From contig JAHDQN010000040.1 of assembly GCA_018433775.1 (NCBI GenBank), positions 20,587 through 84,586 of the forward strand: a stretch of DNA of 64,000 nucleotides. Reading direction: 5' to 3'. Positions 1 through 64,000 of this stretch are shown here, one piece after another (positions within the stretch are counted from its first letter, which is position 1; every line of letters starts with the position of its first letter). The notes beneath the pieces are model-generated. The model saw nothing but the letters and a program-made list of their open reading frames with translations. It made no database searches and was not told the DNA's origin. Position numbers and translations under genes: made by a program. Source of the DNA: Deltaproteobacteria bacterium. GTDB lineage: Bacteria > Desulfobacterota > Desulfomonilia > UBA1062.

Positions 1-440
1 GAAGTTGAATCCAAATGCTCATTGATGCAATCCCATGTAGATTGGCTAAATAAAGGATCTCTTTCAGTAAGGATCAAAAAACCTTGGCCATACTTAATAT
101 GCCATTCCTCATATGAAACCTTGGATATTTTTTTGTGTAGAGTGGTTATAAATGCAATAGCAGTTCTCTCATCTGGACTGAAAATTGGGTGTTCTTTTCT
201 TATATATGGCTTTTCGCCAGGAGTGACAAAGGACCGCTCTTCCTGGGCTTCTTCATAACTTCTATAAATGTCAGCATGTTCAATCCAAATAAGTTTATCA
301 CCATCTTTTGCTATTGCATCAGGGGGATCAGGTTTTTCGATGACAATAAAATTAGTTGTATTCTTTGAATTATACCAGGCAAGGAAGCTATTAATAACCG
401 CATCCTCGTGAGCTCGCTGTATTTGTTCTCTTGGCTTCAT
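1..440 (-). CDS. Hypothetical cassette protein, 5'-complete, 3' end beyond window
   Basis: I translated the minus strand from the ATG at 438-440 to position 1 and found no stop (146+ codons: MKPREQIQRAHEDAVINSFLAWYNSKNTTNFIVIEKPDPPDAIAKDGDKLIWIEHADIY...). It is absent from the ORF track because it is open-ended. It begins 8 nt after attC 448-507. I recognise no domain. Confidence 0.5.
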   Translation of the reverse strand, partial: MKPREQIQRAHEDAVINSFLAWYNSKNTTNFIVIEKPDPPDAIAKDGDKLIWIEHADIYRSYEEAQEERSFVTPGEKPYIRKEHPIFSPDERTAIAFITTLHKKISKVSYEEWHIKYGQGFLILTERDPLFSQSTWDCINEHLDST

Positions 441-447
441 CTTTTAT

Positions 448-507
448 TCCCAACGTGGGCATCAGCGGCGCGGCTCCGCCGCGTCCGCCTGGATGCCTTG
501 GTTGGAT
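448..507 (-). repeat. attC recombination site (cassette boundary)
   Basis: The plus strand reads TCCCAAC...GTTGGAT. The inner stem is AGCGGCGCGGC / GCCGCG(T)CCGC, flanked by GGCATC / GATGCC. The unpaired bases (T, C, G) are all on the 3' arm of the plus strand, as in an attC bottom strand. Confidence 0.7.
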
Positions 508-1208
508 GATCTCTTGCATGTTTGAGGGACAGGCAGAATAAATCCTAATAATGAACTCATAATCAAAACTGCTATCCAAAAGTATATTGACAGGTAGAAA
601 GACCTCATCCCCCATTTGCTTAACTCTCTAGATTTCAATAGAGCTTCTCTTTGTTCTAGTTCTTTGTTTGTGGGTATGTATAATTCAATATTACCACTCT
701 CTGTAATGTAATTTGATTGAACACCATCTTCATAGAACAAAATTCCCGCATAAAATTTGCTTATTTTTGATTTTGTATTAATTGAGTCATTTGTAGAATT
801 AATGCGTGATACGATGATATCACGAATTGTATCTGGAGTCCTGTGAGGCGCTATTTTTTTGAATGTTTGGTATCCAACGACACTCATAAATAAACAAGAT
901 ACGATTATAAAAACACCTACAGCTGAATATATAAGTCCCTTTAAGGTGTAGCCGCTCTTTCGAATATCTCGGATACCAACAATAATCATTGTTGCTACCG
1001 CTGTTGTTAGTGCAACATCGCGAAATACGCGGATAAGCCATTCAATGAGTGCAACTTCGTGCGAAGCACTAAAAGGATCAAAATCAATAAAAATTAGGTA
1101 GAAAAGGTCAACAAAAATATAAAATGCAAAACCTAAAGGGATGATCCATTCACTGATACTTGATGGCCATCGAAATATTTTACTTATTATTGACATACCT
1201 ATTTTCAT
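462..1208 (-). CDS. Hypothetical multi-pass membrane protein (cassette-encoded)
   Basis: 248-aa ORF. Hydrophobic segments include WIIPLGFAFYIFVDLFYLIFI, TAVATMIIVGI, LIYSAVGVFIIVSCLFMSVVG and a C-terminal FYLSIYFWIAVLIMSSLLGFIL. The ATG directly abuts attC 1207-1263, and the stop codon lies inside attC 448-507. Confidence 0.55.
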   Translation of the reverse strand: MKIGMSIISKIFRWPSSISEWIIPLGFAFYIFVDLFYLIFIDFDPFSASHEVALIEWLIRVFRDVALTTAVATMIIVGIRDIRKSGYTLKGLIYSAVGVFIIVSCLFMSVVGYQTFKKIAPHRTPDTIRDIIVSRINSTNDSINTKSKISKFYAGILFYEDGVQSNYITESGNIELYIPTNKELEQREALLKSRELSKWGMRSFYLSIYFWIAVLIMSSLLGFILPVPQTCKRSSNQGIQADAAEPRR

Positions 1209-1263
1209 CCAACGTACCGATCACCGGCGGCTAAAAGCCGTCCGGTGCATTGGCTGGTTGGGC
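1207..1263 (-). repeat. attC recombination site (cassette boundary)
   Basis: The plus strand reads ATCCAAC-GTACCGAT-CACCGGCGGC-TAAAA-GCCG(T)CCGGTG-CATTGGCTG-GTTGGGC. The 3' arm carries an extra T. The central part is nearly identical to attC 2996-3052. Confidence 0.8.
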
Positions 1264-1326
1264 CTTTCGTGCATATATGCAAGGTAATTAATTATAACAT
1301 GCGGGGTTTTATTGCTGTATATAGCT

Positions 1327-2028
1327 TCATTCCTTTTGACTTCTTCTGCTATCTCTTCTGGCTTTTGCAAGTTTAAGCCTTGCTGGCTCGGTATATATTC
1401 TTTCTAGTAGCATAATAGTGAAATCAAGTAAGTCTTCAGCGTCCTCTCGTTTCAGTGTCCCTGCATGTGCACCATCGTTACCATCTTCACGCACACAAGC
1501 AGATAAATCACGTAAGCTCTCTGGAAGTATGCATTGATCAAACATCCATGGTAATCGCAATCCTAAATCACGACGAATACGTTTATTTAAGCCATTTGCA
1601 TCTTCTTCGGGAAGCATTCCCCTTGTAACAATGTCAATACACAAACGAAACATTGTACCAGCAGCATTATTACATCCAACAGCTAGACATGTTGCACCTT
1701 CACGAAAGACCTTTTCCACATCATCTGGTATGTGTTCCGGAGGCTCTGTTGTGGCAGTATCTTTTAAGCTTATGAATCCCTCAATATCAACATAAGTGTT
1801 CACTGCGCCTTTGAAACTTAATAAACCTTTTTCATGTACAAGCTTATAATTACCGTGAACATTTTCTGACAGAACAAATATTGTTGCCCGATGACAATGG
1901 CGACATTTACAGAAGGATTCATACCATTGCTGCCAGTCATATTTTACATACGTAACATGGGCTGCAATAATGTCGAAGGTAATCTTTTGTGCATGACATC
2001 GTGGACAATTTGCTACTAACTCAGCCAT
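1327..2028 (-). CDS. Zinc-ribbon plus DUF4145-like protein (cassette-encoded)
   Basis: 233 aa. The N-terminus has CPRC...CRHC cysteine pairs. The C-terminal helical region resembles DUF4145 (AVGCNNAAGTMFRLCIDIV, DGNDGAHAG, DAEDLLDFTIMLLERIY). The start lies about 40 nt after the attC core, with an AAAGGAA RBS. Confidence 0.55.
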   Translation of the reverse strand: MAELVANCPRCHAQKITFDIIAAHVTYVKYDWQQWYESFCKCRHCHRATIFVLSENVHGNYKLVHEKGLLSFKGAVNTYVDIEGFISLKDTATTEPPEHIPDDVEKVFREGATCLAVGCNNAAGTMFRLCIDIVTRGMLPEEDANGLNKRIRRDLGLRLPWMFDQCILPESLRDLSACVREDGNDGAHAGTLKREDAEDLLDFTIMLLERIYTEPARLKLAKARRDSRRSQKE

Positions 2029-2070
2029 AAAATATTATTCCTTTCACATAAAAAACATTTGTGACTTGAT

Positions 2071-2127
2071 GCCCAACGTAAGGGTCAGCCGCGCGCGTAG
2101 CGCGTCGGCTGCAACCTATGGTTAGGC
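2071..2127 (-). repeat. attC recombination site (cassette boundary)
   Basis: The plus strand reads GCCCAAC...GTTAGGC, a perfect match to RYYYAAC / GTTRRRY. The stem is CAGCCG-CGCG [CGTAG] CGCG-(T)-CGGCTG, with an extra T on the 3' arm. Confidence 0.8.
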
Positions 2128-2130
2128 GAT

Positions 2131-2985
2131 TTAACTAATTGTTAAATTTACTAATTCCTTAAAATCGCTTTCTCTTATTATGCGAAGATACTGCCCCTTT
2201 TTAATCAGCGATTCTGCTTTTCTGTGTTTGGAGCTTTTGTCATGGCCTGCAAGTTTTTTTACATCTTGATCCCCAACTACCAAAATAGTTGTATCCTTCC
2301 TAACCCCGTTAGCTACTGTGCAACCTATTTTTGAAGCCATATCAGCTGCTTCTCGCCGTGGAATATCAAGAGCACCGGTGAAAACTAAGACCTCACCAAA
2401 GAGATATCCCTCTGGATTACCTTCTCTTGAAATGCTGCTTGAAGGATCGATTGGTTGTTCGACACGTCTTAGCCAACCTTGTAAATCGATGCCCGTCTTA
2501 GCAATTGCAGCTAAAAGAATATGTGCAGCAGCTTTTGCATCTTCAAGGGCGTCATGATGCGCAAATTGGTATCCTAAGTTATTGCATACATTTGCAAGGC
2601 CGTACCCACTCCATGCAAATTGTTCCCATGTCCTGCGTGTTACGCGAGCAGAATCTAGCCAAGTACATGAAGGATTGCGAAGGTCATATTTTAAGCAAGC
2701 TTGTTGAATAGCCACTCGATCGAAATGGGTATGACAAACAACAATTCTACCATCTAAGTAATTGTATAAACGACTTGCAGCATCTGGCAGAGTGGGAGAG
2801 CCTTCTACTGTGGATTCATCGATTCCATGTATAGAAATGTTCATCCAATCGAAAAAATCCTCTGGATCGATATATGTCTTCCACTCTTCTTGCAACAATC
2901 CATTTTTGAAGACTGCAAGTCCTATTTGGCAGATTGAAGACATATCAGCATTAGCAGTTTCAAAGTCCAATGCTATAAAGTCCAT
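2131..2985 (-). CDS. DEDDh (DnaQ/epsilon-like) 3'-5' exonuclease fused to a C-terminal BRCT domain (cassette-encoded)
   Basis: 284 aa. Exo I is ALDFETAN, Exo II is CHTHFDRVAI and Exo III is HHDALEDAKAAA. The BRCT-like tail is GEVLVFTGALDIPRREAADMASKIGCTVANGVRKDTTILVVGD. An AGGAGG RBS sits immediately after the attC core (GTTAGGCAGGAGGCATTATG). Confidence 0.8.
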   Translation of the reverse strand: MDFIALDFETANADMSSICQIGLAVFKNGLLQEEWKTYIDPEDFFDWMNISIHGIDESTVEGSPTLPDAASRLYNYLDGRIVVCHTHFDRVAIQQACLKYDLRNPSCTWLDSARVTRRTWEQFAWSGYGLANVCNNLGYQFAHHDALEDAKAAAHILLAAIAKTGIDLQGWLRRVEQPIDPSSSISREGNPEGYLFGEVLVFTGALDIPRREAADMASKIGCTVANGVRKDTTILVVGDQDVKKLAGHDKSSKHRKAESLIKKGQYLRIIRESDFKELVNLTIS

Positions 2986-2995
2986 AATGCCTCCT

Positions 2996-3052
2996 GCCTA
3001 ACGTGCAGATCACCGGCGGCTGAAAGCCGTCCGGTGCATTTGCGGGTTAGCC
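2996..3052 (-). repeat. attC recombination site (cassette boundary)
   Basis: The plus strand reads GCCTAAC-GTGCAGAT-CACCGGCGGC-TGAAA-GCCG(T)CCGGTG-CATTTGCGG-GTTAGCC. Confidence 0.8.
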
Positions 3053-3079
3053 AGCCTACCCATATAATTTTATCTGGCA

Positions 3080-3880
3080 TTACAGCGGAAGACAATAAAT
3101 TAGATCTGTATAGCATTTTTCAACCACATTTTTTGGAAAAGGTAAATGTTCGTAATCACTTCCAATTATCCCTTTATTCAAATTCATTTGGTTGTCACAA
3201 AGGATAATTATGTATTTACCAAGGGCTTTAGCATACGATGTCTCACTAAGAATCCACGAGGTGTCTCCGGGTGTAAAGATACAGATAAAAATATCTTGTG
3301 AATGTATTTTTTGGGCCACTTTATCTGGTATATTCTTTGTTTCATAACCACTTCCTTCTTTAACGTCGAATCCGAGACGTCTGAGAAAGGTGTTGAGTTT
3401 GCCTGAAACATCATTTCCGTATTCATCAAACCTATGTGCTAAAAAAATAGACTTCTTTAACCCATACTTTGATACTTTGGCTGAAACATCTTCGCCGGGA
3501 TTACTGGCTTGGAAAAATGATTTTACATGATCATGTATTGAGCTAATAATATCTAGATCATCTGATCTTACACATACTTCAAGACCTGACTTGCGAATAT
3601 TAATTATAGTTGAAAACCCAAGAGATGCATTTTTGCCCCAATAGTAATGTACATATATTGGCAAAGCATTGGGATAAGTTTCAAGCAAACGCATGAACTC
3701 CTGAAAATTTTCAGCGTGAAGTCTTCTGAATTCACCAATATGCAGACTTAAAGAATGTGAGTCTGATTTTGGTTCTTGTGGTTTATATTTATTGATCTTC
3801 AAGTATTCATCAAATTGCCTAAAGGATGATAGTATATCTAAATTACTTGGGTATACAGAATACTCTCTATCTTCTTGCAT
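3080..3880 (-). CDS. Protein with unknown N-terminal domain and C-terminal TIR-like (DUF1863/TIR_2-like) domain (first cassette)
   Basis: 266 aa. The C-terminal roughly 120 aa (KKSIFLAHRFDEYGNDVSGKLNTFLRRLGFDV...DIFICIFTPGDTSWILSETSYAKALGKYIIIL) follow the TIR-like pattern: a beta-strand, an acidic loop, then an S-W-x3-E motif. I recognise nothing in the N-terminal 140 aa. Confidence 0.5.
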   Translation of the reverse strand: MQEDREYSVYPSNLDILSSFRQFDEYLKINKYKPQEPKSDSHSLSLHIGEFRRLHAENFQEFMRLLETYPNALPIYVHYYWGKNASLGFSTIINIRKSGLEVCVRSDDLDIISSIHDHVKSFFQASNPGEDVSAKVSKYGLKKSIFLAHRFDEYGNDVSGKLNTFLRRLGFDVKEGSGYETKNIPDKVAQKIHSQDIFICIFTPGDTSWILSETSYAKALGKYIIILCDNQMNLNKGIIGSDYEHLPFPKNVVEKCYTDLIYCLPL

Positions 3881-3896
3881 AAATACTGCCCCCTAT

Positions 3897-3967
3897 GGCT
3901 AACAACTTCCTCTACTGCATAATTGCAGCAAAAGTTGCTATATAGCAACTTTTGCTGCAACATTATG
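3897..3967 (-). repeat. Terminal cassette core site plus atypical 38-bp perfect palindrome (array boundary; truncated attC or attI remnant?)
   Basis: GGCTAAC at 3897-3903 is GTTAGCC on the cassette strand, the same core as at 3046-3052. A perfect palindrome TTGCAGCAAAAGTTGCTATATAGCAACTTTTGCTGCAA spans 3923-3960 and extends 5 bp further after a 2-nt bulge. There is no matching GTTRRRY box on the right side. Confidence 0.45.
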
Positions 3968-4311
3968 AATTACGAATATACCATGCTCCTCTTTTCGGAA
4001 GACCTTTCTCCTGGGGGGAGAGCTCGTGAGGGCCGTGCAGGAATCAGGGCAGACTCCGTCAGTAGAAGGTGAACGTGAAGATAGAAAATGGTCTCCTCTC
4101 ATTCATTTCATGCATCGACAAGGTCCGGCCGCCATTCCTGGCGTCCGGGCAATAACCTGTGAATACGATATCATTTTTTCCGCGACAAATCCAGATGAAA
4201 GTGAAAATGCTCAAGCCGCACGGGACTGCACCGTTCATGGCCCTGCCGCTCTGTACGGGCGGTCGAGCGGGCTGAACAGACCCCGCCGGGGTTTCCGGAG
4301 GCGTTACAGCC

Positions 4312-5946
<1,635 letters not shown>

Positions 5947-6085
5947 CTACCGTAGAGATCTGTGGGCCGTCAAGCCACGGACGCCCCGGGTTAACGCTCC
6001 AAGCCTGCACATAAATTCCATAACGACTCTCCCCAAAACTTCGTGCCCGTAATCGCAATCATGCAGTCAAAAAAAACTCTTGAAA

Positions 6086-6120
6086 ACTGCTTGATATTTC
6101 GCATGCGCACTTACGGCAAC
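6086..6120 (-). promoter_or_regulatory. Conserved 35-nt element, copy 1; reads as a sigma-70-like promoter on the minus strand (-35 TTGCCG, 17-nt spacer containing CGCATGCG, -10 TATCAA) upstream of pyrG
   Basis: ACTGCTTGATATTTCGCATGCGCACTTACGGCAAC is nearly identical to 25586-25622. Both copies sit in intergenic DNA upstream of minus-strand operons. Confidence 0.35.
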
Positions 6121-6271
6121 AGATACTGAGAAATCATCGCCTGTACCACACCGCGCGACACCTCCCGGAGGGGGAAAAATCCCTGGCAACAGCCCCCGCG
6201 CACCGACCTCCGGCATAAACCCAGAAAAAACATTCCCGGGCGGCGGCAGGCTGCATCCACGGGCCACGGTC

Positions 6272-9200
6272 TTATTGCCGTGCATACAGGTCCTGCAGCG
6301 ACGACACGCCGAAGCCGCCCGCCTGCAGGGACCTGACGGCCTCGAGGCTCGCCCGCGAGGCCGCGACGGTCGTGGCGTAGGGGACGCTGTAGCGGATGGC
6401 GCTGCGGCGAATGTGGTGCGCGTCCTGCGAGGGTTTTCTGCCGATGCTCGTGTTGATGATCAACTGGATCTCGCGGTTCTTGATGTGGTCGACCACGTTG
6501 GGCCGGCCCTCGCTCACCTTGAGCACCACCTCGGCGTCAACGCCGCTCGCCTGCAGGTGCCGCGCGGTGCCCCGGGTGGCGACGATGCGGAAGCCGAGCC
6601 CGGCAAAGCCCTTTGCCACTTCCGTGATCCGGGCCTTGTGCATGTCGTGGACGCTGACGAACACGGTCCCGGAGTCCGGAAGGCCCGAGCCGGCCGCGAT
6701 CTGCGACTTGGCGAAGGCGGCCCCGAACGAGAAGTCCACCCCCATAACCTCGCCCGTCGACTTCATCTCCGGGCCAAGCCCCACGTCCGCGTCGGGAAAG
6801 CGCTGGAACGGAAACACGGCCTCTTTCACCGAGACGTGGGCAGGCACGACCTGCTCGGTGAAACCGAGCTCTTCAAGCGTCCGGCCCAGCATGACCTTGG
6901 TGGCGATCCGGGCCAGGGGCCTGCCGATTGCCTTGCTCACGAAGGGCACGGTCCTCGACGCCCGGGGGTTCACCTCCAGCACGTACACCTCGCCGTCCTT
7001 GACGGCGTACTGGATGTTCATGAGCCCGACCACCCCGATCTCTTTGGCGATCAGCCGGGTCTGCTCCCTGATCGTCTCCCGTATCTTCTCCGGCAGGGTC
7101 GCGGGCGGCAGCACGCACGCGCTGTCTCCGGAGTGGATGCCCGCCTCCTCGATGTGCTCCATGATCCCGCCGATCACCGTGGTTTGGCCGTCGCAGACCG
7201 CGTCCACGTCGACCTCGACCGCGTCCTCCAGAAAGCGGTCGATGAGCACGGCGTTGCCCGGAAAGAGCTTGAACACGCCGGTGATGAAGGTCTTCAGGGC
7301 TTGAGCGTCGTAGATGATCTCCATGGAGCGGCCGCCCAGCACATACGAAGGCCTGACCAGCACCGGGAAGCCGATCCCATCGGCCGCGGCGAGGGCCTCG
7401 TCAACGGTGAAGGCGATGTCGCTCTGCGGCTGCCTGAGATCGAGCTTCTTCACGATCTCGTTGAACCGCTCCCGGTCCTCGGCCCGGTCGATGGCGTCGG
7501 GCTGGGTGCCCAGGATGGTCACGCCCTCGTTCCACAGGTCCCGGGCGAGGTTGAGCGGGGTCTGGCCCCCGAACTGCACGATCACGCCCTCCGGGCTCTC
7601 GGCCCTGATCACGTGCAGCACGTCCTCCAGGGTGAGCGGCTCGAAGTAGAGCTTGTCCGAGATGTCGTAGTCCGTGCTCACGGTCTCGGGGTTGGAGTTG
7701 ATCATGATGCTCTCATAGCCCATCTCGCGCAGCGCGAACGAGGCGTGCACGCAGCAGTAGTCGAATTCGATCCCCTGGCCGATCCGGTTGGGCCCGCCGC
7801 CGATGATCACCACCTTGGGCCGCCCGGACGGCCTTGTCTCGGTCTCGGTCTCGTAGGTGGAGTAGTAGTAGGGCGTATAGGCCTCGAATTCGGCGGCGCA
7901 GGTGTCCACGAGCTTGTACACCGGCACGATTCCCTCGCGGAAACGCAGCCCCCGCACCCCGTCTTCGCCCATGCCCCAGGCCTCGGCCAGGAAGCGGTCG
8001 GAAAAGCCCATCCGCTTGGCCTCTTCCAGCAGCTCTTTTGAGGGCTTGCTGTTTTTGAGCGTGCCCTCGAACTCCACCAGCTCGCCTATGTGATAAAGAA
8101 ACCAGGGGTCGATCCCGGTCATGGCGTGTATCTCGTCCATGCCCATCCCGCTCCTGAGCGCCTCTGCCAGCCAGAACAGCCGGGCCGAGTTGGGATAGGT
8201 GAGCCGCGAGACGATCTCCTTGCGGTCTGCGGCGGCGCCTGCCTCGACCGGGCTGTTCAGGCCGTACCTGCCGGTCTCGAGCGAGCGGAGTGCCTTGCCG
8301 AGCGCCTCCTTGAAGGTGCGGCCGATGGCCATGGTCTCGCCCACGGACTTCATCGAGGTGGTGAGCAGGTCAGGGGTCTCCGGAAACTTCTCGAAGGTCC
8401 AGCGGGGGATCTTGACCACGCAGTAGTCGATGGCCGGCTCGAACGAGGCACAGGTCTCGCGGGTGATGTCGTTGGGGATCTCGTCCAGGGTGTAGCCCAC
8501 GGCCAGCTTGGCAGCGATCTTGGCGATGGGGAAGCCCGTTGCCTTTGACGCCAGGGCCGACGAGCGCGACACCCGGGGGTTCATCTCGATCACCACGATG
8601 TCCCCGTTCTTCGGGTTGACCGCGAACTGGACGTTGGAGCCGCCCGTCTCAACGCCGATCTCGCGCATGACCGCGACCGCGGCGTTGCGCAGATCCTGGT
8701 ACTCCACGTCGGTCAGGGTCTGGGCCGGGGCCACGGTGATGGAGTCGCCCGTGTGCACGCCCATGGGGTCGAGGTTTTCGATGGAGCAGATGATCACCAC
8801 GTTGTCCGCCCGGTCGCGCATGACCTCGAGCTCGTACTCCTTCCATCCGATCACCGACTCCTCGAGCATGATCTCGGTGATCATGCTCGCGTCGAGCCCG
8901 GCCTTTGCCATGACCTCGAGTTCTTCGGGGTTGTAGGCGATCCCGCCGCCGATCCCGCCCAGGGTGAACGAGGGCCGGACGATGACGGGGAAGCCGATCC
9001 GGCGGGCGATGGCAAACACCTCGTCCATGTTCCGGGCAAACCCGCTCTCCGGGACGCGCAGGCCGATGTTTTCCATGGCATGCCTGAACTTCTCGCGGTC
9101 CTCGGCCTTGTGTATGACCTCGGGTGTGGCACCGATCATCTCTACGCCGTACCTGTCGAGCACCCCCATCTCGTGGACCTTTACCGACACGTTCAGGCCG

Positions 9201-9481
9201 GTCTGGCCGCCCAGGGTCGGGAGTATGGCGTCGGGACGCTCCAGCTCGATTATCCTGGCCACCACCTCGGGCGTTATGGGCTCGATGTAGGTCCTGTCAG
9301 CGAGCTCCGGATCGGTCATGATGGTGGCCGGGTTCGAGTTGATGAGCACGACCCGGCAGCCCTCTTCCTTCAGGGCCTTGCAGGCCTGGACGCCCGAGTA
9401 GTCGAACTCGCACGCCTGGGAGATGACAATGGGTCCTGACCCGATGATGAGTATATTCTTCAGATCATTTCGTCGCGGCAT
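6272..9481 (-). CDS. carB: Carbamoyl-phosphate synthase large subunit
   Basis: 1069 aa. The N-terminus is [30 protein letters not shown], with duplicated ATP-grasp halves and an MGS-like C-terminus. Confidence 0.97.
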
Positions 9482-9758
9482 GGTTTCCTTTTTTCTTGTG
9501 CGGTGAATTATCGCAAGTCGCAGATCAATGTCTCGTGCGGCATATCACGGCTGCACGTCCACTGTCTTCTCCTTTGTGGCGGCGATCGTCGTGCACCGGA
9601 CTCGAGTATCCTCTCTTGACGCAAGGCCTTAAACCGGCGTGCGCGATCTTCTTCAGGCAGGCAATGCCGTGAACAGACTCAGCGCCCGGACCGGGTGCTT
9701 GAGGAGACCGGCCGGGCAGCAGCCGCCCGAACAGGCATGCCTGCAGAATCGGGCCCTG

Positions 9759-10751
9759 TTATGCGCTCAGCTTCGACCCCGCGGGTGCCGGCACGTCGAC
9801 TTCCCTGATCCTGATGCCTCTGGCTTTGAGGGCCTGCCGGCCGGCCAGCAGGTCCCTGCCGGCGATCTTGTCGAGCACATAGATCAGGTTGCCGCCGCGC
9901 TCGGCGTATATCTGCCCGTACGAGATCGGGATCTCAGGGGAGGGGTCGTCGAGAATCGAGCGGGTGATCGGTTCGAGCTTGCGCTCGCCGTTGGCAAGGA
10001 GCATGACGGTCTTTGCCTTGTACACGAGCTCGGCCCCCATCGAGACGGCATACCGGGGAGAGTCTTTCTCGGTGGCGAAATGGCCGTCGGCCACCGCGTT
10101 GGCGACCGTGTTGCCGTCGAGCTTCACGAGCAGGACATTGCTTCCCTTAAAGGGGATGCCCGACTCATGGAAGGCCACGTGGCCCCTGCCGCCCACGCCG
10201 ATGACCTGCAGGTCGATGCCTCCGGCCTTGCGGATCTTGCGGGCATAGCCGTCCAGGATCTCTTTCCTGATCCACCCCAAATATGCGGAGTCCGGGTTGC
10301 TCCGGATGGCAACCGACTTCCCCTTGTCGGTCCCCCTCTCCTCCCAGTCCTGCGGGTTTGCCTTGAGCTCGGCCACGAGCTTTTTCTGCTCGATCAGCGC
10401 GCCGTAGGGCACGTTGGTCTCGATGAACTTGCCCTTGAGAAGGCTGAAGAACTCCTGAATCATAAAAAATGCATAGCTCTCGGGGTGCATGACGCGGAGC
10501 TGGGCGTTCTCGCCCGGCAGGCCCACGTACTCGTCCAGGTTGAAGCTCCGGCAGCGTTTCGAGTCGAACTCGCCCTGGTTCGCCGCCTGTGCGAGATGCT
10601 TGTAGAGCCCTGTGGGCGAGTTGCCCGTCGCAAGCCCCAGCACGGCCTCCTGCTTCTGTTTCAGCACCTGCTGGATTTTATCCTTGGCAATGTCCGCGGC
10701 AACCTCGCTCATCGAGGCAAAATCATCAGTTACGAAAATCTCGATTCCCAT
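9759..10751 (-). CDS. Glucosamine-6-phosphate deaminase/isomerase family protein (NagB-like, with insertion)
   Basis: 330 aa. Motifs are GLATGNSPTGLY and DLQVIGVGGRGHVAFHESG. An insertion of about 60 aa relative to classical NagB lies around residues 120-180. Confidence 0.75.
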   Translation of the reverse strand: MGIEIFVTDDFASMSEVAADIAKDKIQQVLKQKQEAVLGLATGNSPTGLYKHLAQAANQGEFDSKRCRSFNLDEYVGLPGENAQLRVMHPESYAFFMIQEFFSLLKGKFIETNVPYGALIEQKKLVAELKANPQDWEERGTDKGKSVAIRSNPDSAYLGWIRKEILDGYARKIRKAGGIDLQVIGVGGRGHVAFHESGIPFKGSNVLLVKLDGNTVANAVADGHFATEKDSPRYAVSMGAELVYKAKTVMLLANGERKLEPITRSILDDPSPEIPISYGQIYAERGGNLIYVLDKIAGRDLLAGRQALKARGIRIREVDVPAPAGSKLSA

Positions 10752-10794
10752 GGATCTCTCTCTCCTCTCTCGATCTTTCCTGATGTTCCGCGGA

Positions 10795-12165
10795 TTATGA
10801 GGCTGCGGCCTCGCTCATGCCGAGCACCTTTTCCACGAGTTCCGCCAACTGGGTGCAGTATTTCTCCGTGACGTCCACCGACGGGCCTTCTACCATGACC
10901 CGGCACATGTTCTGGGTCCCGGAGTAGCGGACCAGGACGCGCCCCTGGTCGCCGAGCTCGCTCTCGACCTGGCTGATCGCGTCTCTGAGCTCGGGCACTG
11001 TGGAGATGTCCGGCTTGGTCTTCACGTTGACATTGATGAGCTTCTGCGGGTAGATGTCCATGAGCTTCGCCAGCTCCGAGAGCGGCTTGCCGGTCCTGAC
11101 CATGGCGGCTACGAGCTGCATGGCCGTGAGAATGCCGTCGCCCGTGGTGTGGTGGTCGAGGAAGATGAGGTGCCCCGAGTCCTCGCCGCCGATGACCCCG
11201 CCCATTTTGAGCATGTCCTCGAGCACGTAGCGGTCGCCCACCTTTGCGGCGTGATGGCTGAAACCGTACTTTTTGCAGGCCACCCTCAGCCCCAGGTTGC
11301 TCATGACCGTGCTCACCAGGAGATCGTTCTTGAGCCTGCCCTCTTCCTTGAGTATCCGGGCGCAGATGAGCAGGATCTGGTCCCCGCTGATCTCCTGCCC
11401 CTTCTCGTCGACCGCGATGAGCCGGTCCCCGTCTCCGTCGAACGCCAGGCCCACCGCCGCGCCGGTTTCCAGGACCCGCTTCTTCAGGTCAGCGGTATGC
11501 TGCGAGCCGCACGCGTCGTTGATGTTCAGCCCGTTCGGCGAGTTGTGCAGCACCTCGACATCGGCGCCCAGCTCGGTGAAGGCATCGGGCGCGACCCGGT
11601 ACGTGGCGCCGTTGGCGGTGTCCATGACGATCTTCATCTCCTCCATGGAGAGGTCCCGCGGAAAGGTGTTTTTCAGGAACACCACATACCGGCCGTTCAC
11701 GTCTTCCATCCGCAACGCCCGGCCCATGTCCTTGGAAGGGGGCAGGTGCTTTGCCAGTTTGCTGTTCAGGATGAGGTCCTCGATGGTGTCTTCCTGCTCG
11801 TCCGAGAGCTTGAACCCGTTGCCGCCGAAGATTTTGATCCCGTTGTCCTCGTAGGGGTTGTGCGAGGCCGAGATCACGATGCCCGCGTCGGCCCGCATGC
11901 TGTTGGCGATAAAGGCGATCCCCGGCGTGGGAAGCACGCCGACCAGATAAGGGTTGCCGCCCATGGAGGTGATGCCGGCTTCCAGCGAGCTCTCGAGCAT
12001 ATAGCCCGAGATGCGGGTGTCCTTGCCGATGATGATCCGTGTGCGGTGATGCTCCTTCCTGAGGAGATACGTCACCGCCTGGCCCACCAGGAAGGCGATC
12101 TGCGCGTTCATGGGGTATTTGTTCGCCTCCCCGCGTATTCCGTCCGTACCGAATAGCTTGCCCAT
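10795..12165 (-). CDS. glmM: Phosphoglucosamine mutase
   Basis: MGKLFGTDGIRGEANKYPM at the N-terminus and the active-site motif SASHNPYEDNGIK. The ATG at 12165 is preceded by AAAGGAGGA. The track's 40-codon upstream extension is rejected. Confidence 0.93.
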   Translation of the reverse strand: MGKLFGTDGIRGEANKYPMNAQIAFLVGQAVTYLLRKEHHRTRIIIGKDTRISGYMLESSLEAGITSMGGNPYLVGVLPTPGIAFIANSMRADAGIVISASHNPYEDNGIKIFGGNGFKLSDEQEDTIEDLILNSKLAKHLPPSKDMGRALRMEDVNGRYVVFLKNTFPRDLSMEEMKIVMDTANGATYRVAPDAFTELGADVEVLHNSPNGLNINDACGSQHTADLKKRVLETGAAVGLAFDGDGDRLIAVDEKGQEISGDQILLICARILKEEGRLKNDLLVSTVMSNLGLRVACKKYGFSHHAAKVGDRYVLEDMLKMGGVIGGEDSGHLIFLDHHTTGDGILTAMQLVAAMVRTGKPLSELAKLMDIYPQKLINVNVKTKPDISTVPELRDAISQVESELGDQGRVLVRYSGTQNMCRVMVEGPSVDVTEKYCTQLAELVEKVLGMSEAAAS

Positions 12166-12212
12166 GTAAAATCCTCCTTTGATCGTGTGTTCAGCTGGAA
12201 ATAATTCTGCCC

Positions 12213-13436
12213 TTAAAACAACTGCAGGCCGGGCATGGCCTGGGAAACCGCCTTGGCGTGTGATGTAACGACGCTTTCCAGCCATGCCGTCCCTTGATCG
12301 GAAACATCCGCGGGCAGACCCTGGATGGTTTCGATGTAACCGTCCCGTCCTGCCTGCATCGCCCTGTTCAGCCCGCCCAGGAACTCATCTTTCAGCGTTT
12401 CCGCGTCTGAACCAGGGATTGTATCCATCTCAAACATCTCTTTGATTTTATCGCTATTTTTTGTGAACCCGTCCCCGAATTGGGGGGCGCGCTTGGCCAT
12501 TGCCTCGAGCCGCTTCAGGCGTTCCTTGCGGGCGAGCGAGAGCTTGTCGAGGAGGCCTGCGTGGATGAGGGGGCCGAACTCGACCGCGTCCAGGAAGGGC
12601 TTGCGCACGTGGACATACCACTCGCGCAGGGCCGCGAGGTTCGCCAGATAGAGGATGTTGTTCTCCACCACGCGCTTGAGGTTCGGGTACAGGGCCGGCT
12701 GATACTCCCTTACTCCGCCCGGGTGCGGCTCGACCGTGATCAGACAGTTGTCGTCCGGGCAGTCCTGCCTGAGCACCGAGCCCGCGGCCACGACGTTGCC
12801 GAACCCCATGCGGACCGGCCCAACGATCCCCCCCTGGCCTCCGAGGAAGATGGGCGGCCGGTTCAGCATCACGCCCCTGGGCACGTCGCCGAGCAGCGAG
12901 GGGGTCGTCTTGTCGCCGTCCGGGGTGAAGTTGAAGTGGATGTACGAGCTCCCCACCTCGCTGTGGTCCTTGCGGCTGGTTCCCCCGGCCATGAGGCAGT
13001 CGCAGAAGTTGATCAGGCTGCCCAGGGTCACGAAGGGGAAGAGTATGGTCTGCTTGAGCCCCACGCAGTGGGCACCGCCCGCCTCCTCCTCCAGGATCGA
13101 ACCCTCGCGGACATGGGCGCCCAGGCCCATGTTGGATCTGTCGAGGAACACCGACTTGCTGAAATAGCCGCCCTTGAGCTCCACGTCGCGGCCGATCTGG
13201 CAGTCCTCGATCGTGACCGGGCCTTCGCGGCCGATCTGCGCGCCCGATGAGATGACGGTCTTCTCGCCGTAGATCCTGCACCCGGGATAGATCCTGACGC
13301 CCTGCGCGGATATCCGCCCGATGTCGACCTCTTCCCCGATATCGAGGGTCAGGGGGTTGGGGAGATCGATCCCCTTCTCGAGCAACTGCACGATCTTCTC
13401 ATGGCATCGCGGCGTTATGTCCATCGGCACCTCCAT
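12213..13436 (-). CDS. Left-handed beta-helix (hexapeptide-repeat) protein, GlmU acetyltransferase-domain-like, with helical C-terminal extension
   Basis: Hexapeptide-type repeats run through IGRISAQGVRIYPGCRIYGEKTVISSGAQIGREGPVTIEDCQIGRDVELKG. The start is ATG 13436, or ATG 13424 with a GGAGGTG RBS. The track's upstream extension overlaps the preceding gene in another frame. Confidence 0.6.
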   Translation of the reverse strand: MEVPMDITPRCHEKIVQLLEKGIDLPNPLTLDIGEEVDIGRISAQGVRIYPGCRIYGEKTVISSGAQIGREGPVTIEDCQIGRDVELKGGYFSKSVFLDRSNMGLGAHVREGSILEEEAGGAHCVGLKQTILFPFVTLGSLINFCDCLMAGGTSRKDHSEVGSSYIHFNFTPDGDKTTPSLLGDVPRGVMLNRPPIFLGGQGGIVGPVRMGFGNVVAAGSVLRQDCPDDNCLITVEPHPGGVREYQPALYPNLKRVVENNILYLANLAALREWYVHVRKPFLDAVEFGPLIHAGLLDKLSLARKERLKRLEAMAKRAPQFGDGFTKNSDKIKEMFEMDTIPGSDAETLKDEFLGGLNRAMQAGRDGYIETIQGLPADVSDQGTAWLESVVTSHAKAVSQAMPGLQLF

Positions 13437-13498
13437 ATACAGGCCAAATGAACGCCCTTTGTCAAAGAAAAAAATCGGTTCATCGTAATCTCCTTTAC

Positions 13499-16400
13499 TC
13501 AGATTCTTGAAGGCCGGGATTCCCCGATCCGTTCGAATATCAAGCTCGTGATCGTCTCCACGTCCTCCCCGAGCAGCAGCCTCAGGGGCAGACGCTCGAG
13601 ATACGCGTCGTCCCAGGCGACATTGTATTCGTCGACAAGGTTCCTGAGGTCGTTGTACTTCTCGGCCAGGATCTCCTTCTTGCGTTCGACGTCCAGGTCC
13701 TCGCAATAGTCGACGTGGAGCAGGAGCAGGTGCTCCACGGCCCGCAGGGAGTTCAGGAGCGGGACGATCACGATGGAGGCGTGGTCAGATTTGCCCTCGC
13801 CGGCATAGACGTTGCCGGTGCGGACAATGGTCTTTTTGGTGCCCATGAGTGTCCCGGTCTCGTCGAACCGCGAGCGCATGCCCGCGGCGACACCATGTTT
13901 CCCGATTGTCCGGATGGTCGAGCCCTCGGTGGGCCTCCCCTCATCGTCGAGGTTGCCCACGGCATAGAGGGTGTAGCCGTTGATGCGGCTTATCGCATCC
14001 TGCAGGCGCTTGAGCACGATGCCGCCCCTTGCGGGGATGTTCTCGACCGTGAACGACAGGTCTTCGAGCGCATCGAAGATAACGCCCCGTGGGGCCTCCA
14101 CCCGCCTGCTCGTGCCCACGGTAACGGTCTTGGCCTGGTGCCGGATGGCGTCAACGGGCCGCGAGAGCTCGTCGATCGCCCTGCCCAGGGCGGAATCCAG
14201 CTCGTCCAGGGGCGAGGCGGTCACCCGGTGGGCGCCGAACTCGCTCCAGAAATCCTCGATGGGCAGCTTGCCCACCGCGTACTTCAGAAGCAGGGTGATG
14301 TCGGAAGCGGTTTCCACGTTCATTGACGTGAGCATGCCCGATCTCCTCCAGGAGTTGAACATCGCGGAAAAGTCGTCCACGCAACGGTGCAGGTCGCGGT
14401 CTTCGATGCTCTCGTAGATGGAAAGACCTTTCTTCTCCTGGCAGCGCATGATCTCGGACAGGCTCGACCTGAACGGTTTGAAGGCCCCCGCCTGCGCGTC
14501 GAGACTGCACGCGGCATAGTATCCCCAGATGTGCCCTGCCAGGGTGTTGAGGATCACCGAGAGCGGAAAGCCCGAGCGGGGCACGTGGATCACCGAGTCC
14601 GCTATCGCGTCGAAGCGCTTCTCGCCCTGGTCCGCGATGACCACCACGCTCGATGCATGGGCGTGGAAGATGGCCACGTCCTTGACCACGTCTTCGAGCA
14701 CGATGTCCGGGCTCCCGGCCGCGCACACCAGGATCAGGGGCTCGGACGAGAGATCGATGTGCTTCTTGTCCTCGATCACGTCCGAGGAGATGGTCTTGTA
14801 GCACAGCTCGCTGAGCTTGATCCGGATCTCGTCGGACGCGGTCTTGTTTGCGCCGCTTCCCACCACTGCCCAGTATTTCTTTTTTCTCACCAGGTCCCAT
14901 GCCGAGCTCCTGATCGCCTCGCGCGAGGCGATGACCTCCTGCATGAGCTTAGGCGACTGCTCGATCCGGGAAATCTCCCGGACGATCCTTTCGCGGGAGA
15001 GCGCGCCCATAAGCTGCGCCATGAACAGGGCGAGAATATAGCCCGCGGTGATCTGCGAGTAGAACGCCTTGGTCGATGCCACGGACATCTCGATGTCGCG
15101 GCCGTCGCTCGTGTAGAATACCCCGTCCACCTTTGTGGTGATGTCCGACTGCCTCCGGTTCACGATGGCGATCAGGTGCGCGCCCCGCTCCCTGGCCATG
15201 GTCACGGCCCGGTTGGTGTCCGTGGTGGTGCCCGACTGGGTGATGGCGATCACCAGGCAGTCCGTCATGTCTTCGTCGAGGCAGAACCCGCTCAGATCGG
15301 TGGCCTTACGCGCCAGGACCGAGATAGGCGTGCCCTTCAGGTAGATCGCGAGCGCCTCGGCCACGGCAGCGCCCGCAATGGCCGCAGTGCCCTGACCCAC
15401 CACGTAGATCCGTCTGATCACGCCCGAGACGAGCGCATCGCGCACCGCGGCAGGAACCACGGCCTCGTCCAGGTTGAAGGCCACCCTCCGGCCGCCTTCC
15501 ACCCGGTACTTTCCCCGGATGGTCTTCCGGATCGACTCCGGCGCGTCCAGGATCTCCTTAAGGAGAAAATGGGGGAAGGTCCCGCGGTCGATATCCCGGG
15601 TGGTGATCTCGGCGCGCCGGATATCGCCCTGCCCGAGCTCCAGGGGCCGGCCGTCGTAGTACATGGCCTCGATCCCTCCGAGCCCGCCCCCGCCGGCATT
15701 ATCCAGGATGAAGATCTGGCCCCGGGTGCACTCATCGCCCGGGACGCGCTCCCGCTCGCCGTCCATTTTGATGAATAACGGGGTCTCCTCCACCAGGCCG
15801 TAGACCTCGGAGGAGAAGACATACTGGTTCTCGCAGATGCCCACATAGATGGTCTGTCCGCTTCCCTTTACACCAAGAAATACCCTGCCTGGCTCCAGGT
15901 TGCTCTCCATGGCGATGGCGTGCGAGCCCTCGAAGTCGTTCACGGCCCTCCTGAATGCCTCCTTGAGGTCGTGGCCCTGGCAGAGGTACCGCTCGATCAC
16001 GAGCGGGATGATCTTGGTATCGGTGGTCACGCGCGGGTCGATCCGGCACCCTATAGCCTGCAGGCCTTCCTTGAGCGGGAGATGGTTGTCGATGTCGCCG
16101 TTGAGCACGACATTGATGGCCCAGGTGCCGCTCCCGTAGAAGGGATAATGTTTCCTCGCCGTCTGGAAGTCCCACTGCTCGTTCGATTCCCCGTCCATGG
16201 CGAAGTTGTTGACCGGATGGCAGTTCGTCTCGTTGATGGCGCCCACCGAGGCCCAGCGCGTATGCGCCAGGTACATCTGCGAGTTTGGTGCATGATCCAT
16301 CACCAGACGAAGGATGGGGTCTGCGCTTATGGACGCTCTGAGCGATCTCGTGTTGTCTCCCAGGTCTCCGGTGACGAGCGCGGTCTTGTAGGTGAAAATC

Positions 16401-17230
16401 AGGGCTCCGGGCGAGACGTGGATGGATCCGTCCATCAGGTCTCCGGGAGGGCAGCGCCTCATGAAGAGATCGTAAAGACCTGCAGCCTTAATCCTTTCCA
16501 TCACGTCCTTCATCTCCCGCGGGCCGGGAAAGCAGAACGCGGCCTGCACCCCGCAGGAGTCTCTGCCCCGCACCTCGAGCCGGTCGAGGGCATTGAGGGC
16601 GAAGTTGAGCCGCTGGTACTTCTCGAATGCCGTAAGCGCCAGCTGGCGGGAGTCTGCGCAGAGCGACGCGATCTTTTTCTGGTTCCCGAGCACGTCCTCA
16701 TGAAGCGCCCATGAGATGTCCTTGAGAAGGATCAGGGACCTCATGAGGTTCTCCATGTCGAGGGTGGAGAGCGAGGCCGCCTCCTTTTCCAGGATACGCT
16801 CCTCCTGGTCCACGAATGCGTCCATGTCCGCGCACAGGTTCTCGAGGCGGTCGAAAAGCTCCTTGCGAGCGAGCGTCCACTGGTTCCCGGAACTCTGCTT
16901 CAGACGGTACACGTCCTGTTCGAAAACCCGGAGCTCTTTGGGGTCGAGGTACTCATCCGGCGCGATCTCCCTGCCGAGCACCCTGTTCAGTGCACATGCC
17001 CGCACCTGGTCGAAGTGCAGACCGAGTATACGAAGGATGTCGTCACGTGGTGCATCCTCCCCGCCCCTGACGACCAGGATACCGGCCAGGCCGCACAGGA
17101 GCGTGCAGGGCTGGACAGGGAAAAGTACCACGGACCGGGCCGGGAGGTTCTTCGGCTCGCGTCCGATGTACAACCTCCACTGGGCTGTTTTCTTCATCAT
17201 TGCCCGCACTATCGCCTTCATAGCATCCAT
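13499..17230 (-). CDS. Giant GlmS-like protein: class-II (Ntn) glutamine amidotransferase domain with large insertion, two SIS domains, and an extra C-terminal region of about 350 aa
   Basis: 1243 aa. GATase-II motifs are LLCGLAGILVV (Cys at residue 46), RGRDSCGVQ and RWASVGAINETNCHPV. SIS motifs are VGQGTAAIAGA...AITQSGTTTDT and VVGSGANKTASDEIRIKLSE. Confidence 0.7.
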   Translation of the reverse strand: MDAMKAIVRAMMKKTAQWRLYIGREPKNLPARSVVLFPVQPCTLLCGLAGILVVRGGEDAPRDDILRILGLHFDQVRACALNRVLGREIAPDEYLDPKELRVFEQDVYRLKQSSGNQWTLARKELFDRLENLCADMDAFVDQEERILEKEAASLSTLDMENLMRSLILLKDISWALHEDVLGNQKKIASLCADSRQLALTAFEKYQRLNFALNALDRLEVRGRDSCGVQAAFCFPGPREMKDVMERIKAAGLYDLFMRRCPPGDLMDGSIHVSPGALIFTYKTALVTGDLGDNTRSLRASISADPILRLVMDHAPNSQMYLAHTRWASVGAINETNCHPVNNFAMDGESNEQWDFQTARKHYPFYGSGTWAINVVLNGDIDNHLPLKEGLQAIGCRIDPRVTTDTKIIPLVIERYLCQGHDLKEAFRRAVNDFEGSHAIAMESNLEPGRVFLGVKGSGQTIYVGICENQYVFSSEVYGLVEETPLFIKMDGERERVPGDECTRGQIFILDNAGGGGLGGIEAMYYDGRPLELGQGDIRRAEITTRDIDRGTFPHFLLKEILDAPESIRKTIRGKYRVEGGRRVAFNLDEAVVPAAVRDALVSGVIRRIYVVGQGTAAIAGAAVAEALAIYLKGTPISVLARKATDLSGFCLDEDMTDCLVIAITQSGTTTDTNRAVTMARERGAHLIAIVNRRQSDITTKVDGVFYTSDGRDIEMSVASTKAFYSQITAGYILALFMAQLMGALSRERIVREISRIEQSPKLMQEVIASREAIRSSAWDLVRKKKYWAVVGSGANKTASDEIRIKLSELCYKTISSDVIEDKKHIDLSSEPLILVCAAGSPDIVLEDVVKDVAIFHAHASSVVVIADQGEKRFDAIADSVIHVPRSGFPLSVILNTLAGHIWGYYAACSLDAQAGAFKPFRSSLSEIMRCQEKKGLSIYESIEDRDLHRCVDDFSAMFNSWRRSGMLTSMNVETASDITLLLKYAVGKLPIEDFWSEFGAHRVTASPLDELDSALGRAIDELSRPVDAIRHQAKTVTVGTSRRVEAPRGVIFDALEDLSFTVENIPARGGIVLKRLQDAISRINGYTLYAVGNLDDEGRPTEGSTIRTIGKHGVAAGMRSRFDETGTLMGTKKTIVRTGNVYAGEGKSDHASIVIVPLLNSLRAVEHLLLLHVDYCEDLDVERKKEILAEKYNDLRNLVDEYNVAWDDAYLERLPLRLLLGEDVETITSLIFERIGESRPSRI

Positions 17231-17332
17231 TTCCCCCGCGCCGTCGAGTCCTTCCGTCCCGTTTGCACGCAGTACTGCTCGCCCTTCTTAAGTTAGTATG
17301 TATTTTGCAGACAGCAAAAAAACAACTTCTCC

Positions 17333-18493
17333 CTACGAGATGTGCCGCATTCCGGCGGTCAAGCCTGCAGGCGAGCCCATCATTCCAAGAAATTCCCTGA
17401 AGAGATAGCCGGCGTCGTGAGGCCCGGGAGACGCCTCGGGATGATACTGAACGCTGAACGCCCGGTAGGCTGGATACCTGACGCCCTCCAGGGTCTGGTC
17501 GTTGAGATTGACGTGAGTGACCTCGGCATCTTTGGGCAGCGTTTCCGTGACCACGGAAAACCCGTGATTCTGCGAGGTGATCTCCACGCGGCCGGTCAGC
17601 AGGTTCCTCACCGGCTGGTTCACGCCGTGGTGGCCGAACTTGAGCTTCTCGGTCCTGGCGCCGAAGGCCTGGGAGAGTATCTGGTGCCCCAGGCAGATCC
17701 CGAAAATGGGCACCCTGCCCAGCAGGCGCCGGACGGTTTCGATCTCGCAGGCGAGCGGGGCCGGATCGCCCGGACCGTTGGACAGCATGATCCCGTCGGG
17801 CTCAAGCGCCAGGATATCCTCGGCCCGGGTGCGCGAGGGCATCAGAACGACCTGGCACCCCAGGCGCTCCAGGCTTCTGAGGATGTTGTGTTTTGCGCCG
17901 CAGTCGAGCACGACCACACGATGCCCGCTGCCTTTCTGCAGGGGTCCTTCAAGGGGCGCCGCTTTCCCGGACTTCCAGAGATGCGGCCGGGAGCAGGTCA
18001 CCGACGACACGATATCCCTTCCGGTCAGCCCGGGATAGGCGCGCACCTGCTCCAGAAGCTCCGGCACCTTGTCATACCGCGTGGACACGATCCCCCGCAT
18101 GGCGCCCGCGGTCCTGATCCTGCGGGTCAGCGCCCGGGTGTCCACCCCTTCGACCCCGATCCGGCCGAACTCCTCCAGGTAGCTCTGAAGCGTCCCGGTC
18201 GATCTCCAGTTGCTCGGATGGTGCTGATATTCCCTGACCACGAACCCCTTAAGGTGAATGGCGGGGGATTCCCGGTCCTGGTCGTTGATGCCGTAGCTTC
18301 CCATGAGGGGATAGGTCATAACGAGTATCTGCTCGCAATACGACGGATCGGTGAGCGCCTCCTGGTAGCCGGTCATGGCGGTGTTGAACACCACCTCGCC
18401 GCAGGCGTCACCGCCTCCGGCAAAGGCGCGGCCGCGGAAGACCGAACCGTCTTCCAAAACCACGACCGCCGGGCGCTTGTCTCGTGCTGACAT
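17333..18493 (-). CDS. carA: Carbamoyl-phosphate synthase small (glutaminase) subunit
   Basis: MSARDKRPAVVVLEDGSVFRGRAFAGGG at the N-terminus and the GATase-I motifs GICLGHQ and QYHPEA. The ATG at 18493 follows a GGAGAAGGAGGAGGGG RBS. The track's upstream extension is rejected. Confidence 0.95.
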   Translation of the reverse strand: MSARDKRPAVVVLEDGSVFRGRAFAGGGDACGEVVFNTAMTGYQEALTDPSYCEQILVMTYPLMGSYGINDQDRESPAIHLKGFVVREYQHHPSNWRSTGTLQSYLEEFGRIGVEGVDTRALTRRIRTAGAMRGIVSTRYDKVPELLEQVRAYPGLTGRDIVSSVTCSRPHLWKSGKAAPLEGPLQKGSGHRVVVLDCGAKHNILRSLERLGCQVVLMPSRTRAEDILALEPDGIMLSNGPGDPAPLACEIETVRRLLGRVPIFGICLGHQILSQAFGARTEKLKFGHHGVNQPVRNLLTGRVEITSQNHGFSVVTETLPKDAEVTHVNLNDQTLEGVRYPAYRAFSVQYHPEASPGPHDAGYLFREFLGMMGSPAGLTAGMRHIS

Positions 18494-18610
18494 AGAATAC
18501 TCCCCTCCTCCTTCTCCCTTTGCTTCCTTATGCTGTCTGCCTTCTTCGCCTTCCCTGACACTGCAGTGGTAACCAGTCATAGGGTCAGTCACATCATGGG
18601 GTCATCATGG

Positions 18611-18710
18611 GGTCAGGTCTCAACATATGACACCGGGAGTGTCATATGTTGAGACCTGACCCCGATCATGACCGGGAGTGTCATATGTTGAGACCTGACC
18701 CCGATCATGA
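18611..18710. repeat. Composite repeat: 23-bp perfect inverted repeat (5-nt loop) followed by a tandem 39-bp direct repeat (three copies of a 23-mer in total)
   Basis: GGTCAGGTCTCAACATATGACAC (18611-18633) pairs with GTGTCATATGTTGAGACCTGACC (18639-18661). The unit CCGGGAGTGTCATATGTTGAGACCTGACCCCGATCATGA then recurs, with the 23-mer at 18678-18700. The element lies between the glnA stop and the carA start. Confidence 0.85.
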
Positions 18711-18807
18711 CCCTGATCTCTAAGCTCCGCCACTGTAGTACTAAGTATCTGCGTGCAGAAACCCGGCCCGGTGTATACATCAACCGGGCCGGTCCGTCCA
18801 TCATTCT

Positions 18808-20139
18808 TTAGAGCAGCGGCAGATAGGTGTCGATCTCGTACTTGCTGACATGGGTCCTGAAGGCGTCCCACTCCTTCTTCTTGTTTTCTACGAACTTCTC
18901 GAAGATGTGGTCACCCAGGGCCTCCCTCACCAGCGTGCTCCCGGACACCTCCTGGATCGCCTCGAAGAGGTTGCCAGGCAGCGAGGTGATCCCGGCCTCC
19001 TCCCGCGCCTTCTCGTCCATCTCGAAGATATCCTTCTCGATGGGCTCGGGCAGGGTATACCCTTTTTCAATGCCCTCCAGCCCGGCCGCTATCTGCACCG
19101 CAAAGGCCAGGTAGGGGTTGCAGGCCGGGTCAGGCGCCCTGAACTCGATCCGGGTGGCCTTGGCCTTGCCCGGCTTGTACATGGGGACCCTGAGCATTGC
19201 CGAGCGGTTTCTCCTGGCCCAGGACACGTAGACCGGGGCCTCGTAGCCGGGAACGAGCCTCTTGTAGGAGTTCACCCACTGGTTGGTGACCGCGCAGATC
19301 TCCCGGGCGTGGTTGAGAATACCCGCGATGTAGTGCTTGCCCACCTTCGAGAGATGGTACTTGTCGCCCGCGTCGAAAAAGGCGTTGTCGTCGCCCGTGA
19401 ACAGCGACTGGTGGACGTGCATGCCGCTGCCGTTCTCGCAGGCGAGCGGCTTGGGCATGAAGGTGGCGTACACCCCGTGCTGGCGGGCGATCTCCTTGAC
19501 CGTGGTCCGGTAGGTCATGACGATGTCGGCCATGGTGAGCGCCTCTTTGTACCGCAGGTCGATCTCGTGCTGCGACGGGGCGACCTCGTGGTGGCTGTAC
19601 TCCACCTGGATGCCCATCTTCTGCAGGCTGAATATGGTGTCGCGCCGGATGTCGGGGCCCCGGTCGATGGGCAGGCCGTCGAAGTACCCTCCCCTGTCCA
19701 GGATGGTGGTGCACTTGTCGTCTGCGAAGTAGAAGTATTCCAGCTCCGGCCCGAGAAACACGTTGTACCCTTTCTCAGCCGCCCTGGCCAGCACGCGCTT
19801 GAGCGCGTATCGCGGGTCGCCTTCGTAGGGGGTGCCCTCCGGGGTCAGGATGTCGCACACCATGCGGGCCACGGGATAATCCGACGGTCTCCAGGGCAGG
19901 AGCTGGAAGGTGGCGGGGTCCGGCTTGGCGATCATGTCGCTCTCGTGGACCCGGGCAAAGCCCTCGATGGAGGACCCGTCGAAACCCATGCCCTCCTCGA
20001 TGCCTTCTTCAAGTTCCGAGGGCGTCAGATTGAAGCTCTTGAGCCTGCCCAGAACATCGGTGAACCAGAACTGTATGAAGCTGACCTTGTGTTCCTTTAC
20101 AGCCTTCATAACATCTTGCTTTGTCTTGCATTGTAACAT
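18808..20139 (-). CDS. glnA: Glutamine synthetase, type I
   Basis: 443 aa from the ATG at 20139 (GGAGGA RBS): MLQCKTKQDVMKAVKEHKVSFIQFWFTDVLG. Further motifs are GSGMHVHQSL and NPYLAFA. Confidence 0.95.
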   Translation of the reverse strand: MLQCKTKQDVMKAVKEHKVSFIQFWFTDVLGRLKSFNLTPSELEEGIEEGMGFDGSSIEGFARVHESDMIAKPDPATFQLLPWRPSDYPVARMVCDILTPEGTPYEGDPRYALKRVLARAAEKGYNVFLGPELEYFYFADDKCTTILDRGGYFDGLPIDRGPDIRRDTIFSLQKMGIQVEYSHHEVAPSQHEIDLRYKEALTMADIVMTYRTTVKEIARQHGVYATFMPKPLACENGSGMHVHQSLFTGDDNAFFDAGDKYHLSKVGKHYIAGILNHAREICAVTNQWVNSYKRLVPGYEAPVYVSWARRNRSAMLRVPMYKPGKAKATRIEFRAPDPACNPYLAFAVQIAAGLEGIEKGYTLPEPIEKDIFEMDEKAREEAGITSLPGNLFEAIQEVSGSTLVREALGDHIFEKFVENKKKEWDAFRTHVSKYEIDTYLPLL

Positions 20140-20187
20140 GGCTCGTCCTCCATTTTCGTCTTCTTGCATTATCAAGCGTTTCTTTGT

Positions 20188-22521
20188 CTATTCCAGGGGT
20201 TCGTTTTCCCTGAGCTCCCATATCCCGCACGGGCAGGCCCCTGCACAGAACCCGCACCCGATGCAGCGGTCGTCTTCGAGGCAGTACTCAAAGCCGCCTT
20301 CCGGGATGTCCTTCCGGAAGATTGCCTGACGGGGGCAAATCGCCTCGCATACCCCGCAGTCCCTGCATCCGCCGCAGGAGGCGCACATCTCCGAGCACTG
20401 TCCGATGTCCTCCGCAGCCCGGCGCCCCGGGTCGTAGTACTCGAGCCTCACCCGGCCGGCATCCATGGGTGACGGCGCTTCCGGCGGCCCGTGTACGCCT
20501 TTGATCAGCGCATCGATCGACTGCGACACCCTTCTGCCCGCACCGATGGCGTCGGTGATAAGCCCGGGCTTTACGCTGTCTCCGACGGCGTACACCTTTG
20601 GATCGGACGTGCGGCAACCATCGTCCGCCACGATGAAACCGTGACGGCTGTCTATGTCTTCGGGGAGGAATGATATGTCAGGCCGGTCGCCGATTGCAAC
20701 AACTACTGTATCACCCGGGAGAATTTTGCCGTCCGCAAGCTCGACGCCCGTGGCGTTTATCGCCCGTGCCGACACCGGCCAGAGAAACCGGGCACCCGCC
20801 CTTTCCGCAGCCGCGCGCTCGCGGCCGAAGGACGCGGGCTCCCGGACGTCGATCAGGGTGATTTCCTCAGCTCCCAGGCGGCTCGCCTCGGTGGCCGCAT
20901 CGCAGCCCACGTTGCCCGCGCCGATGATCACGACCCTGCCTCCAACCGTGATGTCGCCGCGCTTCGATCTTCGGAGAAAATCCAGTGCAGGCACCGCCAT
21001 CTCGCCACCCGGTATCCCGAGGGTGCAGGGAATCCCGGCACCCACGGCGATGACCGTGAAATCGTGACCTTCTTTCAGAGCCAGGAACTCCTTCTGACCG
21101 AACTCTCCCATTAGCCGTCTGAAAGAAATCTTTTCGAGAACCCGGCCGAGCTCCCTGCGGAACACCTCATCGGGAAAGCGGGTGCCCGGTATGGCCTCCG
21201 CGATCTTCCCGCCCGGCTCGGGCGACCGGTCGTACACCACGGGCTCGTGTCCCTTCATCCAGAGCTGCCAGGCAACGGACAACCCGGCCGGACCGGCCCC
21301 GAGGACCGCGACCTTCGCGCCCGTGGACGCACAAGGCCGGGGCTCGCGGGCATCCAGGCTCGCCCTGCCGAGCACGGTCACATCCACTGGGGTCATATGG
21401 TCCAGATTTCTGGTGCAGCTCTGCATGCACAGGTTCGGGCAGAGGTAACCGCACACCGTGGCCGGAAAAGGTGTGTACTGGAGCGCCAGGTCCACGGCCT
21501 CCTGCACCAGGCCCCTGCGGATGAGCTCCCAGCGCCTCTGCACCGGAATGCCGGCCGGGCAGGCCGCCTGGCAGGGCGGTACATGCTTGTGGTTTTCCCA
21601 TATGGGCGCGAACCTGCGCATCGGGCCGGTCGCGATCACCGGGACCTGGCCGCGGTCCATATCGGTGAGGTCCCCGATCAAGCCTCCCGTTCCCAGCTCC
21701 CGCTCCCATACCCGTGAACGGAACCGTGAAATGGATATCCGTTTCCCGCAGTCCTTCTCATGGGGCTCAAGCGCAGCGAGAAGCCGCCAGGCGGACCGGT
21801 CGCCGCTCAGCACATCGAGAAGATCCTCACGGCCGATGGCCCTCAAGAAATCCTTCATGCCGCTCTGAAGCCATTGCCAGTCCTCGTCGCCGATGCGGGT
21901 CATCCTGACGTCGGCCTCGCTGTAGCTCTTCTGGGTGCCGCGGAAGAAAATCCTGCCGCCCACCATGCCCACGCAGGGATTGTGCCCCAGGATATTGCCC
22001 CGATAATGCGAGCCCAGGCCGCATACCACGGCCACGCCACCGGCCATGAACTCGGCGAACGAATCGCCCACCCCTCCCAGGACCCAGAGCTCGGGCGGTG
22101 AGAACCGGGGGTTGCTCTTGGTCATGGTCATGCCCCTGGCGCCGATGTCGCCGGCAATATAGATCCTGCCCTGGGCCATGGCATTGGCGATGCCGTTGGT
22201 TGCATCGCCGTGCACCACGATGGTAGCACCTGCGTTGAGCCACCCCACATCATCGGATGCATGACCGTGAACCTCGATGAATGTGTGCGGTGATCCCATG
22301 GAGCCGATCCGCTGACCCGGGTGCCCATGGATGTCGATGAGCACCGGCTCCGGGCCGGTATTCCAGAGCCTGCCGCCGATCCCGTGCTGGCCGTAGGCCT
22401 GCACCTCGACCCTGGGGTATCCGCCTGCAACCGCCTTCTGGATGCGCTCTTCCAGAACCCGGGATTCCACCCGGCTCCCCTCTTCCATGCCCTGGATCAC
22501 GACCTTCTCGTGCCGGTTCAT
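20188..22521 (-). CDS. Glutamate synthase GXGXG-domain (GltB domain 3) fused to GltD-like FAD/NAD(P) oxidoreductase and a C-terminal 2x[4Fe-4S] ferredoxin
   Basis: From the ATG at 22521 (MNRHEKVVIQGM). The GXGXG region is GQHGIGGRL...HGHASDDVGWLNAG...GDATNGIANAM. The dinucleotide fold is KVAVLGAGPAGLS. The C-terminal clusters are CGGCRDCGVCEAICP and CIGCGFCAGACP. Confidence 0.8.
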   Translation of the reverse strand: MNRHEKVVIQGMEEGSRVESRVLEERIQKAVAGGYPRVEVQAYGQHGIGGRLWNTGPEPVLIDIHGHPGQRIGSMGSPHTFIEVHGHASDDVGWLNAGATIVVHGDATNGIANAMAQGRIYIAGDIGARGMTMTKSNPRFSPPELWVLGGVGDSFAEFMAGGVAVVCGLGSHYRGNILGHNPCVGMVGGRIFFRGTQKSYSEADVRMTRIGDEDWQWLQSGMKDFLRAIGREDLLDVLSGDRSAWRLLAALEPHEKDCGKRISISRFRSRVWERELGTGGLIGDLTDMDRGQVPVIATGPMRRFAPIWENHKHVPPCQAACPAGIPVQRRWELIRRGLVQEAVDLALQYTPFPATVCGYLCPNLCMQSCTRNLDHMTPVDVTVLGRASLDAREPRPCASTGAKVAVLGAGPAGLSVAWQLWMKGHEPVVYDRSPEPGGKIAEAIPGTRFPDEVFRRELGRVLEKISFRRLMGEFGQKEFLALKEGHDFTVIAVGAGIPCTLGIPGGEMAVPALDFLRRSKRGDITVGGRVVIIGAGNVGCDAATEASRLGAEEITLIDVREPASFGRERAAAERAGARFLWPVSARAINATGVELADGKILPGDTVVVAIGDRPDISFLPEDIDSRHGFIVADDGCRTSDPKVYAVGDSVKPGLITDAIGAGRRVSQSIDALIKGVHGPPEAPSPMDAGRVRLEYYDPGRRAAEDIGQCSEMCASCGGCRDCGVCEAICPRQAIFRKDIPEGGFEYCLEDDRCIGCGFCAGACPCGIWELRENEPLE

Positions 22522-22570
22522 GCGTCCGCCCCCCGATGTCCGGGTGTTTTTTCTGTCATGGCCGGGCACC

Positions 22571-24205
22571 TCACACCACATACCTGATCTGAAGACGCTC
22601 GGCCGCATGAAAGTCGTCGATGCCGAGCGCGTCGGACATGCCGATGGGAAGAGAGGTGGACCTTCCCATGGGCGCGAGGATCTTCTTGAGTTCGGCGTCA
22701 AAGCTCAAAAACACGTCGACCAGCCGCCCGGCCACGTCTTCGGGGTCGAGCCTGCGGTAGAGTCTGGGGTCCTGCGAGGTGATCCCCTTGGGGCATCGGC
22801 CGAGGTTGCAGATGTTGCACCGGTCCCCCTCCGAACCGACGCACCCGGCCGCCGCCTGCATGAGATATTTGCCCACCTGAACCCCGCTTGCACCGAGCAT
22901 GATGAGCGCAGCGGCATTTGCCGCCAGGTTGCCGTTCTTTCCCGCGCCTCCTCCGGCGAAGAGAGGGATCTCGTTCTGCTTGCCGATCTTCACCAGGTTC
23001 AGGTATGCGTCTCGCACATTGGCGGCGATGGGATGGCCCATGTGGTTCATGGACACGTTGTATGCCGCTCCGGTTCCCCCGTCCTCGCCGTCGATGGCCA
23101 AGGCCGCCGCGTACCGGTTGCGCGCGATGTTGTTGAGCACGGCGGTCGTGGTGCTGGTAGCCGATATCTTCGGGTACACCGGCACCCTGAAGCCCCATGC
23201 CATTGAGAGCGACTGGATCATCTTGGCCACGGACTCCTCTATGGAGTATTTGGTCTGGTGCGTGGGCGGCGAGGGCAGGCTCACCCCGGGCGGCACCCCC
23301 CTGATGGCGGCGATGAGCCCGTTCACCTTATGCCACATGAGCAGCCCGCCGTCTCCGGGCTTGGCGCCCTGGCCGTACTTGATCTCGATGGCGCAGGGGT
23401 CTTCCTTCATCTCTGGCAGGGCGTGGATGATCTCGTCCCAGCCGAAATACCCGCTCGCGATCTGGAGGATCACATACTTGAGAAACCGCGACCTGAGCAG
23501 CCGCGGCGGGCACCCGCCCTCGCCCGTGGATATCCTCACGGGCATGCCAAGCTCCTCGTTCAGATAGGCCACGCCCATCTGGAGCCCCTCCCACATGTTC
23601 GGGGAGAGTGCCCCGAACGACATGCCGCCCACGATCAGGGGATAGATCTCCCGCACCGGTGGCGCCCATCCGTCCTCTTTTGCCGAGTTGAGGATCTCCT
23701 CGGGAGGCAGGATGCGCCCCAGGAGGGTCCTGAGCTCGAACTCGTGCCTGCCGGCGTCCAGGGCCGGGTCGGTGAGCATGGAGATGCGGACGAACTTGAT
23801 GCGGTCGAGCACGCTTGCCGTGTCGTTCCGCCTGCCTCCCCGCCGCCTCGGCTCTCCGCCCTGGTTGGCATGAAACTTCAGCTTGTCGGTCTCCTCGCTC
23901 CTTACGGGGAATATGGCGGAGTTGGGGCAGACGAACGAGCACATGCCGCACCCCACGCAGGCATGTGCCGGGTCGGTTTTCTGGTCGATCCCGTAATAAA
24001 CGCGGTAGACGTTTCCCGGCCTCTCGCCCAGGCCCATGAGAACCGGCACCTCCCGCCTGCGGTGCACGCCGAGCTCGATTGCCCTCACCGGGCACACCGC
24101 AGTGCACTGTCCGCACAGGGTGCACCGGTCCCTGTCCCAGCAGACGCGCCAGGGCAGGTCCCTGGGGCTCAGTGCAGATGGGTGCAGGGTTCCCATTGGC
24201 TCCAT
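22571..24205 (-). CDS. Glutamate synthase FMN/central domain (GltB domain 2) with N-terminal 2x[4Fe-4S] ferredoxin
   Basis: From the ATG at 24205 (GGAGG RBS). Cluster motifs are CTLCGQCTAVCP and CVGCGMCSFVCP. The FMN domain shows GGMSFGALS, KPGDGGLL and FAGGGAG. It overlaps the upstream gene's end by 37 nt. Confidence 0.85.
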   Translation of the reverse strand: MEPMGTLHPSALSPRDLPWRVCWDRDRCTLCGQCTAVCPVRAIELGVHRRREVPVLMGLGERPGNVYRVYYGIDQKTDPAHACVGCGMCSFVCPNSAIFPVRSEETDKLKFHANQGGEPRRRGGRRNDTASVLDRIKFVRISMLTDPALDAGRHEFELRTLLGRILPPEEILNSAKEDGWAPPVREIYPLIVGGMSFGALSPNMWEGLQMGVAYLNEELGMPVRISTGEGGCPPRLLRSRFLKYVILQIASGYFGWDEIIHALPEMKEDPCAIEIKYGQGAKPGDGGLLMWHKVNGLIAAIRGVPPGVSLPSPPTHQTKYSIEESVAKMIQSLSMAWGFRVPVYPKISATSTTTAVLNNIARNRYAAALAIDGEDGGTGAAYNVSMNHMGHPIAANVRDAYLNLVKIGKQNEIPLFAGGGAGKNGNLAANAAALIMLGASGVQVGKYLMQAAAGCVGSEGDRCNICNLGRCPKGITSQDPRLYRRLDPEDVAGRLVDVFLSFDAELKKILAPMGRSTSLPIGMSDALGIDDFHAAERLQIRYVV

Positions 24206-25299
24206 CTCCTGACCTCCATCCGCGAGGCATCCACACAGGCGAGGTCGTATTTCATGGGCTGGAATTCGCAGTTTCCTTCCCGGACGGGAATGGCCCCGTC
24301 GAGCCCGCACATCTCGGAAGAGAAGGCGAACATCCCGGGCCTGCCTCCCACAACGCCCGGCCTGAGTTTCTTGCTGTCGTGGACCATGAAGAGTGTCTTG
24401 TCGGGCAGACACCCGATCACACAGTTGGGCCCGTCGATGGTGAGAAAACGGCAGCCGTGCTTGAGCCTTCTCAGAAACGCACTGTCCGGGTGCCTGGTCA
24501 GCTCCTCGTCCTTGAGCGGGGTGATGATGTGTTTGTAGGCATCGATCCCGAGCCCAAGCCGGTTTGCGGTGTAGTGCAGGATATGGGTGAACACCTCGGA
24601 GTCAGACTGATAGCCCGCATATCCGGGAAAACCCCGCGACATCAGATAATCCCGTATAGGCCCGAACGCGGTGTTCTCGCCGTTGGTCATGGTGGCGAAG
24701 CCCTGGAGAAAGAAGGGGTGGCAGGCATAGAGGGTAACGGCATAGTTGGTGTTCTGCCTGCCCTGGGCCATGATCACCCGCGCCTTCAGACTCTTCCGGT
24801 CGAGCCCGAGATATTCGGCTATGGCCAGGGGATCGCCTACTTCCTTGATCATGATCGTGTCCGGCCAGAAGGAAAAGACCATCATGGACCCGTCCTGCTC
24901 GCCCAGCCTCCTCAGGTCGATCCGGATCCTCATGAGCCGCGCCGCGATCTCGGCCTCGCTCAGGCCCTCCCACTCGAAAGGATACTCATACACCCGGATG
25001 AGGTACACGTCGCGTTTCGGGGTGCCCTCGGGCGGCTCCTTGGCGGGCCTGATGGAAAGCTTGAACTTGGTGAGCAGGCCCAGCTCCATCATGTAGCGAT
25101 CGAGCCTCTTGATCCCTTCCTGGGAGAAAACGCCCGAAAGGATGGGAGAACCCCTGAACTGTTCCAGGTCCCCGCCGAGGTCGGTCATGAACAGGCCGAC
25201 CCCGGAACCGTCGTGGCCTTCTTTCATGACGTCCAGGGCACGCAGGGCGACCATGGGCGAGAGCGGCTCGTTACTCGTTATGGCGAACAGACGGCACAC
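24169..25299 (-). CDS. Glutamate synthase glutamine amidotransferase subunit (class-II Ntn, GltB domain 1 type)
   Basis: I propose the GTG start at 25297-25299, which puts Cys directly after the initiator (M-CRLFAITSNEPLSP), as Ntn amidotransferases require. AAGGAGGA lies upstream. The track start at 25392 is rejected. Confidence 0.75.
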   Translation of the reverse strand: MCRLFAITSNEPLSPMVALRALDVMKEGHDGSGVGLFMTDLGGDLEQFRGSPILSGVFSQEGIKRLDRYMMELGLLTKFKLSIRPAKEPPEGTPKRDVYLIRVYEYPFEWEGLSEAEIAARLMRIRIDLRRLGEQDGSMMVFSFWPDTIMIKEVGDPLAIAEYLGLDRKSLKARVIMAQGRQNTNYAVTLYACHPFFLQGFATMTNGENTAFGPIRDYLMSRGFPGYAGYQSDSEVFTHILHYTANRLGLGIDAYKHIITPLKDEELTRHPDSAFLRRLKHGCRFLTIDGPNCVIGCLPDKTLFMVHDSKKLRPGVVGGRPGMFAFSSEMCGLDGAIPVREGNCEFQPMKYDLACVDASRMEVRRWSQWEPCTHLH

Positions 25300-25337
25300 C
25301 TTGTTTTCGTCCTCCTTGTCGTGCTTGGACAGGAAAG

Positions 25338-25353
25338 AGCGAAATCCGTGCCA
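25338..25353 (-). promoter_or_regulatory. Candidate sigma-54 (-24/-12) promoter of the glutamate synthase-glnA operon
   Basis: The minus strand reads TGGCACGGATTTCGCT. GG and GC have the correct spacing, with one mismatch to TGGCACG-N4-TTGC. It lies about 40 nt upstream of the proposed GTG start. Confidence 0.5.
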
Positions 25354-25516
25354 TGGGTGCGGGTCCTGTTCCTTTCCGGAGCATCGGATCAATTTTATTC
25401 CATCGATTCCAGGTATTACAAAATAACATTACCCGGCCGGCACCATGTCTGCATCCGGAATTTCCCGGCGGAGCCGGTTTCCAGTATTTTCCAATAATGT
25501 TCGATCAGATATGCTT

Positions 25517-25532
25517 TGCACAATTTTGTTCC
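25517..25532. promoter_or_regulatory. Near-palindromic candidate enhancer (UAS) site
   Basis: TGCACAATTTTGTTCC matches TGAACAATATTGTACC (33006-33021) at 13 of 16 positions. It lies about 170 bp upstream of the candidate sigma-54 promoter. Confidence 0.3.
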
Positions 25533-25585
25533 ATCCTCCTCTTTCGTCCGCATGATCGTAATCCTTCGGTCAAGACCGCTCCATG

Positions 25586-25622
25586 ACTGCTTAACATATT
25601 TCGCATGCGCACGTACGACAAC
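25586..25622 (-). promoter_or_regulatory. Conserved element, copy 2 (sigma-70-like: -35 TTGTCG, 17-nt spacer with CGCATGCG, -10 TATGTT on the minus strand)
   Basis: ACTGCTTAACATATTTCGCATGCGCACGTACGACAAC, compared with 6086-6120. Confidence 0.35.
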
Positions 25623-25784
25623 GTGTACAAAGAAGGGGAATCCAATGGCATGGACCCCGGGGCTTGCCCTTGAGGTTCATGCCATTGATAAAAAGCTGCC
25701 CGGACAAAGGCTTGCCGGAACCGGTGCGATTTTTTCCGTGCCGATCCGCGGGGCGCGCTCCGCCGGGACTGAACGGGGTTTCGC

Positions 25785-27041
25785 TCAGAACTCGGTGAGC
25801 TCCGGGCCTTTCACCCCGTTGAGGAATTCCTGCACGATCCCGACCCCCCGTTTGAAGTCCGGAAGCGTGGGGGTCAGGACCGAGAGCCGGATGTAATGCG
25901 ACCAGCGGGCACCGTAGATGTCTCCGGGCGTGATTCGGATACCCTGCTCCAGCAGCCTGTCCCGGCAGATCCGGCTGGGTATGGGCGTCCTGATCCACAC
26001 GCAGGCCCCCCCCGGCTCCCACGGCGTGTTCTGTTCGAGATAGGCGCTCCGCTGGGCGAGCTCGTGCCGCAGCCGTTCGATATGCCCGGTCAGCCTCGAC
26101 GAGGTGAACACCGTGAGCAGAGAGCGCTGCAGGATTCCCGAAAGCGAGAGGTCGTTGATCTCCTTGAGATCGAGAATGCTTCTCTGCATGGATTCCGGAA
26201 AGACCGCGAACCCCATGCGCAGACCCGGGCCCAGGACGTTGGAGAGGCTCTTGATGTAGATGACCCGCCCGCGGGTATCCCTGGCCTTTAAGGGGGTGAT
26301 TCCGACAACATCGGAAAGGGGATCGTCCTCGACGATGAAGAAGTTCTTGTCGGAAGCCATGGAGACGAGATCGTCCCGCAAATCTTCCGGCATGGATCTT
26401 CCGGTGGGGATGTGGCCCTGCGGCATGGTGTAGAGCAGGCGGATATCCATGCCTTTGATCCGATCGAGATCGTCTCGGCTCGCGATGCGGGGGACGAAAA
26501 CAACCTCGGCCCCGAGTGACTCGAAGATCCGTACGGCCCCCATGTATCCGGGATCCTCAACGGCCACGGCATCGCCCTTGCTCAGCAGGGAAAGGCCAAG
26601 CAGAAAGAGGGCCTGCTGGGAGCCCGAGGTGACGATCGGGGCGGCGTCGATCCCGGAAGACCTGAGCCATTTCCCGGCCTGCTCGCGCAGGGGCTCGTAC
26701 CCCTGGGGAGGGTCGTACGCGTTGAGCCCTTCGATGGTGAGCCTGAGATGCTGGCTCACCCAGAGCATCAGCTCCTCGGGCGGGCGGATCGCCGCCATGT
26801 CGATATCGCCCCCGGTCAGACTGTGCGCCACAAAGGTGCCCGCGCCCTGCCGGCTCACGACCAGGCCCTGTTCGAAAAGATACCGGTACACGTTTTTCGC
26901 CGTCACCATGCTGATGTTTTCGCTCCTGGCCAGCTCCCTTACGCCGGGCAGCCGCTCTCCCGGCGTCCTGTCCCTGAGGATGCCGTCTGCGAGCCTCCGG
27001 GCGATCTGTTTGTACCGCATGAGATTCTCCTTTTCCATCAT
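25785..27041 (-). CDS. pdxR: MocR/GntR-family regulator with aminotransferase-like domain, PdxR-like
   Basis: The N-terminal GntR wHTH is YKQIARRLADGILRDRTPGERLPGVRELARSENISMVTAKNVYRYLFEQGLV. The C-terminus is a fold-type I aminotransferase-like domain. It is divergent from pdxS across 65 bp. Confidence 0.75.
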   Translation of the reverse strand: MMEKENLMRYKQIARRLADGILRDRTPGERLPGVRELARSENISMVTAKNVYRYLFEQGLVVSRQGAGTFVAHSLTGGDIDMAAIRPPEELMLWVSQHLRLTIEGLNAYDPPQGYEPLREQAGKWLRSSGIDAAPIVTSGSQQALFLLGLSLLSKGDAVAVEDPGYMGAVRIFESLGAEVVFVPRIASRDDLDRIKGMDIRLLYTMPQGHIPTGRSMPEDLRDDLVSMASDKNFFIVEDDPLSDVVGITPLKARDTRGRVIYIKSLSNVLGPGLRMGFAVFPESMQRSILDLKEINDLSLSGILQRSLLTVFTSSRLTGHIERLRHELAQRSAYLEQNTPWEPGGACVWIRTPIPSRICRDRLLEQGIRITPGDIYGARWSHYIRLSVLTPTLPDFKRGVGIVQEFLNGVKGPELTEF

Positions 27042-27106
27042 GACAAATAGTGATACAGTTCTCTATTATCACAATTAATGTTATATAACAATAGGAGTTG
27101 ACCAAT

Positions 27107-27994
27107 ATGAGTGATATCAGTGAAAGAATCATCGTCAACCGTGGGCTGGCACAGATGCTCAAAGGCGGGGTGATCATGGACGTGACCACGGCGGATCAGG
27201 CCCGTATCGCCGAGGATTCCGGGGCCGTGGCGGTTATGGCCCTGGAGCGTGTCCCCGCGGATATCCGCGCCCAGGGCGGTGTCGCCCGGATGAGCGACCC
27301 TGCCGTTATCCGTGCCATCCAGGAGGCAGTGACCATCCCGGTCATGGCCAAGGTGAGGATCGGCCACCTGGTCGAGGCCCAGGTGCTCCAGGCGCTGAAG
27401 ATCGACTATATCGACGAGAGCGAGGTCCTGACGCCCGCGGACGAGAGCAACCACATCGACAAGCACGCCTTCGAGGTGCCGTTCGTGTGCGGCTGCCGCG
27501 ACCTGGGAGAGGCGGCGCGCCGGATCGGCGAGGGCGCGAGCATGATCCGGACCAAGGGAGAGGCAGGCACGGGAAACGTGGTGGAGGCCGTCAGGCACAT
27601 GCGCACCCTCATGGGACAGATCCGTATGCTGCTCTCGATGCGTGAAGACGAGGTCCCGGGATTTGCCAGGGAGATCGCGGCGCCCTTCGAGGTCCTTGCC
27701 GATATCAGGAAATCAGGGGCTCTTCCCGTGGTGAACTTTGCCGCGGGCGGCGTGGCCACCCCGGCGGATGCCGCTCTCATGATGCAGCTCGGGGCTGACG
27801 GCGTGTTCGTCGGGTCGGGCATCTTCAAGTCGGGCGACCCTGCCCGGCGTGCAAAGGCCATCGTGGAGGCCGTGGCCCACTGCGACGACCCCGCCTGGAT
27901 CGCACGGGTTTCCGAAGGCCTGGGCGAGGCCATGTCCGGCCTCGACGTGCGGACCATGCCCGAGGGCGAGCGGCTTGCCGGGCGGGGGCGGTGA
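27107..27994 (+). CDS. pdxS: Pyridoxal 5'-phosphate synthase lyase subunit
   Basis: [27 protein letters not shown]...[10 protein letters not shown]...[20 protein letters not shown]. The ATG at 27107 is 9 nt after GGAG. The track uses a TTG at 27098. Confidence 0.95.
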
Positions 27995-28602
27995 TGGTGA
28001 TCGGGATACTCGCACTCCAGGGAAACGTGCGCGAGCATATGACGAACCTGAACAGACACGACGTGCAGGGACGCCCCGTTCGCCTGCCCGCCGATCTCGC
28101 CGGGATCGAGGGCCTCATCCTTCCGGGTGGTGAGAGCACCGCCATGAGGAATCTCGTCTCGTCCTCCGGGCTCGAAAAACCCGTGGGCGATCTCATCCGA
28201 CAGGGTCTGCCCGTATGGGGAACCTGCGCCGGGGTCGTACTGCTGGCCCGGGGAGGGATCTGGTCCAGCGTCGATATCACGGTGGAGCGCAATGCCTACG
28301 GCTCCCAGGTCTTCAGCCGCCTGGTGCATGGAAGCTCGGCCCTCTCGGAAACGCCGACCCCCATGGTCTTCATCCGCTCGCCCCGGATCACCTCTGCGGG
28401 GCGTGAAGTCGAAGTCCTCGCCGAGGTCGGGGGGGATGTCGTGGCTGTACGGCAGGGCAATATCCTGCTCACGACCTTTCATCCCGAGCTGGTCGACCAC
28501 AGCCCCTTCACTGCCTGTTTCATCGAAATGGTGAGCTCGGCCCGCTCGGATGAAACACCGGTCCCAGGGCACTGCCCGAAAGAGACCGGCCGGGCAGTCT
28601 GA
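27994..28602 (+). CDS. pdxT: Pyridoxal 5'-phosphate synthase glutaminase subunit
   Basis: [15 protein letters not shown]...LILPGGESTAM...WGTCAGVVLLA. The start overlaps the pdxS stop (TGATG). Confidence 0.92.
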   Translation: MVIGILALQGNVREHMTNLNRHDVQGRPVRLPADLAGIEGLILPGGESTAMRNLVSSSGLEKPVGDLIRQGLPVWGTCAGVVLLARGGIWSSVDITVERNAYGSQVFSRLVHGSSALSETPTPMVFIRSPRITSAGREVEVLAEVGGDVVAVRQGNILLTTFHPELVDHSPFTACFIEMVSSARSDETPVPGHCPKETGRAV

Positions 28603-28707
28603 TCACGGTTTCGATCAATGGTATGAACCTTGAGGACAAGGCTGAGGCCCTGTTGAAGCCCGCAAACGGTGGGGAATGTGACCCTTCCGTTTCGTCCACA
28701 GGGTCTC

Positions 28708-30228
28708 TCAGCTCTTTTTCGCCTTGAACCTGTCGACGTCGATCCCGTATTTCTCCACCTTGTACTGGATGATGCGCTTGGTGGTGCCCAGGACCCGCGC
28801 GGCCTTGCTCTGGTTTCCCTTTGCATCCTTGAGGGCATCGACGATAAGGGAGCGCTCGTAGGCGCCGATGAGGCTGGAGAGCTGGCCCTGCTTCTTCTTC
28901 GCCGGAGCCACCACCTTCATCTGCAGCGAGGGCGGCAGGTGCGTGCTGTCGATGGTGTCGCCGCCCGCGAGCAGCACGGCCCGCTCGATGCAGTTTTCCA
29001 GCTCCCGGACGTTCCCGGGCCAGTGATAGGCGAGGAGCGAGTCGATGGCAGGGGTCGAGATCCGCTTGATGTGTTTGCCGAACTCGTGAGCGTATTTCTC
29101 CACGAAGTAGTCGGCCAGGAGCAGGATATCGCCTCCCCGCTCCTTGAGGGCCGGCATGTAGACCGGAAACACGTTGAGACGGTAGTAGAGGTCGGAGCGG
29201 AAACGCCCCGAGGCCGCGTCCTGCTCCAGGTCGCGGTTCGTGGCGGCGATGATGCGCACGTTGACCTTGACCGTCCGGGTGGTGCCCAGGGGTTGGAACT
29301 GCCGCTCCTGGATCACGCGCAGCAGCTTGGCCTGCGCCAGGGGCGAGAGCTCGCCCACCTCGTCAAGGAAGATGGTGCCCCCGTGTGCCTCCTCGAAACG
29401 GCCCCTCCGGCGCTGGCTCGCACCGGTGAACGCGCCTTTCTCGTGCCCGAAAAGCTCGCTCTCGATCAGGGTGTCGGGCATGGCGGCGCAGTTCACCTCG
29501 ATGAAGGGTCCCGCGGCGCGGGGTGAGTTACGGTGAATGGCCCTGGCCACCAGCTCCTTTCCGGTGCCGGTCTCGCCGTGGATGAGAACCGTGGTGTTGG
29601 AATCCGCGACCTGGGAGATCAGCCCGAAGATCTCCTTCATGCCTTTCGAGTTGCCTACGATCTCGGAGGCCGGCCTCTGGGTCCTGCCCAGGATGTTTTT
29701 CAGCCGCCGGTTCTCTTCTTCGATTGCGCGCGTGTGCACCGCCTTGGCGATCAGGCCCGCCACCTCGGAGAGGTATCGGATCTCGTAGTCCTGGCTGTCG
29801 ACCTGCCGGGCCACCTTGTCGGCGGAGAGCACGCCCACGACCTTGCCGTCGTAGATGATGGGCACGCAGAGGAACGAGAGCTCGGAGCGGTCCAGGAACT
29901 TTCTGGCCCCGGTGCGGTCGAGAAAATGCTCCTCCTTGCCCAGGTTCGCGATCACCATGGGCTTGCCGGTCTGGGCCACCTGGCCCGTAATCCCCTCGCC
30001 CGGTTTGTAGGTGATGTCGAGGCCCTCGATGTCCACACCGTGGGCCAGATCCAGGATCGCCTCCCCCGTGTCCCGGTCGAGGATGGAGATCATGCCGCGG
30101 TCCATCCCGGTCTTCTCGCTCAGAGTCTCGAGCACCTGTTCGAGCTGTTCCCGCAAGTCAAGGGGGGTAGCGAGAATCCGGGCCAGATCGTGGAGAACAT
30201 CCAGGTCTTCGTACTCAAAAAGTGTCAT
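28708..30228 (-). CDS. Sigma-54-dependent transcriptional activator with N-terminal GAF domain (NifA-like architecture)
   Basis: The GAF region is DRGMISILDRDTGEA...ITGQVAQTGKPMVI. The AAA+ domain shows VLIHGETGTGKE and ESELFGHEKGAFTGA. The C-terminal Fis-type HTH is NQSKAARVLGTTKRIIQYKVEKYGI. Confidence 0.88.
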   Translation of the reverse strand: MTLFEYEDLDVLHDLARILATPLDLREQLEQVLETLSEKTGMDRGMISILDRDTGEAILDLAHGVDIEGLDITYKPGEGITGQVAQTGKPMVIANLGKEEHFLDRTGARKFLDRSELSFLCVPIIYDGKVVGVLSADKVARQVDSQDYEIRYLSEVAGLIAKAVHTRAIEEENRRLKNILGRTQRPASEIVGNSKGMKEIFGLISQVADSNTTVLIHGETGTGKELVARAIHRNSPRAAGPFIEVNCAAMPDTLIESELFGHEKGAFTGASQRRRGRFEEAHGGTIFLDEVGELSPLAQAKLLRVIQERQFQPLGTTRTVKVNVRIIAATNRDLEQDAASGRFRSDLYYRLNVFPVYMPALKERGGDILLLADYFVEKYAHEFGKHIKRISTPAIDSLLAYHWPGNVRELENCIERAVLLAGGDTIDSTHLPPSLQMKVVAPAKKKQGQLSSLIGAYERSLIVDALKDAKGNQSKAARVLGTTKRIIQYKVEKYGIDVDRFKAKKS

Positions 30229-30334
30229 ACGGCTTTTCCTTTATCGCTTTCGCGTCGTGTCTTCGCATCGCTCATACGGTTTTCTCCCGCGGAATCCCTT
30301 TCCCTCGTTGAAGGATCCGGAACCCGCCTCTTCC

Positions 30335-32923
30335 CTATCCTTCAAAAAAGCACACCACCTTCTGCTGCACCACATTCGAGACGATTCGCACCTTTTTGTC
30401 GCGTACATCGAAGACCCGGACCACGTCCCGGTATCTTCTCTCCTCGGGCAGAACCTTTTCCAGGATATCGGTAAGACCGTCCTGCCACGATGAGTTGTAG
30501 TACACATCCTCTTTCCAGGGGAAAATGGCCACGAAGAAGATCCGGTTCTCCACGAGGTCCTGGAAAAAGTGCGTGCCGTAGGAGAGCTCGGGCATGAGGT
30601 TGCCCTCGATGGATGCGATCTCTCCCAGGACCGTCATATTGCAGATCTCGGAGAAGTGTACCGGCACACCCAGGGAGGGCGTGGTGGTCCCCCACCTGCC
30701 GGGCCCCAGGAGCATGGTGGACAGGTCGGTGCGTACGGGAGCCTGCCGGTTCAGGATTCCCACCACCCGGCCGATGTCGTACTTCCGCTGCAGCGGGAGA
30801 TCCATATAGGCACGGGGCTCCACAGAGATGATGCGGTCGATGGACTGCGAGATGCTGCCTCCCATGAAGTTGCCGTTCATGCGGAACAGGACGTTCCTGT
30901 CGTCCACCTGCCCGGGAAACTCCACGGGCCTCTCCTCGCCGATGGTCTGCAGCGGCCGGCACTGGACCAGATTTATCCGGAATTCGTCCGGGCCCGTGAA
31001 ATTGATCGTGAACTCGATGTCGACGGGATAATCGTAGCCTTTCTCCAAAACCTTCATCATGGATTGCATCAGGGAGGGGAAATCGGAGCTGGAGAGGAAG
31101 TCGTCAAAGGTGATGATCCATGCATCGTGATCCTCCCTGCCGTACTCCCTGAGCCTTTGGCTCGCCTCGTCGTCGAACACAGCGATGCTCTGGAGGGGCA
31201 TGTCGATGCGCTCGCGGGCGAGACCTGCAAACGCACGGGTCTGGAGCTCGTTGTCGTGGATGTTGATCACGTCCACGCTGTGCTGGGAGAAGGCGCGCAG
31301 TTCGTCCATTCCGGCAAAGGGCCGTTTCAGGGGGTCGTCCAGGGCCACCAGCCGGGGATAGTCCCCTTCCACCCGGTCCACGGCCCGAGTTCCCAGACCG
31401 AGCACCATCCTGAGCATGCCTGCCTTCGGGTCCATGCCCTCCTTCCAGACAAAGGTGTTGTAGGACACCCCCACCCCGCCGATATCCGGGAAGAAATACG
31501 GCCCGCGGTAGGAGCCGGACACCCGCTGGACCAGCAGGGCCATCTGCTCGTCCTGGGATTCCAGCCCCCGCTGCCTGCGGTAGATAAGGGCGCTCTCGTC
31601 CATGGTGCTGGCGAAAATCCGCTTCACCGCAGCTTCGAACCCGGCATAGCGCTCCTCGGGCGAGCCCTGGTTCGCGCAGAAGACGCTCTCATACTTGCCG
31701 GCAAAGGCGTTGCCGAAGGAGTCTTCCAGCAGCGAGCTGGAGCGCACGATGATGGGCGACTGTCCGAAGTACTCGATAATCTGGTAGAAGTGCTCCTTGA
31801 TGTCGTCCGGGAACACCCCCTCGCGCATCCTCTCTGCGAGCACCGGCGCCATGCTGAAAAACCCCTCGGGCGTCTTCTGCTCCATGCGCAGCTTCCAGCA
31901 GCCGTTGTTGACGAGATAGGAATAAAAGACGTCGGAGCCGATGTAGAACGAGTCGTGAGGCTCCAGACGGTTGTCCCAGTCCCTGCCCGTGTCCTCGGCC
32001 AGGAGCTTCCGGGAGAGCAGGAGCCCCACGGTCTTGCCGCCGATGAAGCCCGATCCGATGAGGCGCGCCTTGATGTCCAGAAGATCCTCCAGACTCAGGT
32101 GCTCCTTGACCAGGGCGGACATCCGCGGATCGCGGGTGATCATGAGGTCGCAGAGCAGAGAGACCATCCGCCGCCGCTCCTGCTCCCCGGCATTGGACGG
32201 GGTCAGGCCCTCGGCCTCCATGAAGAGCCTGTCCCAGTAATCCAGGTTCCTCCTCGAGCTCTCCGTGAACCGCGACATGTGCGTGAAGAGCTTCGAGGCG
32301 TCAACGCTGCTGGTCACGGGCATGAACCTGTCCCCCTTTTCCAGGTGGGGCAGGAACATGGTGGGAGAATAGCGTTTCCAGACCTTCAGCGGCTGGACAT
32401 AGAAATCGCTGTCACAGTTGTAGGCATCCAGCAGAACCTGGGTGGTCTCCCTGATCCGCGCCACGGTTGCATAGGAATGACGGTTTCTCACCAGGGCGAA
32501 GTAGGCGACGGTCTTGAGCTCGAAGAGGTAGGGACAGGTGATGAGAAAGAAGTTTCCGATCATCAGGTCCGTGGCCCATGCCGAGAGCAGATCGGAAAGG
32601 CTGTCGAACACATAGTACGTCCCTTCCCCCTCGCCGGTGATGATCGTGTGCACCTGGGTGGAGAACGTCTCGAACCCCTGGTTCGAATCCAGGCGATGGA
32701 TGGTGAGACCTTCCCGGGGCCGCACCAGGGGCTCGTGCCGGGCGAAACGCATGTAGACGACCCGGTTGCGGTCATCGAGCGCCCTGGCCACGAACCGCTC
32801 CGCGATGCCCTGATAATCGCGGATGTCGTCAACCTGCCAGACCACGTTGTCGCCCGGCCGCAGCCAGTCGATGACGGGATCGAGGCCTTCGAGACCTGTA
32901 CTGACGTGATCGATCGCCTTCAT
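30335..32923 (-). CDS. PEP/pyruvate-binding (PPDK_N, ATP-grasp) domain protein with degenerate RecA/KaiC-like N-terminal domain
   Basis: The PPDK_N signature is SPIIVRSSSLLEDSFGNAFAGKYESVFC. The N-terminus TGLEGLDPVIDWLRPGDNVVWQVDD resembles KaiC/RAD55-like ATPases but has no GxxxxGK[ST] P-loop. I prefer the ATG at 32923 to the TTG at 32983. Confidence 0.65.
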   Translation of the reverse strand: MKAIDHVSTGLEGLDPVIDWLRPGDNVVWQVDDIRDYQGIAERFVARALDDRNRVVYMRFARHEPLVRPREGLTIHRLDSNQGFETFSTQVHTIITGEGEGTYYVFDSLSDLLSAWATDLMIGNFFLITCPYLFELKTVAYFALVRNRHSYATVARIRETTQVLLDAYNCDSDFYVQPLKVWKRYSPTMFLPHLEKGDRFMPVTSSVDASKLFTHMSRFTESSRRNLDYWDRLFMEAEGLTPSNAGEQERRRMVSLLCDLMITRDPRMSALVKEHLSLEDLLDIKARLIGSGFIGGKTVGLLLSRKLLAEDTGRDWDNRLEPHDSFYIGSDVFYSYLVNNGCWKLRMEQKTPEGFFSMAPVLAERMREGVFPDDIKEHFYQIIEYFGQSPIIVRSSSLLEDSFGNAFAGKYESVFCANQGSPEERYAGFEAAVKRIFASTMDESALIYRRQRGLESQDEQMALLVQRVSGSYRGPYFFPDIGGVGVSYNTFVWKEGMDPKAGMLRMVLGLGTRAVDRVEGDYPRLVALDDPLKRPFAGMDELRAFSQHSVDVINIHDNELQTRAFAGLARERIDMPLQSIAVFDDEASQRLREYGREDHDAWIITFDDFLSSSDFPSLMQSMMKVLEKGYDYPVDIEFTINFTGPDEFRINLVQCRPLQTIGEERPVEFPGQVDDRNVLFRMNGNFMGGSISQSIDRIISVEPRAYMDLPLQRKYDIGRVVGILNRQAPVRTDLSTMLLGPGRWGTTTPSLGVPVHFSEICNMTVLGEIASIEGNLMPELSYGTHFFQDLVENRIFFVAIFPWKEDVYYNSSWQDGLTDILEKVLPEERRYRDVVRVFDVRDKKVRIVSNVVQQKVVCFFEG

Positions 32924-33005
32924 GGAATTATCCCGTAGCACATTTCGATTCACTATTGAAGCCTGTTCATAGTTTTTCAACAATATTTAGCCCATTTATA
33001 TTCTT

Positions 33006-33021
33006 TGAACAATATTGTACC
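33006..33021. promoter_or_regulatory. Near-palindromic candidate enhancer (UAS) site upstream of amtB
   Basis: TGAACAATATTGTACC, with the perfect 10-bp palindrome ACAATATTGT at 33009-33018. A weaker copy, TCAACAATATTTAGCC, sits at 32977-32992. The site lies about 75 bp upstream of the sigma-54 promoter. Confidence 0.3.
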
Positions 33022-33086
33022 ATATACTTTTTGCCATTTGCAGAATTATACCTTATTTATCATAAAGTTATACCTTCCTGGGCAGC

Positions 33087-33102
33087 TGGCACCCCCCTTG
33101 CT
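33087..33102 (+). promoter_or_regulatory. Sigma-54 (-24/-12) promoter of amtB-glnK-glnD
   Basis: TGGCACCCCCCTTGCT is a perfect match to TGGCAC-N5-TTGCW. It lies about 47 nt upstream of the amtB ATG. Confidence 0.7.
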
Positions 33103-33148
33103 CACCCTGAACAAGCATAAGCCTTGTGATGAAAGGAGACCCATTTTT

Positions 33149-34354
33149 ATGATTTCTTCAGGTGATACCGCTTGGATGCTTGTCGCAACCGCACTGGTCA
33201 TGCTCATGACGCCGGGGCTCTCCCTGTTCTACGGAGGCCTCGTGCGCTCGAAGAACGTTCTGGGCACCATGATGCAGAGCTTCATCTGCCTGGGGCTGGT
33301 TTCCGTCCTCTGGATAGCTTATGGTTACAGCCTGGCCTTCTGCGGCGATGCGGGTGGAGTCATCGGCACCTTCCGGTGGGTCGGCCTTAAGGGGGTGGGG
33401 ATCGATGCCGGGCCTTATTCCGACACCATACCCCATCTGCTCTTCGCGGCCTTCCAGCTCATGTTCGCCATCATCACCCCGGCTCTGATCACCGGCGCGT
33501 TTGCCGAACGAATGAAATTCTCCGTGTTTCTCCTCTTTGTCATCCTCTGGAGCACGTTCGTGTATCTTCCGGTGTGCCACTGGGTCTGGGGCGGAGGCTG
33601 GCTGGGCAGGCTGGGAGCGCTCGACTTTGCCGGCGGCACGGTCATCCACGTCAACTCCGGCACGGCCGCACTGATGGCGGTCCTCGTCATCGGGAGGCGC
33701 AAAGGCTACAAAACCCAGCCCATCTATCCCCACAACCTTCCGCTCACCGTGCTCGGCGCATCGCTTCTGTGGTTCGGATGGTTCGGGTTCAATGCGGGCA
33801 GCGCCCTGGCAGCAAACGGAACCGCCACCCTGGCGTTCTTTACCACACAGGTCGCCACTGGCACCGCGGCGCTCTCGTGGATCCTGGCCGAAAAGATCAT
33901 CCGGGGAAAACCCACCACCTTGGGAGCGGTGTCCGGGGCGGTTGCCGGCCTGGTAGCCATCACCCCGGCGGCAGGGTTCGTGGGACCTGTCTCGGCGATC
34001 ATCATCGGCTTCGTGGCGGGAATCCTCTGCTATCTGGCGGTACTGCTCAAGGAGCGGATCGGGTACGACGACTCTCTCGACGTGGTGGCTGTCCACGGCA
34101 TCGGAGGTCTCTGGGGGGCGCTCGCCACCGGTCTGTTCGCTTCGGTGGGGGCCAGCGGCCTGTTCTTTGGGAATGCCCATCAGTTCTTCGTCCAGATAAT
34201 CGGTGCAGGCAGCGCGATCATCTACTCGGGCATTGTCACCACGATCATCCTCCTGGTGCTGAAATACACCGTGGGCCTGCGGGTGAGCGAGGAAGAGGAG
34301 ATCCAGGGCCTGGATGTGAGCCAGCACAACGAATCCGGATACGCTATCCGCTGA
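33149..34354 (+). CDS. amtB: Ammonium transporter
   Basis: 401 aa from the ATG at 33149 (AAAGGAGA RBS): MISSGDTAWMLVATALVMLMTPGLSLFYGGLVR...DFAGGTVIHVNSG...VHGIGGLWGA. The track's upstream extension is rejected. Confidence 0.95.
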   Translation: MISSGDTAWMLVATALVMLMTPGLSLFYGGLVRSKNVLGTMMQSFICLGLVSVLWIAYGYSLAFCGDAGGVIGTFRWVGLKGVGIDAGPYSDTIPHLLFAAFQLMFAIITPALITGAFAERMKFSVFLLFVILWSTFVYLPVCHWVWGGGWLGRLGALDFAGGTVIHVNSGTAALMAVLVIGRRKGYKTQPIYPHNLPLTVLGASLLWFGWFGFNAGSALAANGTATLAFFTTQVATGTAALSWILAEKIIRGKPTTLGAVSGAVAGLVAITPAAGFVGPVSAIIIGFVAGILCYLAVLLKERIGYDDSLDVVAVHGIGGLWGALATGLFASVGASGLFFGNAHQFFVQIIGAGSAIIYSGIVTTIILLVLKYTVGLRVSEEEEIQGLDVSQHNESGYAIR

Positions 34355-34432
34355 TGTGTCCGGACAGTGATGATATCCGGGTCGTACCGGCAGGGGCAAC
34401 GGGATCACGAGCGATGCAACCAGACAGAATAG

Positions 34433-34789
<357 letters not shown>

Positions 34790-34816
34790 GGCCTCGCCGG
34801 CACAGATCGGAGAAAT

Positions 34817-37300
34817 ATGGACGAACCGATGGACAGCGCTGTGAGCGGCCCTGGTCTCGCCCGGGAACTCTCCTCCCGGGCGGACCGGCATATCCGCACC
34901 CTCTTTGACTCGTGCCGACCCCAGGCAATGAGCAGATGGAGCATCGTCGCACTGGGAGGATACGGGAGGCAGGAGATCTGTCCGTTTTCCGATCTCGACA
35001 TCCTCTTTCTCCTGGAGAAAAAGCCTGCGGCACAGGAGATCGAGAACACCCTGAAGGAAACGCTCTACCCCCTGTGGGATGCCGGATTCAACGCCAGCTA
35101 CAGCGTCAGGACCATACACGAGGTTCTCCTTGACGCCCGGTCGGATTTTTTCTTCCATACCTCGCTTCTCGACGCGCGCCACATCTGCGGCTCGGAGACG
35201 GCATACCGGAAGTGCATGCGTGTCCTCGCCTCAGACCGGTCTCTCAACGACGGCAGACAGTTCATCTCCCGGCTGTCGTTCCATACCCGGAAAAGACACG
35301 AGAAGTTCGGTGACGCCTCCTATTTCCTCGAGCCGCACATCAAAGACGGCAGGGGAGGATTGAGAGATCACCAGAGTATCGTCTGGATAGAAAAGGTCCT
35401 GAAGAACGGCCGCAGCGGATTCGCCCCGCTCATCATTCCCGCCGACCGCAGGGAGCTCGACGCCGCAGCGGAATTCATGCTGAAATCCCGGTTCATGCTC
35501 CACAGGCTCGCCGAGGGAAAAACAGACCGGCTGCACCTGGAATACCAGGAGGACCTCGCCGGGATATTGGGATATGGCCCGCGTTCGGGGGAGAGCCCGG
35601 TGGAGGTTTTCCTGCGGGAGTTTCACCTCAGGGCCGTAACCGTACGCACCGTGCTCGACACCATGCTGCGTTTTCTGGACCGGCCCCGGGGCATCCGGTC
35701 TTTCCTGAACAGGAAGAAATGCGATGGACGGTTCATCCTGTTCTCCGGCCTGTTGTCGTTTTTCCGCCCCGAGGAATTGAAAGACGACCCGCTCATCGTC
35801 ATGTCCGCCTTTGTGAAAATGGCGCGCGAGGGCCTTTCCCTGACGCCGGAGGCACGATCGCAGATTAAGAGCCTGAGCGAATACGACACCCCTCTGAAGG
35901 AGAGCGTCGAGGGGTGTTCGGACCTGCTGCACATCCTCCGGAGCCCGGGTGCGGAAAACACCCTGACCTCGATGCTCGAAACCGGTGTTCTGGAGCAGCT
36001 CGTCCCGGAATTCAGCGCAATACGCGGCAGGACCATCTTCGACGTTTACCATACCCATACCGTGGACCTGCACAGCATCCGCACCGTATGCGAGCTGAAC
36101 GGGCTGAAGGACGATGAACAGGGTGTCCTTGCGCGTGTCACCGATCTCGAGGTCCTGTACTTCAGCGCCTTTTTCCACGACATTGGCAAGGGTTATTCCA
36201 AGCCCCATACCGACTCCGGCGCGGAAATCGTCCGCGCCGTGGCCCCGCGGTTCGGGTTCGATCATGACCGGACCGAGCTTGCAGCCTTTCTCGTGAAAAA
36301 CCACCTGATCATGCCGGAGCTCGCTTACGGGCGCGATCTTTCCGAGGAAAAGGTGGTCAGCTCTCTTGCCCGGCTGGTCGCGACCCCCCGGAGGCTCTCC
36401 ATGCTGTACCTCCTGAGCGTGGCGGACTCGCGTGCAACCGGGCCCGAAGCCTGGAACGAATGGAAAGCCGCACTCCTCCGCGAGCTCTATACCCGGACGA
36501 TCAACATCCTTGAGAAAGGGCTGTTCAAAGATCCCGAAAACGCCATGCGCCTGGAGGAGAAATGGCATCGGCTCATCCGGGAGGCAGAGGGTAACGAAAA
36601 CATGTCGGGCCGGCTCTGGGCATTACCCCAGGCGTACATCCTGGCCGGGAATCTGAAAGACATCAAGCGTCACCTGGCCGTAAGCTCAACTCTCTCCGGA
36701 AGGGACGACCTGATCGTGGAGACAGACCGCCGCGCGGGCCATGTTCTCGTCACCTTCATCACCCGCGATCGTCCCGGTCTGTTCTCGCTGCTCGCAGGCC
36801 TTCTCGCCATCAACCGCCTCGAGATCATCTCCGCAAAGATATTTACCTGGTACGACGGTACCGTGATAGACACATTCATGGTAATCACGCCATGGCCCGA
36901 CTACCGGGGATTCAACTCCATGCACCATCAGTTCAGGGACGTTCTCTCCGGGAAGATCAGGCTGGAAGACCGGATCATGCGGATCAAGCCTCTGCGCACC
37001 ACCGGTGACCCCGGAACGGTTCCCTCCGAAGATGCCGCATCCGTTGCTATCGACAACGACACCTCCGACTTCTTCACCATCATCCATGTGCAGGCATGCC
37101 GCAGGGCCGGGCTCATTCACGATCTTTCCCGCGCCCTCAGCTCTCTCGATCTAGACATTCACCGGGCTTTCCTCACGCGCACGTCCGATCTCGTGACCGG
37201 TGTTTTCTACGTGGTGGACAAGGATGGGGAAAAACTATGGGGGGAAAAGGAACAAAACGAGGTTCTCCGGGCTATTCGCGAGGTGATCGGTACCGGTTGA
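34817..37300 (+). CDS. glnD: [Protein-PII] uridylyltransferase/uridylyl-removing enzyme
   Basis: 827 aa. The nucleotidyltransferase motif is GGYGRQEICPFSDLDILFL, the HD domain shows FFHDIGKG, and there are two C-terminal ACT-like regions. Confidence 0.9.
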   Translation: MDEPMDSAVSGPGLARELSSRADRHIRTLFDSCRPQAMSRWSIVALGGYGRQEICPFSDLDILFLLEKKPAAQEIENTLKETLYPLWDAGFNASYSVRTIHEVLLDARSDFFFHTSLLDARHICGSETAYRKCMRVLASDRSLNDGRQFISRLSFHTRKRHEKFGDASYFLEPHIKDGRGGLRDHQSIVWIEKVLKNGRSGFAPLIIPADRRELDAAAEFMLKSRFMLHRLAEGKTDRLHLEYQEDLAGILGYGPRSGESPVEVFLREFHLRAVTVRTVLDTMLRFLDRPRGIRSFLNRKKCDGRFILFSGLLSFFRPEELKDDPLIVMSAFVKMAREGLSLTPEARSQIKSLSEYDTPLKESVEGCSDLLHILRSPGAENTLTSMLETGVLEQLVPEFSAIRGRTIFDVYHTHTVDLHSIRTVCELNGLKDDEQGVLARVTDLEVLYFSAFFHDIGKGYSKPHTDSGAEIVRAVAPRFGFDHDRTELAAFLVKNHLIMPELAYGRDLSEEKVVSSLARLVATPRRLSMLYLLSVADSRATGPEAWNEWKAALLRELYTRTINILEKGLFKDPENAMRLEEKWHRLIREAEGNENMSGRLWALPQAYILAGNLKDIKRHLAVSSTLSGRDDLIVETDRRAGHVLVTFITRDRPGLFSLLAGLLAINRLEIISAKIFTWYDGTVIDTFMVITPWPDYRGFNSMHHQFRDVLSGKIRLEDRIMRIKPLRTTGDPGTVPSEDAASVAIDNDTSDFFTIIHVQACRRAGLIHDLSRALSSLDLDIHRAFLTRTSDLVTGVFYVVDKDGEKLWGEKEQNEVLRAIREVIGTG

Positions 37301-37394
37301 GTAATCGGAAGAGGATTCATCCCTTCACAGGGGAGGTAAAAACAGGGTATAGAGTGCGGGCGGTTTCTGCCGCCATACCAGGGGAGAAGGTGAC

Positions 37395-38174
37395 ATGCTG
37401 AGCAAGAGGATCATCGTATGCCTCGATGTGAGGGACGGGAAGACCACCAAGGGGGTCAGGTTCGAGGGCAACGTGGATATCGGCGACCCGGTGACCATGG
37501 CCAGGGAATACTACGAGCAGGGCGTGGACGAGCTCGTCTTCTACGACATCACGGCGTCGCACGAGAGGCGGGACATCATGATCGACGTGGTCGATCGCGT
37601 GGCCCGCGAGATCTTCATCCCCTTCTCCGTGGGCGGCGGCATCAGGAGCGTCGACGATATGTATCGGGCCCTTGACGCTGGGGCCGAGAAGATCAGCGTG
37701 AACTCGGCCGCGGTGCGCAGCCCGGACATCATCTCCCAGGGTGCCTGCCACTTCGGAAGCCAGTGCATCGTGCTCGGGATGGACGCCAGAAAGGTGCCGG
37801 CCTCACCCGCCATACCCTCGGGCTATGAGGTGGCGATCAACGGCGGCAGGACCTTCACGGGCATGGACGCCCTGCAGTGGGCCAGGAAGGCCCAGGACCT
37901 GGGTGCCGGAGAGATCTGCCTGAACTCCATCGACGCCGACGGCACCAACGACGGCTACGAGCTCGACCTCACCGGCATGATCTCGCGCAGCGTGGGCATT
38001 CCGGTCATCGCCTCGGGCGGGGCAGGCAGGCCGGAACATCTGCGCGACGTCTTCCTCCAGGCCGATGCCGATGCCGCGCTCATCGCCTCCATGGTCCACT
38101 TCGGCCGCTACACCATCCCGGGTATCAAGGCCTTTCTTAAAAACGCCCACATTCCGGTGCGCGACGTGGTCTGA
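37395..38174 (+). CDS. hisF: Imidazole glycerol phosphate synthase cyclase subunit
   Basis: [55 protein letters not shown]...VGGGIRS...IASGGAG. Confidence 0.93.
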
Positions 38175-38429
38175 GCCCGGCTCTTCCACCCAGGAGGCTC
38201 TATCCCGATCTCTCTGCCGGCTTATCGGCCCCGAGAGGTTTCATGACATGAACAGAGACCGGGGCTTCTCTTGCGGGATTTTCCCGGAATCCAGCCGCTG
38301 TCTGCTCTTCGGAACCGGCAACCGCCCCGGGCCGCGAAATGCTCCTCGAGCCGCTCAAACCGGGGCCCCGGGTGATGAAACAGCTCAGGTGATCGCATGC
38401 TCGGCGACTTCTGATGCACGAGCGCGAAA

Positions 38430-40073
38430 TCACTCGCCCGTTGTCCTGAACTTCTTCACGTCGCTTGAGAGTACCGAGGCATCCGCCCTGAGACTGTCAA
38501 GGGTGCAGGCAAGCTCTTCAACGGTGGTGGCGTTGTTCTGTGTGAATGAGTCTATCTGGCTGACGGCTATGGAGAGCTCCTTCATGTTCTGGCTCTGCTC
38601 CATGCTTGCCGTGGTAATCTCTTCCATCATCTTGAAAAAGAAATCGAAGCGCGACATGAGCTCTTCGAGGGACTCGGCCGTCTTTTTCATGAATTCGTCA
38701 CCGGTCTTGATACGGCCCACGGTTCCGTCGATGAGATTCCGGATCTCCCTGGCCGCATCGCCCGAGCGCTGGGCAAGGGCACGGACCTCACCTGCCACCA
38801 CCGCGAATCCTTTCCCGTGCTCGCCTGCCCGGGCGGCCTCCACCGATGCATTGAGGGCCAGGAGGTTTGTCTGGAAGGCCACTTCGTTGACCGTCACCAC
38901 GATATCCCCGATCTTCCGGGAATCCTGGGAAATTTCCCGGGTGGCATCCATCAGCCGGGAGAAGACCTCCCTGTTCTTGTCGATGAGCCCGGTGATGATC
39001 TGGGAGGTTTCCCTCCCCCCCTTCACCACCTGGGTGTTGTGCTGAATCGATCCGTTCATTTCTTCTATCGATGCGGATATCTCCTCAATGGACGCCGACT
39101 GTTCCTGAGTCGCCTGTGACAGGCCCTGTGAGCCCGAGCTCACCTGCTCGATGGAGCCATGGAGTTGTAAAGAGATGTGCCTCACATGCCGTATGATCTC
39201 TTCCAGGTCGTTCATGAACTCGTTGAACCAGTGGGCAAGCTGGCCCACCTCATCGATGCCCCTCACCTCCAGCCGTCTTGTGAGATCGCCCTTGCCTCCC
39301 GCCATGTCCTTGAGCATGCGGGACATGCCGCCAACGGAGGCGGTGATCCCCTTCATGAGAAGATATCCGTTGAGGAAGGTCATGATGACGGTCTGGAGGA
39401 CTATGAGAGGAAAGCTCATCTGGATAGTGGAAAGCGGCATGCCGGCGAATATGGAGAGATAGATGGTGCCGATCAGATCGCCGATTGGAGGGATTGCGAT
39501 GAGAAGAATGATGGCGAAGAGCTTCTGGTTGAGGCTGATTCTCAGATAACCCGTGCCATCTGCGAGGATTCCCTTCCTGCTGCACTCCCGGTAAAAGGGG
39601 GCGAGGCTGTTCTCGGCCACCAGGTAATAGAGCGCCATTCCTGACAATCCGGTCATACCCAGGATATTGCCCCCGAATATGAGCAAATCGAACGGCAGGT
39701 AATCTTTCATGTAAAGGGGCATCACCACGGACAGCCATGCAATCCCGGCCCACCTGATGAATATCAGGACAGCCTCTGCAAAGGGGAGGATCGAAGCACA
39801 GCGCAGGGCATACCTCGCCTCCCGCTCGTCAAGTCCTCCGTCCTCCATCACCCTGACGGCAGGACTCACCAGATGATATTTGACCGCCGCTCCGATAGCC
39901 ACCGAGATCACGGTCTGCAGGAATACCAGGGTGATGCCTTCGAGAAAATGTTCCCTGAACCCTTGAGATATGGGAAGAAAAAACATGATGACCGTCGGCA
40001 CCAGCACGAGATACGTGATTCCCTCCTGGAGCAGGAACGGGCGCAGGGAAAAGACCTTTGTGTACTCCTTCAT
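38430..40073 (-). CDS. Methyl-accepting chemotaxis protein with multi-pass membrane N-terminal region and HAMP domain
   Basis: The signalling domain is EVAFQTNLLALNASVEAARAGEHGKGFAVVAGEVRALAQRS. The N-terminal roughly 250 aa are hydrophobic. The ATG at 40073 is preferred to the TTG at 40079. Confidence 0.9.
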   Translation of the reverse strand: MKEYTKVFSLRPFLLQEGITYLVLVPTVIMFFLPISQGFREHFLEGITLVFLQTVISVAIGAAVKYHLVSPAVRVMEDGGLDEREARYALRCASILPFAEAVLIFIRWAGIAWLSVVMPLYMKDYLPFDLLIFGGNILGMTGLSGMALYYLVAENSLAPFYRECSRKGILADGTGYLRISLNQKLFAIILLIAIPPIGDLIGTIYLSIFAGMPLSTIQMSFPLIVLQTVIMTFLNGYLLMKGITASVGGMSRMLKDMAGGKGDLTRRLEVRGIDEVGQLAHWFNEFMNDLEEIIRHVRHISLQLHGSIEQVSSGSQGLSQATQEQSASIEEISASIEEMNGSIQHNTQVVKGGRETSQIITGLIDKNREVFSRLMDATREISQDSRKIGDIVVTVNEVAFQTNLLALNASVEAARAGEHGKGFAVVAGEVRALAQRSGDAAREIRNLIDGTVGRIKTGDEFMKKTAESLEELMSRFDFFFKMMEEITTASMEQSQNMKELSIAVSQIDSFTQNNATTVEELACTLDSLRADASVLSSDVKKFRTTGE

Positions 40074-40766
40074 GAGCAACCTTCCTTTCCCGATAAAAGG
40101 CTTTTATGTCATATTGTATGTTTATATTATTCATTCATTCTTCCTGGGTATATCGGCGACACAGTGCTGTAAATTTAATCGCATACCTGCCGGCATTGCA
40201 AAGGTTTACGACCGGTAACTTTTAGGGAGTAAGAAAAGAAGGAACCCTGCCCTGGAAGACAGGAAAAGAAACCGGATGTTCGGAAAAGCCGACTCCTTAA
40301 AAACCACCAAACCGAAAGATTCACAAGAATGAACACCATCCGCCCTCAACGGGAAATCAGTGCACGGGGAGGTTCGTGTATGTATGATTTCTTATAGAGA
40401 TATGAATTCTGTATCTCGCGATCTCAGGTTGAGATAGCCAGTTGATATATGCAATGTAGGCTAAGCCTTGTTATCCTCACACGATATATGAACTCTTCAA
40501 AAGACCTGTTTAATGGGAAAGGCTCTCTGCGGTGCCAGGAGAAATGATTGGGACTAATAGTGTAGTTGTAAAATCACCGACGATCCAAGTTTACCTATCC
40601 TCTGTTCGAGCTATACTGATCATTCACTTTTTTTAGGCAAGGGGCGTAATAATTATATTGATGATGGCTACCGATACTATCGGCAGATGACGCTTCGGCG
40701 TGTCACGATTCATTCCAGGCGTTAATTGCCTGGGTAAAGGCAACGTCCAGAGGAGGAGTAGCGATC

Positions 40767-42077
40767 ATGAGGCACCTTCGTATATCCATCATGGGTCTTG
40801 CAGTGTGCGTAGCGGTCATGTTCACGTGCGGATGCAGCGCGGTGCGGTATACCACCACCATGAAGCCTTCCTGCGACAAGGACCTGCAGTACGGCCCGGT
40901 CCGCCTCAACGTGTCGAGCTTCACCTACGAGATGCCTGGTGTTCAGCCCCAGCCGCCGGACATCGACCGGAAGGCGAAAGAGCTCTTCCCGAGCGTGTTC
41001 ACGGACGACCTCGCAGGACTGCCTGTCCACATCGACATCAAGAAAACGTACGACGACACGTCCATGGGCGTCACGAGGCTCCTCTCGCTTACCTTCACGC
41101 TTGGGGTGATCCTGATACCGGGCACCCAGGAGTACGGGTTCATTGTCCGTACGAGCGTGCTGGACTCCCTGGGCGAGCCCCTGGTCGAGAAAGAGGGGAA
41201 GTTCGGAATCGACACGGTGTCATGGGGCAGCTACTGGCCCTGGGGCCTCCTGCCGGTGATCGGGCCCTCCGACCTTCCGAGGGCATCCCTTTTCAGCGGG
41301 AGCAACTTCGCGTCCGGCACGATAGAGTCTCAGACCAAGATCAACGACCACGCCGCCGCGTGCATCGCCGAGATCGCGGCCCGGTCGCTCCAGTCGGCAG
41401 ATCAGGCCAGGCTCGAAGCAGCCTACCGTGAACGGCAGTCCCGCGTGCAGGAGGTCACCATCGACGGCCGGAAGTGCACAAGTTTCCTCACCATGAACCC
41501 GGTGTCCAGGCCGAAGGTTGGCAGCGTCTTCAAGGCGCTCGTGTACGATGGCGAACCGAAGCAGTGGACAAAACCGCTGCATACCGCGGTCGTGGCCCGA
41601 TACGACGAGTCCGGCCGCTGGCGGCCCGTGAAAACCTACCTGCGCCATGCCCGCACGCTCACCTCGGTGAGCGCCCTGATCGAGAACAATATCCCGGTCA
41701 AAGTGGCGGTGCGCACGCCCGAAGCGCCTCCCCTGGAGGACTTCATCGACACCCCGGACCTCTCGGGTGCCGACCGTGCCGAGGTCTTGCGCTGGAGCAA
41801 CTCCATGCTGCTCGATGCCAAGAACCGGTCCCTGGAGAGGCTGCTGCAAGAGGAGAGCAGGGAAACGCTGCTCGCGCTCGCGACCCGTATCGAGCGCTCC
41901 ATCCTGGACCTGAACGAGCAGGCGGAGCGAGCCAAGGACAAGGCCCAGGCCATGGTGGAAAAGGGAGAGGGCGACCCTGCCCCCGAGAGAGAGCTGTCGG
42001 TCCTGTGCCGCCAGCGCATCGAGGTGCTCAAGCCCGTGCTCGCAGCCGTCAAGGTTGCTGCAGCGGGAAAGCAGTAA
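40767..42077 (+). CDS. Putative lipoprotein of unknown function (paralog A)
   Basis: 436 aa. The signal peptide with cysteines is MGLAVCVAVMFTCGCS, behind an AGAGGAGGAG RBS. It is homologous over its full length to 42177-43511. The conserved C-terminal block is PPLEDFIDxPDLSGxDRAxxLRWSN...RELSVLCRQRIE. Confidence 0.7.
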   Translation: MRHLRISIMGLAVCVAVMFTCGCSAVRYTTTMKPSCDKDLQYGPVRLNVSSFTYEMPGVQPQPPDIDRKAKELFPSVFTDDLAGLPVHIDIKKTYDDTSMGVTRLLSLTFTLGVILIPGTQEYGFIVRTSVLDSLGEPLVEKEGKFGIDTVSWGSYWPWGLLPVIGPSDLPRASLFSGSNFASGTIESQTKINDHAAACIAEIAARSLQSADQARLEAAYRERQSRVQEVTIDGRKCTSFLTMNPVSRPKVGSVFKALVYDGEPKQWTKPLHTAVVARYDESGRWRPVKTYLRHARTLTSVSALIENNIPVKVAVRTPEAPPLEDFIDTPDLSGADRAEVLRWSNSMLLDAKNRSLERLLQEESRETLLALATRIERSILDLNEQAERAKDKAQAMVEKGEGDPAPERELSVLCRQRIEVLKPVLAAVKVAAAGKQ

Positions 42078-42176
42078 CAGAGGATCAGGGGGAGCCGGCG
42101 CTTGGGCGCACCAGGCTCAGGTATCAAAAAAGGGATGCCGACATGAACAGTATTCAATGAACAGGGAGGAGCGGCA

Positions 42177-43511
42177 ATGAGAGCATACCGGGCGATGTTG
42201 ATATCGGGCACGATGATCCTGCTGGCCATGCTTCTGACCGGCTGCGCATCGATGCGCATAGCGAGCGCCCTGAAACCCTCGGGCGAAACGGGCCTCGCCC
42301 TCGGCAAGGCGCGCTTCAGCCTCATCGATTACACCGGCACGTACGACAAGGACAATCCGGCCGCGAAGTCCTGGATGGACACGATCACCCGCGATTTCCT
42401 GGCACAGCGGGCCAAAGCCCTTTATCCGGAGATCTTTACGGACGAATGGACGGCGTTGCCGGTCATGGTCAAGGCCGAAAGCACGCTCCACCACAACACA
42501 ATGATACCCGCATTCCTGACAATCCTGACCGCAGGTGTAGTCCCCGTTCCCCAGAAGGCGTCCTTGAACCTGACCGTGTCCTCGGATGCGCGGGACGCGC
42601 TGGGCGAAAGCCTGATCGCCAGGGACAGGAAATTCGAGGTCGAGCAGGTCGCGTGGGTGAGCCTCGTCGGTCCGCTGGGCTGCTTCCCGGTCCCAGGACA
42701 GGCCGACCTGGAGCGGGACAGCGTCTTTCTCTTCATCCCGCTGAGCAAGGATGCCTATTCCAGGACCAAGCTCCCGACGTATGTCGCGGACTGCATCGTC
42801 GAATCCGTGGTCAGGGACCTCCGCGAGGCGGACCCCGGCCTCGTCGACTCCGCCTACAAGGCCCGCGCATCGCGCCTCCAGGAGGTCGCCGTCGACGGCC
42901 GCGCCTTCTGGGTCTTCCTCGCGCCGTCGCTCTCGCAGGAAACCGGGAAACCGGTCGCCTTCACGGCCTTGTTCTACGGTGAGCAGCCGAGGCGCGGGAT
43001 GGTGCCCTATGAACAGGTTGTCGTGGCACGCCGCGACGGCAGCGGCACCTGGGTCCCGGAGACCGGATACCTGCGCCGGGCGAAGAGCCTGACCGCCGTC
43101 GGCGTCCTCATGGACAAGGGCATCCCGGCGAAGGTTGCGGTGCGGGTTGTTAACGAGCCTCCCCTGGAGGACTTCATCGATCTCCCTGACCTCTCCGGCC
43201 CGGATCGAGCCGACAGATTGCGCTGGAGCAACGGCGTTCTGCTCGAAGCCAAGAACAGGTCGCTCACGAAGACGCTGAAGGAAAAAACCGGCGACGAGCT
43301 GCTGACCCTGGTGACCCGCATCGAGAAGGCAATCCTCGATCTGAGCGGTCTGGCCGAACGCGCCAAGGACAACGCCCAGTCGATCGTGGAAAAGGGCCAG
43401 GGCGACCCGGGACCGGACCGTGAGCTCTCCGTCCTGTGCCGCCAGCGGATCGAGATCTTCAAGCCCATCCTGGCCGCAGCCAAGCAGGAAGCGGTGCTTA
43501 CAAGACCATAG
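42177..43511 (+). CDS. Putative lipoprotein of unknown function (paralog B)
   Basis: 444 aa. It has a classical lipobox (LLAMLLTGCAS) and a GGGAGGAG RBS. It is a paralog of 40767-42077, and the two genes share an identical 23-mer, cctcccctggaggacttcatcga. Confidence 0.72.
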   Translation: MRAYRAMLISGTMILLAMLLTGCASMRIASALKPSGETGLALGKARFSLIDYTGTYDKDNPAAKSWMDTITRDFLAQRAKALYPEIFTDEWTALPVMVKAESTLHHNTMIPAFLTILTAGVVPVPQKASLNLTVSSDARDALGESLIARDRKFEVEQVAWVSLVGPLGCFPVPGQADLERDSVFLFIPLSKDAYSRTKLPTYVADCIVESVVRDLREADPGLVDSAYKARASRLQEVAVDGRAFWVFLAPSLSQETGKPVAFTALFYGEQPRRGMVPYEQVVVARRDGSGTWVPETGYLRRAKSLTAVGVLMDKGIPAKVAVRVVNEPPLEDFIDLPDLSGPDRADRLRWSNGVLLEAKNRSLTKTLKEKTGDELLTLVTRIEKAILDLSGLAERAKDNAQSIVEKGQGDPGPDRELSVLCRQRIEIFKPILAAAKQEAVLTRP

Positions 43512-43632
43512 GAGGATACCGGGAGAGACTGCACGCCAACCCTCTCCGGGCGGGGCGCGTGATCCGGAATCCGCTTCCCGGTCCTCGAGAGGCCTTATCC
43601 GAACCGCCGCACCGCCGTTTCCTGGATAGGCC

Positions 43633-46422
43633 TCACAGCGCCCCGGCAATGCGCTTAAGGGCCGCCGGGACATCCTCGTCCAGGATGTGGAGGCGCAGCA
43701 CCCTCCTTCCCTTTTCCTTCAGCGCGTTCCAGTCGCCCAGGGCCTGGGCGCTCTCCAATGTTCCGAACGAGATGGACGATTGCCATGACCCGGGCTCGTC
43801 AGGAATCGCGAGATCATCCGAAACCTGCCGGGTGATCTGGACGAAGAGCCCCCTGCCCTCGTCGCCCTTGTGGAGCTGGCCCGTGGAGTGGAGGTAACGG
43901 GGCCCGTACCCGCTCATGACCGCGATCCTGCGGGTGTCCCTGATCTTCGTGCGGAACCCGTCGAGGGCTTCGCCGATCTCATCCGTTGGCGGCAGATACG
44001 CCTGTATCGCTACGTATGAGGCATCGCCAGCATCTTTCAGAAATGATGCCAGGGCATCGGGCAGGGTTCCTGCCCGCACGTCGCCGTACACGCTGATGTG
44101 CTGGTCCTTCAGCGCCGGGGCGTGCCCGGGGAGCGAACCGGTCTTCCGGAACAGCTCCACCGCCTCTGTCGCTCGTTTCTTCGCGGCCTCCACGTCGGGC
44201 TGATCAAAGGGGTTGACGCCGAGAATGTGCCCTGCCACGGCAGTGGCTGTCTCCCAGAGGTAGAACTGCCCGCCGATATCGCACAGATCGTGGAGCCCGA
44301 TGCGCACCACGGGGTGCCCGGCCTTTTCGAGCCCGTCCAGGATCTTGTCGTGGGTGTGATCGCCTTCAAGCCGCAGGCTCACGAAGAGCCGGTCGTCCCG
44401 GTACTGCCCGGGCGATCCCGGGCGTTCGCGCACGATGGGGACGATGCCCTTGCCCTGCTTGCCCGTGCTCTCGGCAATGAGCTGCTCCACCCAGTCTCCG
44501 AACGAGGCGATCCCGGGCGACAGGAAAAAGGTCGCCTTGTTCCTGCCCGCCAGGGCCGCCTCACCGAGGATCGCGCCGAGGACGCCCCCGGAGTTTGCGC
44601 CCTTCGGGGTGCAGGTTCCGGCCTGGCAGTTCTCGGTCATGACCAGGGCCCTGTCCAGGAGCGACTTGACGTCCACTCCCATGAGCGCCGCAGGCACGAG
44701 CCCGAAATGGGAGAGGGCCGAGTATCTGCCGCCCAGATCGGGTTCGTTGAGGAAGATGTTCCTGAAATTGTACTTCCGGGCCGTTTCCATCAGGGGGGAG
44801 CCCGGATCCGTGATCGCGACGAAGTGCTCCCCGGCATTGTCCGCGCCCAGGGCGTCGGCGGTCACGGTGAAGAAGTATCTGAACAGCGAGAGCGTCTCCA
44901 CCGTGGTGCCCGATTTGGTCGATACGATGAACAGGGTCGTGGCCGGGTCGACCTTCTGGAATTCGGCGGCAAGAAAGTCGGGGTCGGTGCTGTCGATGAC
45001 GTTAAGGTCGAGATATCCCTCGCGCACGCCGAAGATCGACCGCATCACGTCGGGGGCCAGCGATGACCCGCCCATGCCCAGAAGGATCGCGCGGGTGTAT
45101 CCCTTCGATGCCATGTCCCGCGCGAACTGCTCCATCCCGTCCGCGTGATCGAGAATGTCTGCTGGCAGGGAGAGCCAGGCCAGCCGGTTGGTGATTTCCC
45201 CGGGGCTCTCGCTCCACACCGTGTGGTCGTGCGCGTAGATCCGGGACATGACCCCGGCCTTGTCCATCTCCTGAAGGCGGGTATCCACCCTGGCCTGAAG
45301 GTCTCCCAGGGCGGCTGTCATCTGATGCCACCCGGAGATGATGGCCCGCCTCTTGGCCGCGATGCTGTCCATGAGCGAACGGAACGACCCCGCGAACAGA
45401 TCAACGCCGTCTTTCTGCAGCTTGGAGGTCACGGCTTCGAGGTCGATGCCCGCCTGTGCGAGCCGCTCGATCTGCGCGAGGGCCTCCTCAATTCCCGTGC
45501 CCAGCGTGCTCTCCGTCTTTCCGTGGTCGAGAAAGGCCTGGAGCGTGGCTGGTGGAAGGGTGTTGACCGTGTGGGGGCCGATGAGCTCGTCCACGTAGAG
45601 CGTGTCCGGATATTTCGGGTTCTTGGTCCCGGTGCTCGCCCACAGCAGCCTCTGGGGACGCGCTCCCTGCTGCTCGAGCGCCTGCCACCGATCACCGGAG
45701 AAGATCCCGCCGAAAAGCCCGTAGGCAACCTTGGCGTTGGCCACCGCGATCTTCCCCGTGAGGTCGCTCAGGGAATGTCTTTCGAGCTCGGGATCGAGCG
45801 AGGTGTCAACCCTGCTCACGAAAAACGAGGCCACCGAGGCCACGCGGGCGAGGTCACCGCCCGAGGCAAGATATTTTTCCAGGCCGCGCAGGTAGGCGTG
45901 AGCCACCTCCTCGTAGCGCCCCACGGAAAAGAGCAGGGTCACGTTGACGTTGATGCCTTCGGCGATCAGGGTTTCGATCGCAGGCACCCCTTCTGCGGTG
46001 GCAGGGACCTTGATCATGATATTCGGACGCCCCAGGGCCGCAAAGAGCCGCCTGGCTTCGTGGACGGTCTGTTCGGTGTCGTAGGCCAGCACCGGGCTCA
46101 CCTCGATGCTCACATACCCGTCCAGACCCTTTGTGTCGTCATAGACCTTCCGGAACAGGTCCGCTGTCCGGGCGATGTCGTCGAGCGCGAGGTGCTCGTA
46201 GATCTCCTCGATCGACAGGCCGTCCCGCACCAGGGCCGTGAGATAGTCATCGTAATCCGAGCTGCCCGCTATGGCCTTTTCGAAGATCGTGGGGTTTGAC
46301 GTGACTCCGCGGATGCCCTGATCGATGAGTGACTGAAGCTCGCCCGAGGTGATCAGCGACCTGCGGATGTAGTCGAACCATATCGCCTGCCCTATGTGGG
46401 CCAATGTATGGAGTTTCGCCAT
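43633..46422 (-). CDS. Bifunctional transaldolase / glucose-6-phosphate isomerase
   Basis: 929 aa. The N-terminal transaldolase shows IWFDYIRRSL...GVTSNPTIFEKAI. The C-terminal PGI shows ILLGMGGSSLAPDV and STKSGTTVET. Confidence 0.88.
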   Translation of the reverse strand: MAKLHTLAHIGQAIWFDYIRRSLITSGELQSLIDQGIRGVTSNPTIFEKAIAGSSDYDDYLTALVRDGLSIEEIYEHLALDDIARTADLFRKVYDDTKGLDGYVSIEVSPVLAYDTEQTVHEARRLFAALGRPNIMIKVPATAEGVPAIETLIAEGINVNVTLLFSVGRYEEVAHAYLRGLEKYLASGGDLARVASVASFFVSRVDTSLDPELERHSLSDLTGKIAVANAKVAYGLFGGIFSGDRWQALEQQGARPQRLLWASTGTKNPKYPDTLYVDELIGPHTVNTLPPATLQAFLDHGKTESTLGTGIEEALAQIERLAQAGIDLEAVTSKLQKDGVDLFAGSFRSLMDSIAAKRRAIISGWHQMTAALGDLQARVDTRLQEMDKAGVMSRIYAHDHTVWSESPGEITNRLAWLSLPADILDHADGMEQFARDMASKGYTRAILLGMGGSSLAPDVMRSIFGVREGYLDLNVIDSTDPDFLAAEFQKVDPATTLFIVSTKSGTTVETLSLFRYFFTVTADALGADNAGEHFVAITDPGSPLMETARKYNFRNIFLNEPDLGGRYSALSHFGLVPAALMGVDVKSLLDRALVMTENCQAGTCTPKGANSGGVLGAILGEAALAGRNKATFFLSPGIASFGDWVEQLIAESTGKQGKGIVPIVRERPGSPGQYRDDRLFVSLRLEGDHTHDKILDGLEKAGHPVVRIGLHDLCDIGGQFYLWETATAVAGHILGVNPFDQPDVEAAKKRATEAVELFRKTGSLPGHAPALKDQHISVYGDVRAGTLPDALASFLKDAGDASYVAIQAYLPPTDEIGEALDGFRTKIRDTRRIAVMSGYGPRYLHSTGQLHKGDEGRGLFVQITRQVSDDLAIPDEPGSWQSSISFGTLESAQALGDWNALKEKGRRVLRLHILDEDVPAALKRIAGAL

Positions 46423-46571
46423 GTCTTGCGCTCCTTCACAGGTATTGGAAAGTTACTGACCGGTCACCTACCATACAGGAATCAGGGATGAAATCTCAAG
46501 CACCTTTCTCCGCTCAGGAAAATTCTCCGGCGTTTCGCTTTCCGGGCCGTTCTCCCGGGGCTCTCGCTGAC

Positions 46572-47576
46572 TCAAGGCAGGGTGTCCATGATATCCAGCC
46601 CGAAATGGGCTGCCCCTATGAGACCGGCCTTGGGATTGAGAATGACATGGACCGGAAAGGCGGAGATGACTCCCGCGAGCCTGCCCTTGCGGCGATATGC
46701 CTCCATGAACGGGCTCTGCCCGATGATGGACACGAGTCTGGGAGGTATGCCTCCCCCCACGTACACCCCACCGGAGGCGAGGATCTTGAGCGCCAGGTTG
46801 CCGGTCTCCGCCCCGAGAATGGAGAGGAAGACGCGCACCGTCTCCTGACAGATTTCGCAGGTCGTATCCCGATCCAGGGCTGCGTTCACGATGACGGCGG
46901 TGGCATCGGGCTCCCGGACCAGGCTTTCCGCGAGCCAGGCAGGCTCTTCATGCCTGCCCTGGTCCTTCAGGAACGAGTAGATGTTGGGAATGCCGCTGCC
47001 CGAGCATATCCGCTCGTAGCTGACATGCTCGAAGCGGTCCATGAGGTATTTCAGCAGCTCGAGCTCGATGGCGTCCGCGGGGCCGAACTCGGTGTGCCCG
47101 CCCTCGGATGCGTGGGCGAGATAGCGGTCGCCGTCCCAGGTGAGGTATGCCTCGCCCAGGCCGGTCCCGGCCGCGATGACCGCGCGCGGACCCGTGGGGA
47201 TCGGCCTGCCCGCGTTCAGGGTGAGCAGGTCCTCGCCCCTGAGCAGGGGAATGCTGTAGGCAACAGCCTGGAGATCGTTGATCAGGCGCACCCTGTCTAT
47301 ATTCAGCTCGGTCTGGAGATACCCGGCATCGATCTCCCACGGCAGGTTCGTGATCTGAGCGCGTTTTCCCACCACGGGGCCCGCCACGCCGAAGACCGCG
47401 TGATCGACCCCCGTGATATGATGCCGGGTCGAGAACTCCTTGATTATGGCCCTCAGCGAGCTATAAGACCCGCTGGGATAAATGCCCTCGTACAGGGGCC
47501 TTTCGGGACCGCTCTGCGGGGTGTACAGAGCGAGTATGGTCTTGGTCCCTCCGATATCACCTGCAATCAATTTCAT
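46572..47576 (-). CDS. glk: Glucokinase
   Basis: 334 aa: MKLIAGDIGGTKTILALY... and GGVYVGGGIPPR, typical of the Glk family. Confidence 0.85.
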   Translation of the reverse strand: MKLIAGDIGGTKTILALYTPQSGPERPLYEGIYPSGSYSSLRAIIKEFSTRHHITGVDHAVFGVAGPVVGKRAQITNLPWEIDAGYLQTELNIDRVRLINDLQAVAYSIPLLRGEDLLTLNAGRPIPTGPRAVIAAGTGLGEAYLTWDGDRYLAHASEGGHTEFGPADAIELELLKYLMDRFEHVSYERICSGSGIPNIYSFLKDQGRHEEPAWLAESLVREPDATAVIVNAALDRDTTCEICQETVRVFLSILGAETGNLALKILASGGVYVGGGIPPRLVSIIGQSPFMEAYRRKGRLAGVISAFPVHVILNPKAGLIGAAHFGLDIMDTLP

Positions 47577-47796
47577 GGCGTGCTCCGTTTCCTTGGTTTA
47601 TTATATATTATCCGTCATGGCGCTCTCGATGGCAACATGATGAATGGGGTGCTCATACCCTGTTCACCCGTTTCCTTCGAGAAGGGTGCCGAGTTCCCCG
47701 TTTTTCAGACGCCGCCCTTTTTGCAGCACCCGGGAAAGGGCGGGGAATGCCCTCCCCTGCCATCGGCCATTTTCCATCTCGAAGCTGCCTGGGGGA

Positions 47797-48222
47797 TCAC
47801 CCCGGAAAACTCAGCCTGACAAGCTTCTGCGTCTCGAAAATATTTTTCACCTTGTTGACGTAATCTCTTTCCCTGATGGGCTTGCGGATGTATGCGTCCG
47901 CGAGCCTCCCCTCGAAGAGTTCCTCGATGTCTCTGATTTTTGCGCTTCCCGAGCAGATGAGCACCTTGATGTGAGGATATTTGAATTTGACATAGTGGAT
48001 GAACACGATTCCGTCCATGCCGGGGCGGCTGATGTTGGTGGAGATGATATCGATGTCGCCGTGCCTCTCTTCGATCAACTGCAGGGCCGTGTCACTGGAG
48101 GGGGCGGTGAGGATGTCCAGATCATACTCCTCGAAGTTGTTTTCGATGACCGCCCTGATGAATGACCTGACCACCCGTTTGTCATCCACGACCAGGACGA
48201 TCTTTTTTCTCTTCACGCTCAT
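47797..48222 (-). CDS. Stand-alone CheY-like receiver domain protein with Asn at the phospho-acceptor position
   Basis: 141 aa. It has KIVLVVDD (acidic pair), IDIISTNISRPGMDG (canonical DxxxPxMDG with D replaced by N), LICSGS and YIRKP. Confidence 0.8.
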   Translation of the reverse strand: MSVKRKKIVLVVDDKRVVRSFIRAVIENNFEEYDLDILTAPSSDTALQLIEERHGDIDIISTNISRPGMDGIVFIHYVKFKYPHIKVLICSGSAKIRDIEELFEGRLADAYIRKPIRERDYVNKVKNIFETQKLVRLSFPG

Positions 48223-48334
48223 GTGGTGGTGTCCCTTACGAAACTCAGTATACGTGTCTCAGGACAATTTACAAAGAATGCTTCACTCCGGGACGGTATT
48301 GTCCTATACATGAGTGAAGAGGAAATGAAGAATC

Positions 48335-48865
48335 ATGGCGCCTGAAAAAGGGAGAATCCTTCTCCATACCTGCTGCGGACCGTGCGCCACCACCTGCGTG
48401 GAGCGCCTCGTTCCGGATTACGAGGTCATCCTGTTCTTCAGCAACTCGAACATCGCGCCCGAGGCCGAGTATCTCAAGCGCCTGGAGCACGCCGGAAGGC
48501 TCGCGCAGATCCTGGGCATCGCTATCAGGGAGGACGTTTACGATCACCGGGCATGGCTCGAGCACATCAGGGGGCTCGAAGACGAGCCCGAGAGAGGAAA
48601 GAGGTGCGAGAAATGCTTCGCGTTCAGCCTGGCGAGGACCGCGGCCATGGCCGGTGATCTCCGGATTCCGGCCTTCACCACGAGCCTGAGCGTGAGCCGC
48701 TACAAATCCTCGCCCACCATCTTCTCCCTGGGCAGGGCGTATCAGGCGTTCGAGGCGATAGACTTCAAGAAGAGAAACGGCTATGCCCGGAGCATCGAGC
48801 TGAGCCGGCAGTACGGCCTCTACCGGCAGACCTACTGCGGATGCGAATTCAGCATGAGGCCCTGA
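48335..48865 (+). CDS. queH: Epoxyqueuosine reductase QueH (DUF208)
   Basis: 176 aa: ILLHTCCGPCATTCVE...KRCEKCF...YRQTYCGCEFS. Confidence 0.85.
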   Translation: MAPEKGRILLHTCCGPCATTCVERLVPDYEVILFFSNSNIAPEAEYLKRLEHAGRLAQILGIAIREDVYDHRAWLEHIRGLEDEPERGKRCEKCFAFSLARTAAMAGDLRIPAFTTSLSVSRYKSSPTIFSLGRAYQAFEAIDFKKRNGYARSIELSRQYGLYRQTYCGCEFSMRP

Positions 48866-48979
48866 TCCAGCGCACCCCTTACGGGTGCGGGGGTCCTTGA
48901 AGCATGCGCATCCCTCCGCAGCTTCGGAAAGGAGCCGTCTTATCATCAATAGCCAAGAAGGGAGATTCAAGTCTCCGGG

Positions 48980-49351
48980 CTATTCCGCTTCCGCCTTTTT
49001 CTTTGCCTCTTTCTTCACCGGCTGCTCCCCGCCCTCTTCCTTCTTCTTTTTCTTCTTGGGCTTGGCCTCCACTACGGGCGCGGCCTCTTTCTTGCCCTTT
49101 TCCTTCTGAGGCGCGGCCTTTTTCTCTTCCCTGAGTCTGGCCATGTCGAGGAGCTTCTTCTCGTTCGCATCGATCGCGGCGAGCCTGATGTTGGTATCGT
49201 TGATCTTCGCCTTGAGCTTCTTTACCACCGAATCCTTTTCGATCAGCTTCCCGTCGATCCCCATCTCGGCCAGCACGGCCTTGCGCCGGCCCAGTTTCTC
49301 AATCCAGTACGCCTTCTGCGACTCACGTACGCTCCGAAGCTTTGAAGCCAT
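48980..49351 (-). CDS. Hypothetical lysine-rich protein (helical N-terminus, KKKKKK-rich tail)
   Basis: 123 aa with a strong AAAGGAGAA RBS. The C-terminus is KKAAPQKEKGKKEAAPVVEAKPKKKKKKEEGGEQPVKKEAKKKAEAE. Confidence 0.6.
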   Translation of the reverse strand: MASKLRSVRESQKAYWIEKLGRRKAVLAEMGIDGKLIEKDSVVKKLKAKINDTNIRLAAIDANEKKLLDMARLREEKKAAPQKEKGKKEAAPVVEAKPKKKKKKEEGGEQPVKKEAKKKAEAE

Positions 49352-49523
49352 ATGTTCTCCTTTCGCTCTGGATACTCTCGATCATGAAATCGCCCTGCCG
49401 GACTTATGGTCCATAAGCTGCTCCGACAAGGGTGTTTTCCTCTAGCACAGTTTTTTTCGGATTTCCAGCCCGTAAGATCTCGGAAAAGATGGTACGCTTC
49501 GCCTGATATATCAAAAGCTTCTC

Positions 49524-50414
49524 TTACCGGTGTACATCAGGCCCGTTTGAGAGCGAGCCGAACCGGATGGAGACCGCGGCCTCATGGTCGAAGGGCGGGG
49601 CCAGGAGCGACAGCGCCTGTTGCCGGCTGTCGCAGGACTCCACGATGCCGAGCGAGAGCACGAAACCCTCCCGGTCGCACGCCGCTGCGAGCAGGCCCTC
49701 ATGCACGCCGTGACCGCCGTGGGCCGGGACAGCCCCATGCATCCCTCTGCCCTCCATGCTCACCTTCTGGAGACGAGCCCCTTTGAAGTAGGCTCCGAAC
49801 ATCCGGTGCCGGTATTCCCTCCGCTGGATCATGCCGCGGGACCTGACCTCGGGAGAGACAGGCATGCGCAGGATCGAGATCCCGGGATGCCCGGAAAATC
49901 CGGCGAGCAGGCCCTCAAGCTCGTATTCACGCTGGAAGGCGACCAGGAAACCAGGCTGCAGCAGGTCGATGACGTGAAACTGGAATTCCCGGGCGGCATC
50001 CGGAAGCACGAATCCCGAGGAGTCGAGCACCAGGACCTCGAATCCGAGCTTGCGCGCCTTTTCCACGAGTTTTTTAGTCCCGCTCAGACAGGGCAGCAGA
50101 TGCCCCCGGGGAGAGGTCGACCCGATGAAGTACCGGGTAGGCGCGCCATCAGGCTCTCCGGGTCCGCTCGTCTCCTGCATTCCAATGGTGGTGGGCGGGC
50201 CGATGGACGATTGTCCGGGATCACAGTCGATATACGCAACCCTCGTCCGGCTGCTCAGACGCAGGGCCAGGGAGCGGCAGAAGGTGGTCTTGCCCCGGTT
50301 GCCGGCCCCGACGACATACACCATCCGCTCGCCGCGCGCATCGCGTACCACGGAGGCGAGCTCTTCCCACGGCCCCTCCATGCCGGGCAAAAGCGGTTCG
50401 TTCATAAGGTACAT
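49524..50414 (-). CDS. Clp1/Grc3-family P-loop polynucleotide 5'-kinase-like protein
   Basis: 296 aa. RMVYVVGAGNRGKTTFCRSLALRL...AYIDCDPGQSSIGPPTTIG matches the Clp1 pattern V-G-x4-GK[ST]T-x-CR...D-x-GQ. An alternative start is the ATG at 50405. Confidence 0.6.
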   Translation of the reverse strand: MYLMNEPLLPGMEGPWEELASVVRDARGERMVYVVGAGNRGKTTFCRSLALRLSSRTRVAYIDCDPGQSSIGPPTTIGMQETSGPGEPDGAPTRYFIGSTSPRGHLLPCLSGTKKLVEKARKLGFEVLVLDSSGFVLPDAAREFQFHVIDLLQPGFLVAFQREYELEGLLAGFSGHPGISILRMPVSPEVRSRGMIQRREYRHRMFGAYFKGARLQKVSMEGRGMHGAVPAHGGHGVHEGLLAAACDREGFVLSLGIVESCDSRQQALSLLAPPFDHEAAVSIRFGSLSNGPDVHR

Positions 50415-50794
50415 GATCTTTCTTCCGGACGCTCATCTCAAACAGCCCGCTGTATACTTCCCTCATTTCAAGCGCCGGCCCGGCTTTTAGTGACCCGGCT
50501 CTCCCTGCAGCCCGCGGTTCGTTCGTCCGATGTGCGGCCGCCACGGTCTTATTCCATCATGAGCTTCATGTCTCGCCCGCTCCCCGTATCAGGGGGGCAC
50601 CCTGGGTCCGGGTTTCGGATCAGCACTCAGGAGAACCGCCGGAGAGGTGCGCGCACTTCCGTGTTCCGCTCCTTGAATCCGGCCCTGCGGGCCGTACTAT
50701 GTCATTGAGAAACGATCGCTTTGCTCCGGGGATCGGCCCCCTCTGATTTTCAGGGGCTCGGCCCCGGTGGAACCTAAGGAAAGGAGGTGTCTGC

Positions 50795-51406
50795 ATGAGG
50801 GTGCTGGTATTGTTTTATTCATCCTACGGTCATATCTACCGAATGGCAGAGGCCGAGGCCGAAGGCGCGCGACAGGTGAGCGGGGCCGAGGTGGATATCA
50901 GGCGCGTTCCCGAGACGCTCTCGGACGAGATCCTGGCCAAGATGGGGGCCGCGGAGGCCCAGAAGAAGTTCGCCCACATTCCCGTGGCACACGTGAGCGA
51001 TCTGGCCGAGTACGAGGCCATCATATTCGGCACCCCAACCAGGTATGGAAACATGGTCGGCCAGATGCGCCAGTTTCTCGATGCCGCAGGGTCGCTGTGG
51101 GCCGGGGACAAACTGGTGGGAAAAGTGGGGAGCGTGTTCACGAGCAGCGGAACGCAGCACGGCGGCCAGGAGTCGACCATTCTCACCTTTCACGTCAACC
51201 TCCTCCACTTCGGCATGATCCTGGTGGGGCTTCCTTACAGCTTCAAGGGGCAGACGACCCTCGACGGGATCACAGGCTGTTCTCCCTACGGGGCATCGAC
51301 CATTGCCGGCTCCAGCGGCGAGCGGTGGCCGAGCGAGACAGAGCTCGAGGGTGCGCGCTTCCAGGGAAGGATGGTGGCCGAGACCGCGAAGAAGCTCTTT
51401 GCCTGA
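50795..51406 (+). CDS. wrbA: NAD(P)H:quinone oxidoreductase, WrbA type (flavodoxin-like)
   Basis: 203 aa: [20 protein letters not shown]...[12 protein letters not shown]...[17 protein letters not shown]. Confidence 0.88.
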
Positions 51407-51446
51407 CCTCTCTCCCGGCTGGAGGAACTTCGTATCGAGCGGGCGA

Positions 51447-52448
51447 TCAGGTGCGGATGCGCTTTTTGAGCTCTCTGATCAGGGTGGTGCAGACCTGGCC
51501 CGCGTCGGCTACGATGGCCACGTCGGCCATCTTCATCATGGCGGCGTTGGGGTTCTTGTTGACCGCGATGATGAACCCGGCGTTCTTGATCCCCGCCGTG
51601 TGCTGGATGGCGCCCGAGACGCCGAACGAGAAGAGCACCTTGGGGCTGATATGCCTGTCCGCCTGGCCAACCAGGGCGTCCTCGTCCGCCCATTTGGCAT
51701 AGACGACGGGCCTCGTGGCGCCCACCTCGCCGCCCAGCACCCGGGCCAGCTCAAAGAGGTTTTTGAACCTGGTCTTGCTGCCCATGCCCCGTCCCCCGCA
51801 CACCACCACCGGTGCCTCGCCGAGCTTCTGCTCCCGGGAGACCTGCCGCTCGGAGCTGATGAGCCTGATCCTGTCCCTGGGGAGGTCTCCGGGCAGGGGC
51901 ACGTTCACGATTTCTCCGGTTGCCTGGTAGTTATGGGGTATCTCCTGGAACACGCCCGGCCGCACGGTCGCCATCTGTGGCCGTTTCTCCGGGGTGACGA
52001 TCCTGGTGAGGAGGTTCCCGCCGAAGGCGGGAGCGGTCTGCACCAGCAGGCCCGCATCGTCGACGTCCAGACCCACGCAGTCGGCGGTGAGCCCGGTCTT
52101 GAGGCGCTTCGCCAGGCGGGGGGTGAATTCCCTGCCGAACGAGGTGGCGCCCACCAGGATGATCTCCGGGCCATACTGCCGCACGATCCGCTCCATCAGC
52201 GCCACGTAGATATCCGTGCTGTAAAACTTCAGCCCGGGGTTGTCGCAGACATAGACCCTCGCGGCCCCGTGCGCGATGTACTCGCCGACCCACTCGTCCA
52301 CCTCGTGGCCGAACACAGTGGCGCACACCTCGGCGCCGATCTTCTTCGCCAGGTCGGTTGCCCGCGAGAGAAGCTGCAGGGTCACCCGGTTCTGGAAATA
52401 GTTGCGGTAGTCGCCGAACACCCAGATGCTGCGTTTTCTCTGAGCCAT
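51447..52448 (-). CDS. etfA: Electron transfer flavoprotein alpha subunit
   Basis: 333 aa: VVVCGGRGMGS...GATRPVVYAKW...VGQADRHISPKVLFSFGVSGAIQHTAG. Confidence 0.9.
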   Translation of the reverse strand: MAQRKRSIWVFGDYRNYFQNRVTLQLLSRATDLAKKIGAEVCATVFGHEVDEWVGEYIAHGAARVYVCDNPGLKFYSTDIYVALMERIVRQYGPEIILVGATSFGREFTPRLAKRLKTGLTADCVGLDVDDAGLLVQTAPAFGGNLLTRIVTPEKRPQMATVRPGVFQEIPHNYQATGEIVNVPLPGDLPRDRIRLISSERQVSREQKLGEAPVVVCGGRGMGSKTRFKNLFELARVLGGEVGATRPVVYAKWADEDALVGQADRHISPKVLFSFGVSGAIQHTAGIKNAGFIIAVNKNPNAAMMKMADVAIVADAGQVCTTLIRELKKRIRT

Positions 52449-52451
52449 GGG

Positions 52452-53273
52452 TTATTTCACCGCCTTGAGGTCTTTGCGGATCAGGCTCCCGATCGTGTCG
52501 TCGAACCGGTCGAGAAGCTCTTCCACAATCTTCTTGGGCGCCCCTTTGAGCACGATGTTTTCCTTTTTCGCAACGGGCGAGAAGATGTCCATGATCCGCG
52601 TGGCCGATCCCTGCAGGCCTACGGCATCTTCACCCAGGCCCAGATCTCGGGCCCCCACGGTCAGGATGCCGGGCTCCCTGAACGCATCGTGCAGGCCGGC
52701 CATCGAGGCATAGCGCGGCGTGAAGAAGCCGGTGGCCACGGTGACGAGCCCGGGCAGATCCATCTCCAGGGTCTCGAGAAAGTTGTCCGACACCCGTTTG
52801 ATCCGCAGGGCGTTCCCGCGGAGGTCGAGGTCTTCGACCGCGGCGATCGACGGGATGTCCAGCTCCTCGGCAAGCTGGGGCCCCACCTGGGCGGTCTCGC
52901 TGTCGGATGTGTGGCACCCGCAGAGGATCAGGTCGAAGTCGGGGCAGAAGATCTCGATTGCCCGAGCAAGGGTGAACGAGGTGGCCAGGGTGTCCGCGCC
53001 CGCCATCTTCGGGTCAGAGACCATGAGGCAGCGGTCCGCGCCCAGGGCGATGGCCTCCCTGAGGATCTCCTCCGCCATGGGCGGCCCCATGGTCATGGCC
53101 GTGATCTGCCCGCCGCAAAGCTCCTTGAGCATCAGCGCCGCTTCCAGCGCATGCTTGCAGGCGGGGTTCATCATGCCCTCGGCCGCGTCCCTGGTGAGGG
53201 TGCCGGTCACCGGGTCCCACGGAAGGTCGCTCACCATGGGCACCTGCTTCATGCATACGATCATCTTGAGCAT
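52452..53273 (-). CDS. etfB: Electron transfer flavoprotein beta subunit
   Basis: 273 aa from the ATG at 53273 (AGAGGG RBS 8 nt upstream): MLKMIVCMKQVPMVSDL...LILCGCHTSDSETAQVGPQLAE. The track's 500-aa form is an upstream extension overlapping acd. Confidence 0.88.
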   Translation of the reverse strand: MLKMIVCMKQVPMVSDLPWDPVTGTLTRDAAEGMMNPACKHALEAALMLKELCGGQITAMTMGPPMAEEILREAIALGADRCLMVSDPKMAGADTLATSFTLARAIEIFCPDFDLILCGCHTSDSETAQVGPQLAEELDIPSIAAVEDLDLRGNALRIKRVSDNFLETLEMDLPGLVTVATGFFTPRYASMAGLHDAFREPGILTVGARDLGLGEDAVGLQGSATRIMDIFSPVAKKENIVLKGAPKKIVEELLDRFDDTIGSLIRKDLKAVK

Positions 53274-53287
53274 CGTCATCACCCTCT

Positions 53288-54439
53288 TTACACCGGCTCG
53301 GCCAGGATGGCCCGGGATATCACCATGCGCTGGATCTCGCTCGTTCCCTCGTAGATCTCGGTCACCTTGGCGTCGCGGAAGTAGCGCTCCACGTCGTATT
53401 CCTTGCTGTATCCGTAACCGCCGTGGATCTGTACGGCCTTTCCGGTGACCCTCGATGCAGTGGCGCTGGCATAGAGCTTGGCCATGGAGGCCTCCTTGCC
53501 GAAGGGCCTGCCGCTGTCCTTGCATGCGCTGGCACGATATACCAGCAGGCGGGCCGCATCGATCTCGGTGGCCATGTCCGCGAGCATGTTCTGGATGGAC
53601 TGGAACGACGATATGGGCTTCTTGAACTGCTGCCGCTCCCGGGAGTACTTGACCGAGGCTTCGTAGGCCGCCTGGGCGATCCCCACGGCCTGGGCCCCGA
53701 TCCCGATCCTGCCGGTGTCGAGCGCGTCGAGCCCGATCTTCAGGCCGTCGCCTTCGCGGCCGAGCAGGTTCTCCCTTCCGGCCCGGCAGTCCTCGAAGAA
53801 CAGCGATGACACGGGGTTCGCCCGCATGCCGCACAGGTCTTCGATCTCGCCGACGGAGAATCCGGGCATCCCCTTCTCCATGATGAATACGCTCGCGTTC
53901 CGGCCCGGTTTGGCCTGCGGGTCGGTGATGGCGAAGATGAGCGGCAGGCTGCACACCCCGCCGTTGGTCACGAAGATCTTGGTGCCGTTGATCACGTAGT
54001 GCCCGTTGTCAAAGACCGCGTGGGTCTCAACGCCGCCCGCGTCGGAGCCCGCATTGGCCTCGGTGAGGCAGAACGCGCCGATGCACTCCCCGCCCGCGAG
54101 CCTGGGCACGAAGCGCTCCTTCTGCTCTGGTGTGCCGTACTTGAGGATCGGCGATATCCCCACACTGTTGTGGACCGTGAGGCACAGCCCCAATGAGCCG
54201 CTCACCCGGGAGATCTCCTCGATGGCGATCGCATAGCTGATGCTGTCGATCCCGGCACCGCCGTACTCTTTCGGCACCTGGAGCCCGAAAAAGTTCAGGG
54301 GGCGCATCTTCTCGACGACCTCCAGGGGGAACCGGGCCTCCTGGTCGATCTCGTGGGCGATGGGCCCGAGCTCGGCCTCCGCGAACTCCCGCACGCTCTT
54401 GCGGACGAGCTTATGCTTCATGCATGCATCGAATTCCAC
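53288..54439 (-). CDS. Acyl-CoA dehydrogenase (butyryl-CoA dehydrogenase-like)
   Basis: Motifs are CLTEANAGSDAGG and QIHGGYGYSKEYDVERYFRDAKVTEIYEGTSEIQ. I propose the GTG start at 54439, giving MEFDACMKHKLVRKSVREFAE, which aligns with the usual MDFxLTEEQxMIRDxVREFA N-terminus. An alternative is the ATG at 54421. Confidence 0.88.
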   Translation of the reverse strand: MEFDACMKHKLVRKSVREFAEAELGPIAHEIDQEARFPLEVVEKMRPLNFFGLQVPKEYGGAGIDSISYAIAIEEISRVSGSLGLCLTVHNSVGISPILKYGTPEQKERFVPRLAGGECIGAFCLTEANAGSDAGGVETHAVFDNGHYVINGTKIFVTNGGVCSLPLIFAITDPQAKPGRNASVFIMEKGMPGFSVGEIEDLCGMRANPVSSLFFEDCRAGRENLLGREGDGLKIGLDALDTGRIGIGAQAVGIAQAAYEASVKYSRERQQFKKPISSFQSIQNMLADMATEIDAARLLVYRASACKDSGRPFGKEASMAKLYASATASRVTGKAVQIHGGYGYSKEYDVERYFRDAKVTEIYEGTSEIQRMVISRAILAEPV

Positions 54440-54647
54440 AGCAGTTGCCGCTCCTTTGTCATGAACCGTTTCTCGTGTGGTCCGGAGCAGCACCATAACC
54501 CAATTCACCGGAAAGATCAATGGCATGCAATACCCGGTCCGGGCTTAAAAAATGTGTGCGCAGGGCCTTGAATATTCCTGCTTGAGATCCTAGGTAAACG
54601 AATGATATCCATACATATTCAAAACCGACACTCAAGATGGAGGAACC

Positions 54648-56612
54648 ATGGAGCACAAGAAGGAAACCCGCCAGTTCAAGACCGAGGTGCAGCAGCTGAT
54701 GAAGCTCATCATCAACTCGCTCTATTCGCATCCCGAAATCTTTCTGCGGGAGCTGATATCCAACGCCTCGGACGCCATTGACAAGGTCAGGTTCAAGGCC
54801 CAGACCGACCCGGACATCCTCGGGCAGGACGCCGAGCTCAGGATCAGGATCATACCGGGCAAGGAGAACCGCACCATCACCGTGGAGGACAACGGCATCG
54901 GCATGACCTATGACGAGGTGGTGGAGAACATCGGGACCATCGCGCAGAGCGGCACAAAGGCCTTTCTCGACGCCATGGAAAAGGCGAAGAACAAAGAAAG
55001 CCTTCTGCCCGAGCTCATCGGCCAGTTCGGGGTCGGATTCTACAGCGCCTTTATCGTGGCCGAGAAGGTCACGCTCATCACCCGGGCCGCGGGACAGGAC
55101 AAGGCGGTCAGGTGGGAATCTTCGGGAGACGGTTCCTACACCATCGAGGAGACGGACAGGGGGCCGCGCGGCACCAGCGTGATCCTCACGCTCAAACCCC
55201 GCGGCGACGACGAGCCCGACTACACAGACGAGTGGACCATCAGGGGCATCGTGAAGCGCCACTCCGACTTCGTGAGCTATCCCATCGTCATGGACGTCGA
55301 GCGCCGGGAGCCGATCCCGGAGGGCGAGCTCATCAGGGACAAGGAAGGGAATCCCGTGGGCTCCACCACCCGCACCGTGGCGAAGGAAGAGACGCTCAAC
55401 TCCATGAAGGCCATCTGGACCAGGAACAAGTCAGAGGTCGCCGAGGAGGAATACACCGAGTTCTACAAGCACATCAGCCACGACTGGGAGCCCCCCCTTG
55501 CGCATCTCCACATCCGGTTCGAAGGCACCACCGAGTACCAGGCCCTGCTGTACATCCCCTCCCATCTGCCCTTGGACTTCACCCTGAGGGAGCGCAGGCA
55601 CGGCATCCACCTCTACAGCAAGCGGGTCTTCATCATGGACGACTGCCGCGAACTCATGCCCGAATATCTCGGGTTTGTCCACGGCGTGGTGGACGCCCCG
55701 GACCTGAACCTCAACATCAGCCGCGAGATCCTGCAGCAGGATTCTCTGGTGAGGAACATCCGCAAAAACCTTCTCAAGCGAATCTTCGACCTGCTCGAAA
55801 ACATGGAGCCCGAAAAGTACGAACAGTTCTTCTCCGAGTTCGGCGCCATCCTGAAGATCGGCGTCCCCACGGACCACGAAAACCGGGAGCGGATCGCGAA
55901 GCTGCTCAGGTACCGCACCACCAGATCCGAGGGAAAGTTCGTGTCGCTCAAAGACTACGTGGAGCGGATGCAGCCGGACCAGGACGAGATCTACTACATC
56001 ACGGGCGACAACTTCGCCGCCCTTGCCAACAGCCCTCACCTGGAGCGTCTCAAGGAAAAGGATCTGGAGGTGGTGCTCATGACCGACCCCATCGACGAGT
56101 GGGTGGTCCAGCACCTGGGGCAGTTCGATGACAAGAAGTTTACCAGCGCGGAAAAGGGCGATCTGGGCCTGGACAAGCCGGACGACAAAAAAACAGGCGA
56201 GTTCGGCGATTTCTTCGCCTTTCTCAAGGACGAGCTCATGGACCTGGTCAAGGAGGTCAAGCCCTCGACCCACCTGAAGGACTCGCTCTCGTGCCTTTCC
56301 GGCGAGGCGTACGACATGAGCGCCTACATGGAGAAGATCCTTAAGGCCTCGGGCCAGAAGACCGAGCCCGTGAAACGGGTGCTCGAGCTCAACATCGACC
56401 ATCCGGCCATCGCGAACGTCAAGTACGTGTTCGAGAAGGACCGGACCGACCCGGCTCTCAAGGATTATGCCCGGCTCCTCTATGACCTGGCCGTGGTCGC
56501 CGAGGGGGGCAAGGTGGAGGACCCCTCGCGCTTTTCCCGGACCGTGGGCCTGCTCATGGCAGAGGCCATCACCGCGGAAGAGCTCATGGCAGGGGACGCG
56601 ATCGAGGTGTGA
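54648..56612 (+). CDS. htpG: Molecular chaperone HtpG (Hsp90)
   Basis: 654 aa: [37 protein letters not shown]...[12 protein letters not shown]. Confidence 0.96.
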
Positions 56613-56629
56613 GAAGGAAATAAAAAACA

Positions 56630-56661
56630 GGGGACCCTGCTCAGAGCAGGGTCCCCCTTTT
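56630..56661. terminator. Bidirectional rho-independent terminator
   Basis: A perfect 12-bp stem, GGGGACCCTGCT-CAG-AGCAGGGTCCCC, is followed by CTTTT on the plus strand and preceded by AAAAAA (a T-run on the minus strand). It sits between convergent htpG and the 56690-57706 gene. Confidence 0.85.
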
Positions 56662-56689
56662 CCATTTCAGATGAAACTGTCTTTTTACC

Positions 56690-57706
56690 CTATTCCACCC
56701 AGTCGACATCGGACAGCTGGGTAGGATAACTGTTCAAGAAGCCAAGGCAGAGATCGTTTGTTTCGTCAATGAACGCCAATGCCCCCTCTTCGTAATCCGG
56801 CATATCCGCGGAAAGGATCGGCACTACCTCTTCAGGGGTAGCACTCTCGATGTTGTCCAGGGTGGTGACAATATAATAATCTTGCGGGACACCTCCATCT
56901 GCAATAATAGCCCTGAATGCCATATCGCTGTCCACTTCGCCTCCTGCCAGAATTTCCCACTGGGCATCCACGTTCATCCCGGCATCTGTAGACTGGGTGA
57001 TGGAGAACCATCCCTCATCCGGACTCCCCCTCCACTTGAATGCGCAGTGAAAATCATCCTCGCCTTCCGGCTCCGAGACTCCGGCGAACCACAAGTCCAT
57101 GATGCCGGTGCCGATGTCCTTGCATCCGTAAAAGATTCCCGCTTCCCCGCCGTCCAGCAGCACGTCCCGGACAACCACGACCTCTTTGCTGGAATTTGTC
57201 ACAAAAGCCATTTCCGTGATGTACGTTTCACCCTCCACCTCGATTTCTATGGTGACCATCCGATCCACGGAGACTTCATTTTCGAAGAAAGGCACTGTCA
57301 CCGTCCGTGCGGTTGAATCAACGGTCACGTTTAACGTGTATTCGCCGTAAGCCCTCTCATGCTCCCCATCGGAATTCCACAGATCCGACACCTCGTTGAT
57401 CATCTCGATGTATTCATCGATCTTTTCCACGGCGTAGAAAATTCCTTCCCATCCGCTGATGTCGGGGTCGTCGAACAGCTTTTGAAGGACCGTATACTGC
57501 ACAGTCGGGTTCCAGCCTCCCCATGTTGAGAGCGGTTCGGCGGCGCTCTCACCCAGAAACGGCGTGCACGCCATCACGTCCTCTCCGTAAGTGGAAAGCT
57601 GGGATACAACCGGATCATCGTCACTGCTGCTGTTGCAGCCCGAGACTGCCACTATGCCCGCAAAAAGGCAGAGCGCACAAACGCCCAATAGCTTCCTCGT
57701 GATCAT
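56690..57706 (-). CDS. Putative acidic lipoprotein of unknown function
   Basis: 338 aa. It has an AGGAGG RBS and a signal peptide with lipobox (LFAGIVAVSGCNSSSDDD). The mature part is rich in Asp/Glu. Confidence 0.7.
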   Translation of the reverse strand: MITRKLLGVCALCLFAGIVAVSGCNSSSDDDPVVSQLSTYGEDVMACTPFLGESAAEPLSTWGGWNPTVQYTVLQKLFDDPDISGWEGIFYAVEKIDEYIEMINEVSDLWNSDGEHERAYGEYTLNVTVDSTARTVTVPFFENEVSVDRMVTIEIEVEGETYITEMAFVTNSSKEVVVVRDVLLDGGEAGIFYGCKDIGTGIMDLWFAGVSEPEGEDDFHCAFKWRGSPDEGWFSITQSTDAGMNVDAQWEILAGGEVDSDMAFRAIIADGGVPQDYYIVTTLDNIESATPEEVVPILSADMPDYEEGALAFIDETNDLCLGFLNSYPTQLSDVDWVE

Positions 57707-57978
57707 TGTTTACCTCCTGTTGTTGGATTGTATCTTTCCTTCTTCGGCAATTGGGTTGAGAAACTTTCGTTATTTTACGCAATGAAATATTAATTTTAGA
57801 TTTTGTATTATTCCGGGCCTGAGGTTCACCGGCTGATGCGGGCGCTATGCCCGGCACGACAGTATGTCCGGTATGACGAAAAGGAACGAATGAGCGCATG
57901 ACAGTGGATACGAAATCATGCTTGTGATACAAGACAACCGGATTTATCAACTGACAGACAGGGGTTCTTGAGGAAGGT

Positions 57979-58416
57979 ATGAAGAAACTCATCCTGATCC
58001 TGCTCGCCGCAGCCTATGCCGCGAGCCCCTATGACCTGCTGCCGGATTTTCTCATCGGCTGGGGCTGGCTCGACGACCTGTTCGTCGGATATCTCCTGTA
58101 CCGGTATGTGCTCTTCCCGGTCGCGGGCCGATTCGCCAGGACAGAGAGCTCCGGCGGCCGGAGGCGGGAATATGCGGGCCGGGATTCAGCTGCGGGCGGT
58201 CGGCACGATTCCGGAAGCGCGCCCGGCCCCAAAGACCCCTACTCCGTGCTCGGCCTGGACCGTGGGGCGTCAAGGGACGAGATTCAGAAGGCCTACCGGG
58301 AGCTGGCGAACAAGTATCACCCGGACAAGGTCCAGCACCTGGGCGAGGAGTTCAGGATGCTGGCCGAAGAGCGTTTCAAGGAAATCCGCCAGGCATACGT
58401 CTCGCTGACGGAATGA
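57979..58416 (+). CDS. DUF1232 (YkvA-like) membrane domain fused to a J (DnaJ) domain
   Basis: 145 aa. The DUF1232 pattern is [29 protein letters not shown]. The J domain is [32 protein letters not shown]. Confidence 0.8.
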
Positions 58417-58744
58417 GCGCGGCACGCGTTCCCATCCGCATCATTCAGGGTCGAGAAGCCCCTCGGGGCGTCGCAAGGACATCGCCCTGACGGATTCTCC
58501 GGCACACTTTCCTTAGCTGTATGAAAACAAACCCTTGCAGATATCTTTCACGGATACTATAGTGCCTGGCCATGAGCAGCCCGTGTGTCCACAGATAACT
58601 CATAATGATACGCGGTCTGCGGGATATTCATTCTCAAGTATTGAATGGCACGGGACGATAGGGACCTTCAGAAAGCAATACCGATTACCCTCAGGCGAGG
58701 AGAAAGGACGTCGAAGCGCCATGGGAATTTTCCGGAGGAGTGAG

Positions 58745-59125
58745 ATGGGGATAAAGAACGGATCGAACATGGATAATATCGTGGGCCTGCTCGGCAAGGG
58801 CACCGAGTTCGAAGGCAAGCTGATTTTCGAAGGAACCTTACGGATCGACGGCAAATTCAAGGGAGAGGTGATCACCAGCGGGATCCTCGCCGTCGGCGAC
58901 GGCGCCCTGGTCCATGCCGAGATCCAGGCCGATACGATCATCGTGCGCGGAGAGGTTCACGGGAATCTCAAGGCCGCCAAACAGGTGGAGATCAAAGGCA
59001 ACGGCAGGCTTTACGGCAACATCAGCACGCCTTCCCTCATCGTGGACGAAGGGGTGGTTTTCGAGGGGAGCTGTCAGATGACCAACGCCGAGAAGACCGT
59101 CATCCCTCTGGATGTGAAGAAGTAG
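58745..59125 (+). CDS. Bactofilin
   Basis: 126 aa from the ATG at 58745 (GGAGGAG RBS 5 nt upstream; alternative ATG at 58721). The bactofilin beta-helix repeats run FEGKLIFEGTLRIDGKFKGEVITSGILAVGDGALVHAEIQADTIIVRGEVHGNLKAAKQVEIKGNGRLYGNISTPSLIVDEGVVFEG. Confidence 0.85.
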   Translation: MGIKNGSNMDNIVGLLGKGTEFEGKLIFEGTLRIDGKFKGEVITSGILAVGDGALVHAEIQADTIIVRGEVHGNLKAAKQVEIKGNGRLYGNISTPSLIVDEGVVFEGSCQMTNAEKTVIPLDVKK

Positions 59126-59232
59126 CTGCCGGTTTTCCCGCGTCTTTTCTCCATTGCCCCGCCGCATTCCTTTTCACGGGAATACCTGAAATGGACTCCA
59201 GTTACGACAGTACCGGACCCTGCCTGAAAAGA

Positions 59233-60621
59233 CTATGACCGCGTCGAGACCTTGCAGGAGCGGGCGCGCGCATTCCCGGCTCCGACAAGAGGAGCAGGCT
59301 TTCTGTCCGTGCTGCAGCGAACGAAGCAGCTCTTGCGTTCCTTTGCCTGATACATGGCCTCGTCCGCGCGTTTCAGAAGCACCTCGGCGTCATGGCCGTC
59401 TTCGGGAAAGACACTGATCCCGATACTGGTTGAGATGAAATCGATAGTGATGCCCATGATGTGATACGGCATGCACAGCACCTCGACGATCCTCCCCGCC
59501 ACCCGCTCGGCATTGAGGTTTCGCGAATTGGTGAGGATGACCGAAAACTCGTCGCCGCCGAGCCTGCTCACGTAATCGCTTTCGCGCACGGTCCTCCGGA
59601 GTCTGGCCGCCACCTCGGTGAGAAGCCGGTCGCCGGTCTCGTGACCATGAATGTCATTAACCTTCTTGAATGAATCCAGGTCCAGAAAAAGCACCGCTCT
59701 CCTGCCTTCGTAGCGTCTTGCCTCTTTGATGGTTTCGGTGAGCTTTTCCACGAAGGCCTTCCGGTTGAACAGCCCGGTAAGGGGATCGTGATACGCCATA
59801 TAGGTAAGCTCCTGCTCGAACCTCTTGCGTTCGGTGACATCGCGGATGATCCCCTGGAATCCGACCGGATCGCCCTTGCGGTCTTTTTTCAGGGAAACCG
59901 AGGTATCGGCGACGAAACGGGACCCGTCCTTCTTCATGAGCTCCCACTCGATCGACTTGACGGATTCGCCTGTGGTGAAGATCTTGTGGAACGCGCTGAA
60001 GACGTACGCGGCGTTGGTCTCGTCCATCAGCATCCGGTAGTTCATTCCCACCATCTCTTCCTCGGTGTAACCCATGTGTGCGGGAACCCGGTTGTTGAAA
60101 AAGGTGAAGTTGCCCGCCAGGTCAACCTCAAAGTATCCGTCTTCTATGGAGTCGAGAATGATCCGGAAGCGGGTGTCGCTCTCGATGAGGGCATGTTCCG
60201 TCTCCAGGCGTTCGGTGACGTCTCGGGCCACGCCCTGCACCATCTTCTTCCCCTCTTTGTCCGTGACCAGAATATTCTTGTACTCAATGACGTGGGATCG
60301 GCCGTCCCTGGATACCACCTGCATGAGCCCCTCGTCCTTTCCGTTTGAGGTGACCCGCTGGAGATAGTCGTCGAACTGTTTGCGGAAATGCTTCGGCATC
60401 ATGCTGCGGGCGTTTCTGCCCACCACGTCCTCGCGGTACAGCCCGAGCCTCCCGGTATAGTGGGGATTGAGCTCGGTGAAATTGCCTTCCAGATCGTGCT
60501 CGAACACGAACTCGGTGATGTCCTTGGAAATCTCCGCAAAACGCTCGCAGTAGTCTCCCAGCCTCATGTTGAGCTCGGATATCTTCCGCTCCAGATCCCG
60601 GTATGTCGGTTTTCCGGACAT
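59233..60621 (-). CDS. PAS-PAS-GGDEF diguanylate cyclase
   Basis: 462 aa with two PAS-like regions. The GGDEF domain is HDPLTGLFNRKAF...LDLDSFKKVNDIHGHETGD...RESDYVSRLGGDEFSVIL, with the I-site RxxD five residues before GGDEF. Confidence 0.9.
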   Translation of the reverse strand: MSGKPTYRDLERKISELNMRLGDYCERFAEISKDITEFVFEHDLEGNFTELNPHYTGRLGLYREDVVGRNARSMMPKHFRKQFDDYLQRVTSNGKDEGLMQVVSRDGRSHVIEYKNILVTDKEGKKMVQGVARDVTERLETEHALIESDTRFRIILDSIEDGYFEVDLAGNFTFFNNRVPAHMGYTEEEMVGMNYRMLMDETNAAYVFSAFHKIFTTGESVKSIEWELMKKDGSRFVADTSVSLKKDRKGDPVGFQGIIRDVTERKRFEQELTYMAYHDPLTGLFNRKAFVEKLTETIKEARRYEGRRAVLFLDLDSFKKVNDIHGHETGDRLLTEVAARLRRTVRESDYVSRLGGDEFSVILTNSRNLNAERVAGRIVEVLCMPYHIMGITIDFISTSIGISVFPEDGHDAEVLLKRADEAMYQAKERKSCFVRCSTDRKPAPLVGAGNARARSCKVSTRS

Positions 60622-61026
60622 GGAGGCCTTCCTCAGGCAGGACCGGCGGCATGAACGAGGAAATACCGCGTTTCATCCGCTGCTTGCTGCGCGTTCCGGA
60701 GCTTCAAGTATAGACCCCCCCATCAAGTACTTATTAGCATTCAGCACCTATCGGAAAATCTTCAGGAAAAAATTACCTTGATTTCAGGCCCCATGCTGCG
60801 GGCGGTTCGCGATCCGCTTCTACCTTTCACATTTTGCGCAGGCATCTTGACTTCATCCCGCACACCATTATCATTAACCCTACGCCTTGGGTTCACCTTC
60901 AAAAAAGTGAGTATCTCCCCATAGACCCTCACTCGGATTGGACCCAAGGCCTCCCTCTCGACCAGCGGATCCGGACCGGCACGCACATCCTTCACCGCCG
61001 GGGCCGCGCATGCGTACCGTGCACAT

Positions 61027-61764
61027 CTATACGCACATCCCTGTATGGCCCACCGCGCTCAGGTACAGCACGCTCTCCCGGATGCCGTCCACGCCGAGGA
61101 TCTCGTTGACCTCATTGTCGAACAGGGCCCCTGCGTGGCAGCACCCGAGCCCCATGCTGATGCTGGCCAGCGACAGGTTCTGGGCCATGTGCCCCGCCTC
61201 GATATACACGTACCGGTATCCCCGCTGCCGGTATCTCCACACCGTCCTCTGGAACACGGCGGTAAAGACGATGACCGCAGCGGCATGTGCGCACATGGCC
61301 TGGCCCAGTGCGGCCCGGGCCATAGCCTCGCTGAAGTCGCCCAGCTTCAGCTCTTCGAGCTGGTGCGTCTTCACCTGGTAGTGGTATACCCCCTGCTCCA
61401 GCCCTGCGGTCCTGGCGGCGATCACATAGGACTCCACCGGGTAGAGCGCCCCGGCCGAAGGGACCGTGCGGAAGGCAAAGCCCATCTCTTTTCTCTGGAT
61501 GCCGCTCGAGGTCCACAGAAGCGAGGAAAGGTTTTCCAGTGAAATCGGGGTGTCGAGAAAACGCCGGAGGCTCTTTCTCCTCAGCAGGGCTTCGTACAGG
61601 CTCAGGTCGCCGCACCGGTCGATGGCCGGCAGCGCTATCTTGCGCGCATGAGGATAATCCTTGTAGGTGGGCGGCTTCCCGTCCAGATCCAGGGATCCCC
61701 TGGGCATCCGCATCCTGTTGTACTTCGTCTCTCTTTGAAACCTCTCCCCGATTCCATCTTTCAT
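61027..61764 (-). CDS. SagB/ThcOx-type nitroreductase-family dehydrogenase
   Basis: 245 aa from the ATG at 61764 (GGGGAGGGG RBS): RFQRETKY...RRSLRRF...RTVPSAGALYPVESYV...GVYHY...GYRYVYIEAGHMAQNL. Confidence 0.7.
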   Translation of the reverse strand: MKDGIGERFQRETKYNRMRMPRGSLDLDGKPPTYKDYPHARKIALPAIDRCGDLSLYEALLRRKSLRRFLDTPISLENLSSLLWTSSGIQRKEMGFAFRTVPSAGALYPVESYVIAARTAGLEQGVYHYQVKTHQLEELKLGDFSEAMARAALGQAMCAHAAAVIVFTAVFQRTVWRYRQRGYRYVYIEAGHMAQNLSLASISMGLGCCHAGALFDNEVNEILGVDGIRESVLYLSAVGHTGMCV

Positions 61765-61891
61765 GGCACCCCTCCCCCGATTCATCACTGGTGCGAAAAG
61801 GAAAACGTATGTATATCGCACACCCTTAAGCAGCAGGGAAAAGAATCACGCCTTTTGAAAGCGGCGCCCCCCTTCCAGGAGAAGGCGCCCT

Positions 61892-62173
61892 TCAATCCTT
61901 GCGGGATCCGTAGTGCTCATCGAGCAGCTTCCTGGTCACCGACCCCGGCTTCTTCAGAATCTTCGAGCCCCGGGTTATTTTACAGAGGCTGATCTGATGG
62001 CGCGCAGCGATAGTTCTCTGGGCATGTCCGGCATGCAGCTCCTTGAGCAGCTCCCACCTGAGCTCCAGGTCCTTGATCTCCTTGGGGGTGAATATTTCCT
62101 GAAAAAACGAGGCCATCTCCTGATGGTCGTGGATGTCGGCGAATATCTTTTCCAGCTCGTGACGGGCAGTCAT
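61892..62173 (-). CDS. YerC/YecD (TrpR-related) family small DNA-binding protein
   Basis: 93 aa from the ATG at 62173 (AGGAGG RBS): FFQEIFTPKEIKDLELRWELLKELHAGHAQRTIAARHQISLCKITRGSKILK. Confidence 0.7.
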   Translation of the reverse strand: MTARHELEKIFADIHDHQEMASFFQEIFTPKEIKDLELRWELLKELHAGHAQRTIAARHQISLCKITRGSKILKKPGSVTRKLLDEHYGSRKD

Positions 62174-62314
62174 GGCAGCCTCCTGCAAGGGAATTATGGA
62201 TATAATTACAACACAACGATTCCTTTTTCCAGCGGTTCCTTGCTCATCCCGGATGGCGCCCATCCCCGCCGCTCCGCAGGGACAGCCGGCCTCGCGGGGC
62301 TCGTCGTGCCGGGC

Positions 62315-63469
62315 TCAGCGCATTATCCACTGGAGACGGCCCTTCTTCAGGGATATCGCCGCCTTCGGGCACACCTCGAGACAGCAGAGACACCGGATGC
62401 ACGCGCCGTAGTCGAACCGGGGTATCTCTTCTCCCTCTTCCGCCCTGCCGATCGCCTGGGCAGGGCAGATCTCCCTGCACTGATAGCAGAGCGTGCACCG
62501 TCCGGCCACCGGCACCGGGCGGTCGGTGAACAGATCCTTCATGATCCTGCGGAGAAGGGGAACCTGCAGAAGCCGGGTCGCCCCGGCCTTTTGCGGCGCC
62601 TGGAAACCGCGTAGGCGCATTTCGGCGATCCGCTCGCCTACGACCTCGACCTCTTCTCCCGACGAGATCCCGAACCCCCGCTGAAAACCCTCGGTCAGGG
62701 TGGCGCACCGGCTGATATCGAGGCCGCTCACCTGCACACCCACCCAGTCAACAGCCAGGGCATCGAGGCCTGCGACAATCGCATTCATGGGCCTGGGCCT
62801 GCCTGCAGACCCCGGGCCGTCGCCCTCCATGGCGACAATGGCATCCATGAGATGAACCATGGTCATGGGAGGATCGAACCCGTTGAGGAAGGCGCCGTAC
62901 AGGTCCAGAAGAAAGCCGGAAAAATCGTCCTTTTCCGGAAACTTGAGGTGCATCTGAGACTTCCGCAACCCTGGCACGGCCCCGAAAAGATTCTTCACCG
63001 CGGCGGTGATATAGGTGAGCCCGTGGGTCTTGAACTTGGGCAGGTTGACGATCAGGTCCGCATCGAAGAAGGCACGGGCGATCTCGAAGGTCTTCACCCT
63101 CCTGCCCCCGGGGTAGGAGAGCTTTTCGGTTTCGGACAGATCCGCCACCGGGATTCCGAGATCCTTGAGCACCGGCGCGTAACCGGCAGCCTTCAGGGCG
63201 TTGCCGAGGGATGCCACGGCGGGTGACTCAGCCAGGACCGGCCTACCCCCATGTTCTATGACGATCTCGGCGGCCGCGCGGAAAAAATGCGGATGGGTGA
63301 CCACCGCGCTCTGGGGCCGGGCCGCGGAGAGGAGATTCGGCTTCAGGACGACACGTGCCCCGCGAAACGACGAGACTGAGAAGCCGATGTCATTGAGGCC
63401 GCGGAGCATAGTTTCTTTGAGTGCCGGCAGTTCGTAGCCCCTGCATCGCAGAAGCGCAACACTGGTCAT
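62315..63469 (-). CDS. DUF362 domain protein with C-terminal 2x[4Fe-4S] ferredoxin
   Basis: VVLKPNLL...VNLPKFKTHGLTYITAAVKNLFG, then CTLCYQCREICP and CIRCLCCLEVCP. The start is ATG 63469, or alternatively 63490. Confidence 0.72.
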   Translation of the reverse strand: MTSVALLRCRGYELPALKETMLRGLNDIGFSVSSFRGARVVLKPNLLSAARPQSAVVTHPHFFRAAAEIVIEHGGRPVLAESPAVASLGNALKAAGYAPVLKDLGIPVADLSETEKLSYPGGRRVKTFEIARAFFDADLIVNLPKFKTHGLTYITAAVKNLFGAVPGLRKSQMHLKFPEKDDFSGFLLDLYGAFLNGFDPPMTMVHLMDAIVAMEGDGPGSAGRPRPMNAIVAGLDALAVDWVGVQVSGLDISRCATLTEGFQRGFGISSGEEVEVVGERIAEMRLRGFQAPQKAGATRLLQVPLLRRIMKDLFTDRPVPVAGRCTLCYQCREICPAQAIGRAEEGEEIPRFDYGACIRCLCCLEVCPKAAISLKKGRLQWIMR

Positions 63470-63728
63470 GACTGAGGACCTCTCTTTCATCAATGGGTAT
63501 GAACCTTCAACGGCAAGCCTTGTACCCTTTCTAAGCAGCAAGCTTGAACGGGAGTCAGACCCGCCCTTGCGTCCTCCGTAGCGAATGCGAAGGAGGATTG
63601 AGAATGAATGATATTCTTCATAATACCGGATGTATTTTCCCGGTCAATCCGAAGATGATTTGACGCATGAAATCCCCAAGGGTTATAGAAAACGGGAGAA
63701 TCATGCAAGGAGGAGGTGACCGGGAAGG

Positions 63729-64000
63729 ATGAAGCTGATCTCATGGAACGTCAACGGGCTCAGGGCCGCAGTGAAAAGCGGGTTTCAGGAAAAGGTGCAA
63801 ACGCTCGACGCCGATGTCGTATGCATTCAGGAGACAAGAACGGGTAACGGTGAAATCGCTGTCGATCTTCCCGGCTACCTGCAGTACTGGAACAACGCCG
63901 AGAAAAAAGGATATTCGGGAACGGCCGTGTTCTCCCGGAAGGAGCCGCTGTCCGTCTCGTACGGCATGGGCATGCCCGAGCACGACCGGGAGGGGAGGAT
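63729..64000 (+). CDS. xthA: Exodeoxyribonuclease III (partial, runs off right edge)
   Basis: I translated from the ATG at 63729: MKLISWNVNGLRAAVKSGFQEKVQTLDADVVCIQETR...GYSGTAVFSR. It is absent from the ORF track because it is open-ended. Confidence 0.85.
   Translation, partial: MKLISWNVNGLRAAVKSGFQEKVQTLDADVVCIQETRTGNGEIAVDLPGYLQYWNNAEKKGYSGTAVFSRKEPLSVSYGMGMPEHDREGR

Follow-up and report, generated by a model that had tools for sequence, protein, structure and literature searches.

Clusters of attC sites without an integrase (CALINs) form a described class of element, with about six attC sites on average (PMC4889954; IntegronFinder 2, PMC9024848). Among integrons that reside in chromosomes, those of Xanthomonas have co-evolved with the genus (10.1101/2025.06.18.660453), and PD-T7-4 is one of the commonest systems in sedentary arrays (10.1101/2024.07.02.601686). 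In 25 of 30 sedentary integrons the attC bottom strands lie on the leading-strand template (PMC5371416). For the attC site itself a structural rule has been published: the bottom strand carries extrahelical bases opposite the AAC arm, with a conserved distal T and a spacing of six pairs (PMC5027507).

We analyzed a 64-kb stretch of a contig from an uncultured Desulfomonilia-like bacterium (the window). Positions 1–3902 very probably represent the promoter-proximal end of an integron cassette array without an integrase at its attI end, and thus a CALIN, a known kind of element. As in other CALINs, at least two co-oriented attC sites lie less than 4 kb apart (here four, on one strand, with starts spanning approximately 2.5 kb from 448 to 2996, and spaced 759, 864, and 925 bp from site to site), and no integrase or intI pseudogene was found nearby on the right side. 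The class is defined by the absence of an integrase within 4 kb (10 kb in a stricter form) of the cluster; the window is clear for 60 kb rightward, the left flank lying beyond it. The cassette functions are mostly unassigned and the visible size is small, near the CALIN average, with one end of the array visible within the window. Unlike in the CALIN definition, the attI-proximal end is kept here, with a non-attC leader that carries attI-like motifs.

The first-pass annotation of this DNA had described four imperfect palindromes of 57–60 bp, and all were recovered as given: attC 1 (448–507, 60 bp), attC 2 (1207–1263), attC 3 (2071–2127), and attC 4 (2996–3052; the last three 57 bp each), in cassette orientation on the minus strand. 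As single-stranded DNA they fold with energies of −18 to −22 kcal/mol (z = −3.0 to −5.6 against shuffles). On the plus strand the 5′ boxes read TCCCAAC, ATCCAAC, GCCCAAC, and GCCTAAC, and the 3′ boxes GTTGGAT, GTTGGGC, GTTAGGC, and GTTAGCC; the RYYYAAC and GTTRRRY-type boxes claimed for the sites are exact in six of eight cases, TCCCAAC and GTTAGCC each being one base off. The unpaired T on the 3′ arm of the plus-strand fold is likewise present in every site (T484, T1241, T2105, and T3030), with a second bulge six pairs outward, a C in three sites and a G in site 1. The R and L boxes are paired and separated by an unpaired spacer of three bases per arm. The sites thus obey the published rule for position, distal T, and six-pair spacing, and deviate from it in the first extrahelical base, usually a G. 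Because the extrahelical bases face the AAC arm in the plus-strand fold, this strand is the bottom strand.

An attC site was taken to be an imperfect palindrome of 57–141 bp that forms a single-stranded hairpin and in which structure rather than sequence is conserved. Apart from attC 2 and attC 4 (90% identity), the sites share 61–77% identity in pairs. Their consensus structure comprises 21 pairs, is 93% paired, and has compensatory changes at 9 of the 21 pairs. None of 500 shuffles reached the observed values on four of five structure measures, and one of 500 did so on the fifth. When the registers were slid, pairing dropped to 26–44%. Judged by sequence and predicted fold, the four palindromes are integron attC sites with the plus strand as bottom strand, and recombination by an integrase is predicted.

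Two covariance models were used to search for such sites. R1 was built from the four sites of the window, and R2 from class 1 attC sites only, as a proxy for the attc_4 model of IntegronFinder; R1 also guided the alignment behind R2, which was trained on four sites, one of them uncertain (E 0.29). R1 scored attC 1 at 65 bits on the plus strand against 13 on the minus strand, and attC 2, 3, and 4 at 79, 79.7, and 77 bits; it had no match in the window beyond these four. R2, applied to the 64 kb, found exactly the four sites, on the plus strand at 32–54 bits (E = 7e-6, 1.7e-11, 1.3e-6, and 1.8e-8 for attC 1 to 4), and reached at most 21.5 bits on the minus strand. Together with the folds, these strand preferences agree with the assignment of the plus strand as attC bottom strand and the minus strand as cassette strand in the first-pass annotation. 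In the opposite direction, R1 was run on 52 kb of DNA from class 1 integrons, and its top three matches were true attC sites on the correct strand, namely those of dfrA14 (E 6e-6) and aac(6′)-Ib4 (aacA4; E 1.7e-4) and the last attC before qacEdelta1 (E 2.6e-4). The covariance models, and not a count of box patterns, are the valid test for attC sites: the bare pattern YYYAAC-N40-50-GTTRR is not enriched (7 observed, 6.4 expected from shuffles), every real match of it being one of the four sites. Sites of the same kind were found on metagenome contigs, as co-oriented pairs 0.8–1.5 kb apart and in one array with toxin-antitoxin cassettes; viral contigs gave no match to the attC pattern.

The four sites resemble the short attC sites of class 1 integrons (dfrA14, aacA4, and aadA-type; 57–80 bp) in boxes, bulge geometry, six-pair spacing, and polarity relative to the gene, and have TAACGT...ATCA...GCG...CGTC...TGCAT...GTTA in common with the dfrA14 site. 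They differ from them in having C rather than G as the first extrahelical base in three of four cases and a central spacer of 3 nt per arm instead of the usual 5–6, and the cassettes carry no resistance genes.

The sites are also GC-rich hairpins that follow ORFs, as would be expected of generic REP-like elements or transcription terminators. However, R1 and R2, with all filters off, gave no further attC-like copy at E ≤ 1 in the rest of the window (60 kb), no T run follows any site, and a terminator scan did not flag them. Cross-recognition with true attC sites in both directions and cassette homology that ends precisely at G|TT argue against such elements as well, and we rejected this explanation, whose probability we consider negligible. 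The first-pass annotation had itself named scattered REP-like copies and covariance scores below threshold as findings that would count against attC sites; there are no such copies, and the attC-type models score far above background.

The array comprises five minus-strand cassettes, A to E, with one ORF each; in line with the earlier description of one AT-rich, promoterless ORF per attC, the intervals hold minus-strand ORFs of 233–284 aa plus a truncated fifth, the GC content is 39%, and a promoter scan gave no excess of promoter-like sites. The first, cassette A (3002–3902, 901 bp; ORF 3080–3880, 266 aa), encodes a protein with a C-terminal TIR/N-deoxyribosyltransferase-like domain. Domain searches gave weak TIR matches, and the predicted structure (pLDDT 87) matches SARM1/TIR-1, DNPH1, and BcmB. 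Cassette B (2077–3001, 925 bp; ORF 2131–2985, 284 aa) encodes a DnaQ/DEDDh 3′-5′ exonuclease with a BRCT domain (RNase_T 2e-15, BRCT 7e-5, PDC-S48 2e-28); its sequence is 100% identical on a Logan unitig (L081). The product of cassette C (1213–2076, 864 bp; ORF 1327–2028, 233 aa) matches DUF4145 (5e-6) and a PD-T7-4-like defence protein (1.4e-8). Cassette D (454–1212, 759 bp; ORF 462–1196), to which attC 1 belongs and whose stop codon lies inside that site, encodes a product of 244 aa from the start set by the gene caller, which is the form on record; it appears membrane protein-like by eye, and domain searches gave no family match. Cassette E (1–453, partial; ORF 1–440) runs past the left edge, as the first-pass annotation had stated, with 146 of the 191 aa of its full product (P0001) inside the window.

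Homologues of two cassettes in other arrays define the cassette boundaries: in both, similarity sets in precisely with the TT that follows the crossover G. A 74% homologue of cassette A on contig L108, from a Desulfobacterales MAG, is bounded by attC and similar from GTTAGCCA onward, and a homologue of cassette E on contig L104 (90% at the amino acid level) shows nucleotide similarity from TTGGGAAT, directly after the crossover G. Each unit consists of one promoterless ORF and an attC site between G|TT bounds, and homologues of A and E are found in different arrays, as is characteristic of gene cassettes. Other homologues of cassette E, on five contigs (L099–L103), sit outside attC arrays; this family thus also occurs apart from integrons. 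With a PD-T7-4-like protein, a DEDDh exonuclease with BRCT, and a TIR/N-glycosidase-like protein, the array appears to carry compact genes for defence or for the targeting of nucleic acids.

Cassette A joins an AT-rich, non-attC leader of approximately 80 bp (3903–3980, minus strand) at G|TTAGCC, with the crossover at 3903|3902. The leader, a candidate attI remnant or secondary insertion site, holds the crossover G at 3903, the motif CTGCAATTATGCAGTAGAGGAAGTT (3904–3928), a 38-bp perfect palindrome (3923–3960), and the attI1-DR2-like ATGTTGCAGCA (3953–3963). Of the 25 bases that precede the junction, 20 agree with the corresponding position on contig L104, which is unrelated. A search of 128 kb of strands found ATGTT(N0-3)CAGCA a single time, in the leader; the motif is seen again in the leader of L108 and in attI1 DR2. 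These attI-like motifs are short and weak, and were defined after viewing the sequences. A reading of the leader as a fifth attC was discarded, as it scores approximately 13 bits in R1 and R2 and lacks an R″ box. Three matches of the leader motif in viral contigs have no attC nearby and were taken as chance.

Beyond the leader lies a spacer of mixed GC content (3981–4311, approximately 330 bp) in which no coding capacity, intI remnant, promoter, or terminator was detected. The minus strand from 4311 to 3880 has no promoter-like site in the promoter scan, and no Pc was seen. Nothing was flagged in this region or in the window by scans for Rfam families, tRNAs, promoters, and terminators. The spacer is followed by an intact pyrG (4312–5937, minus strand; CTP synthase, 541 aa), whose 90% cluster is named CTP synthase and comes from Desulfomonilia and Deltaproteobacteria MAGs (relatives with a pyrG of >90% identity thus exist), and by carB (6272–9481, minus strand; carbamoyl-phosphate synthase large subunit). 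Several elements of the earlier description were borne out here: the array abuts the GC-rich core at 3.9–4.0 kb, with the step at approximately 3980 (38.8% GC in 1–3967, 61.0% in the rest of the window); the non-coding DNA between the pyrG stop (4312) and the start of cassette A (3902), put at about 400 bp, measures 409 bp; and the cassettes are co-oriented with pyrG and carB. In the closest relative among the pyrG matches listed (L001; 76%, 44% GC), other genes directly follow pyrG, and these have no homologue in the window. A negative GC skew over 4–33 kb, together with the location of nearly all long ORFs there on the minus strand, suggests that the attC bottom strands are on the leading-strand template, as in most sedentary integrons.

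No IntI- or Xer-like gene was found in the 60 kb on the right, attI-proximal side, where the first-pass annotation had also seen none. A tblastn search with IntI1 (a query 100% identical to annotated intI1) had no match at E ≤ 10 in leader or spacer and returned only noise elsewhere in the window; in other loci the same query picked up Xer-type recombinases at 1e-18 to 1e-29. Comparison with all comparison loci by tblastx and blastn revealed no intI remnant in leader or spacer either. A complete integron has intI beside its attI-proximal end, and here pyrG occupies that side. The first-pass annotation had proposed "a CALIN or a decayed sedentary integron"; the class holds, no intI remnant was detected, and the two are not separable. 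It did not list a third origin, insertion at a secondary genomic site.

Such an insertion, and integrase loss, are the candidate routes by which the locus arose. An integrase from elsewhere or on a transient element may have placed a cassette circle of one or several cassettes into a 5′-GWT-3′ site (attG) after pyrG; the leader would then be host DNA and not attI, and the locus would still be a CALIN. We consider this possible, if somewhat doubtful. The junction does read G|TT, no intI pseudogene lies nearby (as in 95% of CALINs; PMC4889954), long AT-rich intergenic stretches exist elsewhere in this genome, and integrases are efficient at genomic GWT sites, a proposed source of small CALINs (10.1101/2022.09.11.507474). 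The locus resembles attG insertions (SALINs and small CALINs; Loot et al., 10.1101/2022.09.11.507474) in the G|WT junction between a cassette and non-att DNA, in having no integrase in cis on the right side, and in a presumed dependence on a neighbouring host promoter for expression. Unlike them, it is large, with five or more cassettes, and its leader has motifs in common with the leader of another array and with attI1. The match of 20 of 25 bases to L104, together with the recurring leader motif, suggests that the site is conserved and not simply random DNA of the host. That the leader is an attI remnant seems about as probable as that it is a secondary insertion site.

Two further explanations concern the integrity of the locus. 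A complete integron could have its integrase beyond the left edge, if an inversion or some other rearrangement had moved the gene away from the attI-proximal end: the source contig measures 116,865 bp, the array runs off that edge, and about half of CALINs occur in genomes that encode IntI somewhere (PMC4889954). We regard this as improbable, as the polarity of the attC sites places attI and intI on the right, at pyrG, where 60 kb hold no integrase, and the similar arrays L108 and L092 also lack one within the DNA available. Even less credence is given to an assembly chimera of a foreign AT-rich array and a Desulfomonilia core contig, joined at or near the palindrome. The GC content jumps abruptly from 39% to 61% at approximately 3980, the perfect palindrome lies at the join, and the independent Logan unitig L097 ends beside it, at 3951, so that the array-core join is seen in the source assembly alone. 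However, a de Bruijn graph is expected to break at a perfect palindrome, and the unitig end therefore says little. Moreover, the attC sites have a host-like GC content of 61–70%, arrays of lower GC than their flanks also occur in L092 (58% vs. 73%) and L108 (37% vs. 43%), and the cassette homologues come from the same phylum (Desulfobacterales and Desulfobaccales MAGs).

For the integrase-less array that we favor, the plus strand of each attC would fold, when single-stranded, into a hairpin recognised by integron integrases. The leader would occupy the attI position, yet in place of an integrase gene there is a non-coding stretch of 330 bp, with pyrG-carB beyond it, and the array would be rearranged only with an integrase supplied from elsewhere. 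The cassette genes would depend entirely on outside transcription; read-through from pyrG would be its simplest source and is plausible given the shared orientation. The array resembles sedentary chromosomal integrons (the Vibrio superintegron; Xanthomonas) in its chromosomal position beside housekeeping genes, the apparent leading-strand placement of its attC bottom strands, its one closely similar attC pair, and its defence-type cassettes. It differs from them in that neither integrase nor Pc was detected here and, but for that pair, the attC sites are heterogeneous; four are visible, compared with cut-offs of >10 (10.1101/2024.07.02.601686) or >19 (PMC4889954). It is conceivable, albeit unlikely, that the leader is a functional orphan attI behind pyrG-carB, without integrase or promoter, which captures cassettes through an integrase encoded elsewhere and borrows the transcription of a housekeeping operon. 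If so, the design would recur in Desulfobacterota, given the L104 leader and the motif in the L108 leader, the latter also without an integrase.

This array does not overturn current understanding. With this locus, an uncultured Desulfomonilia-like anaerobe contributes a well-documented cassette array whose attC sites are near enough to those of class 1 for cross-recognition by covariance models, and the leader offers a short candidate attI sequence. The attI-proximal junction, kept without an integrase, makes it a concrete case for the origin of CALINs, by integrase loss or by secondary-site insertion. Its cassette content fits the recent view that chromosomal cassette arrays are stores of anti-phage genes.

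The four palindromes that the first-pass annotation had placed at 448–507, 1207–1263, 2071–2127 and 2996–3052 (attC 1 to attC 4) lie at exactly these coordinates. Folded as single-stranded DNA, each site forms one hairpin (−18 to −22 kcal/mol; z −3.0 to −5.6 against shuffled controls), with a plus-strand 5' box (TCCCAAC, ATCCAAC, GCCCAAC and GCCTAAC in sites 1–4) and a 3' box (GTTGGAT, GTTGGGC, GTTAGGC and GTTAGCC). A shared structure of 21 pairs is 93% paired over the four copies, with both-sided changes in 9 pairs; all slid registers of the alignment drop to 26–44% paired, and column shuffles reached the observed values in 0/500 cases for four of five measures and 1/500 for the fifth. The sites themselves have a [G + C] content of 61–70%. 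Positions 1–3967 average 38.8%, against 61.0% in the remaining 60 kb, with the step at approximately 3980.

The identity of the attC sites was tested in both directions, using two covariance models of our own. The first, built from the four window sites, was run over the window with all filters off; it scored these sites at 65–80 bits on the plus strand versus 13–27 bits on the minus strand and gave no further match. In four class 1 integrons (52 kb in total), its top three matches were genuine attCs on the expected strand, namely those of dfrA14 (E 6e-6) and aac(6')-Ib4 (E 1.7e-4) and the last attC before qacEdelta1 (E 2.6e-4). The second model was trained on class 1 matches only (four sites, one of them uncertain). 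Applied to the 64 kb, this proxy for the IntegronFinder model recovered precisely the four window sites on the plus strand, well above background (E 1.7e-11 to 7e-6), and nothing else under E ~0.7 except reverse-strand shadows. Both refutation criteria of the first-pass annotation (attC model scores below threshold, palindromes scattered as REP-like elements) came out in favor of the attC reading, and neither model found extra copies in the window.

On the plus strand, the AAC triplet lies on the 5' arm and the bulged bases on the 3' arm, where a bulged T (484, 1241, 2105 and 3030) is followed by a six-pair stem and a second bulge (C in three of the four sites, G in site 1). By published rules, an attC bottom strand carries its extrahelical bases on the arm facing the AAC triplet, with a conserved T as the distal base and a required spacing of six pairs from first to last (Nivina et al., PMC5027507). 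Since the bulge layout agrees with these rules in arm, base and spacing, the plus strand is the attC bottom strand, and the proposal that the cassettes are read on the minus strand, which carries all five ORFs, is correct.

Placing the crossover between G and TT of each minus-strand GTTRRRY delimits cassettes A (3902–3002, 901 bp), B (3001–2077, 925 bp), C (2076–1213, 864 bp) and D (1212–454, 759 bp), all on the minus strand, and a partial cassette E on the same strand, which runs from 453 beyond the left edge (146 of its 191 aa lie inside the window). Cassette E has a 90% homologue on an unrelated 2.3-kb contig (L104), with which nucleotide similarity begins at TTGGGAAT, the first bases past the crossover G, the upstream sequence being wholly different. 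A 74% homologue of cassette A occurs in a Desulfobacterales MAG (L108), where a complete attC with GTTAGCC at its end lies ahead of it; similarity to the window here begins at GTTAGCCA. A degenerate pattern of the attC site matched 11 metagenome contigs, several with co-oriented site pairs spaced 0.8–1.5 kb apart and one with BrnT/BrnA, PemK and HigA-type toxin-antitoxin cassettes. Judged from sequence, the window units have the properties of integron cassettes: sharp G|TT limits, homologues in other arrays and paired sites elsewhere.

On L104, degenerate attC-like sites ending in GTTATGCC (708–770, E 0.03 with the second model, and approximately 1945–2030) belong to another attC subtype than those of the window. 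The small array of L108 (DUF4160/DUF2442, the cassette A homologue and a 164-aa ORF) is flanked by inverted copies of a GC-rich hairpin (GGGGAGGGGCTTGTCCCCTCCC; 8986–9010 and 11672–11696), and no integrase was found within 10 kb on either side. Metagenome contig L092 (9000–13582) passes from a host of ~73% GC into a terminal array of 58% GC with attCs of the window type and toxin-antitoxin cassettes (BrnT/BrnA, PemK and HigA-like/Gp49); the 13.6 kb of this contig include no integrase. In L099 (9931–15845), small co-oriented genes, among them a 75% homologue of cassette E, form a run with a Phage_integrase-family gene at its end. That interval contains no attC-like site, so the cassette E protein family also travels outside integrons.

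From the attC polarity, attI and intI are expected to the right of cassette A. The crossover G (3903) is followed by an AT-rich leader to approximately 3980, a non-coding stretch of 330 bp with mixed GC, the stop codon of an intact pyrG at 4312, and carB. An IntI1 query, 100% identical to an annotated intI1 in a plasmid search, gave no match in leader and spacer and nothing above noise across the window (E ≤ 10); in other loci it picks up Xer-type recombinases (1e-18 to 1e-29). The side proximal to attI thus holds pyrG and no integrase, as the first-pass annotation had it. No promoter or terminator was found by a scan from pyrG to cassette A.

The leader contains a perfect 38-bp palindrome at 3923–3960 (TTGCAGCAAAAGTTGCTAT|ATAGCAACTTTTGCTGCAA; −23 kcal/mol, z −8.4) with no T run after it. 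As a fifth attC the leader was rejected (~13 bits, no R'' box). Of the 25 bases directly before the junction, 20 are identical to those at the equivalent place in the L104 leader. Over the two strands of the window, the motif ATGTT(N0-3)CAGCA has a single occurrence, within the leader; it is also found in the L108 array leader and in attI1, where it falls in the integrase-binding repeat DR2. All these similarities are short and were defined after the sequences had been seen; that the leader may be an attI remnant is a lead, not a demonstration.

Integrase-less arrays are recorded to arise by loss of intI, by a rearrangement that separates it from the array or by integrase-mediated insertion of cassettes at 5'-GWT-3' genome sites (PMC4889954; 10.1101/2022.09.11.507474), and each of these routes is compatible with the G|TT junction. 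No intI remnant was detected beside the window array, as is the case for 95% of known CALINs (cassette arrays without integrase). The leader motifs common to other arrays would favor a conserved attI-like site, the odds between an attI remnant and a secondary-site insertion being about even. An artificial origin, in which the assembly joined an AT-rich array to a core contig near the palindrome, has also to be weighed. Three independent Logan unitigs of SRR13787005 match 467–3951 with 100% identity; their breakpoints fall within attCs and within the leader palindrome, in which one of them ends, and support for the array–core join comes from the source assembly only. The 26-base overlaps of unitigs inside attC 3 and attC 4 suggest that more copies of these attC cores in SRR13787005 break the assembly graph. 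Against a chimera, arrays with GC below that of their flanks also occur in L092 and L108, and cassette homologues are found in the same phylum; we consider a chimera very improbable.

Clustered at 90% identity, pyrG and carB group with entries named from Desulfomonilia and 'Deltaproteobacteria bacterium ADurb.Bin' MAGs and from anaerobic digester metagenomes; pyrG products with >90% identity include HOS26981.1 and MGB4111268.1. Among the matches listed from the genome collection, the nearest species representative has a pyrG of 76% identity. A non-coding low-GC gap of ~690 bp between core genes (40080–40766; 48% GC over 40–41 kb) contains no Rfam family, tRNA or attC-like site. A second AT-rich intergenic stretch (57708–57970) has a lipoprotein-like ORF of the minus strand on one side and a small DnaJ-like ORF of the plus strand on the other. 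The core DNA has a negative GC skew on the plus strand, and between 4 and 33 kb the minus strand carries nearly every long ORF, which places the attC bottom strands probably on the leading-strand template. The same orientation, which limits excision, was reported for 25 of 30 sedentary integrons (PMC5371416).

Cassette B encodes a DnaQ/DEDDh exonuclease with a BRCT domain, and the DUF4145 product of cassette C matches the single-gene defence system PD-T7-4, which is reported to be among the most frequent defence systems of chromosomal integrons (10.1101/2024.07.02.601686). Cassette A encodes a member of a widespread family of 266-aa proteins; in the structure model of this product (mean pLDDT 87) the C-terminal domain resembles the TIR domains of SARM1/TIR-1 and the nucleotide N-glycosidases DNPH1/BcmB/MilB, in agreement with weak TIR matches by sequence. 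Family searches gave no assignment for cassettes D and E. The cassette products may have a role in defence. Taken as a whole, the reading of the locus as an integrase-less cassette array is supported, and with the attI-proximal side searched within the window and the array running past the left edge, the element is in all likelihood a CALIN-type cassette array. Such arrays are already known, and the window array adds one more.

Follow-up and report, generated by a model that had tools for sequence, protein, structure and literature searches.

Single-gene anti-phage proteins built around a TIR-like core have been described on mobile elements. Evangelion (Eva01) and Swarozyc (KpSwz) are experimentally validated one-gene defence systems of the DUF4062 TIR-like NADase type (bioRxiv 10.64898/2026.06.25.731849; Osinski et al. 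2026). In each, the TIR-like core is fused to an auxiliary domain, divergent and unannotated, which activation requires and which is proposed to recognise the phage, and the outcome is abortive and NAD+-linked (bioRxiv 10.64898/2026.06.25.731849). Integron cassettes, too, are known to serve as a reservoir for anti-phage genes (Darracq 2025, Kieffer 2025, Getz 2025).

Here we describe a 266-aa protein that resembles this type of TIR-like protein and belongs to a family that is itself uncatalogued. It is encoded within a 64,000-nt stretch of Deltaproteobacteria DNA (contig JAHDQN010000040.1), which we call the window and whose numbering is used throughout. Taken as a whole, our analysis makes the protein a credible candidate for a one-gene anti-phage suicide switch.

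A two-domain gene in an attC array

The gene lies at 3080..3880 on the minus strand, with an ATG start and a stop codon at 3080-3082, and its translation includes the strings SIFLAHRFDEYGNDV and QDIFICIFTPGDTSWILSETSYAKALGKY. We found 122 homologues (E<=1e-3), down to 40% identity and nearly all 262-269 aa long, with the start position conserved across their alignment. We therefore consider the ORF a real gene and not a chance one. A public contig also carries a protein identical to the product.

An AlphaFold2 model of the protein (mean pLDDT 85.8) consists of an N-terminal domain (residues 1-122; 3515..3880, minus strand), a low-confidence linker (residues ~123-142; 3455..3514, minus strand; pLDDT 53-71) and a beta-alpha C-terminal domain (residues 143-266; 3083..3454, minus strand). 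These boundaries agree with the split into about 140 and 120 aa proposed in an earlier sequence-only reading of this DNA, while the full-length pTM of 0.51 leaves the arrangement of the two domains relative to each other uncertain. The linker carries a conserved F-x-A-S-N-P motif, in which F123 is invariant and A125 and P128 are nearly invariant.

Next to the gene, an attC site closes its cassette (GGCTAAC ... GTTAGGC; 2988..3056, minus strand), identified by its repeat family (D1/D2), by covariation and by a covariance-model score of 79 bits. The same kinds of evidence (repeats, covariation and covariance model) place other attC-like sites on the minus strand at ~440-506, 1201-1262 and 2062-2126. 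Each of the four repeats in the window is immediately 3' of a minus-strand gene, the other cassettes encoding a DEDDh exonuclease-BRCT protein (2131..2985), a DUF4145 protein (1327..2028) and a multi-TM protein (462..1208). The four repeats have a 20-pair consensus hairpin in common, and compensatory changes occur at 8 of its pairs. A strict regular-expression scan for attC had yielded next to nothing, and covariance models trained on the attC sites of the window succeeded. On the other side, just upstream of the gene, a GTTAGCC core of R' type (3898..3904, minus strand), read from the sequence, fits GTTRRRY save at one position and marks where the first cassette is bounded on its 5' side; upstream of this core we found neither a hairpin nor an R'' box to pair with it. 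The flanking attC, the core and the hairpin covariation together confirm that the gene sits in a cassette. That it is the first cassette, as the sequence-only reading also had it, is right by orientation, but neither an integron integrase nor a recognisable attI was found upstream of it within the window. Because there is no integrase on the expected side, we describe the array as CALIN-type and not as a complete integron within the window. A crude motif scan of the 67 window ORFs of at least 250 aa, which is a weak test, detected no tyrosine-recombinase box, and an Rfam search of positions 1-4400 found nothing.

The array has a GC content of 36-42% against ~62% for the genome, forming a low-GC island that abuts pyrG/carB and lies 20-25 points under its host. 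Upstream of it are pyrG (CTP_synth_N, 424 bits), carB and a phosphoglucomutase gene. We detected no promoter-like site upstream of the 266-aa gene, and the promoter and terminator scan stayed at background level. As the first gene of an integrase-less attC array downstream of pyrG, it is probably expressed by read-through from pyrG. Among the adjacent cassettes there are matches to two models of candidate defence genes, PDC-S48 (1.9e-28) and PD-T7-4 (1.4e-8).

The gene is mobile and has no conserved partner. An attC site is directly beside the homologue in five other loci (L003, L012, L013, L016 and L020) and weakly so in a sixth (L002); elsewhere, homologues form sharp, solitary low-GC inserts between housekeeping genes. 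The lack of a detected attC at those other loci is weak evidence, because our covariance models are biased to the window's attC type. Across 20 genomes, which span at least 8 phyla-level groups, there was no conserved neighbour gene, which bears out the single-gene status suggested earlier. Neighbourhood gene families were common to at most 3 of the 20 loci, and those shared were housekeeping genes, for an AMP-binding enzyme and a MiaB-like protein. The C-terminal domain is present in at least 830 clusters at 50% identity. This wider family was reached only by an exhaustive HMM search; a word-indexed search with the C-domain profile gave only fragments of the same family.

The C-terminal domain and its predicted active site

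The C-terminal domain is modelled as a flavodoxin-like beta-alpha fold, with the five-stranded parallel beta-sheet and flanking helices of a TIR domain. Searched alone, the 266-aa protein stays under every curated threshold; it matched Pfam TIR_2 at E=0.025 and 15.5 bits, and its TIR_2 scores span 15.5-17.5 bits where the gathering score is 28. Among its relatives, TIR_2 was matched (E<=0.1) by 31 of 56 close members (best 7.9e-6) and 30 of 58 broad members (best 8.4e-8), and it was the commonest Pfam match in both sets, followed by CAP12-PCTIR_TIR and ThsB_TIR. The close homologue P0073 reached 26.8 bits against the same gathering score, and the distant relative P0291, which is linked to the C-domain profile at E=2.8e-17, exceeded it with 34.2 bits. 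Since it is the relatives that score higher, the match to a curated TIR model holds by transitivity and not for the 266-aa protein alone. A broad family profile (A5) run against the PDB found the TIR domains of SARM1 (E=7e-4 to 1e-3) and TIR-1 (0.016), then EcThsB (0.23) and RPS4 (0.74), and the SARM1 TIR was also the top structural neighbour in Foldseek. At the level of the family, the Pfam, profile and structure matches thus uphold the TIR-like C-terminal domain of the sequence-only reading.

The same can be said of the S-W-x3-E motif with a catalytic-type glutamate that it had pointed out. The predicted active-site motif, W209-I-L-S-E213, is encoded at 3242..3256 on the minus strand (W209, 3254-3256; E213, the predicted catalytic glutamate, 3242-3244). 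All 56 close and all 58 broad members of the family have E213, and at least 90% have W209. In profile alignments to the PDB, the two residues align with SARM1 W638 and E642, with the glutamate at the start of helix alpha-C and the tryptophan at -4. K187 and F151 are also invariant among the 58 diverse relatives, and D242 and E244 are conserved in at least 90%. The data support a TIR domain that has diverged from those of SARM1 and bacterial TIR_2 but is of their type and retains the catalytic glutamate and the tryptophan before it, and we predict that it cleaves NAD+ at the nicotinamide-ribose bond.

D242 and E244 belong to a strongly conserved C-terminal motif, G-I-I-G-x-D-Y-E-H-x-x-F, for which no counterpart could be mapped onto known TIR active sites and which may point to a different ligand. 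One alternative that we consider improbable is that the C-terminal domain is an N-glycosidase of the NDT/MilB/DNPH1 type, in which E213 attacks a nucleoside or (deoxy)nucleoside monophosphate, possibly phage-modified, in place of NAD+, and serves defence or metabolism/salvage by hydrolysis or base exchange. Foldseek did list MilB (E=7e-4), BcmB (1.8e-3) and DNPH1 (2.5e-3) as further neighbours, and their catalytic glutamate is likewise placed, in the topology of the fold, after the third strand. Pfam Nuc_deoxyrib_tr was weakly matched by 6 of the 56 close and 4 of the 58 broad members; we rejected membership of that family, since the best match (E=0.0056, 17.2 bits) falls short of the 28.8-bit gathering score. 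Several observations argue for TIR instead. The broad profile that finds SARM1, TIR-1, ThsB and RPS4 in the PDB returns no NDT, MilB or DNPH1 chain at E<=10, and neither do profiles A1 and A3; TIR-family Pfam models both outnumber and outscore Nuc_deoxyrib_tr; and the motifs F-[LI]-[AS]-[HY]-R-F-D and W-x3-E fit TIR (FISYRR and W638-x3-E642 in SARM1). The sequence-only reading had named an NDT-like fold with no conserved glutamate as the result that would speak against it; the glutamate is invariant, and the sequence profiles favour TIR. Given the D242/E244 motif and the equal structural closeness to TIR and to NDT/MilB, the substrate of the domain could nevertheless be a nucleotide, or a modified phage nucleotide, and not NAD+. 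If that is true, the family would be a functional bridge from TIR NADases to nucleotide N-glycosidases.

Other identities suggested by the searches were rejected. Acid phosphatases appeared only in the single-sequence PDB search, at E ~0.5, which is noise. A SIS domain (phosphoheptose isomerase, E 0.02-0.11, with the full-length and close-family profiles against the PDB) was set aside because the match is a partial segment, beta3-alphaC-beta4, and weak SIS matches occur in just 2-5 members; NCBIfam likewise gave only SIS-type matches, all sub-threshold. A lysozyme match to the broad profile (E=1.4e-4) was made up of a short peptide that recurs and was matched three times, at ~8 bits each.

The N-terminal domain and a proposed mode of action

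The N-terminal domain is an alpha/beta domain with the order beta-alpha-beta-beta-alpha-beta-beta-beta-alpha. It matched no known family, as had been anticipated when it was called a domain of unrecognised type, and we propose that it is a sensor or regulatory module. It evolves faster than the C-terminal domain (43% against 69% column identity), and in the wider family it falls into ~6 BLAST clusters that are joined only by hhalign, at 91-97% probability. A conserved ligand site was sought across the wide family and none was found, no polar residue being conserved family-wide.

We lean, by a modest degree, towards a mobile, self-contained protein in which an N-terminal sensor gates a TIR NADase, making an abortive anti-phage switch. 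The N-terminal domain would inhibit the TIR domain for as long as it senses no sign of infection. Detection of such a sign would then permit TIR-TIR self-association, which such enzymes need, and the C-terminal domain would cut NAD+ through E213. The infected cell, depleted of NAD+, would stop growing or die (abortive infection). The whole unit travels in either of two forms, a one-gene integron cassette or a bare insert of ~0.9 kb. A bolder version of this proposal seems rather doubtful to us: that the protein is the founding member of a large, uncatalogued, autonomous TIR immune class, that its N-terminal domain is a new fold family and a hyper-variable phage sensor, and that it is the smallest mobile TIR module known, moving by attC recombination and also, as a bare single gene, into housekeeping operons.

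The role of the protein might also have nothing to do with immunity. It could be a selfish toxin or stress-response module with a part, for instance, in stabilising the array or in conflict between bacteria, or else a TIR scaffold that has no catalytic function. We judge a non-immune role of this sort quite improbable. Addiction modules abound in cassette arrays, as do genes whose role is not known, and many cassette genes are unrelated to phages. The viral contigs that we scanned held no homologue of the protein, hence no direct link to phages in either direction. However, the loci have no conserved adjacent small ORF resembling an antitoxin, and in those inspected (neighbour ORFs and Pfam matches) there was no signal peptide or secretion-system neighbourhood. 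The invariant catalytic glutamate speaks against a pure scaffold, and a fast-evolving N-terminal domain joined to a constant effector would be the usual signature of an immune sensor.

Least probable, in our judgement, is a ThsB-like generator whose TIR domain makes a cADPR isomer or related signal for an effector encoded elsewhere, with no self-killing by NAD+ depletion: some ThsB proteins are similar in size and two-domain layout, PADLOC ThsB models gave weak matches (best 7.9e-5 among relatives) and Pfam ThsB_TIR matched 8 of the 58 broad members, but the 20 loci contain no ThsA-like or other conserved neighbour, both the sequence searches and Foldseek match best to SARM1-type domains, which deplete NAD+, and unrelated genomes acquire the gene by itself, in a one-ORF cassette or a solitary insert, so that a requirement for a dedicated partner would be unworkable. 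In PADLOC-DB v2.0.0 no system was matched significantly, and the best match for the 266-aa protein itself was ThsB at E=0.0092 over 48 residues.

Comparison with known systems

TIR NADase effectors, defence genes in integron cassettes and a single-gene TIR-like core with an unannotated sensor are all already published. Because these three concepts precede our analysis, its value lies in a new, abundant and uncatalogued family and not in a new principle. Should our reading of the protein as a gated NADase hold, this would be a very compact TIR switch, with a sensor of ~125 aa and an enzyme of ~125 aa, and therefore a convenient one for studying the control of a TIR NADase by a sensor. The N-terminal domains of the family, many of them swapped or diverged in nature, would provide a ready series for mapping trigger specificity. 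The role of integrons as defence biobanks would also extend beyond Vibrio and clinical integrons to uncultured Nitrospirota, Desulfobacterota, Acidobacteriota (Bryobacterales), Verrucomicrobiota and Planctomycetota.

Among characterised proteins, the C-terminal domain has a flavodoxin-like fold in common with the TIR domains of SARM1 and TIR-1 and with bacterial TIR_2, and its FLAHRF aligns with the beta-A motif FISYRR of SARM1, at an identity of only ~18-22% between the two proteins. SARM1 is regulated by ARM and SAM domains, whereas the 266-aa protein has in their place a ~125-aa N-terminal domain of no known family, and it adds the strongly conserved G-x-D-x-E-x-x-x-F near its C-terminus. 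Thoeris ThsB is also a small bacterial TIR-like protein, to which the matches of our family are weak and far under any threshold, and it acts with a ThsA effector encoded beside it, unlike our family in the 20 loci. The likeness to NDT, MilB and DNPH1 is confined to the structure of the C-terminal domain, the motifs fitting TIR and not NDT.

As in the anti-phage cassettes of mobile integrons (BRiCs) and of the Vibrio SCI (Ogmios, Divona and Sucellos), a compact gene lies between attC sites with defence-like cassettes alongside. Those systems, from Vibrio or from clinical integrons, have been tested by experiment. Our array shows no integrase within the window, lies 20-25 GC points under its host and belongs to an uncultured high-GC bacterium; we found no report of the family among them, as far as they are covered by the literature citing them.

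The resemblance to Evangelion and Swarozyc is one of design and not of membership: DUF4062 (PF13271) is absent among the Pfam matches listed for the 56 close members and among all 21 families of the 58 broad members. Like them, our protein is the product of one gene carried on mobile elements and combines an aromatic beta-1 motif with a catalytic-type glutamate in a TIR-like core. The order of the parts is reversed, the variable domain being N-terminal and the TIR-like core C-terminal in the 266-aa protein, and the carrier differs as well: theirs is a resistance plasmid, whereas our gene is found in environmental bacteria, within an integron cassette or as a solitary insert.

The gene and its cassette array

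The minus-strand ORF at 3080..3880 (266 aa, ATG start) is a real gene, whose product is a mobile, partner-less two-domain protein with a TIR-type C-terminal domain that keeps the catalytic-site residues and a fast-diverging N-terminal domain. All strings that the sequence-only reading had quoted are present in its translation. Searching ~5.8 billion proteins at E<=1e-3 brought up 122 relatives, with identities from 100% to ~40%; almost all of them have 262-269 aa, and the N-terminal Met is conserved (56 close relatives are aligned in A1). Source annotation calls family members only ‘hypothetical protein’, bar one ‘ribonuclease M5’ label that we took as an annotation error.

The gene lies in a low-GC island: positions 1-4000 of the window have 36-42% GC versus ~58-65% in the other 60 kb, with an abrupt step from ~36% to ~61% at ~3900-4320. 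The island carries four ~60-nt direct repeats on the minus strand, at ~440-506 (3’ of the 248-aa membrane protein gene described below), ~1201-1262 and ~2062-2126 (each directly 3’ of a minus-strand gene), and ~2988-3056 (after the TIR-like gene; GGCTAAC...GTTAGGC). All four show the pattern RYYYAAC...GTTRRRY on that strand and share one imperfect hairpin; of its 20 pairs, 8 have compensatory double changes. These boxes and the hairpin identify the repeats as attC sites, and the island is therefore an integron-type cassette array. Two more local GC dips, at 40001-41000 (0.48) and 57001-58000 (0.52) against ~0.6, may be other acquired DNA.

The orientation of the array makes the TIR-like gene the first cassette, as had been proposed. 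The second (2131-2985, minus) encodes a 284-aa fusion of a DEDDh (RNase_T/DnaQ-like) exonuclease with BRCT that scores E=1.9e-28 against PDC-S48, a candidate-defence model in PADLOC, and 7.6e-24 against a Cas-associated DEDDh model. The product of the third (1327-2028, minus) is a DUF4145 protein of 233 aa that has a CxxC...CxxC pair in its N-terminal part and a match to the PADLOC model PD-T7-4 (E=1.4e-8). The fourth (462-1208, minus), a 248-aa multi-pass membrane protein whose ORF overlaps the attC site at 440-506, had no match in Pfam, NCBIfam or PADLOC. Given the TIR-like gene and the matches to PDC-S48 and PD-T7-4, three of the four visible cassettes look defence-related. The array probably continues past the window’s left edge.

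A core site, GTTAGCC (3898-3904), lies 18 nt upstream of the TIR-like gene’s ATG. Beyond it come a palindrome, the GC-rich pyrG 3’ flank, and then pyrG (4312-5946), carB (6272-9481) and a phosphoglucomutase gene (10795-12285), all on the same strand and co-directional with the array. Since these genes, and no integrase or attI within the window, occupy the side where an integron integrase belongs, the array is best described, at least on that side, as a CALIN (an attC cluster without an integrase); a crude motif scan of the window found no tyrosine recombinase. Between pyrG and the TIR-like gene, neither a sigma-70-like promoter nor an intrinsic terminator was called, from which we reasonably infer that the latter may be expressed by read-through from pyrG. 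The perfect 38-bp palindrome (TTGCAGCAAAAGTTGCTAT followed by ATAGCAACTTTTGCTGCAA, 3923-3960), in the short low-GC stretch that separates the core site from the pyrG 3’ flank, is present once in the window, is not terminator-like and has no Rfam match; an attI remnant and an operator are possible readings of it.

The C-terminal domain

Alone, the 266-aa protein gave sub-threshold matches to TIR_2 (E=0.025; 15.5 bits, gathering score 28), CAP12-PCTIR_TIR (E=0.12) and PADLOC ThsB (E=0.0092). Pfam matches among the 56 close relatives were to TIR_2 in 31 (best 7.9e-6), Nuc_deoxyrib_tr in 6 and CAP12-PCTIR_TIR in 5. An exhaustive HMM search of 1.84 billion cluster representatives with a C-domain profile (A3) recovered 830 proteins at E<=1e-3, 316 of them at E<=1e-10; in nearly all, the domain is C-terminal, with 110-160 residues ahead of it. 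Among 58 diverse members of this wider family (A5), 30 matched TIR_2 (best 8.4e-8) and 8 each CAP12-PCTIR_TIR and ThsB_TIR; only 4 matched Nuc_deoxyrib_tr (best 0.012). The distant relative P0291 (E=2.8e-17 to the C-domain profile) reached 34.2 bits against TIR_2, exceeding the gathering score, and P0073, a 48% identical relative, 26.8 bits. Against all PDB sequences, the A5 profile matched the SARM1 TIR (E=7e-4 to 1e-3) and C. elegans TIR-1 (0.016) and, more weakly, EcThsB (0.23), the RPS4 TIR (0.74) and BdThsB1 (1.0), and found no deoxyribosyltransferase, MilB or DNPH1 at E<=10.

Invariant in A1 are F146, A148, F151 and D152 of the FLAHRFD strand, together with G176, Y179, K187, D196, G205, W209, E213, A217, G237, G240, D242, E244 and F248. 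In A5, F151, K187 and E213 are invariant, and F146, V188, W209, D242, E244 and F248 are at least 90% conserved. The SARM1 alignment sets FISYRR opposite FLAHRF and DWVHKE opposite SWILSE; by this pairing, W209 (codon 3254-3256, minus) and E213 (3242-3244, minus; both read from the window sequence) correspond to SARM1 W638 and the catalytic E642. We consider the domain very probably homologous to TIR.

An AlphaFold2 model built on A1 (mean pLDDT 85.8) shows a five-strand beta-alpha C-terminal domain with E213 in the helix after the third strand. Its structural neighbours were the 2’-deoxyribosyltransferases 6evs and 7o62 (scores 14.6 and 14.0), the IL-1RAcPb TIR (13.7), MilB (13.5), the SARM1 TIR (13.1; 22% identity), the B. 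cereus TIR (13.0) and ThsB (12.1). Foldseek (3Di+AA) placed SARM1 and TIR-1 at the top (E 1e-4 to 5e-4, probability 1.00), followed by MilB (7e-4), BcmB and DNPH1. The fold is thus common ground between TIR and NDT-type N-glycosidases, and structure alone cannot tell the two apart; by sequence profiles and motifs, TIR is favoured over NDT. The sequence-only reading would have been refuted by an NDT-like fold lacking a conserved Glu, which is not what the family shows, as E213 is invariant; its TIR-like C-terminal half with a putative catalytic Glu is borne out by family profiles, motifs and this residue.

The N-terminal domain and single-gene mobility

Modelled separately, the N-terminal domain (pLDDT 91.3, pTM 0.85) has the element order beta-alpha-beta-beta-alpha-beta-beta-beta-alpha. 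It evolves faster than the TIR half (mean column identity 43% versus 69% in the same proteins). N-termini of the wider family fall into ~6 BLAST clusters, the window protein’s comprising 20 of the top 143 representatives; they join only at profile level (hhalign probability 91-97% for most pairs), and no family-wide conserved polar residue was found across them. Other modules also precede the TIR-like domain, namely two Clp_N repeats in the relative P0230 and DUF5343 in P0215, and several distant relatives of ~370-385 aa have longer N-termini.

We compared neighbouring ORFs within +/-5 kb all-against-all at 20 homologue loci from species-representative genomes, including Nitrospirae, Desulfobacterales, Desulfobaccales, Bryobacterales, Chlorobiales, Bacteroidetes, Verrucomicrobiota, Phycisphaerales/Planctomycetia, Eubacteriales and Sulfuricella. 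No neighbour family was common to more than 3 of the 20, and the two recurrent ones, an AMP-binding enzyme and a MiaB-like radical-SAM protein, are both housekeeping. Covariance models trained on the window’s own attC sites detected attC adjoining the homologue at loci L003, L012, L013, L016 and L020, and weakly at L002, with whole arrays at L013 and L016. The same models found none at L006, L009, L010, L014 and L015, where the homologue is a solitary, sharp-edged, low-GC block of ~0.9-1.0 kb (L009 10001-10798; L010 2433-3197; L014, L015 and L006 ~10001-10800), at 32% GC versus 60% for the locus in L009. Flanking genes there encode, for example, aspartate-semialdehyde dehydrogenase, CN-hydrolase, histidine phosphatase, ABC ATPase and FAD oxidase; secondary-site integration and attC decay are both possible origins. 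Because homologues occur as attC-flanked cassettes and as solitary inserts with no shared neighbour, the transfer unit is the single gene. No homologue turned up among 2.9 million viral contigs. On L013 (1174-9230), a Eubacteriales MAG contig, at least 10 attC sites lie on the homologue’s strand, the homologue being the first gene of the run, and one opposite-strand attC at 1174-1239 suggests two back-to-back arrays.

Predicted function and comparison with known systems

A constant catalytic module with a diversifying partner domain would fit a sensor-effector pattern. By analogy with what is established for SARM1-type and bacterial TIR effectors, the N-terminal domain would keep the enzyme inactive and, on sensing an infection cue, would let the TIR domains self-associate and form the active site; E213 would cleave the nicotinamide-ribose bond of NAD+, and NAD+ collapse would abort the infection. 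We lean modestly towards NAD+-directed chemistry and give an anti-phage role even chances. The main biochemical alternative is that the protein acts as a nucleotide N-glycosidase, like MilB or DNPH1; the strongly conserved and unexplained motif G-I-I-G-x-D-Y-E-H-x-x-F, which holds D242 and E244, leaves room for this. It is less likely that the protein is a dedicated ThsB-type signal generator, since the gene spreads without any effector. Overall, as far as computation reaches, the results support a TIR-like candidate defence effector, the function proposed from sequence.

Integron cassettes are established reservoirs of anti-phage genes, according to summaries in papers that cite Kieffer et al. 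2025, Darracq et al. 2025 and Getz et al. 2025. Evangelion and Swarozyc, both DUF4062 systems, are validated cases of one gene that combines a TIR-like NADase core with an unannotated auxiliary sensor (bioRxiv 10.64898/2026.06.25.731849, and Osinski et al. 2026 as cited there). In contrast to these, the cassette family has no DUF4062 match among the 25 of 26 Pfam families listed for its 56 close members or the 21 families matched by its 58 broad members, and its domain order is reversed. Since it also has no significant model match in PADLOC v2 and almost only ‘hypothetical protein’ labels, we regard it as an uncatalogued but abundant TIR family whose N-terminal domain is new, carried in cassettes of uncultured environmental bacteria. 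The gene is a good candidate for defence screens rather than a conceptual surprise.

Follow-up and report, generated by a model that had tools for sequence, protein, structure and literature searches.

The minus-strand block from position 3903 to about position 3968 is quite probably an attI-type primary recombination site, serving an integron-like array of cassettes in one clade of the Desulfomonilia. It lies in a stretch of 64,000 nucleotides, hereafter called the window, whose source organism belongs to a Desulfomonilia lineage common in anaerobic digesters. The site behaves as an attI: nine different first cassettes are found behind it, the homology between related loci ends at the crossover GTT, and seven of the eight first cassettes whose attC is assembled begin with the exact complement of its R'' box.

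The cassette array and its boundary

The features discussed below are as follows (positions are those of the window).

448-507, 1207-1263 and 2071-2127, minus strand: three further attCs, bounding cassettes 2-4, found with the covariance model
2996-3052, minus strand: attC of the first cassette, R'' GGCTAAC ... R' GTTAGGC, scoring 71.9 bits with model R1, its structure with compensatory changes
3002-3902, minus strand: first cassette, with an ORF at 3080-3880 (266 aa, weak TIR-like match) and most of its own attC
3897-3903, minus strand: composite core site GTTAGCC, with the crossover between G3903 (attI side) and T3902 (first base of cassette 1)
3903-3968, minus strand: conserved core of the proposed attI, comprising CATAATG, the inverted repeat and then TTATGCAGTAGAGGAAGTTG; 10 of 66 columns are variable in four lineages
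3913-3972, unstranded: extended imperfect inverted repeat around the palindrome, with five more pairs past a 2-nt bulge
3923-3960, unstranded: perfect 38-bp palindrome of two 19-nt arms, TTGCAGCAAAAGTTGCTAT and ATAGCAACTTTTGCTGCAA
3969-4311, unstranded: non-coding spacer separating the attI core from the stop codon of pyrG, with a few conserved blocks, e.g. GAAAAAATGATATCGTATTC and GTTCACCTTCTACTGACGGAGTCTG
4312-5937, minus strand: pyrG (CTP synthase; Pfam CTP_synth_N and GATase), in the same orientation as the cassettes

When the minus strand is read, each cassette in the window begins with bases complementary to the R'' of the attC that it carries. The terminal cassette is no exception: its core GTTAGCC (3903-3897) is the exact complement of the GGCCTAAC-type R'' box GGCTAAC (3046-3052) in the attC of the same cassette; a genuine recombination junction therefore lies between 3903 and 3902, and the array has its promoter-proximal end there. 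A cassette start that complements its own R'' is the signature of a circular cassette intermediate. On the plus strand positions 3897-3903 read GGCTAAC, as the original prediction had reported, and the minus-strand reading GTTAGCC is the R'-type core of the last cassette (cassette 1 in the direction of the array).

The minus-strand array to the left of the boundary is a genuine cassette array. The attC covariance model (R1; nine attCs, 21 pairs, 11 of them with compensatory changes) matched the 64 kb at only four places, the minus-strand attCs listed above, and the array continues past the start of the window, in which at least four attCs are visible. With four attCs to the left of 3903 and none to its right, the earlier proposal of an array boundary is supported, as the promoter-proximal end of the array. 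The model had no match in 3904-4311 or in the spacers of relatives, and the R'' partner is absent; on the lack of a partner box, and on this not being a normal attC, our results agree with what had been noticed at the outset.

The arms of the palindrome (3923-3941 and 3942-3960) are 19 nt each and 100% complementary with zero intervening bases, exactly as had been described; by our own arithmetic, the chance of a perfect 19+19 palindrome in 64 kb is about 2e-7 (64000 x 4^-19). The five-pair extension past a 2-nt bulge was seen again in the predicted fold, in which CATAA (3918-3922) pairs with TTATG (3963-3967). No second copy of the palindrome half-site was found in the window with up to three mismatches allowed. 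The motif AAGTTGYTA has three copies in the window, all inside 3900-3951, one in each palindrome arm and one at the crossover; the crossover copy is lost in the related locus L082 (AAATTG) and in the L096 group (AACTTG). The palindrome core gave no match in viral contigs. Base composition changes sharply across the boundary: the cassettes have 39% GC and the block 3903-3994 has 36%, vs 57% in the remaining spacer (3995-4311) and 62% in the core genes.

The first cassette is present with identical sequence in contig L001, from a separate Logan assembly, in which the right arm and the junction are also 100% identical to the window. This contig breaks within the palindrome; breaks inside palindromes are usual for short-read assemblers. 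An assembly chimera at the palindrome is ruled out, since the same adjacency occurs in many independent assemblies.

An IntI1 query that recovers Xer-type recombinases from unrelated loci (1e-18 to 1e-29) detected no tyrosine recombinase at E≤1, either in the window or in 415 kb of related loci; intI is absent in cis. A search of the spacer for an intI pseudogene (Pfam at E≤10, tblastn at word size 2) returned scattered, non-colinear noise only, so that the earlier statement that nothing in 3968-4311 resembles IntI stood up to the relaxed tblastn with the IntI1 query. With attCs present and no integrase detected in the window or the related loci, the locus is by definition a CALIN (at least two attCs, no integron integrase detected nearby) and not a complete integron.

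Relatives of the locus

To the right of the boundary lie pyrG and then carB. The PyrG protein of the window matches P0001 at 100% identity and Desulfomonilia proteins at 94-96%, and the members of its cluster are named Desulfomonilia or Deltaproteobacteria ADurb.BinA179. Among the GTDB species representatives the closest PyrG is 76% identical, too distant for intergenic comparison. Exact look-ups of the 544- and 541-aa forms of the window's PyrG and of P0001 gave no record; loci of relatives were reached via proteins P0004, P0006, P0008, P0121 and P0123, and 27 independent contigs (L082-L085, L086-L088, L096-L105 and L106-L115) with PyrG identities of 94-100% were compared as close relatives. 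These came from NCBI, ENA, JGI and Logan assemblies and represent four spacer lineages. Assemblies with this locus include GCA_018433085.1, GCA_018436855.1, GCA_050949605.1, GCA_035407445.1 and GCA_035430725.1. One further locus, L002, has kdsA and lpt genes 3' of pyrG; these are absent from the window and its synteny was set aside as irrelevant.

All 27 contigs carry pyrG, a homologous spacer and the inverted repeat. The junction ...GTAGAG(G/A)AA(G/A/C)TTG↓TT, in which the arrow marks the crossover, is present in all of them except L083, whose contig end lies inside an IS that splits the inverted repeat. In all four lineages the homology among relatives stops exactly past GTT, beyond which nine different first cassettes are found. 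The alignment with the pyrG downstream regions of relatives that had been suggested with the original prediction thus gave a shared flank up to GTT and variable cassettes after it, and the opinion that this is not a recognisable attI has to be revised: a flank conserved to G↓TT before nine different first cassettes is the behaviour of an attI.

In seven of the eight first cassettes whose attC is visible the starting 7-mer is the exact complement of that attC's R'' box. The pairs of 7-mer and R'' are as follows.

Exact: GTTAGCC with GGCTAAC
Exact: GTTCGGC with GCCGAAC
Exact: GTTAGGC with GCCTAAC
Exact: GTTCGCA with TGCGAAC
Exact: GTTATGT with ACATAAC
Exact, in two different cassettes: GTTATGC with GCATAAC
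One mismatch: GTTGGAC with GCCCAAC

The attC of the L096-type first cassette was located as well and stands outside the eight junctions compared. The arrays of relatives have the same layout as that of the window, with attC-bounded cassettes running in one direction, and those of L096 and L106 contain at least ten attC sites.

The crossover has been used repeatedly, also between loci with the same flank. L086, L087 and L088 have 388-nt spacers that are 100% identical and three different first cassettes, and the seven arrays compared in this respect (window, L082 and L084-L088) have no cassette in common. In the L096/L106 group two alternative arrays, which differ in at least the first three cassettes, are each found on both spacer variants; a direct before/after insertion pair was sought between the two L096-group arrays and was not found. 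Seven independently assembled contigs of 22-59 kb (L101-L105, L114 and L115) end exactly at the crossover GTT. This is the output of an assembler when a population branches at the crossover, and suggests that several first cassettes coexist in those samples.

Selection on the interval is uneven. Across the four lineages 10 of the 66 columns of the core (3903-3968) are variable, vs 124 of 287 (43%) in the remaining alignable spacer (Fisher p=1.8e-5). The palindrome, with three variable columns in 38, is the most constrained element of the interval; five of the 20 nt next to the crossover vary, which is more than in the palindrome. The palindrome is perfect in the window lineage only, the repeat of relatives being imperfect at 17/19. 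Where the right arm of the window has the dinucleotide AA, L082 has AT and the L084 and L096 groups have GT; the perfect form is probably derived. Outside the core, spacer identity tracks the identity of pyrG four-fold sites between lineages (e.g. 0.884 vs 0.881 and 0.788 vs 0.779); this part of the spacer evolves at about the neutral rate and is under little constraint. For some pairs the relationships of pyrG and of the spacer are discordant. The pyrG of L086 is 97% identical to that of L082 at four-fold sites, and its spacer is 96% identical to that of L084 and 81% to that of L082, a mosaic pattern that indicates homologous recombination, its breakpoint lying close to the stop codon of pyrG.

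More distant relatives without cassettes (L089-L095, PyrG 83-86%) have pyrG, an unrelated intergenic region of 255-536 bp and a DUF3857-transglutaminase gene (1308-1318 aa). It had been considered beforehand that such relatives might carry the same palindrome and spacer downstream of pyrG, as an ordinary terminator region; the opposite is seen, in that the intergenic regions of L089, L091 and L092 are unrelated to that of the window. No homology to the window spacer or palindrome was found in these three, at a PyrG divergence (83-86% identity) that makes detection hard, so that the missing homology is no proof that the spacer came with the array.

L082 is the only fully assembled locus. Its order is pyrG, spacer, the inverted repeat with an IS inside it, a single cassette whose attC is 132 nt long, elements of IS200/605 and DDE type, a 232-aa ORF, an ancestral promoter-like motif and the DUF3857 gene. 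No intI was found at either end, and this order therefore locates the array with its platform between pyrG and the DUF3857 gene with intI at neither end. The IS in the repeat (L082:12062-13762, DDE_Tnp_1) sits at the exact centre of the inverted repeat, corresponding to window positions 3941/3942; its terminal inverted repeats are TGTTCATCCGGAAA and TTTCCGGATGGACA, and CTATATAG is duplicated on either side. The L082 array is reduced to one cassette and further ISs. A motif TTGAAAT.C..C...AAAAT(A/G)TTTA... lies upstream of the DUF3857-transglutaminase gene in L089 (11720-11780), L091, L092 (11870-11910) and L082 (17320-17370). It is conserved with or without cassettes, is on the far side of the array in L082, and looks like the promoter of the DUF3857-transglutaminase gene.

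Nature of the site and competing explanations

We propose that the array was inserted between pyrG and the DUF3857-transglutaminase gene in one Desulfomonilia clade. Extrapolating from established integron biology, an integron integrase encoded elsewhere in the genome, or contributed by a mobile element, would act in trans. The folded attC of an incoming circular cassette would recombine with the double-stranded site at G↓TT (between 3903 and 3902), and the new cassette would thereby be placed first in the array. The inverted repeat may be a protein-binding part of the platform; at a guess, it could hold accessory recombinase sites like DR1 and DR2 of attI1, or an operator/promoter region for promoterless cassettes. 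The remaining ~340 bp would be non-coding leader or relic DNA, and transcription of the cassettes may start in the spacer or read through from the co-oriented pyrG.

There are a number of points against the attI reading. The integrase in trans is assumed, IntI-binding boxes are not assignable, and the 20 nt next to the crossover are more variable than the palindrome, with AAGTTGYTA lost there in L082 and the L096 group. A scan of the boundary for sigma-70 consensus promoters gave no site above threshold; an extended -10-like TGcAATTAT, 18 nt after TTGCTA, was noticed by eye and is weak and below the scan threshold. Exchange of whole arrays by homologous recombination, for which the discordance of pyrG and spacer speaks, could explain part of the variation between strains, and the cassette-less relatives are too diverged for their missing spacer homology to be decisive.

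The site resembles attI1 of the class 1 integrons in lying at the promoter-proximal end of an array that runs in one direction and in having its crossover at the G↓TT of a 7-bp GTTRRRY-type core. As with attI sites generally the upstream side is conserved and the first cassette downstream varies; this likeness is one of position and junction criteria, and similarity in sequence to known attI sites would not be expected. The attI1 site consists of the DR1 and DR2 sites plus a simple site, of which the conserved 65-90-bp block described here, with its repeated GTT-containing motifs, is reminiscent. Unlike attI sites it has no adjacent divergent intI, the 3' end of pyrG lying about 409 bp away and co-oriented with the cassettes, and at 20-57 nt from the crossover it has an inverted repeat of 38 bp that is nearly perfect. 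The described attI sites are not known to have a counterpart of this repeat.

CALINs are defined as clustered attC sites without an integron integrase (Cury et al. 2016, in the wording of later papers), and the window conforms to this with its attCs and with no intI detected in the 60 kb past the boundary. The CALINs of Xanthomonas likewise sit at conserved places on the chromosome and are regarded as mobilisable in trans. Usual CALINs are seen as remnants or as insertions at secondary sites, whereas the 5' boundary here is conserved and constrained and has received at least nine first cassettes; the first cassette changes even within populations with identical flanks, unlike in the usual view of CALINs. 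The attG sites (Loot et al., 10.1101/2022.09.11.507474) are numerous and have almost no consensus. They share with the present locus that cassettes lie outside a complete integron at a GWT triplet, where nearby host transcription can express them; here, in contrast, one and the same site, flanked by a long conserved sequence, has been used repeatedly.

Another form of the attI reading is possible though doubtful, namely that the block is a self-standing, orphan docking platform, an attI long kept by selection without an integrase of its own and recognised via the 38-bp repeat (e.g. in the form of a cruciform or hairpin, or through binding of a recombinase or host factor outside the canonical arrangement of attI-bound IntI). 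It would then represent a distinct class of attI, by which a chromosome harvests cassettes with the integrases of other elements.

The repeat might alternatively act mainly as an RNA or DNA hairpin (a terminator, processing site or stability element), by which the array is insulated against transcription of pyrG. Its fold is highly stable on either strand (-35 and -30 kcal/mol, z-scores -5 and -6), and pyrG and the cassettes are co-oriented; moreover, the GT of relatives and a C to T change in the left arm of L082 allow G.U wobble pairs on the cassette-direction strand only, and the changes to AT and AA raise pairing. The hairpin is AT-rich with no T-run on either strand, however, and a terminator scan of the boundary was silent. 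It lies ~350 nt past the pyrG stop and directly before the crossover, where it fits a platform element better than a pyrG terminator, and cassette-less relatives do not have it, all of which makes this a rather unlikely account. Of the terminator or insulator suggested originally, the hairpin stands and the U-tract is missing, and it may still have such a role. By eye the repeat was also compared with a dif/Xer site, with a sigma-54 promoter and with a LexA box, and all three were rejected because spacing or bases do not fit. That the spacer is instead a structured small RNA or a small protein, as the 20-27-nt blocks kept in the most diverged lineage might suggest, we consider very unlikely. 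The whole window had no Rfam match at gathering thresholds and 3800-4400 only hits at E of about 0.9 or higher, so that the Infernal/Rfam check put forward in advance produced no RNA family at the boundary; RNAalifold gave an unfavourable covariation term for either strand, and L096 disrupts many of the pairs. These results speak against the small RNA that had been offered as an option, as does a divergence close to that of pyrG four-fold sites. Six-frame pieces of 3968-4311 gave no Pfam match at E≤10, and among relatives indels of 1 and 6-7 nt break every frame and, with others of 27, 62 and ~160 nt, exclude a conserved ORF; the region is ORF-less, as first described. Even further from the data is the idea, also from the original prediction, that a deletion of intI and attI left a truncated attC behind. 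The core GTTAGCC is indeed a normal R' box, but the attC model has no match, the flank lacks the ...ACGTT context and other features of the attC family of these arrays, and four diverged lineages have kept it as one unit before nine different cassettes; we regard this origin as exceedingly unlikely.

The two remaining explanations accept the cassettes and dispute the history of the site. In one, an early insertion at a GTT in native pyrG-DUF3857 intergenic DNA founded the array at a secondary (attG-type) hot spot, and the block is native regulatory DNA. Integrases insert at GWT sites genome-wide and most CALINs are not near intI pseudogenes (10.1101/2022.09.11.507474); here too no intI remnant was found in the spacer with Pfam or the IntI1 query, and the spacer (~350-570 bp) is similar in length to the cassette-less intergenic regions. 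Yet the block, with 36% GC where the genome has 62%, passes without a break into the AT-rich cassettes, the ancestral promoter-like motif of L082 lies on the far side of the array and not in the spacer, and the block is in none of the cassette-less genomes compared. Repeated use by nine first cassettes is, besides, the operational definition of an attI, and we think a founding hot spot unlikely. In the other, a dead relic that no longer recombines is all that remains of an integron whose intI was lost, and the variety of first cassettes goes back to ancient events or to the homologous replacement of whole arrays. The mosaic L086, with pyrG near L082 and spacer near L084, the ISs in several arrays, and the split repeat and single remaining cassette of L082 are all in keeping with this. 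Identical 388-nt spacers are nevertheless followed by three different first cassettes, each of the two alternative arrays of the L096 group is found on both of its spacer variants, and seven assemblies branch exactly at GTT; each distinct junction needed site-specific recombination after the pyrG-spacer-attI arrangement had been fixed in a common ancestor. A dead relic is accordingly quite unlikely, and we return to an attI-type site as the preferred reading.

CALINs are common and are mostly taken as debris or as one-off secondary insertions. The present locus provides natural population data on a CALIN whose conserved, constrained 5' boundary repeatedly gains first cassettes. If an unlinked integrase serves the site, attI platforms can persist and function as independent units, and survey counts of "inactive" arrays would be too high. 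With its ~90 bp and conspicuous inverted repeat, the site also lends itself as a small test case for the question of what makes an attI. As several cassettes match candidate anti-phage families, the site may help to set the defence repertoire of an abundant anaerobic-digester lineage.

Cassette genes and minor features of the locus

Three blocks of the spacer are near-invariant even in the most diverged lineage, L096. They lie at about 4160-4185, 4040-4068 and 4093-4104 of the window and read, on the minus strand, GAAAAAATGATAT(C/T)GTATTC, GTTCACCTTCnACnGACGGAGTCTG and GAGAGGAGACCA; neither a promoter consensus nor an RNA structure was found for them. The L096/L106 lineage has ~160 extra nt directly after the pyrG stop codon (L096:11627-11790, L106:11703-11873), for which the source annotation gives a 56-aa ORF with no Pfam match that is absent from the window lineage.

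The attCs and the cassette bodies differ greatly in composition, the four attCs of the window having 61-70% GC and those of all loci scored 49-75%, vs 39% for the cassettes. Two attCs are unusually long (L082:14142-14273 and L096:15775-15907; 132-133 nt vs 55-64 nt in the others) and still score with the family model.

A toxin-antitoxin pair of RelE/MqsA type makes up one cassette of the longer arrays (L096 and L106, ~18771-19375); toxin-antitoxin cassettes are common in sedentary chromosomal integrons. Among the cassette ORFs at 462-3880 of the window, 1327-2028 matches the candidate anti-phage family PD-T7-4, 2131-2985 specifies a DEDDh exonuclease with BRCT and a match to PDC-S48, and the weak TIR-like match of 3080-3880 is likewise to a candidate anti-phage protein. 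The first cassette of L084 (L084:12075-14111) encodes a histidine kinase, a response regulator, and a response regulator fused to a CAP12/Pycsar-type TIR domain.

Follow-up and report, generated by a model that had tools for sequence, protein, structure and literature searches.

A double-length, widely conserved GlmS-like protein with an internal nucleophile cysteine and a displaced catalytic C-tail

In a 64,000-nucleotide stretch of DNA from a Deltaproteobacteria bacterium (here called the window), one open reading frame (ORF) encodes a protein that resembles GlmS, the glucosamine-6-phosphate (GlcN6P) synthase, but is twice as long and has its nucleophile cysteine at residue 46 rather than 2. 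Is such a protein a working enzyme, and what do its extra segments do? We conclude that the gene is genuine and that its product is a double-length relative of the GlcN6P-making enzyme, conserved over a wide range of genomes, with all catalytic residues intact. Our preferred reading, to which we give a probability of roughly 60%, is that it is a catalytically competent member of an uncharacterized long-form GlmS/GFAT branch (EC 2.6.1.16), a GlcN6P synthase that would be freed by propeptide removal and gated allosterically. Our literature search found no publication on a double-length GlmS-like family.

Table 1. Features of the long GlmS gene and its neighborhood (window positions)
Feature	Position	Strand	Basis
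Long-form GlmS-like class II (Ntn) glutamine amidotransferase plus sugar-phosphate isomerase, 1243 aa	13499..17230	-	Whole ORF
N-terminal extension, aa 1-45, candidate propeptide	17096..17230	-	Conservation among 115 homologues and between loci
Codon of Cys46, equivalent to GlmS Cys1 nucleophile	17093..17095	-	Invariant in long family; inside CGLAGIL
Helical insertion, aa 57-218, between strand beta-1 and RGRDS loop	16577..17062	-	AF2 pLDDT mostly above 90; conservation
Glutaminase (Ntn) core, aa 219-540	15611..16576	-	R221/D224, R325/W326, H338, N377/G378, D404
Isomerase/synthase module, two SIS sub-domains, aa 541-911	14498..15610	-	T615, Q665/S666/T669, S719/K721, K805, E808, H824
Inserted helical bundle, aa 912-1023, between SIS2 and catalytic C-tail	14162..14497	-	
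Displaced GlmS C-tail, aa 1024-1042, RPVDAIRHQAKTVTVGTSR	14105..14161	-	Invariant block; splice test
C-terminal alpha/beta domain, aa 1045-1243, family-specific, weakly GAF/PAS-like	13502..14098	-	AF2 pLDDT 93-98
GlmU C-terminal (LbH acetyltransferase)-like protein, no uridyltransferase domain	12213..13424	-	NCBIfam GlmU models
glmM (phosphoglucosamine mutase)	10795..12165	-	TIGR01455, 585.7 bits vs cut-off 447.55
NagB-like glucosamine-6-phosphate deaminase, about 55- to 60-aa insertion	9759..10751	-	Two-part matches to nagB models and PDB NagB chains, scores under cut-offs
carA (carbamoyl-phosphate synthase small, glutaminase subunit), upstream neighbor	17333..18493	-	Pfam; likely start
carB	6272-9481		

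A double-length GlmS relative with intact active sites

The original prediction described a GlmS-like protein of about twice the normal size with canonical motifs, and these were found: CGLAGIL (residues 46 to 52), RGRDSCG (221 to 227), and HTRWASVG..N.HP (323 to 339). LNGDIDN and TDT are present as well. Translation starts at ATG 17230 or at an in-frame ATG at 17221. The design is that of bacterial GlmS (E. coli GlmS, PDB 1jxa and 4amv; TIGR01135), with a class II Ntn glutaminase and two SIS sub-domains. The overall GlmS fold is present in both domains, and the SIS sub-domains carry both the VASTKAF strand and the S/T-Q-S-G-x-T loop for the phosphate of fructose-6-phosphate (Fru6P).

Equivalent E. 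coli positions were assigned through an alignment with 1jxa. The glutamine-site residues R26, R73, W74, H86, N98, G99, and D123 are R221, R325, W326, H338, N377, G378, and D404 in the long protein, and the isomerase residues K485, E488, H504, and Lys603 are K805, E808, H824, and K1034. All of these are invariant in at least 40 representatives that are only 31 to 43% identical, together with C46 and D224 in the glutaminase and T615, Q665, S666, T669, S719, and K721 in the isomerase. The glutamine-site, Fru6P-site, and catalytic residues, including the C-tail lysine, are shared with bacterial GlmS. The exception is Ala616, at the position of E. coli Ser303, a phosphate-binding residue.

Scores against the curated GlmS models were nevertheless far under their cut-offs (NF001484, 244.7 versus 381; TIGR01135, 219.1 versus 418.05). 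They were still too low after the insertions were spliced out and the tail was joined (268.2 and 240.3, respectively). Therefore, the core is a divergent GlmS relative, and its substrate identity is not guaranteed.

The long form is not confined to this genome. More than 115 full-length homologues of the same architecture, with 52 to 91% identity, come from independent assemblies, and at least 533 species-level genomes have the long architecture, so the false gene fusion that the original prediction allowed for does not hold. The distribution covers multiple phyla, including Planctomycetota and Ca. Xenobia.

The N-terminal extension and the nucleophile

The codon before Cys46 is CTG (Leu) and no start codon adjoins it, as originally described. 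With the CGLAGIL motif included, the GlmS model gave 7 bits more than with a scrambled control. The extension consists of a variable basic helix followed by a conserved W..i.GR.P..lP..SiilFP....l stretch before the nucleophile, and the residue immediately preceding the cysteine (P1) is highly variable in the family. This approximately 45-aa segment is conserved only within the Desulfobacterota clade and is missing from relatives in other phyla that start with Met-Cys. Since it is kept at the protein level, a true start immediately before the cysteine is not tenable in that clade.

An Ntn nucleophile, whose free alpha-amine serves as general base, would be expected directly after the initiator Met. 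This arrangement is found in sister clades, whereas here conserved coding sequence precedes the cysteine. Met-Cys starts occur in 29 of 44 full-length long-family representatives, some of them from Planctomycetota and Ca. Xenobia. The long architecture can therefore accommodate a normal Ntn mechanism, and the extension was added later. As judged from these sequences, the internal cysteine is a clade-specific trait laid over an older, multiphylum long family.

It had been proposed that the glutaminase either needs propeptide removal or is noncatalytic. The first option is favored and a dead domain is not, because the majority of the distant members of the long family start with canonical Met-Cys, which speaks for an active glutaminase in need of processing. 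R325, W326, N377, G378, and D404 never vary, whether the clade bears the extension or starts with Met-Cys, and this implies selection for glutamine hydrolysis. Sequence before the catalytic cysteine of an Ntn glutaminase is also found in MEROPS C44 precursors (Bacillus subtilis-type PurF and GltB, the glutamate synthase large subunit), and the 45-aa extension directly before the CGLAG of a class II glutaminase domain is a feature of this type. GltB propeptides are similar in length, but we know of no GlmS-type enzyme with such a propeptide. The GltB-type glutaminase subunit encoded in the same operon begins with a canonical (GTG) Met-Cys. In MEROPS C44 Ntn glutaminases, the propeptide before the catalytic cysteine is removed by self-processing, which frees the alpha-amine (PMC5753285). 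By analogy with PurF and GltB precursors, the extension would block the alpha-amino group of the nucleophile and would most likely be self-processed.

For a propeptide, the extension shows unusually high conservation, and its cleavage is a prediction. Perhaps it is kept. Cys46 would then be blocked as an Ntn nucleophile, leaving either an ammonia-dependent GlcN6P synthase or a latent glutaminase with a reversible autoinhibitory plug that a partner or signal displaces. Several observations point this way. The GR.P..lP..SiilFP pattern recurs across more than 100 homologues and is far better conserved than typical propeptides. The AF2 model gives the extension regular secondary structure (helix 2 to 16, strands 19 to 22 and 33 to 36; pLDDT about 68 to 80). 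The variable residue before the cysteine offers no obvious cleavage motif, and the operon has a NagB-like enzyme, of a type that interconverts Fru6P plus NH3 and GlcN6P. However, the invariant glutamine-binding residues and the self-processing precedent within the same enzyme clan favor removal, and to our knowledge no Ntn amine is reversibly unblocked. We therefore regard retention of the extension as doubtful.

Inserted modules and the displaced C-tail

Between the CG..G and RGxDSxG motifs, an insertion of about 150 aa of helical sequence had been predicted. The Cys46-Arg221 spacing is 175 residues, compared with 25 residues in E. coli GlmS, which gives an insertion of about 150 to 160 aa. 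In the AF2 model, long helices (123 to 153, 156 to 191, and 199 to 218) take the position of helix alpha-1 with high confidence. Residues D171 and W174 do not vary between phyla. A Pfam search with this segment gave no match, and an hhalign comparison with the other extra modules showed no resemblance. A second insertion, of about 27 aa, is in the glutaminase core at aa 340 to 371.

Eukaryotic GFAT1/2 (PDB 6r4e) are also GlmS relatives enlarged by insertions, but they are only about 680 aa, start with Met-Cys, and have a free C-terminal tail. The GFAT insertion is a loop elsewhere in the glutaminase domain, and the extra modules of the two have no sequence similarity. According to two reports, GFAT insertions serve regulation, through UDP-GlcNAc feedback and protein kinase A (PKA) phosphorylation (PMC7000685, PMC8041777).

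Beyond the last GlmS-aligned residue (911) are 332 aa, for which comparison with Pfam and PDB sequences gave no significant match. The original prediction, of about 350 aa without recognizable matches after the second SIS domain, overlooked the catalytic C-tail inside. The tail includes AKTVTVG, with K1034 as the equivalent of E. coli Lys603. Joining the tail to SIS2 in a splice test raised the scores by 12.4 to 12.8 bits, with alignments that reached the last positions of both GlmS models, whereas a scrambled tail added about 1 bit. The tail of bacterial GlmS is at the free C terminus, but this one is internal, with about 110 aa of helical bundle before it and about 200 aa of alpha/beta domain after it. 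Its pLDDT was low in both models, as expected if it is a lid that substrate would order. In E. coli GlmS, bound Fru6P orders the C-tail, which shuts the isomerase site (PMC10087520).

The final domain is modeled as a helix, a five-stranded antiparallel sheet, and flanking helices. As had been suggested, AlphaFold was used for both the insertion and the C-terminal region, and both folds were confident. R1121, K1132, G1146, and D1149 are invariant in the C-terminal domain, and a profile of it finds only the C termini of the long GlmS family (279 representatives, clustered at 50% identity). Foldseek returned recurrent matches to GAF domains (3ci6, 5hl6, 3e0y, and 4g3v), sCache-type domains (KinD sensors), and IclR effector domains, all of them statistically weak (E 0.01 to 0.3). 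The invariant Arg, Lys, and Asp are what a ligand pocket of such domains might contain. Pfam, PDB-sequence, and hhalign comparisons gave no support for the GAF-like assignment, and unlike GAF, PAS-Cache, or IclR-type domains, this one is limited to the long GlmS family.

Genomic context and proposed function

Four hexosamine-related genes are between carA and carB. The three neighbors named in the original prediction were all confirmed: a hexapeptide protein, a true glmM, and an insertion-bearing nagB-like gene, which matches in two pieces. The hexapeptide (LbH) protein matches GlmU positions of about 232 to 440 through its aa 9 to 230 (52 bits, far under the NCBIfam cut-off) and carries a helical C-terminal extension of about 170 aa; a protein on record (P0388, 403 aa) is 100% identical to it. 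The likely glmM start is 12165, after a AAAGGAGG site. The same carA-hexosamine genes-carB arrangement was found at loci L004 to L008, L030, L032, and L034.

Linkage to glmM and a GlmU-related gene is shared with bacterial GlmS. Across 83 loci, the long gene is adjacent to a GlmU-acetyltransferase-like gene in 41 (in three gene orders), to glmM in 24, and to a nagB-like gene in 17. These counts show that the proposed link to hexosamine metabolism is real, and a nonstandard or regulated hexosamine pathway may be inferred. However, the hexosamine genes are not the most conserved context. That is a nitrogen-assimilation cluster of glnA, split GOGAT, carA/carB, pyrG, hisHF, and a sigma-54/GAF activator, and in other phyla the long gene stands alone, without hexosamine neighbors. 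There were no Rfam elements in the window.

Might the protein be a paralogue with another acceptor, which aminates another ketose phosphate or supplies a specialized amino-sugar pathway in place of general UDP-GlcNAc synthesis, with a canonical GlmS elsewhere for housekeeping? The low equivalog scores and Ala616 would fit, as would an LbH partner that is without the uridyltransferase half of GlmU and bears a C-terminal domain of its own, and a NagB-like neighbor that likewise bears an insertion. However, the remaining Fru6P-binding and catalytic residues are identical to those of GlmS, the recurrent neighbor is a bona fide glmM, and the placement of a GlmU-like gene immediately before the long gene recalls the glmU-glmS operon. 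Furthermore, neither the window nor the 83 loci, which at about 20 kb each are a small part of each genome, showed a canonical glmS. This makes a different acceptor unlikely.

The regulatory surroundings (the sigma-54/GAF activator, glnA, and also GlnD) and the sensor-like extra domains raise the idea of a nonenzymatic regulator on a GlmS scaffold, binding sugar phosphate and glutamine only for signaling inside the nitrogen-assimilation cluster, as in the SIS-based glucokinase regulatory protein or RpiR/MurR effector domains. We consider this highly improbable, because invariance of both active sites at 31 to 43% identity (nucleophile Cys, Schiff-base Lys, Glu808, and His824) would be unexpected for a pseudo-enzyme, and no DNA-binding or output domain was found. 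Although some long-contig homologues are split or shorter (e.g., P0132, P0137, P0164, and P0208) and the P0031 end is truncated and frameshifted, there is almost no chance of a misassembly, frameshift fusion, or miscalled start, because hundreds of independent assemblies, spread over several phyla, contain the architecture of 1135 to 1290 aa, its extra segments are conserved and confidently folded, and conservation of the extension is seen in the protein sequence.

In the preferred reading, a processed and gated GlcN6P synthase, glutamine would be hydrolyzed at the Ntn site by Cys46 and the ammonia would pass to the two-SIS isomerase site. There, the T/Q/S/T phosphate loop would hold Fru6P, which would be aminated and isomerized via Lys1034 of the C-tail, Glu808, Lys805, and His824. 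The GlcN6P would then go to the products of the genes directly downstream, GlmM and the GlmU-acetyltransferase-like protein. Each extra module is joined to a part by which canonical GlmS is turned on: the extension to the nucleophile, the 160-aa insertion beside the equivalent of the Arg26 loop, and the bundle and ligand-binding-type alpha/beta domain to the C-tail lid tethered between them, probably for allosteric gating of lid closure. The gene would be expressed within a nitrogen-assimilation cluster of glutamine-using enzymes. What the analysis shows is anatomy, conservation, fold, and synteny, whereas substrate, processing, and allostery are inferred from these.

A more specific version can be offered only tentatively. 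The protein might be a zymogen-type enzyme with a self-cleaved 45-aa propeptide in Desulfobacterota. In all phyla, the lid between the bundle and a GAF-like sensor might respond to a metabolite in an R1121/K1132/D1149 pocket, which would decide lid closure over Fru6P and opening of the ammonia channel. Candidate ligands are 2-oxoglutarate, glutamine, GlcN6P, and UDP-GlcNAc, as a nitrogen-status or hexosamine end-product signal. If true, this would be the first case of a self-cleaved propeptide for GlmS, and control of amino-sugar synthesis at the level of the protein would take the place of the RNA-based regulation (glmS ribozyme, GlmY/GlmZ) found in other systems.

A conserved long-form GlmS-like protein

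Translation of the minus strand gave an open reading frame of 1243 codons encoding a GlmS-like protein (long GlmS). It carries the GlmS hallmark motifs CGLAGIL (residues 46 to 52), RGRDSCG (221 to 227), and HTRWASVG..N.HP (323 to 339), as well as LNGDIDN, TDT, TQSGTTTDT, VASTKAF, IKLSE, and KKH. Cys46 is preceded by a CTG codon and has no adjoining start codon. Pfam placed GATase_6/7 at residues 318 to 479 and one SIS domain at residues 606 to 734, and the NCBI GlmS models aligned residues 312 to 911 to model positions 60 to 585. The best solved relatives were E. coli GlmS and human GFAT1. The original prediction had thus described the protein accurately. The whole protein scored 244.7 and 219.1 bits on the two NCBI models, below both of their cut-offs (381 and 418). 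A third, smaller insertion of ~27 residues (340 to 371), absent from the original prediction, lies in the glutaminase domain, where it separates the CHP motif from the LNGD strand. It bears a conserved YP.YG.G.W motif in the Desulfobacterota clade and is mostly gapped in distant members that start Met-Cys; model confidence (pLDDT) is low at 348 to 354.

Across the 5.8 billion proteins searched, there were more than 115 full-length homologues (1200 to 1290 aa, 52 to 91% identity) from many independent assemblies. Most are named "SIS domain-containing protein" in the databases or are auto-labelled GlmS. In a scan of one genome per species, the C-terminal region was encoded in at least 533 genomes, and the best 80 of these were all metagenome-assembled genomes (MAGs) of Syntrophales, Syntrophaceae, Smithella, Desulfomonilia, Desulfobacterales, or Thermodesulfobacteriota. 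The closest among the matches listed was JAHDKO010000001 (locus L004; 93%). An exhaustive HMMER search with a profile of the C-terminal domain widened the family to 279 clusters at 50% identity, with proteins of Planctomycetota and Candidatus Xenobia among the Met-Cys forms. The possibility that a false fusion had created the gene fails, because the same full-length form recurs across these homologues and species genomes. Some C-terminal parts of the family were called as separate proteins of 270 to 570 aa (P0132, P0137, P0147, P0164, P0174, P0178, and P0208) on long contigs (45 to 564 kb). Frameshifted or split genes could account for these, as could errors in the sequences of long-read MAGs. 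A full-text literature search found no publication on a long or propeptide-bearing GlmS.

Active sites, displaced C-tail, and added modules

Catalytic positions were mapped from the E. coli alignment, and their conservation was read across at least 40 distant representatives. Every mapped residue was invariant: the nucleophile (C46), the glutamine site (R221, D224, R325, W326, H338, N377, G378, and D404), the Fru6P phosphate loop and strand (T615, Q665, S666, T669, S719, and K721), and the residues of isomerase catalysis (K805, E808, and H824, equivalent to E. coli K485, E488, and H504). The sole difference noted from E. coli was Ala616 at the Ser303 position. As judged from this alignment, strict purifying selection acts on both active sites.

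The C-terminal region contains an invariant block, RPVDAIRHQAKTVTVGTSR (residues 1024 to 1042), that resembles the last ten residues of E. coli GlmS, which include Lys603. A PDB search with a 41-aa C-tail peptide was uninformative because the query was too short, and a splice test was used instead, in which the core (residues 216 to 910) was scored on the curated GlmS models NF001484 and TIGR01135 with or without a native or scrambled tail. The core alone scored 239.3 and 216.7 bits, respectively, with alignments ending at model positions 582 of 601 and 587 of 607. With the native tail the scores were 251.7 and 229.5 bits and the alignments reached 600 of 601 and 606 of 607. The scrambled tail gave 240.4 and 217.4 bits and essentially no extension (584 of 601 and 589 of 607). 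By this profile test the GlmS C-tail is retained in long GlmS but is internal. Thus, the last ~350 residues, originally considered unassignable, include a displaced GlmS C-tail. Splicing on the CGLAGILVV segment added 7 bits over a scrambled control. The minimized construct still fell below the curated cut-offs, and therefore the core is a divergent GlmS relative.

Long GlmS has a GlmS fold. An AlphaFold2 model of residues 1 to 1200, built with 115 homologues, had a pLDDT of 83 and a pTM of 0.74. The N-terminal extension (residues 1 to 45) was modeled as a helix (2 to 16) and two short strands, with low confidence around Cys46. The insertion at residues 57 to 218 was modeled as long helices, mostly above pLDDT 90; within it, D171 and W174 do not vary across phyla. 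Residues 906 to 1243, modeled separately (pLDDT 89), comprised a helical bundle (~910 to 1035), a C-tail of low confidence, and a compact alpha/beta domain (~1050 to 1235; pLDDT 93 to 98). The GlmS C-tail orders only on Fru6P binding (PMC10087520), so low confidence is expected for this element.

Pfam, at E values up to 10, gave nothing credible for residues 1 to 227 or 913 to 1243, and the alignment of the C-terminal domain, used as a profile against PDB, found no match. Foldseek with the alpha/beta domain had no match at E ≤ 0.001, and its weak matches (E of 0.01 to 0.3) were recurrently to GAF domains, KinD/sCache sensors, and IclR effector domains. By hhalign, there was no similarity between this domain and the GAF domain of the operon's activator. 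R1121, K1132, G1146, and D1149 are invariant in the alpha/beta domain, which is consistent with a ligand pocket. A word-indexed search for the domain in other architectures gave only same-family fragments, and the exhaustive HMMER profile placed it only at the C terminus of this family, plus one divergent branch. That very divergent, even longer branch (P0333, P0355, and P0364; ~1540 aa, with P0333 on a 61.9-kb contig) shares the domain at E values of 5e-20 to 2e-14, and several of its GlmS catalytic positions are altered (A in place of R221 and W326, N in place of Q665, F or Y in place of K721, and S in place of E808). It may be a pseudo-enzyme or a neofunctionalized relative. Internal duplication or a shared origin of the modules was rejected, with hhalign probabilities below 4% among the insertion, the bundle, the C-terminal domain, and the C-terminal extension of the neighboring GlmU-like protein.

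The N-terminal amine, helix alpha-1 beside the Arg26 loop, and the C-tail lid, now tethered between two domains, are the sites onto which the modules are grafted. All three sites control the activity of canonical GlmS, and by structural logic the modules would therefore be regulatory.

The N-terminal extension

In the extension-bearing clade (Desulfobacterota homologues with residues before Cys46), all full-length homologues have 25 to 60 residues before the Cys: a variable basic helix, followed by the conserved motif W..i.GR.P..lP..SiilFP....l-CGLAG. This motif is kept at the protein level across loci with diverged DNA. Therefore, the upstream start is real (ATG 17230 or ATG 17221), and the suggestion that the true start lies directly before the Cys was not borne out. 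At one locus (L008), a degenerate second copy of the extension coding segment (7077 to 7211 of that locus; 33% identity, no longer with the CG motif) immediately precedes the intact long GlmS gene (start ~7295) and may be the remnant of a 5' duplication.

The wider family has 44 full-length representatives, which are 31 to 43% identical to long GlmS. Of these, 29 start Met-Cys-Gly, yet retain the helical insertion as well as the complete C-terminal region. About 12 of the 44 have an extension of 17 to 71 residues with the same FP....CG motif. Because so many long-form representatives start Met-Cys-Gly, the long architecture is ancestral and compatible with a normal Ntn N terminus, and the extension is a later, clade-specific addition.

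A free alpha-amine of the Cys is required in the class-II Ntn amidotransferase clan. The N-terminal Cys has been noted for GlmS (PMC10087520), and self-processing precursors exist in MEROPS family C44 (PMC5753285). From the amine requirement, these precursors, and the invariant glutamine site of the extension-bearing clade, we infer that the extension is removed by processing. It is unlikely, but deserves consideration, that the extension is kept and the enzyme is unprocessed, latent, or ammonia dependent; the extension is strongly conserved and the P1 residue (the one before the Cys) varies, both of which would favor this.

Genomic context and function

The genes surrounding long GlmS are listed in the table; GlnD and hisF lie nearby on the opposite strand. 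In a census of 83 related loci, the long gene had pyrG nearby in 52, the GlmU-acetyltransferase-like gene in 41 (in three different gene orders), GOGAT genes in 26 to 28, glmM in 24, carA and carB in 22 to 23, glnA in 21, and the NagB-like gene in 17. Distant members (53% identity; loci L001 and L002) have the order activator, glnA, GOGAT, pyrG, long GlmS, hisH/hisF. Synteny of long GlmS holds. Two signals emerge from the neighbors: a functional link to GlcN6P, GlcN1P, and GlcNAc1P metabolism and, more broadly, clustering with almost all glutamine-dependent amidotransferases. The long gene is alone, without such neighbors, in Planctomycetota and Xenobia.

Coordinates of the features discussed
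Feature	Position	Strand	Remarks
Low-GC island	1-4000		GC 0.39 versus ~0.6 elsewhere; ends just downstream of pyrG; also holds two ORFs without matches
DUF4145 protein	1327-2028		In low-GC island; weak PD-T7-4 match
DEDDh/RNase_T exonuclease	2131-2985		In low-GC island; PADLOC PDC-S48 and DEDDh matches
pyrG	4312-5946	-
carB	6272-9481	-
NagB-like	9759-10751	-
glmM	10795-12165	-
GlmU-acetyltransferase-like	12213-13424	-	403 aa
Long GlmS	13499-17230	-
~27-aa insertion	16118-16213	-	Within long GlmS
carA	17333-18493	-
glnA	18808-20139	-
GXGXG/GltD fusion	20188-22701	-
Glu_synthase	22571-24412	-
GltB-type glutaminase subunit	~24169-25296	-	Start GTG-Cys
Sigma-54-type site	25338-25353	-	TGGCACGGATTTCGCT; one mismatch; ~45 nt upstream of GltB-type GTG-Cys start
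Sigma-54 activator	28708-30228	-	GAF domain
Sigma-54-type site	33087-33102	+	TGGCACCCCCCTTGCT; perfect match
Transaldolase-isomerase fusion	43633-46422	-	929 aa
Glutamine super-cluster	4312-30228; 34817-38174	-; +	glnA, split GOGAT, carA/carB, long GlmS, pyrG, nearby hisF, sigma-54/GAF activator, GlnD

The GlmU-like protein has only the C-terminal LbH acetyltransferase region of GlmU, without the uridyltransferase domain, and a ~170-aa helical C-terminal extension without a Pfam or PDB match. Its family is very large (>8000 matches, ~417 aa, Desulfobacterota), and auto-annotation of these proteins as GlmU or UDP-GlcNAc pyrophosphorylase looks doubtful. The NagB-like glucosamine-6-phosphate deaminase scored under the nagB cut-offs, and its alignment to NagB models and structures is interrupted by a ~55- to 60-aa insertion (roughly residues 105-118 to 165-175). 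Farther away, a fusion joins a transaldolase (TAL_FSA) to a phosphoglucose isomerase domain, both of which make or consume fructose-6-phosphate, the presumed GlmS substrate. The low-GC island is probably a horizontally acquired defense-type islet. No tRNA gene was found in the window, and no glmS ribozyme or other Rfam element was found across it at gathering thresholds. There was no canonical glmS paralogue in the window or the 83 related loci (~20 kb per genome covered). A sigma-54 promoter scan of the window gave fewer matches than expected by chance, and so the two sites in the table are only leads.

The simplest reading of the sequence evidence is that long GlmS belongs to a long-form subfamily and works as a glutamine-dependent GlcN6P synthase. 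Its acceptor would be Fru6P, judging from residue identity and the glmM and GlmU-like neighbors. A paralogue with another acceptor would fit the sub-threshold GlmS model scores, the Ser-to-Ala change at Ala616, and the unusual neighbors, but we consider it quite improbable. A pseudo-enzyme sensor is disfavored by the invariant catalytic residues. An artefact of assembly fusion or a wrong start is excluded by the full-length homologues in many independent assemblies and the conserved extension.

GlmS carries out the committed step toward UDP-GlcNAc, on which peptidoglycan, LPS, and exopolysaccharides draw. The step is usually essential, and the enzyme is both a textbook Ntn amidotransferase and an antibiotic target. 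Its double-size branch is conserved in Syntrophales, Desulfomonilia, and other Desulfobacterota, where it spans several hundred species or more, and also in Planctomycetota and Ca. Xenobia. Because of the label "SIS domain-containing protein," the hexosamine entry step is effectively unannotated in these lineages. Long GlmS may be the first self-processing GlmS, and, since its modules attach to the activating elements of GlmS, the family is a natural experiment in protein-level amidotransferase gating. The cluster with GOGAT, CarAB, PyrG, HisHF, glnA, and a sigma-54/GAF activator suggests coordinated glutamine-nitrogen partitioning in syntrophic anaerobes.
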